64,000 nt of DNA from the NCBI GenBank assembly GCA_002269645.1, contig NIVC01000202.1, positions 496,001-560,000 of the forward strand, in the 5' to 3' direction. The position numbers were made by a program, and so were the translations under genes. Under the pieces are notes generated by a model, which saw only the letters and a list, made by a program, of their open reading frames with translations, was not told the DNA's origin and made no database searches. This DNA comes from Macrostomum lignano. Its lineage: Eukaryota. This document shows, piece after piece, positions 1 through 64,000 of the stretch (position 1 is the first letter of the stretch; every line of letters begins with the position of its first letter).

Positions 1-73
1 AACAGTTAAAGGTTGTTATTCAGGTTGTCAAAATAGAATCTAAAAAAGCACACGGTGTGTCTGGTCAGTTTAA

Positions 74-570
74 CTAACCGTCAGATGATGGAGACGCAGT
101 TGCAACAGCCACGGACGTCGCTATGAGCAGCGCCAGAACTTGTGCCAACTGCGGCATCAGTTGGAGCTTCATCATTGCCTCACCGATGTTCTCACTCTCG
201 AGCCTCTGCTGGCTGAAGGAGGGGAGGAACGTGAAGGAAGCACTGGGAAATGGAGCAGGAAAATGACTAAAGCAGCTGGGTTGCCAGTTGCTCAGGGTAG
301 ATATACTCGGCCGTGAGAGCGGACTGTGTGAGCGATGGGGGGGGGGGCGGGTCCGGGCCAGGTACTGCACGGCGGCAATGCGCCATTGGACAATGCAGAA
401 GCAGAATGGGTAGTGAGGGAGAGAGAGAGAACTGAAGGGGGTGGCGGGCTCGAAATGTTGACTTGTTTCAGGAGGCGGGTGCGTTGTCTGGGCTGTGAGG
501 AGTAAAACTGGTTTAATGCCACTCCCTCATCGGCTGCCAGCAGCTGCTTCTGGCTTTGTTGAAGTGGGAC
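74..570 (-). CDS. Possible terminal exon of an unidentified gene, perhaps frameshifted at the G run near 337-348
   Basis: GC-rich stretch with an acceptor-like ...aaaagttcag near 570. The frame ...LAADEGVALNQFYSS... and the overlapping frame ...QQRLESENIGEAMMKLQLMPQLAQVLALL...* could join across the homopolymer. No recognisable domain. Confidence 0.2.
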
Positions 571-669
571 TGAACTTTTAAAATATGCAGATAGCGTTGC
601 TCAGTTAGAGGACAGCTACTTAGTAGCTAGAGCGGAGAGGGCAGGAGAGGAAAGAACAGAAGATGTAAT

Positions 670-1225
670 GAGATTAGATTAAAAATTAGATAAGATTGGA
701 TGAGATGAGATGAGATTGTATATGAGATTGGTTGAGATAGGATGATATGAGATGAGATTGAATGGGATGAGATTGGATGAGATGAGATGAGATTGGATGA
801 GATGAGATTGGATGAAATAAGATGAGATTGGATGAGATGAGATGAGATTGGATGAGATGAGATGAGATTGGATGAGATGAGATCGGATGAAATGAGATGA
901 GATTGGATGATATGAGATGAGATTGAATGGGATGAGATTGGATGAAATGAGATGAGATTGGATGAGATGAGATGAGATTGTAGATGAGATTGGTTGAGAT
1001 TGGATGAGATGAGATTGGGTGAAATGAGATGAGATTGGATGAGATGAGATGAGATTGGATGAGATGAGATTGGATGAAATGAGATGAGATTAGATGAGAT
1101 GAGATGAGATTGGATGAGATGAGATGGGATGAAAGGAGATGAGATTGGATGAGATGATATGAGATTGGATGAGATGAGATGAAATGAGATTAGATTAGAT
1201 GAGACGAGATGAGGTGAGATTAGAT
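670..1225. repeat. (GATGA/GAGAT)n-type microsatellite
   Basis: Direct reading: gatgagatgagattg units repeated about 550 bp. Confidence 0.95.
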
Positions 1226-1711
1226 GAGAGGAGAGGAGGAGAGACTACGAGCTAGAGCAGAAAGTTGGATATTGCCCATGTCACACTCATGTGGATACAG
1301 CATACCCAGACTTAGATATCCCTGCACTCCACTAAGCAGAGAGGATTCAAGCAGGTATGGAGCGCACAGGACTAAGGCTGTAAACTTGATGAGGTCACGG
1401 GTGTACAGGAGATCCGGTTGGAACTGGATTTTTATTGCAATAATTTTTCCAATTCAAACAAAACTTCCGTTTATAATCCAATAAACTCTAGTTAGAGCTT
1501 GATATTTTAATTGGAATTTTTATTGAGTCCTTGACTACGCTATGGCTGAAGAAGGCGAGCTGGCAGAGGCCAGCTACTATTTTTAGAATTGAAGTGCACC
1601 TCAGCATCCACCCGATACACGAACGGTCACTCTGTACTTAACCAACAACAATAAAGCAGGGGTGTCACCATGGATTTGATGCTGGAGGGGGAACGAAGTC
1701 AGGAATTCTTT

Positions 1712-2430
1712 ATGTACATGAATAAATTCCTACATGTACATGAATAAATTCCTACAGGTACATGACTAAATTCCTACATGTACATGATTAAATTCCTACA
1801 TGTACATGACTAAATTCCTACATGTACATGACTAAATTCCTACATGTACATGACTAAATTCCTACATGTACATGACTAAATTCCTACATGTACATGACTA
1901 AATTCCTACATGTACATGACTAAATTCCTACATGTACATGATTAAATTCCTACATGTACATGACTAAATTCCTACATGTACATGATTAAATTCCTACATG
2001 TACATGACTAAATTCCTACATGTACATGACTAAATTCCTACATGTACATGACTAAATTCCTACATGTACATGATTAAATTCCTACATGTACATGACTAAA
2101 TTCCTACATGTACATGAATAAATTCCTACATGTACATGACTAAATTCCTACATGTACATGACTAAATTCCTACATGTACATGATTAAATTCCTACATGTA
2201 CATGACTAAATTCCTACATGTACATGATTAAATTCCTACATGTACATGACTAAATTCCTACATGTACATGACTAAATTCCTACATGTACATGATTAAATT
2301 CCTACATGTACATGACTAAATTCCTACATGTACATGACTAAATTCCTACATGTACATGACTAAATTCCTACATGTACATGACTAAATTCCTACATGTACA
2401 TGACTAAATTCCTACATGTACATGACTAAA
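1712..2430. repeat. 22-bp minisatellite (TACATGTACATGACTAAATTCC)n
   Basis: About 32 near-identical tandem units. Confidence 0.95.
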
Positions 2431-2435
2431 TTCCT

Positions 2436-2715
2436 TATTTTGGCGCCGCAGACACTCATTTTGGCGCAGCAGGCACTCATTTTGGCGCCGCAGACACTCA
2501 TTTTGGCGCCGCAGACACTCATTTTGGCGCAGCAGGCACTCATTTTGGCGCCGCAGACACTCATTTTGGCGCCGCAGACACTCATTTTGGCGCCGCAGAA
2601 CACTCATTTTGGCGCCGCAGGCACTCATTTTGGCGCTGCAGGCACTCATTTTGGCGCCGCAGGCACTCATTTTGGCGCCGCAGGCTATAATTTTAGCGCC
2701 GCAGGCTATAATTTT
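2436..2715. repeat. 21-bp minisatellite (CACTCATTTTGGCGCCGCAGA/G)n
   Basis: About 13 tandem units, degenerating at the right end. Confidence 0.95.
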
Positions 2716-3204
2716 CAGCGCCCTGAAGCAAAATTATTGATTTCCATATCGGGTCCTGAGGTGAGGTGGGGGAAAGCATTAACATATCCCCCCCCAAAGC
2801 TTTTACGGGGGGGGGGCACATGTCCTGCCTGTCCCTCTGGTGGCGACGGCCCTGACAATAAGCATAAGTAGGTATATAGTATATCTTTTAATACCTGTCT
2901 GACAAATTCAACTGTGAAAGGTGAAAGTGAGACACGAACTCTTGAGTCATGCACTTCAGTGATGGGAATTCCAGTTCGATCAGGAATGCAGGAGAGAGTA
3001 CGCTGCTCAGAGGGGGGGCGAGTGAGTCGCACGGGATAGAAAGAGAATAGATGGATGGATTGAGAGGAATGGGAAAGCAAGCAATCACCATGGTGACTGG
3101 GAAAATAAACACACGCTTTTCCTCCCCTGCCCACATGTTCCCACCCCCCCCAATACTCACACCTCAGCCTCCTGCATGCTTTCCCCATTGATGAGGACCT
3201 AAAC

Positions 3205-3507
3205 CAGGGGTCGGCAAACATTCCAGCTCAAGACTGCTAGCCTGATGAGAGTGGAAATGCAGGAGAAAAGAATATGAGAGATGAGACAGGAAAGGAGAGG
3301 CGAGGGATCGATGAGAGAAGAGATAAAAGAGAAGTTAGCACTCGTATGAGGATAGGAGAGATGAGAAAAGAGATTAGAGAGTAGATTAGAGAGAAGAGAG
3401 CTGAGAAGTGACACAAAACTTGAGCAGGCCGGATTTCTATTGTGAAGTTTCAAAGGACCCGAGGCCCAGATAGAGAGGCTTCGCGGGCCGGAGCTTACCG
3501 ACCCCTG
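3205..3507. mobile_element. hAT (Charlie-like) MITE
   Basis: TIRs CAGGGGTCGGCAAAC / GCTTACCGACCCCTG. Perfect 8-bp TSD ACCTAAAC at 3197-3204 and 3508-3515. GA-rich interior. Confidence 0.85.
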
Positions 3508-3866
3508 ACCTAAACTCAATACCCTCCCTAAGCAGATAAGAAGGGTCGTAAAAAGGAATACAATTTGCTACTGTATAGCAGGGACTTACATGCACTGACG
3601 CAAAGGTGACCAGGATGGACAGTCCACCACCGCCCACCAGCCAGCATAGCTAGCACCGCTTTTGCCTCCGGCCCTGCACCCAGGTGGTCTCCAACATGCA
3701 AATATGAAGCGATTATGCTTTATGCATTACAATAATCTGCCTTTCGTTGCATTATCATATTTAAGGAGTTTCCGCTTTCTACCAATAAGGACCGAGTGTC
3801 TATGGCCATTCTCATGGAATCTCTTACTGAGTTTTTCAAAACTATTATGTATATAATCATGGATGT

Positions 3867-4800
3867 TTAATGCGCATTCTAGGGTTAGAAAGTCCGAGGC
3901 TGCATTTGATGGTCTCGAGGCGAGCGAAGCGAGCCGAGGACCATTAAGTGTGGCCGAGGACTTTCTACCATAGAATGCGCATTAAACTACCGTGATCTTA
4001 TATGAAATCCGAATTGCTTATTTTTGTAGCTTTCTCTTGAGCCGGGCCGAATGCGGTGCAGCCAGTCGGCAAAGACCCGACTGGGGGTGTGGGGGCGAAG
4101 CCCCCACATTGGAACCATAGACAACTTTTCCATAAATTTAAGACAGTACTAGCTAGACGAAATCCGAATTACTTTCTTTCGTAGCTTTCTCTTGAACCAC
4201 ACCGCGATGGAAGAAGAATTTGATAGCGACAACTTTTATAATTTTTTTGATCCAGCCCCTGCTGGAAATGTAGTTCCGCCGCCCCTCGGAAACGCTAAAA
4301 CACTGCCGACCAAACCTAGCTCTCGTTTCGGTGAGTTGCTTGATGAGACCGCTTTGGAGCGCAGAATGCTAGAGAGCTCACCTGAGTCTACACTAGCAAG
4401 AGAAAAGTGGGCGATGAATGTGTTCCAGACGTGGAAGGAGAATCGTGTCCAACTGCAAATGCAAGGCCGTCTGTCAGGACTCGCGGTGATTAAGCCTGTC
4501 GAAGAGCTTACAAAGAATGAGATCAACGAACTGTTGCACTTCTTCGTTTTTGAGGTGAGGAAGGAGAATGGCGAAAAATATCCGCCGGGAACTCTGAAAA
4601 ACTTGGTATCGATGATCCAACACTTTTACGTGAGCCTGTCGCTTCTGGAGATTCCAGCGCTTCTATTACTGACCACGGTGTCAAGTCTATTGTCATTGAT
4701 GGAGCTAAAATCGAAATTCAGTTTAAGTGAGTTGGTGAAACGTTTAATGCATTGCCTATTATTGAAAAAACTAAATATGTTTCCTATATAACCCTACCAA
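3867..4800 (+). mobile_element. Crypton-like (tyrosine-recombinase transposon) remnant, internally deleted
   Basis: ORF 4192-4791 contains STLAREKWAMNVFQTWKENR...EINELLHFFVFEVRKENGEKYPPGTLKNLVSMIQHFY, resembling the N-terminal part of Crypton / DUF3504 (ZMYM-QRICH1-KCTD1) proteins. No catalytic domain follows. Upstream 119-bp hairpin at 3867-3985. Confidence 0.65.
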
Positions 4801-5998
4801 TTGTCCATGGCTTGGCTAGAAAATTGTTTTTTTGTTGCTTCGTTATACAGTATATAATAACAGTTTTTTTGTTGCATCCAAGTACACTGTCTAGTTCTGT
4901 TTAGTCTATGGTTCAAACTGCTTTCATTTAGGGACCATCAAATCATTTGATGGTCTCCATTTTGGAGCCCATCAAATTATTTGATGTGCCTGGAATTATA
5001 GCACTTTAAACCGTAGACTAGGCTTTCCTGGCTCAGAATGAGCCCAATAAATGTCAATAAAATAAGTAATCGGATTTTATATTAAATTCAGCGTCAGCAA
5101 CAATCAAAAGTTCCACCCTCCAAGTGAGATGAATTGTTTTTCTCCTTTATTGCGACAAATTCTCACTCACAATTCAACCCTCAAGTTACGCAACTAAGCC
5201 GCCCCGAGGAAGGGAAAGTTGATTGAATCAATAATGATCCCCCTCGCATGCGGAAGTGCAGCGACTCTGCGGTGCATCCCCAGCTGATGAGGCGGTGCAG
5301 AAAGTCCTGGGGAGGCTGCTGCCAAGCGTTTTCAATGTCATGACGCAGCTCCGTAACAGTCTGGGGTGGATTCTCTTTTCAAATGCTGCGTTTTAGGAAG
5401 TCATCCTGGACAACCCCCAAGTGGCAATAAGCTTCGCGCATGCCGTAAGCTGCGTCACTCGCAAAGTGAGAAAAAATCATCTCGCTTGGAGTTTGGAACT
5501 TATGACTGTTGCTGAGTATATATTTGAGCTCATTGAAATTATGCTTTTAAATACGAGCTGTGACAACAATCTCACACTACATGTACGTGCGCTCCTTGAC
5601 ACCTTGGCACTTGGCACCAGGGGCCAATTTTACGAAGCCTTCACTGCGTGGGACTTTCCTTGTCCCCCACCCCACCGAAACTGCGAAGCACTGCGGATTG
5701 GTACAAACAATGCCGCACTGCATATGCATTTTCCTCTCTAACGAACCAAGCCCAGCAATTCCGCAGATGGACACAGAGAGTGTGTAAACTAAAAAAAGTA
5801 ACAGGAAAAGTCGGTTAATACTTATTACAAAATCTTTTTATGAAGCTTCTGCGTCATTAATTATAAAAGGGTTTCGTGAGAAAGTTCCCATCTAAATTGC
5901 TAAAATAAATGAAAGTGGTAAAAATTTAATTGGAGTTGCTCATGGGTCATTTTTATTGTGCTCCTTAGATCATGGGTTGGCAAACTTTTTACCTCAGG

Positions 5999-6305
5999 GC
6001 CAGGAGAGAGAAGAGAAGGGAGAGGAGAGAAGGGAGAGGAGAGATGGGAGAGGAGAGAAGGGAGAGGAGAGATGGGAGAGGAGAGAAGGGAGAGGAGAGA
6101 TGGGAGAGGAGAGAAGGGAGAGGAGAGATGGGAGAGGAGAGAAGGGAGAGGAGAGATGGTAGAGGAGAGAAGGGAGAGGAGAGAAGGGAGAGGAGAGAAG
6201 GGAGAGGAGAGAATGGAGAGGAGAGAAGGGAGAGGAGAGAAGGGAGAGGAGAGAAGGGAGAGGAGAGAAGGGAGAGGAGAGATGGGAGATGAGAGAAGGG
6301 AGAGA
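5999..6305. repeat. Purine-rich GGAGAGGAGAGAAG/ATG tandem repeat
   Basis: Direct reading. Preceded by CATGGGTTGGCAAACTTTT...GGGCCAG at ~5978, resembling a Charlie-type left end. Confidence 0.9.
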
Positions 6306-7440
6306 GCGCGGCCACATTAATTTGGAGCTTGTTTGCAGGAAAGTTAATCGTGCAAAGACGAATCATGCGATTCACAGCCATGAGGCACAGAAAGTGTACA
6401 TGGCGGTCGATCACATGCCTGTAGAAAGTCAGGGCCATTGTACACCCCGTGTGAGCGTGCGTCCGCAGCCATGCCCTGCGAATATTGATGAGAAGGCAGT
6501 GATCTCTGAAAGATAACAGAACCGGACATTAAACTGGATGCACCCGTAGAGATTCTTATGCGCTTGGCATTCCAGAATTTCAGTCTGTGCTTCGCCTAAA
6601 AATGGCCCTGTGCTTTTTACCGTTGTTTTTGTTAAAAGAGCTTACTAGTTTCTGGCTTGATAGAAAAATTAAATTAGTTTCCACTACTAATAGTAGCAAG
6701 TTTAAAAAGTAGAATAGTGAAATTCGAATGTCTGTTTGCATCTTTCCAAACAATAAATTGCCCCAAGTCAATAAAAAGTTGAAATTCGAACTAAATGGTC
6801 ATACTTTCGTTCTAAATACTTTCATATATATTCAATGGTCATTTATTAATTTACAATTTAGTTTTCTGCGTTAAGTTTTGTTTTAATCGTGCTTCTAAAA
6901 ATAGAAACAGCAATAGGCCTGAATTCAGTTCCGGGCATTAAACTACACAAGGACCACTTGGTTGTAGTTGAAGGAAGAAGCAACACTATTAAAATTAAAA
7001 ATACCCCAAAATTCTTAAATTCGAGTTACTTACTTTCACTACCCAGTGGATCCTTGAAACTACTGCAAAAATGATTTCAATAGTTAGGCTAGATCTACAG
7101 TTGCTCTATACAAGCAATTATAATGCTGCTCAAGCAACAAGGTCAATATGGGATTAATGGAATTATTTGCCACGAATGCAGCAGCCGAAATCATCATATG
7201 GCTACTAGCTAAAGTGCGAACCATGTTCAAGGATTCTGCCAGCTTATAAACACAAATAACATGAACTGTTGAAACTTAAAAGCATGCCGAATTATAGTAA
7301 CAATGTTGCATATATAGTTAGTAATGTGAGTTAGAGAACCCGGATCATTGGAGCCCATGGGTCATCCGCATTGGTCAGAGGCTGATTCATTTAGCAGCAA
7401 TAAATACAGTTAGAGATTGCGGAATTCCAGCCTTCAAAAC

Positions 7441-8964
7441 TCAGCGCTCAGCTCTCGGCCGCCGCGGTTTAGCTGCGTCCGTCCGCCTGCGGTTCTTCCT
7501 CCTCCGGCCGCCGCCACCTTTGCGCCGATTCCTGCGCGCCTGCCGACGTCTAGCCGCGTCGCCGCTGTCGGTCTTCAGGCCCAGAAGCGACGCGCCGCCG
7601 CTGCAGAGGCTGCCGCCGCTGTCCCGGCGCTTCCGTCTGTCCCGGCGGATGCTGCGCAGAGCCCGGCGAAATGTCGGCTGGCGATTGTTCCACTCCGTCA
7701 TGAACTTCACGTCCAGGGCGTCGCCGCCAGCCGCCAGCGAGCCCATCAGCAGGTAGCGCCGCTTGGGATGGGCCGCGGCCGCTTCAAGCAGCGGGCAGTC
7801 CGCGGCCAGCGTGCAGTTGGCGATTTTGCCACCGCCGGCCAGCCGAAGCGAAACGCCACGGCTCCCGCTTTTTCGACGTCGGCCTCCGACATTCCGGCGT
7901 CTCTGCCGTTGACGCTGCCGCTTGCGCCGCGGCCTCGGCGGTTCTTCAGCAGACGACGACTCCAGCTGGCGAGGCACCGAGAAAAATCTCAGCCGGCCTT
8001 TGAATTGAAACTGTCGGCCAGCCGCTCCGGTGGTCACGTGATCGATGCGCGCTTTCAGCACTGTGGAATTGTAGAGGAATCGTGTAGTGACTAAGCAGAT
8101 TTTACAGAGCAAAGGGGCATCGAAATTAATTGTTTTAACCCCATACATTCTTTATGATTGGGCAACGATACTCACCAATATCGTTCATGCAGTAGCCGCT
8201 GACCAAAGACTCATAGCTGGGCTCTTGAACGCACGCCTGGCACTGGGCTGTGGAGATTTTCGGAGTCAGTTTATAATCAGATAACCCACTTAATGCGCAC
8301 CTGGCCCACCACTTCTGTAAGAATGTTAATAAAACTCACCTGATCGTACAGCCACATCAGTTTCTGAAATCGGATGTCATTAAGAGAGATTTTACAAACA
8401 AATTGGTCTATGTTAACAACTGTCCTTCGTCAGACTTTGTGGGAACTCACGCGTAGCGGACCGCTTGATGCACATGAGATTGTTCTCCGGCGGGAACTGA
8501 GTACAGTTGAGCATGTCAGGCCAGCCGAAGCCGAACTTCTCCATAATGGCCAGGCAGGAGGACTTCACAGACTCGCATAGGCTCCGGCAGGGCTGGATGC
8601 TCTTCTCTAATAAGTGCTCAATGCACACCGGAGCGTAGATTGAGCACAGCAGCACTCGGATCTCCGGATGGCAGTTAGTATTCACCAGAGCCTGCCAATG
8701 CTTAGTCTGCTCCTCAACCTCCTTGGCGCTCTCGTGGTTCAGCATGTTCGGCAGGCGCATCTCCGGGTAGCCGATGCCGTAGCACAGCCCCATAGTGCTG
8801 GGGATCGGCCAGCAGCGATGACTGCCGGGCACCGCCGAGCCCCAGGAGGCCGCTCCGGGCTGCGGCAGATTCCATTCTGGAGGAAGCGCCGCGACGTAAG
8901 ACGCCGCAACGATGACAATGACCGCCAGGCGGCCAACAGAAAAGAGCAGCGGCAGGCGGAGCAT
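7441..8964 (-). CDS. sFRP: Secreted frizzled-related protein (sFRP1/2/5-like), 3 exons, 401 aa
   Basis: Exons 8964-8451, 8247-8176, 8060-7441 (1206 nt, in phase, GT-AG). Signal peptide; Frizzled CRD (CWPIP...LCYGIGY..MRLPNML.HES..EV...CHP..R.LLCS.YAPVC...PCRSLCESV..SC...M..FGF.WP.ML.C..FP); NTR domain (CQAC...YC...VLKARIDHV...CPLL...YLLMG...TEW...FRRALR). No 7TM region. Confidence 0.93.
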
Positions 8965-10130
8965 TTTGCAATTGAGGCTGCTTCAGCTCCTCCCTCTTGT
9001 TGCGCGCCAAGCCAAGTCTGGCTCCTATATTCCAGTCTTCCTCCGCGCGGGGGGATGCTGTCTTGTCAGGCAGACGGGGAGAGGGACGACTGAAATTGAT
9101 GAACGGCGAGGCGCTGGGCGAGGCACGCAGAGAAACAGGAGTGGAGGTTGTTGTTTGACGGCGATGCGCGTCTGTGTGTGGGAAAAATTTTGTTGCGGTC
9201 GGCGAGATCAAAGGTGGGGCTCCGCCTTTTTAAATACCGAACCGCCGCCGCCGCCGCCGTATCGACCCAGTTACAGACCAATGCCGGCTTGTCTGCCACT
9301 AGCAAAGATGAAGTGCGGGCGTACAGCGAAGAAGAGGGAGAGAGTGGCGCAAGGCGAGGCTGCAAATCCTAGTCTATAATATTTTTATTCTTCTTTTTAT
9401 CCATTCCGCTTATGATTCATCATCAATCAGTGGCAGGGATGGGCTGGAAAGAGGAATGTCAGGCTCATCCCCCCCCCCCCCCTGTTCAGCCAGCAAGCAA
9501 TGGATCTGTGGATCTGCTGCGGTAGACAATCCCAGACGGGCAGCTGGAAACCGCAGCACTGGCTTGCCCCAAGTCTATTCCTAGCTGTAGTGGAGCGAAT
9601 TCCATGGCAGCAAAGGGCGGCAAAAAACCACAGCAGAATCAACATTGCGTGCCGCTTCATCACCGCCGATGCTGGACTATCGCATTTATGAATTATGAAA
9701 ATAAAATAGCAGAATCCGGCACAGAGTTAGCTAAACTTGAAGCAACTGCATCATGTGCGCAGTTGGCCATTCAGTTCACATTTTTTCTGCCGGGCCGTCG
9801 TTTGGAGGAGAGCGGAAGGAACAACCCTTTCATGAGAGCGAAAATGCAAGCTTCATCATAGGAATGGCAGCGTCCATAGCTCTCGATTAATGTGCTAAAT
9901 ATATGTACCACAAGTTCTAGTCATTTATATTCTTTCCAGCTATAATGTACTGAAGCTCGCAAAGTTTTTCGCAACCCTGACGACGGTTAATTTTAAGTCA
10001 TTATCTTAGCCACAGATATTAATATAGGCCTAAAGGTCCTTCAAGCCGATGATGAACAAGAGAAGTCTATTGGAGTCAATACTCAATCAAAATCTCTACC
10101 AGCTATGCTTTTAAATTTAAATTCTATAAA

Positions 10131-12027
10131 GCGTACAAGCTACGGACAGCTGCACATGACACACACGAGAGCGTACAAGCTACGGACAGCTGCACATGAC
10201 ACACACGAGAGCGTACAAGCTACGGACAGCTGCACATGACACACACGAGAGCGTACAAGCTACGGACAGCTGCACATGACACACACGAGAGCGTACAAGC
10301 TACGGACAGCTGCACATGACACACACGAGAGCGTACAAGCTACGGACAGCTGCACATGACACACACGAGAGCGTACAAGCTACGGACAGCTGCACATGAC
10401 ACACACGAGAGCGTACAAGCCACGGACAGCTGCACATGATGCACACGAGAGCGTACAAGCTACGGACAGCTGCACATGATGCACACGAGAGCGTACAAGC
10501 TACGGACAGCTGCACATGATGCACACGAGAGCGTACAAGCTACGGACAGCTGCACATGATGCACACGAGAGCGTACAAGCCACGAACAGCTGCACATGAT
10601 GCACACGAGAGCGTACAAGCCACGGACAGCTGCAAATGATGCACACGAGAGCGTACAAGCTACGGACAGCTGCACATGATGCACACGAGAGCGTACAAGC
10701 CACGAACAGCTGCACATGATGCACACGAGAGCGTACAAGCTACGGACAGCTGCACATGATGCACACGAGAGCGTACAAGCCACGGACAGCTGCAAATGAT
10801 GCACACGAGAGCGAACAAGCCACGGACAGCTGCAAATGATGCACACGAGAGCGTACAAGCTACGGACAGCTGCACATGATGCACACGAGAGCGTACAAGC
10901 TACGGACAGCTGCACATGATGCACACGAGAGCGTACAAGCTACGGACAGCTGCACATGATGCACACGAGAGCATACAAGCCACGAACAGCTGCACATGAT
11001 GCACACGAGAGCGTACAAGCCAAGGACAGCTGCAAATGATGCACACGAGAGCGTACAAGCTACGGACAGCTGCACATGATGCACACGAGAGCGTACAAGC
11101 TACGGACAGCTGCACATGATGCACACGAGAGCGTACAAGCCACGGACAGCTGCACATGATACACACGAGAGCGTACAAGCTACGGACAGCTGCACATGAC
11201 ACACACGAGAGCGTACAAGCTACGGACAGCTGCACATGACACACACGAGAGCGTACAAGCTACGGACAGCTGCACATGACACACACGAGAGCGTACAAGC
11301 TACGGACAGCTGCACATGACACACACGAGAGCGTACAAGCTACGGACAGCTGCACATGACACACACGAGAGCGTACAAGCTACGGACAGCTGCACATGAT
11401 GCACACGAGAGCGTACAAGCTACGGACAGCTGCACATGATGCACACGAGAGCGTACAAGCTACGGACAGCTGCACATGATGCACACGAGAGCGTACAAGC
11501 TACGGACAGCTGCACATGACACACACGAGAGCGTACAAGCTACGGACAGCTGCACATGACACACACGAGAGCGTACAAGCTACGGACAGCTGCACATGAC
11601 ACACACGAGAGCGTACAAGCTACGGACAGCTGCACATGATGCACACGAGAGCGTACAAGCTACGGACAGCTGCACATGATGCACACGAGAGCGTACAAGC
11701 TACGGACAGCTGCACATGATGCACACGAGAGCGTACAAGCTACGGACAGCTGCACATGATGCACACGAGAGCGTACAAGCCACGGACAGCTGCACATGAT
11801 GCACACGAGAGCGAACAAGCCACGGACAGCTGCACATGAGACACACGAGAGCGAACAAGCCACGGACAGCTGCACATGAGACACACGAGAGCATACAAGC
11901 CACGGACAGCTGCACATGATGCACACGAGAGCGAACAAGCCACGGACAGCTGCACATGAGACACACGAGAGCGAACAAGCCACGGACAGCTGCACATGAG
12001 ACACACGAGAGCGTACAAGCCACGGAC
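10131..12027. repeat. 40-bp minisatellite (GCGTACAAGCTACGGACAGCTGCACATGACACACACGAGA)n
   Basis: About 47 tandem copies with a few recurrent variants. Confidence 0.97.
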
Positions 12028-12145
12028 AAGTATGTTAGAGACGAGAATGCTCGCACATGTTGCAGATGAGTGCGTACACCAAAAATGAATATATATTTCT
12101 ATCCATAAGGTGTGCAGTTATTTTTCACAAGCAACCGTGTACCAG

Positions 12146-13309
12146 TCAGCTGCACCAGTCAGGGCAACCAGACGGCGATAGCAGAGCGGCCGCCAGAGCG
12201 TTAGCAAAATTGTGACAGTTGTTGCACAACAAGGTATAATTGCCATGCACCTGCTTGTAGCTCTGGGCGCAACGTCGGGCGCAGGCTAAACCACCAGGCG
12301 CGTCGGGTCTGGCGCCGGCGCCAAGACTGCGCAGAATACCGTTAGAGCATCGGTCGGAGGCGAACGGCCGGTCGTGCACCATCACGGAGCTTGATTGACT
12401 GTCGCCGATGAATTCGAATACAAGATTGGCGTAGCGGATCCAGCTGTGCCGGAACGGGTTCCAAGGGAAGGCGTACCAGTGCTGGTGAAAGATCCAGCAT
12501 TTGTTGGCGCCAATGGATGACGGGCGTTGCGTGATGCTGTTGCCAAGGCAACTTGCTGGCCAGGTGCCGCCTAGAAAGACATTGTTGTCATCTGGTCCAA
12601 CCTGAGCAGAGGAGTGAGAAGATTAGCTGAAGATTAGCCTATTAGCTGAGTATAGGGGAGTGAGTAGATCAATGAGTTGAGTAAAGGAGAGTGAGCAGAT
12701 CAATCAGTTGAGTATAGGAGAGTGAGCAGATCAATCAGTTGAGTATAGGAGAGTGAGCAGATCAATCAGTTGGGTATAAGAGTGAGTAGATCAATCAGTT
12801 GAGTATAGGAGAGTGAGTAGATCAATCAGTTGAGTATAGGAGAGTGAGTAGATCAATCAGTTGGGTATAGGAGAGTGAGTAGATCAATCAGCTATTAGAA
12901 TAGGAGAGAGTAGATCAATCAGCTATTAGAATAGGAGAGTGAGTAGATCAATCAGCTATTAGAATAGGAGAGTGAGTAGATCAATCAGCTATTAGAATAG
13001 GAGAGTGAGCAGATCAATCAGCTATTAGTATAGGAGAGTGAGCAGATCAATCAGCTATTAGAATAGGAGAGTGAGTAGATCAATCAGCTATTAGAATAGG
13101 AGAGTGAGCAGATCAATCAGCTATTATAATAGGAGAGTGAGTAGATCATGACTAAAGTAGGGCAATAACGTGAGCAAATAAGCAAAAAATTGAAGCAACC
13201 GAAGCAATGTTTCACCAACCAGTAAACCTTGTTCAAGCGACAGGCCAGCCGAGGCAACAGCTGACAAAATGATTAGTGTTGGAACTGAGAGCTGACTCAG
13301 AATTGCCAT
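12146..13309 (-). CDS. Secreted permuted papain-like (PPPDE/DeSI/LRAT-type) protein, 2 exons, ~181 aa
   Basis: Exon 1 13309-13220 (MAILSQLSVPTLIILSAVASAGLSLEQGLL, donor GTTGGT). Exon 2 12601-12146 (acceptor ctgctcag) is open throughout and contains FRHSWIRYANLVFEF and YTLLCNNCHNFANALAAAL, i.e. His before NNC as in permuted NlpC/P60 hydrolases. Exon 1 donor choice is inferred from phase. Confidence 0.65.
12655..13147. repeat. Intronic 31/33-bp minisatellite (GAGTATAGGAGAGTGAGTAGATCAATCAGTT then GCTATTAGAATAGGAGAGTGAGTAGATCAATCA)
   Basis: Tandem units fill the intron of the PPPDE-like gene. Confidence 0.9.
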
Positions 13310-13469
13310 TTGGAGCGCAGAGTATATGAATTCTGATTATAATTCGCGCATGAATTTGCAGTTTATAATACCCAGTTGAGATATGAGAATAATCTTATCA
13401 GCCAATGTCGTCGCACTGCGTTGAGTTGAGTTTGAGTTCGACTCTGAGAACCATGCCGCTCTGTCCCCA

Positions 13470-13720
13470 TATTTCAGGTTAGGGTAAAGTGTTAAGACTC
13501 ACAACTAAAAGGTCGGGGGTTCGATTCACGATCCACTCGGAACTATTTGTGTCCTTGAGCAGAACACTTAACTCTGCATTGCTTCAGCTCACCCAGCTGT
13601 AAAATGGGTGCCAGCATTAGCTGGGGTAATTGAGGCTGTGTGTGGCGACCCCCCCAGTCCTTGGACTGAACAGCCGTACGCAGCCCATTAAGGCAGGTGA
13701 AATCAATTATTATTATTATT
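13470..13720 (+). mobile_element. tRNA-derived SINE, copy 1
   Basis: B-box GGTTCGATTC, central GTGTCCTTGAGCAGAACACTT, (ATT)n tail. Homologous to copies at 21855-22112 and 62375-62545. Confidence 0.8.
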
Positions 13721-14149
13721 AAAACAAAAGACCCACGATAGAAGTCGTTAGTAATGAACTGATTTCTGATTAACCAGCCAGATATAGACATAGCGCTTAG
13801 AAAAGCACAATTATAATTTTATAGAAGCAATTGTTTGCATTGTGAAAACGTAAGCCTTAGGCATGGATTCCAATTACAAATTAATAACTACACCAATTAA
13901 TTACAGCGGAATCAGAGTAAAGTACAGCAAAATACTCGTATGACTATTGGTAATAATACGAGACAATGTCACAGACACAAGCGGGACTATACGAACGAAC
14001 GAACAAAATAACAAGTGTTACGGATAGTATAAAACACTTAATTAAAATGTAAGGACAATAGAGAGTGACCAGCTGCAGCATGAGGCGTTAACACAATTAC
14101 TGAAGTAACAAGAAAGAGAAGCATGGGTAGACACCAACGCAGCCCGGTG

Positions 14150-14640
14150 AAAACGGTTACCCAGGCCAAGAAGCGTCCCAAAGCCACTTGCGCCGCCCCA
14201 AAATCGTTTCAGAGTCGTTGCAGCTAAGGCAGGTAAAATAGGAAAGAACTGACTCTGGACGACTCTGAAACGACGAGATGTCTCGGTCGTCAAGTCGCCA
14301 AAAAATCTATTTGATGCGTTTTATTGTCACCGAGTTGCGTCTAAAGCGCACCTGCGTCACTTTATTAATTCGAATAGCATTTCGCATTCATAACAACTCT
14401 ACTTAGTCTACTTGAGTTAGTAGGAAGTAAAGCGCTAACACAAACGACTCTTGGACAATTTTTTCGCGACTCCTACAATTCTGCAACTCCCGTGATACGC
14501 TCGTGACTCAACAGCCGCCTCTCTGTCGCATTGGAGTCGTTTGAGTCGTTAAAAAGTCACAAGAGTCGCCCCCAGAGTCGCTAGAGCCACTAGTGAGCTG
14601 TTTGCAAGGACTTTCTTAGCAATTCTTGTCACGGTAACGC
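14150..14640. repeat. Dispersed repeat with internal inverted repeats (MITE-like)
   Basis: Left part aligns with 25970-26130 (aaaacggt.acc.aggccaagaagcgtccca...acgactc..aaacgacgagatg). Internal perfect 14-bp IR CGTTTCAGAGTCGT / ACGACTCTGAAACG. Confidence 0.6.
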
Positions 14641-14929
14641 TTTCAAACGACAGGCTGCACCGAATTCAATGCCATTGAACTTGGTCGGACAGAATTTCAG
14701 GACAAAACTAATGAGATCATGCAACCAATGCGTGACTAACTGAAATTGAGCACACCATGCACTATAGTAGGCCGAACTTTACCAATTTACAATGACAAAA
14801 GAGGAGAGAACCAACAAACACAAGAGAACGAATGATTGATCAAAGACAACAGAAAGCGCTTCTGAAGGCCAGCAGGACGCACTTTAAAATAATCACGGAC
14901 GCAGAGAACTGGCGATAGAGCTGGGATGT

Positions 14930-17900
14930 CTACGCTTTGCTCAGCTTCTCAAAAATATTTCCACTTGACTGTCGTTCTGACGCCAGAGGCGGATCTTTTC
15001 TACAAGGCGAAGCTGCTTCTTCCTCCTCGCCATTTTCATCAGCGTCGACATCCGTGTCGGCCATCGGTGGCGGTGTCGGCGTCGGTTCGCCATTGCCGTC
15101 GTCATCGTCCGGGTCGGCATCTGGATCCGCCTCCATAGGCGTATTCGCGTCATCGAATGCCTCCGTTGCTGCGCAATTATTTGCGTCCACATCCGGTTCC
15201 ACTTGCGGGTCCGCATCCGGTTCCACTTCTGAGTCCGCATCCGGTTCCACTTCCAGGTCAGCATCCGCTTCCGCATCCAGTTCCACTTCCGGGTCCGCAC
15301 CCACCTGCTTATGATTATAGATATTTTCTTCCAGCAAAGCACTCTTCCGGGCACAAGAGCTCGCGGAGACCGAACCGTCTTGACTTTCTGAACCGTTCAT
15401 ATCAACCCGATGCTTGCTCACTTCGTCGGCAACATCATCGTCTTCGTCTGACGAAGACGGACAATCGGCAACCAGACTGTTGAACATCGGATCGCGCAGG
15501 CCCGCGCGAAGTTGTCGCCGAATGGTCTCGGCCACTCGCAGCGCCCTGGCCGGCAGCTGTCGGAGTGCGCGAGTCGCTTCGGCAACAGCCTGCTCAGCAG
15601 CCAACGAATTAGTCGAGTCCGCCGTGGCGATGCCGTCGGCATCCGTTCGCCTACGTCGCCGACGTCGAGCCACTTGACGCCGCTGCTGGGTCGGGGCGGG
15701 CGCCGATGATCCCAAATCGATCAGCGTTGCCGCGGCCGCCTCGCCGTCGCCAGCGGCTGTAGCCAGCAGGCCACCGTCGCGCAACTCCCGGCCCAGACGC
15801 CGGTAGTCGCCGTCTGTGAGGCAGATCTCGCTGGGATCGAGGCAGCCGGGTGCCAACGGCTGAGCAGCTGGCGACTCGTCCAGCTGTGGAGCATCTTCGA
15901 ACTGGTCAGCGGCAGCGGGCTTGGACGGCCTCTGCGAGTCTCGCTGCTGTTCAGCTGGCTGAAGCAGCGACCGGAGCAGCTGTTGATTCTCGTAGAACGA
16001 CGGGCCGATGTGAGCGTCGGTCAGGAGGCGCCAGTCCTCCGGCTGCAGTCGGCGCAGTGATTTATTCTTGCGAGTCGGCTTCAACTGAAAAGCGGAGATT
16101 CGCTCCCCAGTTGACAATAAAGATCGTTTCAATTTCTCGCGCCGGACAATCAGATAGCAGAGATTGCGCACGCGTTCCATGTCGTGGCGCAGGCACACGA
16201 ACATCTGGGCTCGCTCCTGCAGCCGGCGCTCCTCCGTGTTCACCGGCCGCAGAGACTGGTCGTCTGGCTGCTCCATCAGTGGCCGGCATCCGTTGGCCTG
16301 TTGAGCAAAAAAGCAACGGTTTAAACTGAGCCACAGGACACTCACTGGCAGGTTAATTGTAAACGAGGACTGAAAGCACCTACCGTTCTCTTCAGCTTCC
16401 AGTAGTCCAGCAGAAGCGACAAGGCGAGCGCGTCAACCTTGACGGGAGCCATCTTAGCGATGAGCTCCTCTTTGCTGAACAGGGTATAGAAATTCGCCTC
16501 CAGCTCTTTCAACCTGCGGGAGGGTTGGGTTGACTTTTAATCTTATTGTCTCGACTCGACTCGAGAAATGAGTTTTTCTGTTTGTCTGTGTGTCAGTCTG
16601 TCTCTCTGTCAGTTTCTTAGTGTCTTAGTGTTTTTCCGTCTGTCTTAGTGTCTGCCTGTCTCTCTGTCTTAGTGTCTGCCTGTCTCTCTGTCTTAGTGTC
16701 TGCCTGTCTCTCTGTCTTAGTGTCTGAGTGTCTCTCTGTCTTAGTGTCTGCCTGTCTCTCTGTCTTAGTGTCTGCCTGTCTCTCTGTCTTAGTGTCTGCC
16801 TGTCTCTCTGTCTTAGTGTCTGCCTGTCTCTCTGTCTTAGTGTCTGAGTGTCTCTCTGTCTTAGTGTCTGCCTGTCTCTCTGTCTTAGTGTCTCTCTGTC
16901 TTAGTGTCTTAGTGTCTGTCAGTCTCTCTGTCATAGTGTCCTAGTGTCTGCCTGTCTCTCTGTCTTAGTGTCTTAGTGTCTGCCTGTCTCTCTGTCTTAG
17001 TGTCTTAGTGTCTGCCTGTCTCTCTGTCTTAGTGTCTTAGTGTCTGCCTGTCTCTCTGTCTTAGTGTCTTAGTGTCTGCCTGTCTCTCTGTCTTAGTGTC
17101 TTAGTGTCTGCCTGTCTCTCTGTCTTAGTGTCTTAGTGTCTGCCTGTCTCTCTGTCTTAGTCTTTTTCCGTCTGTCTGTCTTAGTGTCTGCCTGTCTCTC
17201 TGTCTTAGTCTTTTTCCGTCTGTCTGTCTTAGTGTCTGCCTGTCTCTCTGTCTTAGTGTCTTAGTGTCTCTCTGTCTTAGTGACTGTCTGCCTGTCTGTC
17301 TTAGTGTCTCTTTGTCTGCCTACCTGTCTGTTTTTCCGTTCTTAAATATTTCCAAACAAATCTATCTAAAATCAATTATTAACAATCTACCAAGTCCCTA
17401 TTTGTAAATCAAATTGTCCAAAAACCTTACAGCTGATTTCGCTGATTCTCCTGACCGTCCGGATCGTCGCCAGGATCAGCAGCGGTGGCGGCGGCTCTCA
17501 CAGCAGCTGCCAGAGGGTCATCTTCAACCTGAGCCTCCTTGGCTTCCGAATCCGGCCGAGGCTGCAGCTCGGACTCGAAGCCACCATCCTCGCTAGGCAG
17601 CTCGGGTTTCAGCTCAGCAGCGCCATCTCCGTCAGGAGTCTCAGATTTGACCGCAGTCGACGAATCGATGGCATCTTCAAACATGACGTCTTCATCAAGC
17701 CGCGGCCGCTTCGCATCCAGCAGCGAATCCTGGCTGGCGTCCGGGTCCGCCTCCGCTTCCGCGTCTTCGTCCGCGACTTCCGCCGCAAGCTTTGCCCGGG
17801 CGGCTGATGGCGGCCGGCCTCGCTTCCGACCGCGGCCCCGGCCTCGGCCAGCCCCGGCTGCGCCGCCAGCACCACCGCCGCCGCCTCCGCTAACGCCTTT

Positions 17901-20573
17901 GTACTTCGGCCTGGCTTTGGTAGGCGAGCTGTGCGGAGTGACGCCCGTCTGCCTAAACTTGTCACCGTGCCGCTCGCAGTAGGCCAGGTTGCGGACGTCA
18001 CCGCCTGATAACACCTGAGTTATGGATGCAGGGATGTAGAGGCTGGTTTCTGAGTGCTTGGGATAAAAGCTGGCTATGGGATAACTGACTTGGGATTTGG
18101 CTAAGGGATAACTGACTTGGGATTTGGCTAAGGGATAACTGACTTGGGATTTGACTATGGGATAACTGATTTGGGATTTGGCTATGGGATAACTGATTTG
18201 GGATTTGGTTATGAGATAACTGATTTGGGATTCGGCTATGGAATAACTGATTTGGGATTTGGCTATGGAATAACTGGTTTGGGATTTGGCTATGGAATAA
18301 CTGATTTGGGATTTGGCTATGGAATAACTGGTTTGGGATTTGGCTATGGAATAACTGATTTGGGATTTGGCTATGGAATAACTGATTTGGGATTTGGTTA
18401 TGAGATAACTGATTTTGGATTTGGCTATGGGATAAATGATTTGGGATTCGGCTATGGAATAACTGATTTGGGATTTGGTTATGAGATAACTGATTTTGGA
18501 TTTGGCTATGGGATAACTGATTTGGGATTTGAGTATTGGATAACTGATTTGGGATTTGGTTATGAGATAACTGATTTTGGATTTGGCTATAGGTTAACTG
18601 ATTTGGGATATATTAGTCAATGGGATTTCTAGTTTTGAATCAAGCAAGAGCACAATCGGGATAAAAGCAACTGTTCACCTGTCTCATGACCAGCTTGTGC
18701 CTGAAAGCGCAGGTAACGTGAAAAGCCACTTTGCACTGCTTCACGCAGCACTGAATGCAGGCACCGACTTTCTCGCGGCACAGCCGGCACACCAGATTCC
18801 ATCTGCCAGTTGGAATCTCATTCAGCCTAGTGATTGGCTCCATTCGCTCAGGATCGGCAAATCCAACCTCTGGGATCCACAGGGCGCAGGACACGTGACA
18901 CCAGGTGGCGCCGTCTCTCGTAGATTTCATAGCGCCGCCGCTGCTTGAGCACAGGGCGCAGATTGGTCGGACGCCCAGGCTGCAGGGCCGGCACAGCCAG
19001 CTGCCGCTGGGCACCGAGGCCACACCGTAGCAGGCCTGGTGCACCGGGGTGTCGCAACCGTCGCAGAATAGAATCTCGTTGTCCTCTTCGACTTCGAGCG
19101 ACTGGCAGACGCTACAAGGCACCGTGGTGTCGTACTCGATGCCCAGGCCGGCCACGGTGCGGAGACGGTCCAGCATGCGCTCGTGCGCCAGTGATTCCGC
19201 GGCGGTGAACACGGCTTCCAGACTGTCCAGCGACACCGAAGCCAAGCCGGACGTCGCGTCGATCCAGCGTCGGTCGAGCTCGTCGGAGCAGTAGAGCCGG
19301 CACCGGGGCTCCGGTTCCCCTGGTCGAATAGCGACAGGCCCGGTGGAGGTCTCCTGGGTGTCCGGGTCAAACGTGTAGTCGTCAAGGCTGGTAAGCAACT
19401 TCTTCGGCAGGCGCCACTTGGGCGTCGGCGTCAATTCGACGTCCACGCTGTCGCATTCGACTAAGCAGTCGTCGGCTTCCAGATAGCGGACAGACGGCTT
19501 TGGTTGCTCCTGCCTGGCGAGGACGGGCACCTGAACTCCGCGCTGCCATTCGTGACGCCAGGGATCTGACACCTGGGGATCGAGGCCGGATACTATGCAC
19601 TTCTGTGTTTTAGGGGTAGCTAGGAGTGGGATGGCCGCTTGGTGGGGTAGCTAGGAGTGGGATGGCCGCTTGGTGGGGTAGCTAGGAGTGGGATGGCCGC
19701 TTGGTGGGGTAGCTAGGAGTGGGATGGCCGCTTGGTGGGGTAGCTAGGAGTGGGATAGCCGCTTTGTGGGGTAGCTAGGAGTGGGATGGCCGCTTGGTGG
19801 GGTAGCTAGGAGTGGGATGGCCGCTTGGTGGGGTAGCTAGGAGTGGGATGGCCGCTTGGTGGGGTAGCTAGGAGTGGGATGGCCGGCTGGTGGGGTAGCT
19901 AGGAGTGGGATAGCCGCTTTGTGGGGTAGCTAGGAGTGGGATGGCCGCTTGGTGGGGTAGCTAGGAGTGGGATGGCCGGCTGGTGGGGTAGCTAGGAGTG
20001 GGATAGCCGCTTGGTGGGGTAGCTAGGAGTGGGATGGCCGCTTGGTGGGGTAGCTAGGAGTGGGATAGCCGCTTTGTGGGGTAGCTAGGAGTGGGATGGC
20101 CGCTTGGTGGGGTAGCTAGGAGTGGGATGGCCGGCTGGTGGGGTAGCTAGGAGTGGGATAGCCGCTTGGTGGGGTAGCTAGGAGTGGGATGGCCGCTTGG
20201 TGGGGTAGCTAGGAGTGGGATGGCCGCTTTTCAAGGTGGCTTGACTAGAAATAAGATAGTAGCCTTAATATTAGTACTTAAAAAACAGAAATGATTGTGG
20301 GAACTCTGCCCAAGTCTTCATCCAGATACAGTAAGGGGTGGCCACAATACATCATATATCATTAGTAAAGCAAACCTTTAACGGCCGCTTAGTAGGCAGC
20401 TGCTCAATGTCGGCCACCTTCATCCGGCTCACGTAAGCTGCATCGAAGCATTCGGCCACCGAGGATTGGCTCTCAGTGTCGAATTCGCGCCAACGGCGCA
20501 GGCGCGCCTGCCATAAAGCCAGTTGGCGCTCCCCGCTAGCGCCAGTTGGACTGCCTCTGGCGTTATTGTTCAT
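14930..20573 (-). CDS. JADE: JADE-family (PHF15/16/17) PZP-domain chromatin protein, 5 exons, ~1057 aa
   Basis: Exons 20573-20376, 19572-18679, 18014-17431, 16513-16384, 16297-14930 (3174 nt, phases consistent). EPL motifs (VSRMKVADIEQL; DPWRHEWQRGVQVP); PHD-Zn knuckle-PHD (IEYD...CSVC...FCDGC...VHQACYG...WLC...WCHVSCALWIPEVGF...CIQC...AFHVTCAF...YCERH); then DYWKLKR..N..RPL and LRHDMERVRNLCYLIVRREKLK. No bromodomain or PWWP, so JADE rather than BRPF. Confidence 0.92.
16590..17320. repeat. Intronic 24-bp minisatellite (GTCTTAGTGTCTGCCTGTCTCTCT)n
   Basis: Tandem units in JADE intron 3. Confidence 0.93.
18075..18610. repeat. Intronic 27-bp minisatellite (GGATAACTGATTTGGGATTTGGCTATG)n
   Basis: Tandem units in JADE intron 2. 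Confidence 0.93.
19612..20228. repeat. Intronic 31-bp G-rich minisatellite (GGGGTAGCTAGGAGTGGGATGGCCGCTTGGT)n
   Basis: About 20 tandem units in JADE intron 1. Confidence 0.95.
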
Positions 20574-21268
20574 TTTTTAAATTACTTGAACAGAAACCTC
20601 ACTTATGCTACTATTAAGTAGTTCAACCAGCTACAGCCCTGTTGATAATTCAAAAAAGTGATTAGAAATTCCGCCGCGAAGCTACGAAAATCCGGCAGCG
20701 GTCAAACGAAGACATCTCAATCTGGAATGGGATTAAAATGAAAGCTAGAAATTGAAAAAATTTAACTTTCTACTTATTAAAGTAGTGTGGTTAGCAAAGT
20801 TGTGGCACTAATTTTAAATGCAATAAAAATAAACAAACCAATTGTTCAAACAATCTAAGAAAAGAGGCAATTATCTCTTCCCACAGAAGTTATGAATTGT
20901 ATTTTGTTTCAAATACAAAAGCAAAAACACGGGGAAAAAGCAGACATTGCAACGCAAACAAATAACATACAAATGGCATTTAAGCGAGCTGGCAGATTTT
21001 CGCTTACATAATTTTAGTTAATTTTTATTTTATACAGAATTAGTAACGAACACAAATGCCAGACTGACTCTGATATCATATAGACACCCCACGAATATTA
21101 GTAGCTGAACTAGACATTACTCAATCATAGCAACCCGCATTTTTTAGTAGACCATCAAAGCTAAAAATATACTATACTATATACTAAAGTTACACAGAAT
21201 GGTAAAATTTGCCCAACATCATATGGTCTCCACCCGATGGAGATTAAATAACGCTTTCCCAAGGCGGT

Positions 21269-21727
21269 TTAAGCCTGAGCCCCGCGACTACTGTTGCCAT
21301 GGTAGCCGCCTCTGCCTCCGCCTCCGCCGCCGCCACGGCCCCCGACACCGCCGCCTCCCCGAGGGCCGCCGGCAGCTCCGCGTCCGCCGCCGCCGCCTCG
21401 TCCGCCGCCGAGTTTGCCGCCGCCGCGGCCGCGTCCGCCGCCGCCGTCCGCATTGCGATTCTGATTGCGAACCTTGGTCTGCTCCTCCTTCACTAAGTCG
21501 ACAACTTCGTCGGGTATGCGCAGGTATTTAATAGTTGAGCCGCGAATGTAACACTCGGGCACCTTCCAGAACCGGTCGCCGTCTCTAGAGGTGCAAATCA
21601 CCTCGCGCAGGTTGAGATTCATCCAGTGATCGCAGCTCACCAGATGCCCATTGTAGGTTTCGCCATTTTTTAACTCCACCAGCATTGGGTGGTTCACGGC
21701 CGCCATTAGCAGGTTGTGCGGCAGCAT
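21269..21727 (-). CDS. LSM4: U6 snRNA-associated Sm-like protein LSm4, intronless CDS
   Basis: [75 protein letters not shown] plus RGG tail. ATG at 21727. Confidence 0.97.
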
Positions 21728-21854
21728 GGCAACGGTTGATGAAGGCACGTGTATACACAGCTGGCTGCCGAATAGAGTGGCGACTAGCTAGGCATAAAAA
21801 GTCCGCAGGGTTGATGGGATACTACTTGAAGTAGAATGCAGTTACTATCATAGT

Positions 21855-22112
21855 AATAAATAATAATAATAATAATAATAATAATTGATTTCACCTGCCG
21901 TAATGGGTAGCTCATGTGGGGGGGGGGGTCGCCACACAGCCTCAATTACCTCAGCTAATGCTGGCACCCATTTTACAGCTGGGTGAACTGAAGCAATGCA
22001 GAGTTAAGTGTCTTGCTCAAGGACACAAATTGTTCTGAGTGGGATCGGGAATCGAACCCCCGACCTTTCAGTCGCGAGTCCGACCCTTTAACCACTAGGC
22101 TACAACCCCGGC
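21855..22112 (-). mobile_element. tRNA-derived SINE, copy 2 (most complete)
   Basis: Minus strand begins GCCGGGGTTGTAGCCTAGTGGTTAAAGGG (A-box), then GGGTTCGATTCC (B-box), central domain and (ATT)n tail. Confidence 0.85.
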
Positions 22113-22723
22113 CTACTCTTGCTAGGTTACTACTCCTAAACTATTAATTGATAACACCGCTTGAAAATTAGACTGACAGAATTCCCTTTGCCCCTGACTA
22201 CTGTGGATTTGAGAAATTCCCCTTTGTCTCTAACTAATATATATCTGAAAAATTCCCCTGACTGAAACCTCACCTGAATACCTGGATAAACTTTTCCCTC
22301 TGTTCCTGTCTGTAAACCCGTACTATACTACCAGGGTAAGTCAAATCTAGTAAAATCTTACACTCTCTGAAGTTATAAAAGAATTCAAATATAATAATTA
22401 AAGCAACACTTATGCATAATGAACTGTCACAACGCATCATTCATCAATGCAAGTAAAAATGCGATATGTACTATTATTATTGCAAGGCATTATGAAACGA
22501 TAAATATAAGTTTTTTAGCCGCAAGCAATGGGAAAGACAAACAAGTGCAGTTGAACAGGCTGAAACCTCTAAGCGTTTGTTAGTTTTGTTTTGGGGAATA
22601 AATGCAGGATTTTGATTGGTTGCTTGCCTTTTGTCTGTCTATGTCTATGGGCAAGACTAAATCTACTGCTGCCAAATGGGAATTCTAAACTTGCCTGACA
22701 AAAGCAATATAAGATATTCGACG

Positions 22724-23099
22724 ATTCTGTCAGAAGGTCGGATTTTTCACGTATAAGCGCTGGTGTGTTCATTACAGCCCTGAGCGACAATCAGCACTGC
22801 GCCTCAGTGCAGCCTTGCCAAGCCTCCAAATTTCATCAGCACGTCCGATCACATGTGTCTGCATCAGCTCTGAATACATTGGTCACTGGCCTTCAGCCAG
22901 GCGGAGCTTCTGGACCTTCAACAAGGTGGCACCAGGTGACCATGGACACCCCCTGTAGCGAATATTTCTCTAGTTTTGCTGATCAAGCCTCGACAGTGGG
23001 CAAGCCTCAACTGCTGGACATCCTCAGCTGGTCTCTCAAGCATTCAGTCAAACACCTTCAATTAGCGCTTATGAAAAACATCCGACCTTCTGGCAGAAT
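22724..23099. mobile_element. Inverted-repeat (MITE/foldback-like) element
   Basis: ~37-bp imperfect IR: ATTCTGTCAGAAGGTCGGATTTTTCACGTATAAGCGCT / AGCGCTTATGAAAAACATCCGACCTTCTGGCAGAAT. No clear TSD. Confidence 0.5.
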
Positions 23100-23398
23100 T
23101 GTTGAACATCTTGGCGACTTGGCTCTTTTTGAGAATTTCGTGTGCCTGCGTTGCTTTGTCTTGGCGCACAAAAAAGGTCTACTGTTAATCCGCATCTTCC
23201 GCATCCTCATATATACCGTGGCGAAGATGGAATTTGCTATCAGGCATCAAGGAAAGTGTCATCGAGGGGTCGTAGTATAATCTTGCTCTCGAAGGGGCCT
23301 AATGTTCTAGTCTATACAACTAAATCGCAATACCTAATACTAACCTGTACTTCAAGAAGCCCAAAGAGAAGCCCAAAGTGAGTTAAACATCCACGCGT

Positions 23399-26300
23399 TT
23401 AAAACGATTCCCTCAGCAGTTGAGCAGTCATGCGACTTTCAGCCTGCGCTTCGTGCAATCTCTGGCGCAGTTTCTCCATTGCCATGGCTAATTCAGATAG
23501 CTGTGGAGACGGCTTGGGAGGCGGCGGGCGCCAGACGACGTACCGCTGGCTAGACGGCGCTTCCGCCTCCGCCCTAGCTGGCGATTCCTGCAGCAGCCAT
23601 TGCTGATAGAAATGCTCTGGCAAGAAGTCGTCAACGTCTAGTCGGGCTAGTTCGGCACGGACAGGCGCCGTCGAACCGGCCGGAGTTCGCTGCCAGATGT
23701 CGGCGGACAGGCGGGCGGACAGGCGACGATCGGCCAGGCGGGCGGCCAGGCGGGCCCAGGGAAACCGACTGACTGGCCGGTTGGCCGACAGCGCGGCGGC
23801 AGCTCCGGCCAGCGGACAGGCGGGCGGATAGGCGGACAGAAGCCATGCAATGGCTTCTTGATTGACGCGCCAGGCGGAGGTCGCGCAAGCAGGCGGCGGC
23901 GGAAGCGGCGCATCTGGCAGGCGCAGTTCGGCAACGGCGGCAGGGGAGGCCAGCGGGCCCAGAGCCACAATGCACGCATTGTATAATTGAATCAAACAGC
24001 GTAGAGGAGGCTGCGGCTGACCGGCGGCATCGCAGCGCTCGGCTAGGCTGGCCAGCGGGCGGAAATAAGCATCCAATAGAAGCGATTCAACAGCGCTAGC
24101 CAGGTTAGGCGCCGTGGACTGTCGCAGCCTGTAGGGCGGCAGAGTGGGCTGGTCCAGCAGCCAGCGAAGGCCCAGCAGGAGATCCCGATGCCAGATAGGC
24201 GTGGGCCGGCCGCCCAGCAGGCGCAGTCGAACAGTTCCAACAGTTGCTACGCGGTTGGAGTTCGACTCGGGAGTGCAGGCGAAGCCCAGAGTGGGCAGGT
24301 GTAGCAGAGCCAGATGAGCTTCCGAGCCGAGAACTGACACGTCAGCAATGCAGTGCGTAGCCGCCGCAGCTTCGGCAGCTTCAGCCGTATCAGCAACTAG
24401 CGCTGGCGCCAACTTCAGCCGGAGCCAACTAGCAGCGGCGGCGGGACAGTCAGGGGACAGCAGAAGCGCCAGTCGGCAAGTGTCCGGCAGGGGAATCGGC
24501 CGAGAGACAGCGGCAGCTGCGGCCAGGGCGGCAGCGGCGGCTGGCGAAGGATCGGCGGAGGCGCGGGGCAGCCGGGCTACGGACACGTCGGGCGGCTGGC
24601 GGCCGTGCAGGCGGTCCACCAGCTGGAACGGGTCAACTAGCGGAGCGCACGGCGCCATGTCTGACAGGCGGGCGCGCGAGGCCGCTTTGGTTACTGACAG
24701 ACGGCGCCAGGAGTCCCAGACTAGGCGAAGCCGCCGATTGCGATGCTCAAGAATGAGACTGGAATCCAGACTGCACCGGGTGGACTTTTCGGCAACGAAC
24801 TGGCGACAGGCGAGTTCAGATTCTTCAAATATCAGCGCGTCAAAGATTACAGTGTCCAGCGACTCAACTAGACTGCGGTCCAGCAGTTCTTGGCTTTCCC
24901 GACGAATAGCTTCATGAATAACTTCGCCAATCAGACAGTCAGCCACGTCACTAATAGCGGTCGTGTGAGAGCGAGTTTCGGCCAGCATTTCCGAAGCAAT
25001 TTCGGCGCACAAATCTCTTGTGGCGCCGTTAAAAGTGTCGGCGTAAGCGTCGGCAACGGCGTTAGATAGGGCCCGAGCGCCATCCAATACATCAGCTGCA
25101 ACGCTGTGAAGCAGAGGCGGCAGAGCGGAGGACACGATTTCGTCTGATAAAGAGACGATAAGCTTGTCGTCTAGAACGGGAGGCTGCGGTGTTGGCGCCT
25201 TCGACACGGCTGTGGGGAACAGCGCTGCCGCAGCCCCAGCAGCAGCTGTCTGTGAGAACAGCGACGTAGACGATGACGGAAAGATGGGGGCCGCCTGGCT
25301 AAAAGGAGCCGCCGCTGCTGGCTGAGTAGACGATGTCGACGTCAGAGTCGGGAGAACAGCAGCAGTCAGGGTTTTCGATCGCGGCGGCGGCGGCGGCGGA
25401 GTAGCACCGCGTGACAACGATAGGTCGCCAATGTAGCGACCGCGCTCGTCGAAGCTCACAGACGGTTCGGGCAGTCGCAGTTCGGGCAGCGGGCCGCCCC
25501 AGAGACATTCGCCAACAGACCGGTTGCCGCGTTTGCTCTCCACAACTCGAATCGCGCGAACCGACCGCGACTCGGTCGGATCGAACGCGCTGGCCACGGC
25601 CCGCTCCAGCCAGACGGCCGGCTCATCTGCCGACGTCTCGTAGTCGCATTCGAAGCCCATAAATTTGCAGAAACTGGCCGCATCGTCGGCGTCTTCAAAG
25701 CCAAGCGGCAGGCGGCCAAGCGGAAGGCGCAGCCGCTGGCCGGCTGAGGGCGGCGGGCGCAGGGCGTAGCTCATTGTTCGCAAGGCGGCAATGCGGGCCT
25801 GGGTGAAGTAGCGCAACAGAAGGCAGGCGGACAGGAACTCGGCCCGGTGGACGGCGCGAAAGAAAGCAACATAGTTGTTGCTAGACAGCGCGAAGAAGGC
25901 CCGAAGCGCCAGACGAACCTGCGAGTTTGAATGGAGGAAAATACATTAAAAGCATGTCCATCCCGATGAAAACGGTACCTAGGCCAAGAAGCGTCCCAGA
26001 GTCGGTACAGGTAAGGCAGATAAGAAGATAAAAATGAAGTTACTCTAGACGACTCAAAAACGACGAGATGCCAGGGTACAAGTCATCAAAAAGTCAATTT
26101 GAGGCGTTTCATTGTCTGCAAATTTGAAACGACTCTTTGGGGCGCTTCTTTAATGACTACGGTGGTCGTAGAGTCGTGTCTGAGGCGCGCTAGAGTGGCT
26201 GCGGAATCACTGAGTTGAGTTGAGTTGAGATCACTGAGATCACAGAATCACTCTTACGATTCTGCAGCACTCAGACAGGGTGTACAGCCGCCTGCCTGAG

Positions 26301-28694
26301 AATGACTGTCTCATTTTCAGGCAGTGTACACACTATATGCCTGGATGATAAGGCGCTACACAATTTGCACGAACCTGCGGAGAGGCGCGAACGTCAGCGG
26401 ACAGCTGATGCACTTCGTCTAGTACGTTGGGATCATTGAGCTTCATGAGGATCATATAGGCTCGGAATTCGCTCTCGTTTGGACACTGGCCAGACAAGTC
26501 GCTGTAGAGCTCGCGCAGAGTCTGCAGACACTTAGTCAGATTTTCATTATTGATTTTCTCATCGAATACGTCGGCTGGCATGCCGACCATGCGGGCGCCG
26601 GCGTACACGTGGAATCTGGCGCAGCGTTCGACCAGCTCGGCTGCGCCGGGGCTGCACAGCCGCTGTTGAGTCACCTCTTTGCGAATAGCGCGAGTTCGAT
26701 CCCATAGGAATTCGTACCTGTCGGGGCACAGCGGGAGTAACACAATTAGCTAGTTAGTGTCAGGCTTTGGCGTTTGGGGTTGTAGGCACATTTAGGATCT
26801 AACCTTTACCGTATAGTACGAGCGTATATCAACCAGAATATGTTCAGCATAAGCATTTAGAGGATACGCATCTAGCAACCAGGATAAGCATCTAGCAACC
26901 AGGATAAGCATCTAGCGACCAGGATAAGCATCTAGCGCAACCAGGATAAGCATCTAGCGCAACCAGGATAAGCATCTAGAGCAACAAGGATAAGCATCTA
27001 ACAACTCAGGTAAGCATCTATCAACCAGGATAAGCATCTAGCAACCAGGATAAGCATCTAGCAACCAGGATAAGCATCTAGAGCAACAAGGATAAGCATC
27101 TAACAACCTAGGTAAGCATCTATCAACCAGGATAAGCATCTAGCAACTAGGATAAGCATTTATCATTATCATTCACGAGATTAGCACTAGCATCAACAGC
27201 TTTAAAAATATTGAATGAAATAAACCAAACGCACCATTCCTGCCAGCGCCCCTCTCGATCGCCAATATCAGCAATACAAGTAGACAGATATAGCAGAGTC
27301 CTCTGCAGCACAGGCAAGGGGCGGAGCTCGTGGGGCAGCGGAGCCTCCTGATCAGCAGCGGAGCGCGAGTACTCCTTGACGGCCCTGGCCGGGTCCATCA
27401 CGCCTGGCCGGCCCGGCGCCGCCTCGAACGAGTGCACTCGATGCCGATCCTCGCGCAGATAGCGCTCCTTCTCCGGACACATGTCCTGGCAGGTGGCCGA
27501 CACAGCGGCGCCAGATTTGCCCAGCTTGACTCTGAGCTGCCGCTCTACGGATTCCAGCACTCGGATTCGATCTGCCAAGCTCTGCGACGCTGGCAGCGCC
27601 AACGAGGAGGCGCTGATAGTTGGCGCCTGTGCCGGCGCGGACACGGCCGCCGGCGCTGCGGTGGCGCTTCCACCACCGGGCAGGCGACGTCGAAATGCCT
27701 CCAAGTTGGGGCATCGGATTCGCAGGCGGGCCGACGAGGCCTTTTCTATAGCAGCATCAACGGCGGCTGCGCTGTCAAAGTGTAAAATAGCCTGACATTT
27801 GGCGCAGTTAGCGTACACCCGGATGACGCCCTTGAATAAGCGACGCAGCGGCTCGTCAGCGTTTAACTCGGCTGGCAGATTGCGCAACACTATAGAAGTG
27901 CTGGACTGCTGCGGCTGCTGCTGAGCAGTCTCGCTGCCGCTTGTTCGCCGACTAATTTTAATCCGCTGACGCAGATCGCCAACAAAATCGGTCTCTTCAG
28001 TTCGGTCCTCGTTAATCTGGTCAAGCTGCACCCGGTCGGCCGGTCGCTTTATAGCCAGTCGCCTTGGCTCCGCGGCTTGCTTACTGCTGCTGCTGCCGCC
28101 ACTGCCTTCGCTGGCGCTGTTTCCATTGCTGTCTTCTGTGTCTTTCTCCGTATCTTCATCTTCATTGTCCTCAGCTTCGTCGCCTTCAGTGGCCGATTTA
28201 GCGCTAGAATTATCCTCTTCGATATCCTGGGCTTCTTCATCATCCTGCCCATCATCGCCATCATTATCGTATTCCTGCTCAGCTTCCTGGTCTTCTCCGC
28301 TCTGCATTTGGTTGCCATCGCTGTCGGTTTCTTCCTCACGATTGGCGCCATCTTGGCCAGGTGGCTGGGCAGATGCGCCGTCAGCTTCCCCTTCATCGCT
28401 GTTAGAGTCCGGTTCGAAAGCAAAACCACTGGCGCCCTGCTGAGCAGTTGAGCTGAACCCGGCAAACAAACCGCCAGAGGAGCCGCCGCCTGCGGCAGAA
28501 GAGAACAGGCCTCCGCCTCCTGTTGATGCAGAGGAAAACAGACTGCCGCCTCCAACTCCAGTGCTGCCTGTTGTTGTTGTTGCTGAAGCAGAAGAGAACA
28601 GACTGCCGCCTCCGCTGCTGCCTGTTGCTGCAACAGCGGAAGAGAACAGACTGCCGCTAGTTCCGCCAAGATTGAACAACCCGCCCGGTTGCAT
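23399..28694 (-). CDS. MCM3AP: GANP / MCM3AP (SAC3-family TREX-2 scaffold), 3 exons, ~1440 aa
   Basis: Exons 28694-27235, 26717-26375, 25918-23399 (4323 nt, in phase). N-terminal Gly/Ser-Phe repeats, RRM-like segment (VLRNLP..LN), SAC3 domain ([14 protein letters not shown]...[19 protein letters not shown]...[18 protein letters not shown]...RCARFH...[17 protein letters not shown]...NESEFRAY...NNYVAFF). Confidence 0.93.
26870..27160. repeat. Intronic ~20-bp minisatellite (CCAGGATAAGCATCTAGCAA)n
   Basis: Tandem units in GANP intron 1. Confidence 0.9.
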
Positions 28695-29188
28695 TTGAGT
28701 TGCTAGGCGGAGGATTACTGTCTGTTCTTATCCCAAATAAAGCAGAAGTTGACCCAGTCTTGCGAGTTAACTGCAATGTAAAATTTATTATGAAATATGA
28801 ACAATATTTTTACTGACAACCAACATTAATTCACAGAAACAAAGTCCATCTGCAACTATGTAAACATAAATCAAAAGAAAATAACAAAAGTTTTTTGGCG
28901 GATAAGAAAACAAAAAAGACTGGAACCTTCTGTATTTGTTAGTTTGATTTATTAATTAAACATGCTTTCATGGGTTAACGTATCTGAGAAACTTTCTGAA
29001 TAAGACAATACTTGAATTACTAAGCTTTATAACTAATATTATACTCGTATATTTATTAAGAATTAGGCGACTTGTTAATTAGCAAAAACATTGTTACTTA
29101 ATCCACCTGACATGAGTCTGTGCACCAGCCTAACACTTTTTGACATATTTATTATACACCCCAGCCCCCCTCTAAAATAGAGCGCCAG

Positions 29189-29583
29189 TTACAGCAGGCC
29201 CAGCTTCTTCTCCATCAGGGCGTGCGGCTGCCCGGCCGCCTCGCTGTGACAGGCCAGGTTCAGCTGATCCTCGAAGCCAATCTCCGAGTCGCAGCCGCGC
29301 AAAATTCTGGCCTGCAACTGGATGAGGCCAGGCCAGGCAGGCGGTCGGACTGGCCGGCAAGGCGACGCTCCATGGCCATGGCGATGGCGGCCGCTTTGCC
29401 CTGGACAGCGCGCACCAGTTCCAGATCGCGCGAGTCGCGTTGAGCAGAGAAATTAGTCTCGGACGCCTGAAGCGGGTGAGCAGCCGAGGCGACAGCCGGG
29501 TCGGGGCAGTGAGCCGGGCGGGCCAGTGGCTCGCCAGTGTACATTGGCTTGGTTAGGAGGCCTTCGGCAGTTTTGAATTCCAT
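29189..29583 (-). CDS. POMP: Proteasome maturation protein POMP/UMP1 with a 1-nt frameshift near 29320
   Basis: Frame 1 gives HPLQASETNF...LVRAVQG...MERRL...RLPGLASS. A shifted frame continues QLQARILRGCDSEIGFEDQLN...EAAGQPHALMEKKLGLL*, colinear with the known POMP C-terminus. Adding one C (TCC CAG) restores a 131-aa ORF. Confidence 0.88.
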
Positions 29584-30476
29584 CTTGCTGATTATTAATG
29601 TTTGTATCTGTAATTCAAATAGGGATCAGTATTCTTAATTTACTTAGTTTTTTCCTCCTTATTTAACTAAAAATCGTTTGTATTGAAACATATTTTATCT
29701 TAATAATGCTAAAGACGCTGAATTCTGATAATTCTAAAACAATATAAATTAAAAAGATGTTAATATAAACTTTGGTTCGCAAAGTTATGGCAAATAACAA
29801 TTATGGTTTATAAACAAATTAACAATTGAGGATTGAGTTGAGACGAGTTTTAAACATTTAGTTCAAGTTGAGTTGAGTCCTAAAATGCATATTGAAGCAT
29901 TAAAAAAGCACTAGGGTCTACCATTTTTAACCCCTACCAATTACTGAGATATTGCTGATATTACAAAGTTCATAGGGGGAATCGCTAAAATTTAATGACT
30001 TAAGACTTACAAAGAATTGCTCAGATGCAATAGTTCATGGTTCATAGGGGAATTGCTAAGATGTAAAGGCTTATAAAAGGCTTTAATGCTAAAATGCTAA
30101 AGCATTGTTTATAAAATTACTTAGCACACTAACATGCAGAGGCTTAGATGTCTGCATTAAAAGAAACAGAAGACTAGCTTTGCTTAGTACTTGTAAATAT
30201 TTGCATCTTGTCTAGAGTACTTTTATATTCTTCTCTTATTACAACTATATTTAGGAATTAAGTGGCTTATATACTACTTAAAAATATATTATATACAAAT
30301 ATTTATAAGTACTACTACTTGCCAAAAAGCAAATAGGTTTTTGCAAATGAAAAATGTTGCAAATCCAAAGGCCAAAGCAATAATATAAAATCAAAACAAA
30401 TCACAAGGCAAAGGTGACCATAGAATTTTTGTATATGACAAATCTGACTGCTTATAAGTTATATCTTTTACATTTA

Positions 30477-31176
30477 CTACCTTACTACATCCAAAAAGTT
30501 CTTAGACACCACTCCTATCTCAGCATCTGTTCAAACGATTTTTATAAAAATTTACACAAACATTGGCTTATATGTCATGAATTCAATGCTTCAGTTTCAG
30601 CTTAATCAGGTTGACAGAGCAAAAGCAATCAATCATTTACTGAGGAACCTACAAAATTAGCAATACAATTTTGAAGAGCATTGAATCTGGACTCCAGTGG
30701 TGACATTGCAGCTCATTTTTATAAAAATTAATCAGCAAAATATCACTGCTTTTTATGAATATTGATTAAACCCTAGTTGTTTTAATACTAATGAGGGGCT
30801 GATCAGAGCAATACCTAGGGATATGTGGATTGAGGATGAGGACTGAGGAGTTGCCAATGCAATATGACAAATGCATTCAATTGAATGAAGATTTTAATGA
30901 TTTTCACAACTGGCTTTTGAAGCTCTGGAACTTGTCAGTTTGAACTCTTTGCTCATTAATTTTTACATTTTGTTGAGTTTAAAATTGTATTTCTAATTTT
31001 GTAGGTTCCTCAGTAAATGATTGATTGCTTTTGCTCTGTCAACCTGATTAAGCTGAAACTGAAGCACTGAATTCATGATGTATAAGCCTATGTTTGTGCA
31101 AATTTTTATAAAAATTGATCAAACAGATGCAGAGATAAGACGGGTGTCTAAGAACTTTTTGGATGCACTAAGGTAG
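30477..31176. mobile_element. Foldback element with ~195-bp inverted arms
   Basis: 30477-~30672 is the reverse complement of ~30982-31176. The inner part of the arms is nearly identical. Confidence 0.75.
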
Positions 31177-32444
31177 ATTTGGATTCTTGTGGTTTTTTCT
31201 TTTCAAAGATAAAAAATAAAATAAGAGGTTTGGACTAGAAGTGTGACAAATATTTGGAATATTTGGAATTAAATTAAATCAACCAAATATTTTGTTTGAA
31301 TCAGAAAATTGATAATCTAAATAACTTGCACTATATAGTTGCTATGATATGGAATGAAGATTTGGAACAAGTCAAGAGTTAAGTATTGATACTATAGCTT
31401 ATAAATGAAAAGGAATTAGGGATAATTGTATTATAAGGAAAGGCAAAAGGATTAGATATGTAACAATTGAGCATATGGTGTTAAGGTTTGAGAAGGCTTT
31501 AGAAGGAATGGAGGACTGAGACATTTGAGTTTAAAGAGTTGAGAGTATTAGGGGTTGTAGGCTTATGGCTCATAAATAAAGGAGGAATTAAGAATAGGAC
31601 AATATATGGCATGTCTTGAAGAAAGGCAGCTTGGTGATTAAGCAGTCTCAATGCTCAGACTTGAGGCTTTAGAAGTGGAGCATTAAGAATCAAGTTTATA
31701 TAACATGGATTTAGGCTTTAGGGCATTGATTTCTACAAACTTGGAAGGATAGAGTTGGCATTTGGACTAGGCACATTTTATTGAGCAAGAAATAAAGATG
31801 CTGGCCTATTGGTTGAGGGCTACTAAAGGGATAATATTCATTAAAATATTTGTATTTAATATTTTTTGTTATTCAAATCAGTTCTATTGGATATTTGAAT
31901 CAAATTGATTTGGTTCAAAAATTTCATTTGATCCATCTCTAATTTGAACTTTGAAACTCATGAAGAACCATTTAAGGCCTTAGAAAATAGTTTAAAAAGA
32001 TCAAAAAGGATTAATTGATAATGATATCTTTCAACATGGTTTTAAGACTAAATGGATAAAAAAGCAATGAGTTCAGTAATATATATTCTAACAATTAACT
32101 TTTAAGTTGAAAAGTTTTAAATACCAAAATAAATTGATACAGTTTTCCTAACTATATTCTTTTGGAAACTAATTACAAGCCCTTTTAGTATAGACCATAC
32201 ATGCCCAATACCCATCCAACCTCAACCTGTCCAAACTAGATAGGTAAAATGGCTGCCAGCAAAGGTAAGTTGCAAAATAAAAAATGCGAAAAATGAAAAA
32301 TTGGGGGAAAAAGAAATAAGAGGAAAAGAAAAATAAAAGAGGAAGGAGAGAGAAGAAAGAGGGAAAGAGGAGAAAAAGAGAAAGAGAAGAAAAGAAAAAA
32401 AGCAAGGAAAAGTCATATACAAAGTTAAAACAAGTTGCAATTGG

Positions 32445-32665
32445 GGGAACTAAGTCACAATTGGAAGGAACTAAGTTGCAATCTTGAGGAACTAGCTTGT
32501 AAGTTGCATTTGAAAGGAACTAAGTTGCAATCGGGAAGAACTAAGTCACAATTGGGAGAAACTAGCTCATAAGTTGCAATAGGGAAGAACAAGTTATAAT
32601 CTTGAGAAAAATTGTAATCAGGAAGAACTAAGTCACAATTGAAAGGAACTAAGTTGCAATTGGGA
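32445..32665. repeat. Degenerate tandem repeat (GAACTAAGTTGCAAT core)
   Basis: About 9 diverged units. Confidence 0.7.
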
Positions 32666-33792
32666 GATTTTGCTGCCTGTCGTCTTCTCTGCTGAGGCTC
32701 TGTAACAAAATGAATAAAAAAAGCAAATTGCACTAAGGAAATTGTGTATTTTGTAGTTCTGAAAAATTTATTAAATGTAATAATGAAATATAATAATTTT
32801 AATACTTTTATTTTATCTTTCACTCTTGACTCAGCTACTTAGATACTACTTTTAATTACTGCTAGTCTACGACTGCAATTGTATTGCAGTCTACAATTCT
32901 GCATAAGTGAATGATAAATCAATCGGGAAAAAGAGTGAAGGCAGGAGAAAGGGAAGAGAAATAAGGTACTTCCATTTTTCTATAAGCACCATATTGCAAT
33001 ATGTATGCTACTCCCCCCCTAGTATTTCAGTATGGTGGCATATAGGTAAGTCGCAAATCTGGACAAAATTAAATCACACTGGACAGGTGAAATTTTGAGG
33101 TTGGGCATGTATGATATAGGCCTATAAATATAGTATATCTTTCTAAACATTTTTAGGCTTTTATTTTTAGTATTTAGGCTTTTATTATCCCTATTGGCAT
33201 TAAAGGCATAGTCATTATTAAGAGATAGGTATAGTATCTAGCATAGATTAGTGGAAGTGCTTATCCTCACAGTCCCATATCAATAATTCCAATTTTATCC
33301 ATACAAATCCATATTGATAATTTCCAGCTTATCTATGTTGATAATTTCCAGCTTATCTTCATAGCAGCTTAATGAAATAGCTACCACCATTCAAGTCTAT
33401 AGGCCATATCAATAATTCTAACTTTATCCACATGGATCCATGTATATAATTTTCAGCTTATCCTTTGGCTAAGATTGTGCAGTTGTTTGTGTTTATTTTT
33501 GTGTACTAACATTAAATCAATATTGTCATTATTATTAGTATTATTAGGCCCTATCGTTATTATTTCATATTGAATTTTGAATTTTGCAAGTCTCATTTGC
33601 CTCAATCTTAGGGTCTGTTTGGTCATTCTAAGCAAAGCCAGCAGCTAAGCAAATATTTAAAATTAACCCTTTTAAGGACAAAAAAGTTTTAACAAAGTAC
33701 TTGATACTATTGGGTATTCAGTAGTCTATTTGGAAAACTAACAATTGTAAAAATATTAGGCCTTAATGGTACTGATGCATATAAATGTATAA

Positions 33793-34238
33793 GGCAGTTG
33801 TTATTTGTCCGGTGACCAGACGAATAGTGATATGGTTATTTGTCAGGTTACTGACTCCTGACCATGCTTTCTTATTCATCCAGTTAATACCGGACAAATA
33901 GACATTTTGTTATTTGTCCGGTTAAATTGATAATGCTAAAATATCTAGTTCATAAAACCCACAAGGGTAAATATTTCTAGACTTCAAAGACTTCTTACTT
34001 GTATCTTGATTATTATATTGTTATACTAGTGTGTCTTATACACCAAATTATGCTGAATTGAATACACTGCTTTGCTTACACTAAAGTAATACAAGAAAAT
34101 ATTAATCAGTATATGAGAAAAGGTCTTAAAAATCTATAATATTCATCACAAAACAAATAAGATATTTGTGTTAGCAATTTAACTTGACAAATTAACAAAA
34201 AGGCTATTCGTCCGGTCACTGGACAAATAACAACTGCC
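33793..34238. mobile_element. MITE with 35-bp TIRs and 8-9 bp TSD (Mutator- or hAT-like)
   Basis: TIR GGCAGTTGTTATTTGTCCGGTGACCAGACGAATAG / CTATTCGTCCGGTCACTGGACAAATAACAACTGCC. Flanks AATGTATAA (33784-33792) and AATGTATAG (34239-34247). Subterminal TTATTTGTCCGG repeats. Confidence 0.8.
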
Positions 34239-34576
34239 AATGTATAGGCCTAAACCAAATGAAATTCTGTGAGTGTAGCACCCACAATTGAACCTAAATT
34301 ATCTAGATAAGCTGAAGCATAGTTTTGCTACATTGTCTGCTGCATATCCCATCTTCTAATCTATCCAATCCAATCTATCCATCCAATCCATCCATCTATC
34401 CATCCATCCAATCCAAATATACTAAATCTCTAATATTTGTTTGTATGCCCATAACACTCTAGAGATTGCAATTCTTGACCGATTTTGATTGCGTTTTCGC
34501 TAAAAGATTCAAAATTGTCTGGAAGGAAGACAGTTAAAATTTCTTGTATCTGCTTCAATGCTGAAGGTCCCCAATT

Positions 34577-34688
34577 AGTTATCCTGAAGATTCCCGCGTT
34601 TAATTATAACCCCCACCCCCCACCACCCTTGAATAGAGGGCGAAATAATTCCGTAAAATAATTAAACGCGGGAATCTTCAGGATTGCC
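34577..34688. mobile_element. Mini inverted-repeat element
   Basis: Perfect 26-bp IR ATCCTGAAGATTCCCGCGTTTAATTA (34581-34606 / 34659-34684). CCCCAATT flanks both sides (34569-34576, 34689-34696). Confidence 0.65.
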
Positions 34689-35544
34689 CCCCAATTAAAT
34701 AAAAACTGTTTTAAATGGGCTTATGTAATGCAAATTTTATCAGCGAGATAAACTTCACAGCCAATTTTAATGATTGCGCCAGAGCCAACTGATAAGAAAA
34801 CTCACTGGGCCCCACTTAAAGGGAGGAGCAATAAAAATTATTCTGGATGCTGGCAACCAGCTCTAATTAGCTGTAGCACTATATTCAGCATCACTAATTT
34901 GCCGATAATATTCATAGAAAAATATTTGTAGATAAACAAAACAGCTTTGACAGTTTTCTTGTTAAGTTGTAAAGTGGTACTTAGAATCCTTAAAAGCTAA
35001 AAATTTAATAACATTTTAAGCAAATTATTTGAAATTTCTAAAATATTAGACAATTAATACCGGTATTAAAATGATACTTTTGTGTCTATTGGGAGGTCAC
35101 TCTCATCTAGAGAATCCCGTCTTTTTTCAAGCGTTTACCCTTCGATTAAATTTGAAGTTGATTATTTTTTCATCAACACAAAAGAACATAGATCGCTGTG
35201 GCTGATCTTCTCTGATGTCAAATCAATGTGCAGTCAAGTACCAACTTGGAATACCGAATACATTTCTTTCAAAATGTTGAAATCTCAGACTGGTTTTCGC
35301 CGAAAAATACACTACGAAGATTAGAAGATAGGCCTATGAGGAACTTTTCACTCTTTTCATATTAAAATTGCAACTGTTTTTATTGGAAGCTCGTCCAAAG
35401 CATTTCTTTTGATATATCTTGCCTAACGTTTAGCTCCAACGAATTTTAAATCACTTTATTAAAAATTGATCTTCATCTTCATGCTATTTTATTTACTATT
35501 ATATATCACAATAAGCCTAAAAGTAAAAAGTAATGTCTTCTGAC

Positions 35545-35938
35545 AAGGAAAATGAATCTGAAAATCAACATAATGTAAGAAACGTCGCGTTTCGCACTCC
35601 TAGGTGCATCTTCAGGTTTATTTTTTCAACAACGAAATTAAACAGGTTTTGCGAATAAATATGTGGAGTTGGTTGTACGTAAACAAGAAAAATAAGAAAA
35701 ATTATTGAACAAATTGATATCAATTATATCAATATTAATTATCAATTATATCGATTTTATATTGATTTGTTCAATAATTTTTCTAATTTTTCTTGTTTAC
35801 CTACAACCAACTCCATATATTTATTCGCAAAACCTGTTTAATTTCGTTGTTGAAAAAATAAACCTGAAGATGCACCTAGGAGTGCGAAATGCATCGTTAC
35901 TAATTTACATTATGTTGATTTTCGGATTCATTTTCCTT
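35545..35938. mobile_element. Long palindromic foldback (~170-bp arms, short AT-rich loop)
   Basis: AAGGAAAATGAATCTGAAAATCAACATAATGTAA... pairs with ...TTACATTATGTTGATTTTCGGATTCATTTTCCTT almost to the centre. Confidence 0.8.
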
Positions 35939-36086
35939 TTACTAGCCTAGCGAGCTACACTAGGCCTACCTATCTTCTGACAAAAACTTGGTTTTTTGGT
36001 TCTGTTCCTTTTCTAATTCACAATACCTTAATTTTTTGTGTTAAAATATTTTACACCAAATTTTGGCAATCCTTGGTTTCCCACTT

Positions 36087-36442
36087 TAAATCATTTAAAC
36101 CCCTTTTTTAAACTTTCAGCTACTACCAATATGGTTGGCTGACCTCCAACACCACAATCTATCATCCTTGCAGCTAAAGTCAATGCACAAATACTATAGT
36201 CATAGAGGGAATGTGGGGCAACTGCAAAGCCAAGTTTCTAACTATGCATGAAACCAGCGACAATTTGTTCAAAATATACCCGTAGGAGTTCATGTGGCAC
36301 CAAGATTTTTCTTCCATTAGCACTTTAGCAATATCCTCTACTGGATAACACTACTACTACTATTGCCCCTATTACTAAACTCTTGTAAGAACTCTGAGCT
36401 TATTGGACTCTGAAAAGTTAAAAAAGGGGTTTAAATAATTTA
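36087..36442. mobile_element. Inverted-repeat element (~32-bp IR)
   Basis: AAATCATTTAAACCCCTTTTTTAAACTTTCAG / CTGAAAAGTTAAAAAAGGGGTTTAAATAATTT. Confidence 0.5.
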
Positions 36443-36499
36443 GGGCCTAGACTCCTAGAGACTAGAGTGAGAAACTGAAGGATTACCTAAATCCCTCAT

Positions 36500-37500
36500 T
36501 TACCCCTCACACTCATTATTTGTGTGGAGGCCAGCCTATTGAATGCAATGGAACAGAGCCTGTACGTAATGGAACAGGCAGCCCTTCAGTGTTGCTTCAG
36601 GAAAGACAACACGTAGGGCCTGCCATGCGGCACATTTGAAGTCCAGAATGAATGCCTAGGCCTACAGAAGACTGCCATTCAGTAGTAGGCTTCTAAGGTG
36701 CTGGAAGACTACCAGGTAGTCATGTAGAGCCTTCCTAGACATTAAAGCAAATGCCAAGACCACCTGATTTGCTGTTTCTCCTTGGTAGATATAGCAGTGC
36801 TGCAGTGGACCTTGTAAAGCTGTCTAAATGGCTCCCTCACAACTTTAAAAGTACCATCCATAAACTAGACCCAACTTGATGAGAGTGTAGTCTGCCATAC
36901 ATTCATCAAAAACAGCAGATAGTGCTTTCCCCTATGATCGATGCGCAGATCAAACAGAGAAAAGTCATTAGGTACATAACTTTAAGAAATTTCAAATGTT
37001 AGATCTGCGGGTGGCATTGGTCTATCAGCTTTGTGTCCCTTGTTTGCAATGCATACTAATGTGTTCACATTTGGCACCTGAAGTGCCATTCATGTTTTGC
37101 TCTGTTGAAGTTTCTCTTCGACAATTGCTGTTGCTAGGCAAAAGCAATGACATTTAGCTTCATATTTTATCTCGAAGACCAGCTTCTACTTCTCCCTTTC
37201 AAGAATTCATAGAGCGCAAGTGTGCGCTGCCCATCCTCTTGTAATTGTCCCATTTGTCTTCTGTATTGCCATGCCTAGGCATTGGAAACTTGCACTACAG
37301 CTAGTGTATCTCCAATATCGCGTGCCCTGCTTTGCTACATTGAAGCCTAGGACAAATTCCTGGTTATTGATGCTGTGCAAAAGAATGTCTTTTCCTTTTG
37401 TTGACGCACTTAGGATGATGCGGAAGGAATCCATTACCGGGGCAACTGGCTGCTCCATTGGCTGTGGCTCTAGGTCCCATTGGCTGTGGCTCTAGGTCAG
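36500..37500 (-). pseudogene. Decayed Mutator-like (MULE) transposase: FLYWCH plus DDE core
   Basis: FLYWCH-like STKGKDILL...EF...KQGTRYWRY..C...C...ITRG...HTC. DDE motifs FMDGTFKVVREPFRQLYKVH, LAFALMSRK...DY..VF, FILDF..AAWQALRVVFP...KGCLFHYVQA, with stops and frameshifts. Confidence 0.85.
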
Positions 37501-37539
37501 CAAATTGCAGAGGCACTTCTTGAAATTACAGAGGCTCCG

Positions 37540-40440
37540 TAATTGGGCCTATGTCAGCTGTATAAAGCTCTTCTAAAAAGCCTAGCTGCTAGACTGCTGG
37601 CACTGCTAGCTTCTTCTTCTTCACTTTCAGCACTCGCTATAGCAGCGCGTTGGTGCCAAAATGGGTGGGGACTTACATCCCATGCGTCTCCTCTTGGGCA
37701 TTGGGAGATGATGTGGTCAACTGTGTCCAGATGTCCACAGTCCAGGCAGAGCAGGGAGGTGGCAAGACCAAGATGGCAGTACGTCTCTGTGCTGATCATG
37801 GACATGCTGGCCCAAATCTGGCAGGCCAGGACGTGTTTGGCTCTGTTTCATGCATGGAAGTTGGGCCAGGTGGCGGGCAGGGCATTGTCATCTAGGCAAT
37901 GGCAATCCCTTTGGATGGCTGCCTACGCTGCTGCCAGCAAGATTGGGGCTTGTTCCTGGTCTAGTAGGTGCGCCACGTCAGCGGCGTGGTCCACTGCCTC
38001 GTTAAGATCAATGCCGCAGTGGACCAGGACCCAAGCAAAGTTGACGGTGGTCGTCTTACAGAGTTTGATAATTTTGCACTAGCATTCCATTCCTGAGCTC
38101 GTCCTTTGGTTGAGGGGGCCAGTTTCTAAGGCAAGGAGCAACAACAGAGAGTTGGAGCAGATGTGGATACGGCTTCCCTTAAGTTCTTGGTTGTTGTTAA
38201 CAAAACGGAGGGCTGTGTGGGCCACCACTTCTGTGTCAAAAAAGCTGCAGAAGCGGCCTTGCGCACGTGGGTGGCCATCACCATGCAGATGATGGCAGCG
38301 CTGCCTCTTGGGCCTGTGCCATTGGCGACCAAGCTGTCAGTCCAAATAGTTACTTTGGCCTCTGGGAGTCCACCAAGGATCTTCTCGGCTGCTTTGTGTC
38401 AGAGTTCTTGGGAGTCGGGTCGGTGGCTCCTAGGTAGAAGGTCGTGCTTCCTCTGCATACTGCAGGATGGTAATGTCTCCTCTACGAAGGTGATCCAGTA
38501 GCTCCACAAATGGAAGCTCCAAGGCTGCGTGTCGCCAGCAGAGTCAGTGCATGCGTGAGGCCTCCTGGTGGTCTAGGTAGTTTGGAGTTTGTAGATCAGT
38601 ATTGTGGTTTCTAAGAAGGGCTTTGTGGGTCCTGTTATTTAGTCATGGTCTCATCTGGTGGGAGGCTGATGCAGTCTCTAGCATGTCGGGCAAAAGGCAA
38701 AGGATCTGTTTACAAAGTCAAGCTGCCGTCTCTGATGCGATGTGGGCCATTGGCTGTAGCTCGGCCAGGCGGAGGACGTGGTGGACATCAGTCGGGAGGA
38801 TATAGCTTGTGATAAGTCTTGTGCAGGCATTCTGTTGTCTCTCAATAGAGTCTTGTACCAACGGCGAGGTTCCGCAAAGCCAGGTGCCTGCCACATAGTT
38901 GGCAACGGCATGGACGGTGCTGATGTATGCTGTCCTCAATGTCTTGTGGTCGGCGCCCATGGTGCAGTTCACAAGGGCCACTAGAAGGTGGCGGCACTCA
39001 GTCATGCAGGCTCTAGTCCTTTTGGCATGCTGTCTAGGTGCATTCCCAGGTAACAAGGTTCATGGTCAAAAGCCAGTTTCTGTCCTTCAATAAGCAGTCG
39101 GACTCATTTTTTACCATTTGTCTTGCGGGGGTCGAGAGTGAAAGTCCTGTAAACGCACGTCTCTGTACTGAGTGTCACCTTCCAGCATTTGCACCATTTG
39201 CTCACAGCATCCAAGGCTGGTTGGATAGTTGCCGCGCAGTTGTCAAGGCTCTTGGCAGTGGCAAGAAGGGTCGAGTTGTCTGTAGAGTTTGATGTTGCAG
39301 TCCTTGGCTGCCTCAGCAACAGTCGCAGCGAGATCATTAATGTAGACAATCCAGAGGATAGGTGCTAGAACGCTGCCTTGGGGGAGTCCTTCTTTGAATA
39401 TGTACTCCCGGCTATAGACTTTGCCAAGGCGTACCCGTGCGTGGCGGTCTGAGAGGAAGCTTTGAATCCAGTGGATGATGTGCAAGTTAACACCAAAGTC
39501 GTGGAGTTTGATATAGAGAGCCGCTTTCCAGATCTTGTCGTATGCGCAACTAAAATCCAGGAGGCAGAGGATAGAGCTGAGGTGTGGGACTGCCTCCAGC
39601 CCATCAAAGATATCCTGGCAGATGCTAGCAATGAGTTCTTCCATTAACCAGCCCTTGCGGAAACCTGCTTGTATGTTGGATAGTCTTCCGGAGTTTTTGA
39701 GGAAGTGCCACAGTCTTTGAAGAGCCATGTACTCTGCCAGCTTGGCTATGCAGCTGGTAAGGGCAACTGGGTGGTAGGAGTCCAGTTTGCTGGGATCCTT
39801 TCCTTTTTTGGTATTGGGATAATCCAAATGCGCTTCCATTGCCATGGGCAGTTGGCATTAGTCCAGGCTTGGTTGATGAGGTCAAGGAGTCTGATGTTAG
39901 TTGACGGGGGAAGATGCTTAATCATCTCATTGGTAATACCGTCTGGGCTAGGGGCTTTGCCAGACTTCAAGGAGCAGACTGCGTGGCGGTACTTGGTGGT
40001 GCTAAAAGTTGAGTAGATGTTGGGTTGGTTTTGTCTGTGGCAGCCGCACTCAGTTCTTAAGATGAGTTTTTTTGTTTATAGGCCCATGCTGTGGTCTTTT
40101 TTGAGTCTTGAGACCGCACTGTATATTTGTCCAAACAGGTTTGCCTTCTCTAGGTTTGTATATGCAGGGCGACTTGGCATGGTGGGTCTCATCTGGGGAT
40201 GGTAGAGAGATGCGCTTCTCTGTTGCTTGGGGCCATCTCTTCTCATACGGCAAAGCAGCTTGAACATGTCGTTGTCGGCATTTAGTTTGCTTGCCTTCTC
40301 CAGCAAGCGGCCTGTTTTTTGCACTTAATGGTGATTTTTGGTAATGGCACTGCTGCTGCTGCTGGACAGCTAACACTGCTAGCTGCTGCAGCTGCTAGAT
40401 AGCTGGCATTGCTAGCTGCTACGGCTGCTAGACAGTTGGT
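37540..40440 (-). mobile_element. Decayed, 5'-truncated non-LTR retrotransposon (I-group/Nimb-like: RT, RNase H, CCHC)
   Basis: KAPSPDGI, SYHPVALTSCIAKL.E, QAGFRKG, LLDFSCAYDKIW, GLPQGSVLAPILWIVYINDL. RNase H IWTD...SAAII and FAWVLVHCGIDLNEAVDHAA; C-terminal CLDCGHLDTVDHIISQCP. Many frameshifts. No endonuclease domain seen. Confidence 0.88.
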
Positions 40441-41000
40441 GCAGGCAGAACAATTGGCTGTTCAGGTTGTTCCTGCGGCTCTTCCCAACAAAGGCTGCAG
40501 CTGAACTCAAAACTTTCTAGCTGCTATAGATGGCGATACTGTTGGCAACTAACACCACTTTGGCACATACAATGCTGCCATTTTTTGCATTGATCGCACT
40601 GCAAACCTTCTTGCCATGGGTGCACAGCCTCTTGGCACACAGCGTAGTTATCAATATTATTGTTTATTCCATGCGAGTGACAGTGTGTACAAGTAAATAT
40701 ATACTCCACGAATCAGTGGCACCTAGCACATTTTCTCTAAATTGTGTACACTGTTCATGTGCCAACTTGCGAGTCATGTACATCTGCTAGCTAGTTCATG
40801 CTCAGATTGTAACGCAAAACAGCATTGTGCAATGGCAATCAATATATGTTGAAAATGCAATATAGCATATGCAATAAATTGTGCACAAAGGCAGTTCTCC
40901 AATGCCTTCAATCTGGCTATGGAGTGTGGAACTTTCATCAACAGGCAGTGGAAGATTTGGAATATTCATCCACTGCAAAAATGAGGGTTGGAACATTTGT
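40440..41000 (-). pseudogene. Decayed PHD-finger-coding N-terminus, probably of the same MULE element
   Basis: VCQEAVHPWQEGLQCDQCKKWQHCMCQSGVS...Y...FEFSCSLC (PHD-like), followed by EEPQEQPEQP, which matches the EPQPMEQP linker on the far side of the LINE. A second degenerate Cys/His cluster lies at 40750-40900. Confidence 0.55.
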
Positions 41001-41711
41001 CAACCAAGTTGATGACAAAAAAGTTGACAAAAATTCCTTAAACCACAAATGGCACTAGTGATAACCTTTCAGTTTTTTACTTCTACCTTAGCCAGTTCCT
41101 CTGGCATTTACAAAAACTTGAAAGTTATTCAACTCAAGGCAAACTAGGCCCTACTCAACCCAAGGAAATAAAACTTGACTCAACAAAAACTACTATGTCT
41201 ATACTCTAGATTCTAATATATAGTACAGAGACTACCTTTATATATATATAATCAATGCAAGTTATTATATATCCTTTTAATTTTGAAATTATACTATCTA
41301 TATAACTACATTTGTATCTTTTGCTTTAATGTATATTTTAGTTTATGTCATGATTTACCTAAAAAAAGCAATTCATTATCAAATTTTGTTGAAATGCTCA
41401 TTAATTTTGATTCAACTTTTTGCATGAATTATTAGAAGTTGCTAGGCCTAAAAATAAAAAAACCATTTTGTAAATTAGCATAATAAAAAAGAAAAAGGGT
41501 AATACCCTAGCTACTAGCTAAGCTAACAAATAATTAGAATTTTTGCTTGCTTTTATCTAACTTTGACCTCTTCTCACTGTTTTTTCATTGGCTAAGCTAG
41601 ATTTGGTCTTCCTCTTAGGCTAGAAATTAAAGTTACCAAACTAAATTTGTGACATTATATAGCCAATTATTGAAAAGGGTATATAACTTAAATTGCAAAT
41701 AACCTTAGATA

Positions 41712-42007
41712 TATACATGCGCAACAGTCGGCCGAGTTGGCCAGCGGCTGACTGATTTGGTGGCCAATCAAGGAAGTCGCAAAAATGCCCACCCAAAAAA
41801 AACACCAAATTAGTAGTACTAAGTAGCTGACGAGGCATTTTGACCTAATAAGACAGTCCTAGTTACTCCCGCCGTTTACACAAAGTTGCATTGATTTTGC
41901 ATTAGGGTTTTTTACATGTAAGTCGCATTTTTGGCCAAAAACTACGTCACATTTTTGTTAAAACTAAGTCGCATGGCTGACCGAATTTTGGAGGTTGCGC
42001 ATGTATG
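41712..42007. mobile_element. hAT-like MITE
   Basis: TIR (T/C)ATACATGCGCAAC. 8-bp TSD CTTAGATA at 41704-41711 and 42008-42015. Confidence 0.7.
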
Positions 42008-42369
42008 CTTAGATATATAGATATTACGCTCGTAGATAGACTATCTAAGAAATAGATAAACTGGTAACTAATAAAAGCAGGGATGGGATAAAGGGTTCTT
42101 GCTTATTGACATGCTAGACACTTTGTTTAGCCTATGAGGGAATTCTCATCTACTAAAAACTATAAACTTAAAAGCCAAATTGTAGGAAATCTTCATAGAC
42201 AAAAAATGAATTTGAAGTCATTTTCAGTCGATAGGGAATAAAGTTTAATTAGTGGATAGCTGTGTCAGTTGACAGTCACAACTACATATTGTGTTGGCAC
42301 TTTGGTTCTTTGTGTTTTTTTAAGTCTAAGAGTTTGCTGTCCCTTTTCCTTCTCTTTATCCCTTCTTTA

Positions 42370-42372
<3 letters not shown>

Positions 42373-42417
<45 letters not shown>

Positions 42418-42432
42418 CTCTCTCTCTCTCTC
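42373..42432. repeat. (CT)n microsatellite
   Basis: Direct reading. Confidence 0.95.
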
Positions 42433-42798
42433 TGTCCTTAATCCCTTTCTCAATGAATGTTTCTTTGTCATAAATCCTTATGACCTTATTTTGTGGCACC
42501 TTTTCTCTTTCTCCACACGTCTTATGCACAAGATTTGCTTAAAATTTGGGAAAAAACTTGATTTTTTCTGAAATTTGAAATTGAAATTGAAATTATCATG
42601 GCCCAATTTTTATGTCAATTTTTGGAAATTCAAAATTGAAATCGAAATCCAGTCCATCTCTAACATTTAATCATTTGAGCATATAAAAGTATCACTATTG
42701 ATATTATTATTACTGAAATCGTAGGTCCTATGTTACTTTGCAGCTTGTAAGTTAGTAGTTACCTGTCCAGTCCCAATATCGATCCAATCTGAAAGCAA

Positions 42799-45700
42799 AT
42801 GTCTGAGATAGCCTCAGCCGAGCACTTGGCTAGCGTTATCCATGAATTCTATAGCGGCGTCAATGCCGCCGCCAATGGGAGGCTGCTGGAATCATTTGAA
42901 CAGCGGCCAGACAGCTGCGATCTCTGCCTGGCATTTGTAGAGTCGGCTGCCAGCAGCGACAGCGGCTGCTCAGACTGGGTGCACTACCATTGTCTAGGTG
43001 TGCTGGAGCGCCGACTCGCTGCCGCTGGTGGCGAGCGTCGGCATCGGCTGGCACAGCTGCTGGCATCGGCGCTGGCCAGCTTGTCCGATGCCAGATCGCC
43101 AGCTTTTCTAGTTAATAAAACTGCCAAGGTGGGAAGTTTTGCTGAATCTCGTATCTCAAGTGTTGCGGGCATCCTGGCGCAACGCCTTCGGCGACTTCGT
43201 CCCTGACGGCAGTTCTGCCCATTCCGCTGACTCCTGAGTACATGCAAGTGCGCCAATGCTGTACGCAGGCACAGCACTCATAAACAATACCCTCTGCGAC
43301 CAGCTTAATGCTACTCGCTAATAAAGACTCAATCAGAAGTGCGCCAACTACTTCACCGCAGGTGTTGGCCGACCTGAGCCGCATGGACGGTCGCGATCAT
43401 CTGGCCGGAGTTTTACTGGACTCGGCCGAGTCTCTGCTGTGCCAGCCAGCCGGCTCTACCGGCCTCCGCTGTGCCGCCTCCCTACTGCAGGTTGCCCTCG
43501 ATGAGCGGCCGGACCGGCTAGCGGAGCGGCTGGCCGCCTTGACGCCCCAGCTGTGCCAGGCTTTGGGTGCCAGGTTGCAGCCGCCGCCTGTGCCGCTGCC
43601 CGAGCTGCTGCTTGACCAGGTGCTTGCCCTCCCAGATCCTCAGTTGCTGAGCCAGCTTCCCAGATCCTCAGTTGCTGAGCCAGCCTCCCAGCTTCTCAGT
43701 TGCTGAGCCAGCCTCCCAGATCCTCAGTTGGTGGGGCAGCCTCCCAGATCCTCAGCTGCTGGGCCAGCCTCCCAGATCCGCAGTTGGTGGGGCAGCCTCC
43801 CAGATCCTCAGTTGCTGAGCCAGCCTCCCAGATCCGCAGTTGCTGAGCCAGCCTCCCAGATCCTCAGTTGCTGAGCCAGCCTCCCAGATCCTCAGTTGCT
43901 GAGCTGGCCTCCCAGATCCTCAGCTACTGAGCCAGCCTCCCAGAGTGTCAGTTGCTGAGCCAGCCTCCCAGATCCGCAGTTGGTGGGGCAGCCTCCCAGA
44001 TCCTCAGTTGCTGGGCCAGCCTCCCAGATCCTCATCTGCTGGGCCAGCCTCCCAGATCCTCATCTGCTGGGCCAGCCTCCCAGATCCTCAGTTGCTGGGC
44101 CAGCCTCCCAGATCCTCAGCTGCTGGATCAGCCTCCCAGAGTGTCAGTTGCTGGGCCAGCCTCCCAGATCCTCAGCTGCTGGACCAGCCTCCCAGAGTGT
44201 CAGTTGCTGGGCCAGCCTCCCAGATCCTCAGCTGCTGGACCAGCCTCCCAGAGTGTCAGTTGCTGGGCCAGCCTTCCAGATCCTCAGCTGCTGTCCACGG
44301 CCGCCGTGTATCCTAATTGCTAAGCCAATCCAACTCACTCGCCCAGGTAAGTCCGGATTCAGTCCAAGCTGTTCGCCGCCTCCAAGGCTGCCTGATTGGT
44401 CAGGCCGCCGATTCCGACGCTGCCATCGCTTGCGCTCGCTTTCTTGCCGCTCTGGCCGCTTCGCCTCTCTGCTGGTGCCTGGAGGCCGCCTCCCCGGCCG
44501 CCTGCGACCTTCTGTTCTACCTGGCCCTGCACGCCGCTTCGCCAGCCGATCCGGAGCGCCTGCTGGCCGAGCTGGCCTGGTCGGCCGCGGCCGGTTTGCT
44601 GCAGCCGGGCGGTCAGCGGCCGCTCGGGCCCGCCTTTCTTTCCAGCGTCCGGCGCCGATCTCTGGCCGGGCTGGCGCACCTGTGCCAGGTGTCCGGTGCC
44701 GAGGATCGGCTGGGACCGGCGCTGGACTGCCTGCGGCCGATGCTGGCCGAGCTTGGCGCTCAGGATGAGCAGCAGAGACAGCTGGCGCTGCACCTGCTGA
44801 CCCGGCTGACTGCCGACGCCGGAAATTGCGACCTGCTGTGCCAGTGCCTGGAGCTCTGGCTGGGGCTGGCCGACTTCCTAGCCAATGTGGCCGATTCTAA
44901 GGCATTTCAGGTGGGCTGAGCATTGTTGTTAGGGTTGTGGGCTTCTTGTTTGTGGGGATTTCTTCATGTCTCTGGGGATTTCTTCATGTCTGTTGGGATT
45001 TCTTCATGTCTGTAGGGATTTCTTCATGTTTGTGGGGATTTCTTCATGTTTGTGGGGATTTCTTCATGTCTCTGGGGATTTCTTCATGTTTGTGGGGATT
45101 TCTTCATTCATGTCTGTGGGGATTTCTTCATGTTTGTGGGGATTTCTTCATGTTTGTAGGGATTTCTTCGTTTGTGGGGATTTTTTCATGTTTGTTGGGA
45201 TTTCTTCATTTTTGTGGGGATTTCTTCATGTTTGTAGGGATTTCTTCATGTTTGTTGGGATTTCTTCATGTTTGTAGGGATTTCTTCATGTTTGTTGGGA
45301 TTTCTGCATGTTTGTAGGGATTTCTTCATGTTTGTGAGGATTATTTCATGTTTGTGAGGATTATTTCATGTTTGTTGGGATTTCTTCATGTTTGTTGGGA
45401 TTTCTTAATGTTTGTGAGGATTATTTCATGTTTGTGGAGATTTCTTCATGTTTGTAGGGATTTCTTCATGTTTGTGAGGATTTTTTCATGTTTGTGGGGA
45501 TTTCTTCATTCATGTCTGTGGGGATTTCTTCATGTTTGTGGGGATTTCTTCATGTTTGTAGGGATTTCTTCATGTTTGTGGGGATTTTTTCATGTTTGTT
45601 GGGATTTCTTCATGTTTTTGGGGATTTCTTGACGTTTTGAGTATTTTTCGTGTTTTGGGGGCATCACGTTTGTGGTAAATTCTTTGCGTTTGTTAGGGTG

Positions 45701-48700
45701 TTACTAACAAGTAGTATTAAGAAATTGAAAGCTTTAGTTTAAAATATTGGAACTCTACAAGTCAACGCTTTAATCCTCGTAGGATCCGGAGGTCCTGAAC
45801 TCGACGCGTGCCGCCCTACTGGAGGCCACCGGCACCGCCTATTGGAAAAGCCAATTCCGGGCCAATCAGAATTTCTTAGACGGCCTTGACGATGGCGGCG
45901 AGGACAGTGAGATGCAGGTGCTGCTGAGACTGACCTGCGATCTGCTTCATCTGGTGGCCCAACTTCAGCCTGAGCAGGTATTTGCTGACAGGGTCATGCT
46001 GTCGCGTGGGTTTTTAGCCATTTATTAGCATTGCATAGATGCATGTATTAGATCTTAAAGTCGCCGCATTAGATCATTAGAATCGCATTAGGTTATTTGG
46101 GTCAAATTAGATAATCAGGACCGTATTAGATTATTAGGGTCGCATTAGATCATTATAGGATATTCGCAATCAAGTATTATAAACGACACGTTAGTTTATT
46201 TACATTAGATTATTCTCGAGTCTCAGATTATTCTGCAGTCTGATTAGATTATTCTGCAGTCTGATTAGATTATTCTGCAGTTTGATTAGATTATTCTGCA
46301 GTCTCATTAGATTATTTTGGAATCCCATAAAATCATTCTGGAGTCTCATTAGATTATTCTTGAGTTTCATTAGATTATTCTTGAGTTTCATTAGATTATT
46401 CTGGAATCTCATCAGATTATTCTGCAGTCTCATTAGATTATTCTGGAATCTCATCAGATTATTCTGCAGTCTCATTAGATTGTTCTGGAATCTCATCAGA
46501 TTATTCATCAGATTATTCTGCAGTCTCATTAGATTATTCTGGAATCTCATCAGATTATTCTGCAGTCTCATTAGATTATTCTGGAATCTCATCAGATTAT
46601 TCTGCAGTCTCATTAGATTATTCTGGAATCTCATCAGATTATTCTGCAGTCTCATTAGATTGTTCTGGAATCTCATCAGATTATTCTGCAGTCTCATTAG
46701 ATTGTTCTGGAATCACAGATTATTTTGCAGTCTCATTAGATTATTCTGGAATCTCATCAGATTATTCTGCAGTCTCATTAGATTGTTCTGGAATCTCATC
46801 AGATTATTCATCAGATTATTCTGCAGTCTCATTAGATTATTCTGGAATCTCATCAGATTATTCTGCAGTCTCATTAGATCATTAGAAAGTCATTAGATCA
46901 TTAGAAAGTCATTAGATCATTAGAAAGTCATTAGATCATTAGAAAGTCATTAGATCATTAGAAAGTCATTAGATCATTAGAAAGTCTTTAGATCATTAGA
47001 AAGTCATTAGATCATTAGAAAGTCATTAGATCATTAGAAAGTCATTAGATCATCCACACGCGCCTGCCCAAACCAGGTCAGCGCCCTCATTGCCCGCGAG
47101 CTGGCCGCCACCCTGCAGGCCTATCATCAGCAGCTGGGCGAAGGCGCCCGTGTCCGCGAGCATGACCTTCAAAAGCTGCACTGCGCCCTTCGCGACCTGC
47201 GCTCGAACCTGGCCTACCTGCGTCAGCTGCCCTACCCGCCGGCCGGTCTGGCCGAACTCCTCCTGGCTGCTGCCGAGCGTGGCGCCCGGCCAGCCGAGTC
47301 GGCCGCCGCCTGGCCGGCCATTGCCGCCGCTTTAGCTGACGCTCAGTGCGGCCTGCTGCTTGGCTTGGCTGCCTGCCAGCCTGAGGACCCGACTCCGGCT
47401 CTGGCCGTGGCCGTCGGCTGCCTTCTGGCCGACTGCGGCGGTGCACAGGCGCAGGGTGAGACTGGCTGCCAAATACTGATTGACATATATATGTACATGT
47501 ATATATATGTAGCTGTAATCTGTAGCTTGAATGTGTAGCTGTAACCTGTAGCTGTAATCTGTAGCTGTAATCTGTAGCTTGAATGTGTAGCTGTAATCTG
47601 TAGCTTGAATGTGTAGCTGTAATCTGTAGCTTGAATGTGTAGCTGTAATCTGTAGCTTGAATGTGTAGCTGTAATCTGTAGCTTGAATGTGTAGCTGTAA
47701 TCTGTAGCTTGAATGTGTATAGTAGCTGTAACCATAAGTATTTTAGCTTAAAACTGTAGTAAGTCAATATGAGCTCATATTGAATTTCTCCGATCCCATC
47801 CCCCGTGTTGCAGTCTCCTCCCGTCTTCATCTCTGCTCTGCCGAACTAATCGCAGCTGTCCTGGCCCGTCGGCCAGATCTGGCCAGCTCCGTTCAACTGT
47901 CCGGCCTGCTGGCCGAGTTTGCTCGCGACGGTTTCCAGTCGCGCGGTATGCCGCCGGACGCTCAGGCCAGGCTGATGTCCGCCCTGGCTGCCGCTATCGA
48001 CTCTGAGCAGGCGCTGGCCGGCCTGCTGGACTCTGCGGTGAGAGATGGCGATAAAAGTAGTTGCACTCGATCACAGCAACTGTAATAGGTCAGGATCCAG
48101 GAGGCAGGGACCTCCCCGATTCTGGCGCCCTTTGGTTCTAGCGCCCCTTGGTGCTGGCGCCCCTTGATGATCTTGCGAGCCTTGGTGCTGGCACCCTTTG
48201 TTTTGGCTAAAGCCCCTTGCTTCTGGCTAAAGCCCCTAAGCCCCTTGGTTCTGGCTAAAGCCCCTAAGCCCCTTGGTTCTGGCTAAAGCCCCTAAGCCCC
48301 TTGGTTCTGGCTAATGCCCCTTGGTTCTGGCTAAAGCCCCTTGGTTCTGGCTAAAGCCCCTTGGTTCTGGCTAAAGCCCCTAAGCCCCTTGGTTCTGGCT
48401 AAAGCCCCTTGGTTCTGGCTAAAGCCCCTAAGCCCCTTGGTTCTGGCTAAAGCCCCTAAGCCCCTTGGTTCTGGCTAAAGCCCCTAAGCCCCTTGGTTCT
48501 GGCTAAAGCCCCTAAGCCCCTTGGTTCTGGCTAATGCCCCTTGGTTCTGGCTAAAGCCCCTTGGTTCTGGCTAAAGCCCCTTGGTTCTGGCTAAAGCCCC
48601 TAAGCCCCTTGGTTCTGGCTAAAGCCCCTAAGCCCCTTGGTTCTGGCTAAAGCCCCTAAGCCCCTTGGTTCTGGCTAAAGCCCCTAAGCCCCTTGGTTCT

Positions 48701-51185
48701 GGCTAATGCCCCTTGGTTCTGGCTAAAGCCCCTTGGTTCTGGCTAAAGCCCCTTGGTTCTGGCTAAAGCCCCTTGGTTCTGGCTAAAGCCCCTTGGTTCT
48801 GGCTAAAGCCCCTTGGTTCTGGCTAAAGCCCCTAAGCCCCTTGGTTCTGGCTAAAGCCCCTAAGCCCCTTGGTTCTGGCTAAAGCCCCTTGGTTCTGGCA
48901 AAGCACCTTGATGCTAAAGCCCTTTGGTGCTTTAAACTCCTAGATTAGATTAATGTCTAGGCTATAGATCTAGGCTAAAGCCCCTTGGTGCTGCAGGTTG
49001 ACAATCAGTCGCCTTTATTGCGGCAGTTACCGAAAGCTTAAAATGTTGTTACAAGTAGCCAAGTAGAATTGAAATTGAAATTAAAATAAATTTACAACGC
49101 AGGTCGCCAGCCTCGCTTCCGCCGAAGTTGCTGCCGAGATTCGTCGCTGCTCCCTAGACAGTCTGGCCGCCGTCTGCGACTCCGTTGGCGAATCGGCCGC
49201 CAAAGTGCGAGCGGCAAACTTTGCCCGCCTTCGCGACCTGCCAGCCCGTCTGGCATCGGCGCCGGGCGTCTTGTCGGATCCGACGCTGGCGGGGCCCGCG
49301 CTGCGCCTCCTGTTGGCCTGGTGCCGCGCCTTCCGCCATCTGCTCGGTCCGCAGCAGCTGGCGCCCGTGCTGGACTCCGTTATGCAGCTGCAGGCCGCAG
49401 ATTTGCGCTGGCTAGATTTGGCTCTGGATCTGCTTGCGCTGGTTGCTATGGAAACTAGGAAACCATTTCGCGAGATGGCGCCGCAGGTGAACTTTTTGCC
49501 TACATTTATGCAGTATCATATAGAGTAGCGGAATGAATGAAGACAGGGAGTAGTGGAATGAATGAAGACAGGGAGTAGCGGAATGAATGAAGACAGGGAG
49601 TAGCGGAATTAATGAAGATAGGGAGTAGCGGAGAGAATGAAGACAGGGAGTAGCAGAATGAATGAAGACAGGGAGTAGCGGAATTAATGAAGATAGGGAG
49701 TAGCGGAGAGAATGAAGACAGGGAGTAGCGGAATGAATGAAGACAGGGAGTAGCGGAATGAATGAAGACAGGGAGTAGCGGAATTAATGAAGATAGGGAG
49801 TAGCGGAGAGAATGAAGACAGGGAGTAGCGGAATGAATGAAGACAGGGAGTAGCGGAATTAATGAAGACAGGGAGTAGCGGAATTAATGAAGACAGGGAG
49901 TAGCGGAGAGAATGAAGACAGGGAGTAGCGGAATGAATGAAGACAGGGAGTAGCGGAATTAATGAAGATAGGGAGTAGCGGAGAGAATGAAGACAGGGAG
50001 TAGCGGAATGAATGAAGACAGGGAGTAGCGGAATGAATGAAGACAGGGAGTAGCGGAATTAATGAAGATAGGGAGTAGCGGAGAGAATGAAGACAGGGAG
50101 TAGCGGAATGAATGAAGACAGGGAGTAGCGGAATTAATGAAGACAGGGAGTAGCGGAATTAATGAAGACAGGGAGTAGCGGAGAGAATGAAGACAGGGGG
50201 TAGCGGAATGAATGAAGACAGGGAGTAGCGGAGAGAATGAAGACAGGGAGTAGCAGAATGAATGAAGACAGGGAGTAGCGGAGAGAATGAAGACAGGGAA
50301 ATAGCGGAATGATTGAAGACAGGGAGTAGCGGAGAGAATGAAGACAGGGAGTAGCAGAATGAATGAAGACAGGGAGTAGCAGAATGAATGAAGACAGGGA
50401 GTAGCGGAATTAATGAAGATAGGGAGTAGCAGAATGAATGAAGACAGGGAGTAGCAGAATGAATGAAGACAGGGAGTAGCGGAATGGATGAAGACAGGGA
50501 GTAGCGGAATGAATGAAGACAGGGAGTAGCAGAATGAATGAAGACAGGGAGTAGCAGAATGAATGAAGACAGGGAGTAGCAGAATGAATGAAGACAGGGA
50601 GTAGCGGAATGGATGAAGACAGGGAGTAGCGGAATGAATGAAGACAGGGAGTAGCGGAATGAATGAAGACAGGGTGTAGCTGAGAGAATGAAGACAGGGA
50701 GTAGCAAATAAACATACGGAGTATTTAGGATGTATAGGAAAAATTGAATCCAGTCATGCTGGTGAAGGAGCGAATTAAAAGCAGAGATTAATGAGTCAAG
50801 CCGTTATTTCTCTCAGGTGATCCGCGCGGCCCTCGGCCCGATGCGCCAGGCGGCCTGGTCCAGCGGCGATCCGGACCTGCGCTGCAAGCTGCTCAGCCTG
50901 GCGCACGACTGTCTGCTGTCGCACTGGCCGCTGTTCTTCCAGCTGGAGGCGTCTGGCACGGCCGGAGGATCAACGCTGGCTTCGCGGCGCCTGCTGCAGC
51001 TGCAGCGGGCTGAGGGTGGTGAGGTTTGTGTTGATATTGTGGCTGACCTAAGCTACTTGTATCTATCTATCTAGCTAGCTGTCTGCATGTCAGTGTCTGT
51101 CTGTCTGTCTGTCTGTCTGCCTGTCTGTCTGTCTGTCTGTCTGTCTGCCTATCTGTCTGCCTGTCTGTCTGTCCGTCTGCCTGCC

Positions 51186-51226
<41 letters not shown>

Positions 51227-52088
51227 GCCTGTCTGTCTTTGTGTAAAATTTAAAATCCTCTTGTACTGCAGTACAAGCTTACAAAGAATACAAGAAATAA
51301 TTGTTAGACTTCTTCGCTTGATAGTTTAATAATGAGGTAGCCATGCTCCAGTTTTATATGCGGCATCTTAACTTGATAGAAAATCAGTATTCGCAGTGAG
51401 GCTGCGCGCTGACGGCAGTTCTGCACATCCCGCTGACTCCTGAGCACACACAAGCGCGCCAATACTGTACGCAGGCACGCACTTGTACACGCGCTCACAC
51501 AGGGTGTACCTGAATGATTCTTTGACTTTCTAATCGTCTGGCATGTACACCCTTTGTGCCATGGAGGTTGGCCCTCATGGGTGTGAATCGCATGTACTGA
51601 CACTTTCTTGTGCACTTTTTGTATTTCTGCAGCAGCAGCAGCAGGAGCAGTCAGCCAGCGAGCCGCCGCCACCCGAGGAGCTGTTTGGCCTGCTGGACTG
51701 CCTGTGCGCCGGCCTGTCCGATCCGCACCCGGCCACCTGCCAGCTGGCGCTCGGCCTGTTCCGATCGCTGCGCGAGCGCCGTCGCCTGCACGACCGGCCG
51801 GCTGTCCGCCAGCGCCTGCTGCCGCGCCTGGCCCGCCTGCTGATCGACGCTCTGCTTGACGGCGGCCACGACCGGCTTCGGGACCAGCTGGCCGCCGAGC
51901 TCTGGGCAGTCGGCCGGACGTCACCCGACTCGCTGCTATTGACAGACGGCGACGCCGCCGTTCGACTTGGCGATGCGCCTCGGCGTTTGATTGACGAGTG
52001 CGGCGAGGATTGCGATTTGTTCTGCGCCCGCCTGGCCGCTCTGATTGTGTCCGCGTCTGCCACCGCCGCTGCCGCCGCTGGGAACTGA
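42799..52088 (+). CDS. XPO6: Exportin-6-like karyopherin, 9 exons, ~998 aa
   Basis: Exons 42799-43128, 43362-43619, 44347-44910, 45783-45977, 47077-47455, 47814-48037, 49103-49486, 50817-51023, 51633-52088 (2997 nt, phases consistent). Matches remembered XPO6 motifs: EFY...LLESF...PAFLVNKTAKVLADLSR, QFRANQNFLDGLDD, LHCALRDL, DLRCKLL...HWPLFF, LIDALLDGGHDRLRDQLAAELW. Confidence 0.82.
43628..44292. repeat. Intronic 28-bp minisatellite (CCCAGATCCTCAGTTGCTGAGCCAGCCT)n
   Basis: XPO6 intron 2. Confidence 0.93.
44945..45630. repeat. Intronic 20-bp minisatellite (GGGATTTCTTCATGTTTGTG)n
   Basis: XPO6 intron 3. Confidence 0.93.
46205..47052. repeat. Intronic 21-bp (ATTAGATTATTCTGCAGTCTC)n followed by 19-bp (ATTAGATCATTAGAAAGTC)n arrays
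   Basis: XPO6 intron 4. Switch of unit at ~46875. Confidence 0.93.
47508..47730. repeat. Intronic 26-bp minisatellite (GTAGCTGTAATCTGTAGCTTGAATGT)n
   Basis: XPO6 intron 5. Confidence 0.92.
48130..48905. repeat. Intronic 20/28-bp minisatellite (CCCCTTGGTTCTGGCTAAAG +/- CCCCTAAG)n
   Basis: XPO6 intron 6. Confidence 0.93.
49525..50706. repeat. Intronic 25-bp minisatellite (GGGAGTAGCGGAATGAATGAAGACA)n
   Basis: XPO6 intron 7, about 47 units. Confidence 0.95.
51077..51240. repeat. (TCTG)n microsatellite
   Basis: XPO6 intron 8. Confidence 0.93.
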
Positions 52089-52129
52089 TTCCAATTCATA
52101 GCTGAAAGCCGGGTGTCAATGTCCGGGCA

Positions 52130-52625
<496 letters not shown>

Positions 52626-53671
52626 CCAAAAGGATATAGATTTGAATAGTCAGAATTTCTCGCTACCGGTACAAATGCCCATCACAGCTGAGCGGATTAT
52701 GCAATGAATTGCTGCTACAGAAGTGAGGGACATTTTTATGTCGCACCGACATTTGGATTGCATTTATTCCGTTCAGAAAATTATTTCTCTCTGTTGGTCT
52801 TCTGATTGGAAGTCGGCTGTTTTATTGCTGCCTCTGGAAAAGTTCAACTGCAATGTAAATATAGAGTTTTGCTTGCTTAGTGCCTTCTGCAACTAAATTT
52901 GGGTGCCGCATGCGCCAATCAATTCGATTGGCAAATCCTTGTAATTTGCTCTTCTAACAGAAGGTTTCCTGCGGGCTTTCTATTAGGTTTTGTACTGATT
53001 CAGTTTATTTTTGTCTACCTAATTCTGTCGTACTATTTTACTTTCATGGAAAACAAGAGTTTAAAAACGTGCCGTTTCCATGGATATCTATATGGCAGCG
53101 CCACGTTAATGGATTGTCAGCCCCAGATTCGTGTCTTTCTGCTGATAATAAATTATTTTATGAGATAATTTGTCTAATAGTCATTGATTTTACTATGAAT
53201 AAGGATGCTCATATGCATCAATTTCAGCAGTTAAATAAGCTTAGTGCAAATATTTGAATATGACTACCGTATCAGTTGCGATAGTTCATCCCATCCGAGA
53301 CTTGCTAATTCGTGTACTTTGAATGTTTATATGCCTGTACTGATGGATAATTGGTCACACTTTAGTGTAATGCTTTTTTCATGGCTCTCGCTTTAAACAA
53401 AAAAAAAAGTTGCCGCAGTTAATACTGTACCGCGATGGTTACGAGCTAAAATATACTTTGCTTTTCATACTGATGTACTCTAGTTTAAAAGTAATTTCAG
53501 ATGTATTTGCCTTTATTATTCATTGCATCACTTTCTATATTTGGAATTGAATAATATCATTGTACTACATAACTGCATCCATTCTTTTGTAGTTTATCAG
53601 TGGGTCGTTAGTCACTGCAGGTTAGCTTTTTATTAACGTTTCATTAGCCAGGTTTCATTTATCCTTGATGG

Positions 53672-55601
53672 TTAAGTTTCTGTCTTCACCGTATCCACTG
53701 ATTCCTCCCGCATGGTGAACACTCTGTCATCAGACGGTTCAGCTGGAGCCGCCTTTCTTGAGCGTAGGGCGGCCGCCCTGGCCACGCAGAACAGAAAGTC
53801 AAAAAACTCCGCCACCAGAGTGAACGTGATGCCAACGTAGATGGACATGATGCCACCAACCGAGGAGATCAGATTTGATACGGTTGTCAGCTCAACCTCC
53901 TCGTTAATGGTAACGTAGCTGTTCTCGCGGTAGACGTTAACACTCCGCATTATGCTACTGTACTCGTTGAACTCATACGTTGGATTTTCTATGTAGGATT
54001 CATTTTCAGCGTGCTGCAGGTAGTCCAGTGTGCCTTTCCGATTAAACAGCAGCTTGTGGATAGCCCATTGCCACTGGAAGTCGTTAATGAGCCAGGGAGA
54101 ATATGAGAAGGACGTGCCGTAGTGCGTCTCCTCGCAGTTAGGCAGATTGCACCCCGAGCGGAGCTCTTCCGAGTTGAGAGCTCCCTGGCGCACCTGTACG
54201 TAGTTGTGCAGCTTGGCCAGCATATCTAAGTAATTATTCGACTCGGGTATTTTTAGGCATCCAAGCCGGTTGAAGGCAAACGGGTCGTCAGTGCAGTTGA
54301 GTCGCTTGTTAAGCCACTTTTCCACGATGCTGTCGGAGCAATCCTCGGGCGTGTGCCGGTAGGTTCCAAGCCGACCGTGTGATATCTGGGCGTTTTTAAG
54401 GCACTGCCTATAGGTGTACTCGTTCGTGTTAAATCGCACGGCCGTGATCCCGCCGGGTTGGACCGTAATGCCTCGCTGCGCCACCAGGTTCAACGGGTAC
54501 ACGCTACGGTCGTGCAGCGCTACTACGAATTCGGTCGCTGTTGACATGCTTTCCGCTAGGAAGCCGCGATAATTTTGCGAAATTGAATCAATAGACGTGT
54601 TGAAGATGTGACTAGACATTGCCAAATCAATGCGGAGAGCCTGCAATTCCTTCATAGACTGGTCCGATATGTTCAGGTGCAGGGAGTGGCACAGAGAGAA
54701 CTCCGGATGGTAGAACTTTGTGATGATAATCGAATCAGATGTCTCTACCGGCCTGTTTGGTCCTTGAAAAAATGTTTTGAATGAAAATTATTAATAGCAC
54801 GAGCAGTTAATTTGCAGCGGGGGCTTTAGAATCAAAGCGACAGTAGTCCCGCAGCCAGGGAGGCGTCATTCTCATTCTGCTGACCCATGCACACGTATTA
54901 ACGCAGACATACGCTCACACTAAAAATTATTGTGGCCGGTCAGTGCGCACGGAATCGAACCTTATTTTGGCGCACCACCTACTTTGCCCTTAAATCGTTC
55001 ATCATTCTATTAGATAAAAATCTCGAAAAAAAGTCTTACCTGGAGGTTTGCCACGAATCCGTTGAAACACGTTAAGAATCTCGAAGTTTTTGTGCACTGT
55101 TTCCATGCTGCCGTTATTAAAGACTAAGTTGATAAGTACGGCAACATCCTTTAGGTCAACGGTATAATCTGTCATGCTCTCTTGTGGCAACTGAGCGTAG
55201 TAGGCGTGCAATTTGTCCATATCAAGCAGTATCTCCTTTTCTCTCATACTAACAGCCTGTCTGGCAAGGTCTCTTATCCTAGCGCTGTAGTTAGCGATGG
55301 TAATGTGGCCCTTGTTCGCGTGCGGCTTCAGCATGTTCCGATTGCACAGCGTTATTGAGGGGAAGCTGCTCACCTGACCGAAGTTGCTACGCGACCGGAG
55401 CATTGATATGTCCTTCAGCGACAGATAGTTCTGGATGACAAAATAGCCCTGGGTTAGCATGGCCGCCGCAGAGCAGAGCAGGAAGCTGATCCAGAACACC
55501 CGCTGAACTATCGTCGGCGATGAGACGGTCCGCTTCAGGCCGCGGACCGAAGAGGCCTCGATAAACGTTCTCCACTCGGCCGATACCGCAGATTCAGGCA
55601 T
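53672..55601 (-). CDS. DEG/ENaC (amiloride-sensitive sodium channel superfamily) subunit, 2 exons, ~550 aa
   Basis: Exons 55601-55040 and 54762-53672 (1653 nt; acceptor catttttcaag, phase 1). TM1 (QRVFWISFLL), FPSITLCNRN, FYHPEFSLCHSL, Cys-rich thumb (C.PNCEETHY), TM2 (LISSVGGIMSIYVGITFTLVAEFFDF). Confidence 0.9.
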
Positions 55602-56689
55602 TGTTTCTGGTGTTGATGCAAGCCGGCTCGAAGCAGAATTACGAGTGCCAGATGCCAGCTATAGAAAATATGCTGCGTGACTTGATTCTCTTTTTTATTC
55701 TCTTCCAAGCCGAATCCTTGCTGTCAGGGGCAACGGTCCGGTATTGAACTACAAAGCTTGTGTGAGTTTGATTGTCAATTAGTGCAGTTATATAGCACGC
55801 ATTATAGGCAATGGACAGACAGGTAGGAGAGTGCTTGTGCACGCGCAGAACTGCGGGCTGGGAATTTTACTCTCGTATGTTTGTTCTCTGCCCACCTTCA
55901 TCCACCTTCCTCTTTTTTTCCTGTACTCAATTCTCTTTCCACATTTCAATGCGTATCGTCCTTACTACTTCAGTAGTTAATTTGTTAAAACCATCCCCCT
56001 GACAGCGGCATACGAGCGGGCACTGTTTTTGACCATCCGGTAATCTTCCACCATTAATCAGTCGCTTGGTTTCAGTCTATCGCACTGGGTGGGTCAGTGT
56101 GGTAGCTGAAGCTTTGGTTTTGGCCTACCCAAACCAGCCCATTGTCCGATCCGTCTCTCAGGCCTAATAGAATACATAGCGCCTCATATAGAAATAGTCA
56201 ATTTAAAGCTGGTATCTGGAAAGGCTTGTGTGCATGGATAGATTGATTAATTGGGTTTCCAGGAAATGCCAATTGCCGAAAAAAAGCGTGTTGACAATGC
56301 AACTGTTAGCTTTGACAAAATCGTTTCAAAGTAGGCCTAAAATGAAGGAGTCCCGGCCCTGTACTGCAAACTCAGAGGCTTTCAAGACTGTAAGAGTTTG
56401 ACTGCAAACAAGCTAAGCTACTCTAAAAGTGCTCTAAGGAATTAAAAGCTGCCCTGGCAATTGCTAAATATCGATTCAAAAGGCTCGCAACAGGTTTAAA
56501 TTTACAAATCTGTGAATTGTCCGCTTAGTACTCTTGCTGGCAAAAAGTATACCAGTGTGTCTATTGTTTGTTTGCTTACGTATGCATAAAGAGTAATATG
56601 CTGCTTAAGACGGAATGTGGTCAAGGTGCAGTTAAGTAAGAGAAGTACAATTAGCTTATTATATTTTTTATCAGGTGCGTAGCCAGTGT

Positions 56690-56838
56690 GGCCGTTGGTG
56701 AACTCACTACTCGACAGCGACTTGCACCTCCGATCCAAGGCCATCCTGCTCAGCTGCACCACCCTCTCTCCACTCCACTCCTCCCGATTGCCTGCCCAAG
56801 CACCTTGACCTGACTGCCCATTCGTCACTCAACACCAC
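56690..56838 (-). mobile_element. 3' end of an RTE-like LINE fragment (target of the LTR insertion)
   Basis: GQGAWAGNREEWSGERVVQLSRMALDRRCKSL resembles the RTE ORF C-terminus (W.DNI.EW.G...L.R.A.DR..W). It continues the fragment at 61115-61616 across the TSD. Confidence 0.6.
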
Positions 56839-57091
56839 TGTTGTGGCGTGAGTACTAAGTACAAGTATTGAGTACTTCAGTCGTACCGTATTTATGTTTC
56901 AACAGTATTGTATTCAACTCAAATCATTGCGTAACATATAGCCAATCTTCCAGGTGTATACACCCAACGTGCACGCTTCATTGACTAACAAATATAAAGC
57001 GGCGGAGTCAGTCGAGACTCCACAATTCTTATTTCTCAACTCTCGCTCGCACAAAAACCCACGCGTTCAATACACAACACTGGCGACGAAG

Positions 57092-60000
57092 ATGGCAGAC
57101 TTCAGTCTCAACCCACCAACGCCGTACCTGGCTAGCCCGGGCGAGCCAAGCTGCCCGTGGCCAAGGTGGAAAAGTCAGTTCGCGATCTATTCAACAGCAA
57201 CGGAACTGGACAAAATGTCGGAGGCGAGACAAATGGCCGTCCTTCGACACTGCCTCGGGCCGGAAGGCCAACGGCAGGCGGAAAGCGTGGAGGCGAACGA
57301 CATGAAGAAGCTGCTCGAAGAACTGGACAAAATTTTCGTGCCGAACAAGAGCGTCATCGGAGCTCGCTACAGGTTTCGGTGCAGGGAGCAGCGACCAGGG
57401 GAGCCGGTGCAGCAGTTCGTCAGAGATCTGCAGCAGCTCGCGGCCGATTGCGCGTTCAAGGACCTGACGAAGGAGATGGTCCGCGATCAGCTTATCGAGA
57501 AAACGTGCATGCCACGTATCCGTGAGAGGCTGCTGATGGAACCAGACGACCTGACACTGGAGAAGTCCCTGCAGCTCGCCAACCAAATCGAGACAGCCAT
57601 CAACGAAGCCAAGGTCCTCAACGGCACATCAGGGGCGTCTCAAAAGACAGTGCACGCCGTCTCAAAGCAGAAAGTCAGAGCCAAGCCCAAAACGCGCAAG
57701 GACAGCGAGAAGTGCAGGCGATGCGGCGGCGACTACAGCAAGGAGCACAAGTGCCCAGCAATGGGAAAAAAGTGCAACAACTGCAATAAGCCGAACCACT
57801 TTGCCGCTGTATGCCGAAGCAAGACGGTGGCAACAGTCGGCGAGGAGGTGAGCACCATCCTGCAAGTCGCGAACCAGAATCCGACTGCCGTCCACAACAT
57901 CGAATGCGCGGTCCGCGACGAGCTGCTGACGCTGACGCTGGACAGCGGTGCCTCCGTGTCGGTGATCAGCATGTCCGACTTCCAGAGAGTTCGACGACAC
58001 GCAACCAAGGGAAGCGGAACTCCAGCACGGCTCGTGGCCTACGGCGGCTCGCACATCAGGACCTACGGGACAGCGACGCTCCCGATCACGTTCAAGGACA
58101 AGACGGCCTCAGTCTGTTTTCAAGTCGCAGAGGGCAGTTCAAGCCTTCTTGGGCGCTCCGACTTCCCGAAGTTTGGCGTGTCGCTTCAAATCAACCATCT
58201 CGGTGACGAGGGCTCAAAACCCCAGGACAGCTTCAAGGACCTCTTCGGGCCAATCAGGCGAGCCAAGGGCATCGTGCACCGACCGAAGTTGAAACTGGAT
58301 GCCCACCCGGTGATCCAGGCTCGCCGCAAGATCCCGCTCGCCATGAAGGAGGCGGTAAAAGCGGAACTTGACCGAATGGAGGCGGAGAAAATCATCGAGA
58401 AGATCAGCGCCAGTGCCTGGGTGAGCAACATGGTCATCGCCCCAAGAGCGACGGTAGAATCCGACTCTGCATCGACCTACGAGACGTCAACAAGGCGATC
58501 GTCGCGGACGCCTACCCAACACCGACTATCGATGAGTTGGCGGCCGAGTTCCGTGGATCACAAGTCTTCTCGAAGCTGGACATGAAGACAGGGTACCTCC
58601 AGTTCGAACTTCACCACGACAGTCGATACCTAACAGCTTTTATCACGGACGAAGGCCTGTACCAGTTCTGCCGCGTCCCGTTCGGCCTCAGCAGCGCGGC
58701 AGGGTTCTTCCAGAAGGCCATGGCTCGCATCCTGCAAGGCCTGCCAGGAACGGTCAGCGCAGTCGATGACATCCTGGTGCACGGCAAGACAAAGAAGGAG
58801 CACGACGACAACCTGAGCCGGACACTAGAACGTCTTCGAGAGAACAACATCGTGCTCAACGATAAGTGCGTCTTCGCCCAACCGGCAGTGGACTTCCATG
58901 GTTTCCGCATTTCCGGCAACGGCATCCAAGCGATCGACTCGTACGTGAAGGCAATCAAGGAGACGCCTCAGCCGAGTAACACCAAGGAGGCAGCTGCATT
59001 CCTCGGAGCGACAAACTTCTACAGCCTGTTCGTCCATGCCTACTCGGAAACCACGGAGCCGATCCGCCGGCTGCTACGCAAAGATGAGCCGTGGTCGTGG
59101 GGTCCAGAGCAAGATGGCGCTTTCCAGAAAATCAAGAGGCAGCTGACCATGGCGCCAGTCCTAAAGGCATTTGACCCCAAATCCGAGACAATCATCCGAT
59201 GCGACGCCAGTGCCCACGGCATCGGCGCCGTGCTGGCACAGATACAGCTCGGCGAGGAGCACCCGATTGCCTACAGCTCGCGGTCCCTCACTTCACCGGA
59301 ACGGAACTACTCGGTCGGGGAGAAGGAGGCGCTGGCTGTCGTATGGGCGGTCGAGAAGTGGCACCTGTTCACCTATGGCCGGCCAGTGACCGTCTACACA
59401 GACCATAGCACGCTGAGCACTCTGCTGACCGCGGGCAGTCAAGGAGTCCGGCCGCTGCGCATCCTTCGGTGGACAGAGCGTCTTAGGGCATACCCCCTGG
59501 TGACCATTCGCTACGTGCGCGGCCGAGACAACACTATCGCCGACCTGCTGTCTAGGCAACAACCAAACGTCCAGGAGGATCCGCAGAGCAACACGGACGA
59601 CCAGGAGATCGGCCAAATCCTGATGGCGCAGCTGGCTCCAGCAGTCAACCTGGACGAGGTGCGCCAAGAAACGGCCAGCGACAAAGTCCTGCAAGCGGTT
59701 TCTCGCTTCATCAAGGAGGGGTGGCCGGCGTCCAAACAACTGGCACCGGAGCTGCAGGCCTACTACCGCGCAAAGGACGAACTCTACCTGTTCGGCGACG
59801 GCTGCGTGGCTCGTGGCCAGGCTACCGTCATCCCAGCTACACTGCAGAACCGGGTTCTCAATATGGCGCACGAAGGCCACCACGGAATTGTGCGGACCAA
59901 GCAGCGGTGCCGATCTGCAGCTTGGTGGCCCGGTATCGACAAGGGCATCGAGTCGGCGGTGAAGGACTGTACGGCCTGCGCGCTGGCTGGCAAGGCGTCT

Positions 60001-60980
60001 CGACCAAGCGTTCCGCCCATGACGATCACCAGCACGCCAGCAGGAGCCTGGGAGGAGCTGCAACTCGATATCTGCGGAGAGTTCAGAGCGGCGCCGCGTC
60101 ACCAGCGATTCGCGATCGTGCTCATCGATCAGTTTAGCCGATGGCCAGAAGTCGCGCTCGTAGAATCGGTCACAACCAAGGTAGTCGTCGACTTCCTCGA
60201 GGTCATCTGGTCGAGGTGGGGCATCCCGAAAAGCATCACAACCGACAATGGACCCCAGTTCGGCCGCGAGTTCGACGAGTACCTGGCGAGCCTGGCGATC
60301 GAACACAAGCGAACGGCAGTGTACTGTCCAGAACAAAACGGCAACGTCGAGCGATTCAACCGCACTCTCGGCGAGGGCGTGACAGCGCACTTGGTCGCCG
60401 GGTGGAGCTTCTGCAAGGCCGTCCGAGCTGTCGTCGCGGCCTATAGGGCGACCCCAACGCACGTCACGGGTTCGAGTCCACACGAGCTCATGACTGGCCG
60501 ACCAATGCGCACCCGCTGCTCGCACTCCAACCGGACTCGGAAGCCAAGCGGCCGACGTCGGCTCATGACCGGGTCGCCACGGCAAAGCAGCGAGCAAAGA
60601 GCGACACCGACCGTCGGCGGCATGCATCGGCGACGCGGACCGCGGTCATCCAAGACGGCTCCTGGGTGCGCATCTCCAAGCCGGTGGCACCTGGCAAGCT
60701 GGAGCCGAAGCTCGCCGGGCCGTTCCGGGTTCGCAAGCGATTCAAGACAACTGTGCTGCTCGAAAACGGCAAGCGGTGGCACCTGCGGCGCTGCGTGCCG
60801 GCCGGACCGGGCAAAGGCAGCGACGACGACGGCGACGCGCAGCTCGACGAAGGTGGCGGCGGCCCGGAGGTGGATCCGCCAGGACCGCCTGATGATCTCG
60901 CTGGGGAACCGCCGGCACCCCTGCCGGTGCTGAGAAGGTCAGAGCGCGAGCGTCGCCCGCCAATGCGCTACCCGAACTGA
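57092..60980 (+). CDS. Gag-Pol polyprotein (Gag with two Cys-His motifs, protease, RT, RNase H, integrase) with two apparent -1 frameshifts
   Basis: CRRCG..HKCPAMGKKCNNCNKPNHFAAVC; LDSGAS; RLCIDLRDVNK; FSKLD...GYLQ; RVPFGL; VDDILV; CDASAHGIGAVL; HEGHHG...WWPGID...C..C; LDICG, DQFSRW, TDNGPQF, GNVERFN. Frame breaks at C runs near 58440 and 60511. Confidence 0.93.
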
Positions 60981-61114
60981 ACCGTGTATGATGCACTGAA
61001 CTGACATGCGATTACTTAGGGGAATCTCATGTGGGGAGGATGTTGTGGCGTGAGTACTAAGTACAAGTATTGAGTACTTCAGTCGTACCGTATTTATGTT
61101 TCAACAGTATTGTA

Positions 61115-61616
61115 AGTAGCAAACCCTCAAAAAAGGAAGGAAAAAGCAAAGTAAACAAGGCGTATCGATTAGCAAGAATTGGATGCTAGCAAACTGGTCT
61201 TTGCACGGTATTCACACAAGTGAATCGAGAATAGAAGACAATGGAAAGTCAGGCATGGAGATTCGGATACGGATTGGAAGAGTATAACAAGTACGCTGGA
61301 GAAACTGGACAACATCTTTTTGGGCAAAAAATCCATATGTAAAAATAAAATGCTTGCTGATGAGATCAGTAGTCATGGCAACTTCTCTTTCTGCGTGTGA
61401 GAGCTGGACAGCAGAGAAGAAAGATGAAAAGAAACTGAGAGCTTTCGAGATGAAGATCTACAGATTGCTTCTGGCCATTTCCTGGAAGGAGAAGACTAAC
61501 GGCTGGATTAAAAAGGAATTGACAATAATCTTCGGAACGGAGGTGGAAGACTTTGTGGAGACTTCTCGCATGTTACGAGAAGTGAAGCAGTGCTGAAGGC
61601 TACGGTTGAAGGTGGT
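61115..61616 (+). mobile_element. RTE-like LINE RT C-terminal fragment (inverted relative to its other half)
   Basis: LMRSVV...SACESWTAEKKDEKKLRAFEMKIYRLLLAISWKEKTN, a typical RTE-clade post-RT motif. Confidence 0.75.
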
Positions 61617-61747
61617 TGTTGTGTATTGAACGCGTGGGTTTTTGTGCGAGCGAGAGTTGAGAAATAAGAATTGTGGAGTCTCGACTGACTCCGCCGCTTT
61701 ATATTTGTTAGTCAATGAAGCGTGCACGTTGGGTGTATACACCTGGA

Positions 61748-61900
61748 AGATTGGCTATATGTTACGCAATGATTTGAGTTGAATACAAGTAGGGTAGCAG
61801 ATTGGCTATATGTTACGCAATGATTTGAGTTGAATACAAGTAGGGTAGCAGATTGGCTATATGTTACGCAATGATTTGAGTTGAATACAAGTAGGGTAGC
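61748..61900. repeat. Exact 51-bp triplication at the inversion breakpoint (41 bp LTR plus GTAGGGTAGC)
   Basis: Units start at 61748, 61799 and 61850. Confidence 0.92.
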
Positions 61901-62374
61901 GCAGCGTAGAAGCATGTTTATGTTGGCATTTAATAAAATGCATATTTAAAAGGCTATTGGTTGAATCAGGTTATTAAGAATAGTTTTTTTAAATTTTATT
62001 AGTTAGTTTTTTCTAGTCAGACTTCAGCTTCAGTTGAAATTTGAGTGTTTGACTGCAGAGATTTTGTTTCATTTTAATAAAATCACTAGGAATGAAAGGC
62101 AGATGAAAAAATGGAAAAATAAAGCTTGTTTTCTCATCCCTTAATTACGCTCGTACTTTTTCTCTAACTGATTTTCCCGCTGGTAAACATAATTTATAGG
62201 TAGAAAGCATCAAAATATCGATACTGCTAGAATCATGTGAGTACTGATTTCAAAGAATTGAGTCCTTAGCTGCACAAGTTTGAATATTTCGAGACGCTTG
62301 TGAAAATGATTGCACCTTCCGTAATGGCCAGATGTGCAACCGACAGCTCAGCCGCAGCTATTGTGCGGCGCATC

Positions 62375-62545
62375 TGAAGGCTGCGTACGGCTGTTCAGTC
62401 CAAGGACTGGGGGGTCGCCACACACAGCCTCAATTACCACAGCTAATGCTGGCACCCATTTTACAGCTGGGCAATGCAGAGTTAAGTGTCTTGCTTAAAG
62501 AAACAAATTTTTCCGAGTGGGTCGAGAATCGAACCCTGGCCTACT
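62375..62545 (-). mobile_element. tRNA-derived SINE, copy 3 (tail-less, head merging into a satellite monomer)
   Basis: Shares GGCTGCGTACGGCTGTTCAGTCCAAGGACTGGGGGGTCGCCACACAGCCTCAATTACC...GAATCGAACCC with copies 1 and 2. Confidence 0.75.
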
Positions 62546-62829
62546 CGCTACTGCTGGAGTCATGTGAACTGGGATCATTTTGCTTCTCCTAGATGTAAGA
62601 GTTCAATGCATGATTTGGCAGTTGCACGAAGAAGTATCGAAAGCCGCAGTGGGCGAAACGATGCTATTTATTTAATATTTAGTCGACTACTGCATTGCGT
62701 GGGGTGGTGGTAGTAAATGTACACTTGCTTACTACGAGTACAGATAAGTGGGCGAGAGTGAGAGAGAGAGCCGGCTGACGCGCGGGGCCGGAAAATGGGG
62801 TGGGCGCTCTATAGCAAATCAATGGCTCA

Positions 62830-64000
62830 CACTAGAATCATGTGAACTGGGATCAGTTTGCTTCTCCTAGAATCATGTGAACTGGGATCATTTTGCTTCT
62901 CCTAGAATCATGTGAACTGGGATCAGTTTGCTTCTCCTAGAATCATGTGAACTGGGATCATTTTGCTACTTCTAGAATCATGTGAACTGGGATCATTTTG
63001 CTACTGCTAGAATCATGTGAACTGGGATCAGTTTGCTTCTCCTAGAATCATGTGAACTGGGATCATTTTGCTACTTCTAGAATCATGTGAACTGGGATCA
63101 TTTTGCTACTTCTAGAATCATGTGAACTGGGATCATTTTGCTACTGCTAGAATCATGTGAACTGGGATCATTTTGCTACTTCTAGAATCATGTGAACTGG
63201 GATCAGTTTGCTACTTCTAGAATAATGTGAACTGGGATCATTTTGCTACTTCTAGAATCATGTGAACTGGGATCATTTTGCTACTTCTAGAATCATGTGA
63301 ACTGGGATCATTTTGCTACTGATAGAATCATGTGAACTGGGATCATTTTGCTACTTCTAGAATCATGTGAACTGGGATCATTTTGCTACTGCTAGAATCA
63401 TGTGAACTGGGATCATTTTGCTACTTCTAGAATCATGTGAACTGGGATCAGTTTGCTACTTCTAGAATAATGTGAACTGGGATCATTTTGCTACTTCTAG
63501 AATCATGTGAACTGGGATCATTTTGCTACTTCTAGAATCATGTGAACTGGGATCATTTTGCTACTGATAGAATCATGTGAACTGGGATCATTTTGCTACT
63601 TCTAGAATCATGTGAACTGGGATCATTTTGCTACTGCTAGAATCATGTGAACTGGGATCATTTTGCTACTTCTAGAATCATGTGAACTGGGATCATTTTG
63701 CTACTTCTAGAATCATGTGAACTGGGATCATTTTGCTACTGATAGAATCATGTGAACTGGGATCATTTTGCTACTTCTAGAATCATGTGAACTGGGATCA
63801 TTTTGCTACTTCTAGAATCATGTGAACTGGGATCATTTTGCTACTGATAGAATCATGTGAACTGGGATCATTTTGCTACTTCTAGAATCATGTGAACTGG
63901 GATCATTTTGCTACTTCTAGAATCATGTGAACTGGGATCATTTTGCTACTGCTAGAATCATGTGAACTGGCATCATTTTGCTACTTCTAGAATCATGTGA
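62830..64000. repeat. 35-bp minisatellite (CTAGAATCATGTGAACTGGGATCATTTTGCTACTT)n, running off the window end
   Basis: More than 33 tandem units; isolated monomers at ~62225 and ~62548. Confidence 0.97.

Follow-up and report, generated by a model that had tools for sequence, protein, structure and literature searches.

The window (the whole 64,000-nt stretch of Macrostomum lignano DNA that was analysed) carries a two-exon minus-strand gene whose joined coding sequence of 546 nt encodes a protein of 181 aa with nine Cys (Table 1). The ORF list covers this gene as fragments only (12146..12385, 79 aa; 13124..13309, 61 aa). The sequence-only reading had looked past these fragments, joined a frame open from 12601 to a signal-peptide exon, and described a product of about 181 aa with about nine Cys and several named motifs; all of this was reproduced from the sequence. 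As read from the sequence, the locus is an intact two-exon nuclear animal gene, and its model is right with a predicted junction between the two exons. Most of the intron is a 33-bp tandem array.

Table 1 Coordinates of the gene, of its motifs and of other features in the window.
Feature	Positions	Strand	Remarks
Exon 1 CDS, aa 1-30	13220..13309	-	ATG start; putative signal peptide
Predicted intron, 618 nt, GT...AG	12602..13219	-	Donor and acceptor sequence
33-bp tandem array in the intron	12649..13148		15.7 copies, 93% matches
Exon 2 CDS, aa 31-181 and TGA	12146..12601	-	Codon usage, GC3, homologues; whole PPPDE-like domain
HSWIRYANLVFEF beta-hairpin	12410..12448	-	His82 codon 12448-12446, Glu93 codon 12415-12413, both invariant
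YTLLCNNCHNFANAL motif	12194..12238	-	Tyr152 codon 12238-12236; putative nucleophile Cys159, codon 12217-12215
Span of the two invariant CxxxC pairs	12152..12283	-	C137-x3-C141 on helix 1; C176-P-D-W-C180 at the C-terminus
40-bp tandem array	10130..12028		47.5 copies, 97% matches; starts 118 bp after the gene's stop
SINE-like element	about 13490..13700		Plus-strand tRNA T-arm-like GGTTCGATTC box
Jade-family PHD-finger gene	14930..16345 and 18640..19572	-	Ends 1.6 kb before ATG 13309
Fz-domain ORF	8413..8964	-	Single exon, hydrophobic leader; PF01392, E=2.4e-30
LTR-retrotransposon pol ORF with upstream ORF	56954..60933	+	RT, RNase H, integrase; upstream 543-aa ORF at 56954..58585
Separate reverse-transcriptase fragment	39243..39845	-	
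AT-rich block	30001..36000		GC 0.31-0.32; rest of the window about 0.45-0.60

The ATG at 13309 opens a 30-codon exon 1 with the product MAILSQLSVPTLIILSAVASAGLSLEQGLL, whose last base, at 13220, is directly followed by a GT at 13219-13218 (donor context CTG/GTTGGT, the slash marking the junction). The acceptor AG at 12603-12602 lies behind the pyrimidine-rich TCTCACTCCTCTGCTCAG (acceptor context CTCCTCTGCTCAG/G), and an exon 2 that starts at 12601 is in phase 0 and in frame with exon 1. The frame that contains HSWIRY is open from 12622, with a TAA at 12625-12623 just before it, and the gene stops at the TGA at 12148-12146. The first in-frame Met of exon 2, M104, comes only after the conserved His, so the gene must have a further exon upstream. 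Fifteen candidate first exons running from an ATG to a phase-0 GT were found between the gene and its upstream neighbour; the one at 13309-13220 is the nearest and the sole one of the 15 with an AxA cleavage motif, and it is not the most hydrophobic leader among the candidates listed. A second frame-compatible splice pair, CAAG/GTTTAC (13228/13227) with TTTCTAG/GC (12571/12570), would remove aa 28-43, including the first beta-strand motif. The BLASTP alignment with the nearest relative, P0002, starts at D34, three residues into exon 2 and inside the stretch that this pair would delete; we therefore prefer the 13220/12601 junction over 13228/12570, and we infer exon 1 and its splice junction as given in Table 1.

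Exon 2 is clearly coding, to judge by its codon usage and GC3, which match those of the neighbouring genes, and by its homologues, which reach E=7e-26. With the eight other coding ORFs of the window as the codon-usage reference, exon 2 has a log-odds of +0.13 when read in the proposed frame, and all five alternatives score below zero. GC3 in exon 2 stands at 0.67 (0.57-0.77 in neighbouring genes), and the proposed frame stays intact over 151 codons, with all of the family-invariant residues present.

Upstream of the PPPDE-like gene, on the same strand, is the Jade-family gene. Its product shows 44-48% identity to the bee, scorpion and lamprey counterparts without distinction, and no more to any named orthologue except for 66% with the octopus protein over the ePHD part only. 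The ORF at 8413-8964, downstream of the PPPDE-like gene, probably encodes a secreted Fz-domain protein. On the minus strand, the 40-bp array that follows the gene reads as numerous overlapping, Cys-rich pseudo-ORFs that might pass for genes. The SINE-like element is located between the Jade gene and the PPPDE-like gene; ARAGORN and Rfam returned nothing in or near the locus, this element included. The 543-aa ORF in front of the LTR-retrotransposon pol ORF has no Pfam match.

HMMER, run exhaustively over 1.84 billion cluster representatives with the predicted protein, gave 40 hits, 38 of them real, with a best E of 7e-26. The remaining two, P0023 (1132 aa) and P0040 (1218 aa), are bacterial repeat proteins that match via low-complexity Cys-rich repeats and were set aside as unrelated. 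By phmmer, P0001 matches at E=7e-26 and P0002 at 3.3e-16, and BLASTP aligns P0002 over aa 34-180 at E=3e-26. A word-indexed protein search with the full protein gave no match, and the exhaustive HMMER search alone found the family. Neither a paralogue elsewhere in the window (tblastn) nor an exact match to an exon-2 33-mer among metagenome contigs was detected. All named members are from bivalves (Pinctada, Crassostrea/Magallana, Saccostrea, Ostrea, Mytilus, Mizuhopecten, Tegillarca and Mya), and the only names they carry are "uncharacterized", "Secreted protein" or "LRAT/PPPDE domain-containing"; examples are Pinctada fucata A0A194ALC9, Magallana gigas A0A8W8IK98 ('Secreted protein') and Mytilus coruscus A0A6J8AXC4 ('LRAT domain-containing protein'). 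Literature searches on the family, on the locus names of its members and on PPPDE proteins that are secreted turned up nothing relevant. The gene, described earlier as the least explained one in the window, is not an orphan and belongs to a family with 38 cluster representatives. The taxonomic distribution, which had been singled out as informative on horizontal transfer, is patchy, with named members in bivalves only; no bacterial relatives were found.

The relatives are proteins of 140-200 aa with a common plan. A hydrophobic leader is followed by a first strand, PYYFGTTxLxC, and then by a variable linker in which a dibasic site is nearly always present, in many cases as GKR. Next comes the hairpin H[RS]WIYYxGxYFEFG, and the C-terminal part reads C...PAGYSxLSxDCxxxCxxxY....GxYxLLxNNCHxFxN...ILC....CPxWC. 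In the family alignment, no variation is seen at C48, H82, E93, C137, C141, Y145, C159, C176, P177, W179 and C180 (window numbering), and hardly any at C115, Y152 and N158. The window protein carries every invariant residue, and it resembles the bivalve relatives in size, in having a leader, in the invariant His/Glu/Tyr/Cys, in six structural Cys and in the C-terminal CPxWC. By this alignment, the window gene is a member of an uncharacterised Cys-rich PPPDE-like family.

Within this family, the window copy and P0002 form, on their shared sequence features, a divergent sub-branch. Both are without the dibasic site and without the "ILC" cysteine, and both have an extra linker cysteine together with the stretches FEFIGDS and PFAS.RC. 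The window linker, TQRPSSIGANKCWIFHQHWYAFPWNPFR, contains no KR, and the PAGYSxLS motif is absent from the window copy, which has LGAGARPDAPGGLA in its place. Compared with the bivalve relatives, the window copy has the additional Cys65 and Cys156, the latter specific to it, and a first-strand motif that reads NVFLGG, a degenerate form of PYYFGT. Because the sub-branch has lost the dibasic site between strand 1 and the His strand, the window copy would act as a single chain without convertase processing. The GKR sites of the relatives had also raised a reading as a neuropeptide precursor; we did not adopt it for the window copy, in which the site is absent and whose N-terminal strand is modelled as belonging to the fold.

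Several gene arrangements were seen among the relatives. Several predicted bivalve proteins (P0001, P0033, P0037 and P0041) have two or three copies of the domain, and three family members lie on one 63-Mb Pinctada contig, which suggests tandem gene arrays or fused gene models. In Pinctada imbricata (locus L002, 9990-10010), the annotated start of P0008 (MYIIMFS) falls inside a pyrimidine tract ending in CAG, just before the PYYFG-coding stretch; the public P0008 model probably misses an upstream signal-peptide exon. The acceptor-like site at this place was considered as a sign of a conserved intron position, but its phase differs from that in the window gene and it lends no support. In the contig that bears P0002 (L001, 1435-2505), only 3 nt separate the stop codon of a globin exon from the ATG of P0002, which is encoded on that same strand and contains no intron at this place; this arrangement looks operon-like.

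The fold was approached through profiles and a structural model. Against Pfam PF05903, the match of the window protein is confined to aa 151-179, the Cys helix, and its 17.2 bits (E=0.0046) fall short of the gathering threshold of 29.2. The same profile matches 20 of 25 family members at E<0.01 (best E=2.3e-8), and P0007 reaches the gathering score (29.4 vs 29.2 bits). PF04970 gave no hit with the window protein and weak hits in 6 of the 25 relatives (best E 0.0022). When the family profile was run against all PDB sequences, all eight hits were DeSI or PLAAT3/LRAT chains (E=0.25-0.47), and those to DeSI and PLAAT3 fall on the YTLLCNNCHNFANAL motif; phmmer with the single protein had produced one PDB hit, 3e25 (E=0.8), dismissed as chance. 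An hhalign comparison of the 47-sequence family alignment with DeSI, the sequence of which was confirmed to be identical to 3ebq, gave a probability of 68% and E=4.9e-5 over 123 columns, in a register that places H82 on DeSI His38, Y152 on Tyr101 and C159 on Cys108. This alignment reaches the His only in local mode with a relaxed MAC threshold, and the -glob option gave no usable score. Against PLAAT3, the probability was 45% with the His off by one.

The AlphaFold2 model from the 47-sequence alignment has a pLDDT of 79.7 and a pTM of 0.78. Its elements are ordered as beta 1, a disordered linker, the beta-strand with the His, three more strands, an alpha-helix and a second alpha-helix with the Cys; Cys159 is at the N-terminus of this last helix, Tyr152 is seven residues earlier, and the exon-2 residues 52-57 and 60-66 are strands in a hairpin with His82. 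A first run with 20 sequences had reached a pLDDT of 67, and its Foldseek matches were meaningless except for parechovirus 2A (E=1.9). Foldseek with the model returned no significant hit, the best E being 1.2 in the PDB and 0.14 in BFVD. At rank 1 in the PDB is the catalytic domain of PLAAT3 (TM 0.43, normalised by target), with two picornavirus H-NC 2A proteins also listed; the top of the BFVD list consists of polyprotein fragments from picornaviruses (megrivirus, chicken picornavirus, sicinivirus) and from a hypovirus, and annotated PPPDE proteins of giant viruses are at ranks 8 and 14. Individually weak, these lines taken together make it well supported, at the level of profiles and a predicted model, that the protein family belongs to the permuted NlpC/P60 superfamily and is of the PPPDE type. 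The earlier proposal of a PPPDE/LRAT-like fold stands for the His...NC pattern of a permuted papain, of the PPPDE more than the LRAT kind, on the Pfam matches across the family, the hhalign register and the consistent though non-significant top hits of Foldseek; the window protein itself is below the PF05903 threshold and has no PF04970 hit. The comparison of the HHpred/Foldseek kind that accompanied the proposal aligned the His, Tyr and Cys with those of DeSI by hhalign but gave no significant Foldseek hit.

Known systems with this fold resemble the window protein to different degrees. DeSI-1 and DeSI-2 (PPPDE; PF05903, Peptidase_C97; 3ebq, 2wp7) have the same permuted order, with the His on an N-terminal hairpin and the Cys at the start of a C-terminal helix. 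Tyr101 of DeSI precedes Cys108 by seven residues, the spacing of Tyr152 and Cys159; between the His and the FG turn the hairpins are equally long, and the motif Y.L...NC..F.N is present in both. Unlike the window protein, DeSI is cytosolic or nuclear, has no signal peptide and is not disulfide-rich. The window protein has nine Cys with two CxxxC pairs; a long disordered linker connects its strand 1 to the His strand, and its chain stops immediately behind the domain. LRAT/PLAAT (HRASLS) proteins and the picornavirus H-box/NC 2A proteins (PF04970) share an NC.HF-like motif and the permuted topology with the window protein. The LRAT/PLAAT motif is NCEHF, whereas the window protein reads NNCHNF; the second His of the LRAT His-His-Cys triad, about 12 residues on, is absent, and positions +11 and +12 are taken in the family by Glu and Phe (Glu93/Phe94). 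The C-terminal membrane anchor of LRAT/PLAAT is missing as well, the window protein ending in CPDWCS directly after the domain. By these residues, PPPDE is closer than LRAT for the His...NC pattern.

A third comparison bears on where such an enzyme may work. CLN5 is a glycosylated, disulfide-containing PPPDE-like enzyme of the lysosomal lumen with a His-Tyr-Cys centre (PMC9012467), and acts as a lysosomal PPPDE-like thioesterase and BMP synthase (PMC9012467, PMC11568333); the His-Tyr-Cys triad, numbered His38/Tyr101/Cys108 in DeSI, has been described for PPPDE1 and CLN5 (PMC9012467). It is made as a 407-aa precursor and becomes a soluble lysosomal protein, of which residues 99-399 are modelled in the crystal structure. 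CLN5 is thus a precedent for a permuted papain fold that works outside the cytosol, in the secretory/endolysosomal lumen, on acyl (thio)esters as a thioesterase or transacylase, a case overlooked by the statement in the sequence-only reading that such enzymes are normally cytosolic or membrane-bound. Its active-site spacing, Y-x6-C, equals that of the window protein. It differs from the window protein in being larger, with three domains, N-glycosylation and another disulfide pattern, and CLN5 (PF15014) did not appear among Pfam matches of the window protein at E up to 10, among those of family members or in the PDB profile search.

The exon 1 leader has an uncharged n-region, the hydrophobic core VPTLIILSAVASA and an A-S-A/G site typical of signal peptidase, and full-length homologues have hydrophobic N-termini at the same place, one of them being auto-named 'Secreted protein'. 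The earlier description of a Cys-rich protein with a signal-peptide-like start was borne out by the nine Cys, the hydrophobic leader and the ASA/G site. On these features, we infer that the protein is secreted or luminal. The four Cys of the CxxxC pairs (C137, C141, C176 and C180) are invariant in both family alignments checked. In 22 of 27 full domains of the relatives, there are eight Cys with the putative nucleophile included; because this count is even, the putative nucleophile may be disulfide-bonded in most relatives, which is the chief reservation about catalysis.

From these elements, we propose the following mechanism. The signal peptide (aa 1-21) would send the protein into the secretory pathway and be removed after Ala21, and the mature protein of about 160 aa would fold into a small beta-sheet and two helices, a permuted papain (NlpC/P60) arrangement of PPPDE/DeSI type, in which His82 lies in a strand and Cys159 opens the last helix. 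The eight Cys other than Cys159, including the two CxxxC pairs, would probably form four disulfides, leaving Cys159 free; two of these disulfides, if the CxxxC pairs are paired with each other as we suppose, would staple the C-terminal tail to helix 1. Cys159, activated by His82, would attack an ester, thioester or amide carbonyl to give an acyl-enzyme (acyl-thioester), and the acyl group would then be hydrolysed or transferred; a role in orienting His82 may fall to the invariant Glu93 of the adjacent strand. Catalysis by Cys159/His82 is proposed here by analogy, and deacylase or acyltransferase chemistry would be the most likely on account of the analogy with DeSI, CLN5 and PLAAT. The best explanation of the gene, and one we hold to be moderately probable, is a PPPDE-type precursor that yields an extracellular or luminal deacylase or acyltransferase.

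The main competitor is a secreted pseudo-enzyme or structural protein, in which the PPPDE-like scaffold would be kept while all Cys, Cys159 included, serve disulfides or redox locking in a binding, matrix or adhesive role. The even number of eight domain Cys in most relatives, the small size and very high Cys content of the family, and the GKR-type processing sites in many relatives, which are typical of secreted precursors, would all suit such a protein. However, His82, Glu93, Tyr152 and Asn158-Cys159 are invariant or nearly invariant in about 25-47 sequences at ~25-40% identity, a conservation that structure alone can hardly uphold; moreover, the ninth Cys of the window copy means that one can stay free, and the Y-x6-C spacing is that of the DeSI and CLN5 active sites. 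We consider the pseudo-enzyme unlikely, though far from negligible. A toxin, another role that had been suggested for the protein, has nothing that points to it.

It is very unlikely, in our estimate, that the exon-2 domain is real while the model is wrong, owing to another first exon or splice or to an unexpressed or decaying copy. Such an error would be in keeping with the weak GTTGGT donor, the frame-compatible alternative splice (13228/13227 with 12571/12570), the tandem arrays that fill the intron and the 3' flank, and the missing PAGYS motif and KR site, but a frame that is intact across 151 codons with every family-invariant residue kept speaks against it. The resemblance to P0002 sets in at D34, ahead of the alternative acceptor, in a stretch that corresponds to the conserved PYYFG strand of the family and is placed in the sheet by the AlphaFold model, and exon 1 encodes the nearest leader and the only AxA candidate. 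Origin of the gene as a horizontally acquired effector or toxin gene, whether from bacteria, from viruses or between marine animals, is extremely improbable. The distribution is patchy (named members in bivalves only, plus the non-bivalve genome of the window and one further sample) and the best Foldseek matches in BFVD are viral, but the 1.84 billion representatives yielded no sequence relative from bacteria or viruses, and the viral structural matches amount to a non-significant resemblance at the superfamily level. The intron of the gene is of the spliceosomal type, its GC3 and codon usage resemble those of the host, and it sits among ordinary animal genes (Jade, Fz, LSM, SAC3/GANP and an ASC channel). 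The intron, the codon usage and the lack of bacterial relatives thus speak against the horizontal acquisition that had been raised for this gene.

Going beyond the deacylase or acyltransferase reading of the window gene, one might group it with its bivalve relatives into a class, so far unrecognised, of PPPDE-type cysteine deacylases/acyltransferases that are extracellular and stapled by disulfides. Most members would be activated by a proprotein convertase cutting in the loop ahead of the His strand, and they would act on extracellular lipids or acylated proteins; the patchy occurrence, in bivalves and in the unrelated, GC-rich animal lineage of the window, could be due to very fast divergence or to an old transfer between marine animals. 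We regard this wider proposal as distinctly doubtful, and put it forward as speculation.

Permuted papain-fold enzymes such as DeSI, PLAAT/LRAT and CLN5 draw attention as lipid and protein deacylases and acyltransferases. To our knowledge, nearly all known animal members are found in the cytosol, in membranes or in lysosomes. The permuted papain superfamily and the luminal case of CLN5 were known; what is new here is a divergent copy, in the window genome, of an unstudied and otherwise bivalve-named family. For the window itself, the result is a corrected gene model in a place where ORF lists give fragments only. A compact, secreted, disulfide-rich branch, if true, would widen the range of places where permuted-papain chemistry is used, and would offer a small and tractable scaffold for study. 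As the family is expanded in bivalves, a basic activity result would annotate dozens of proteins now called "uncharacterized".
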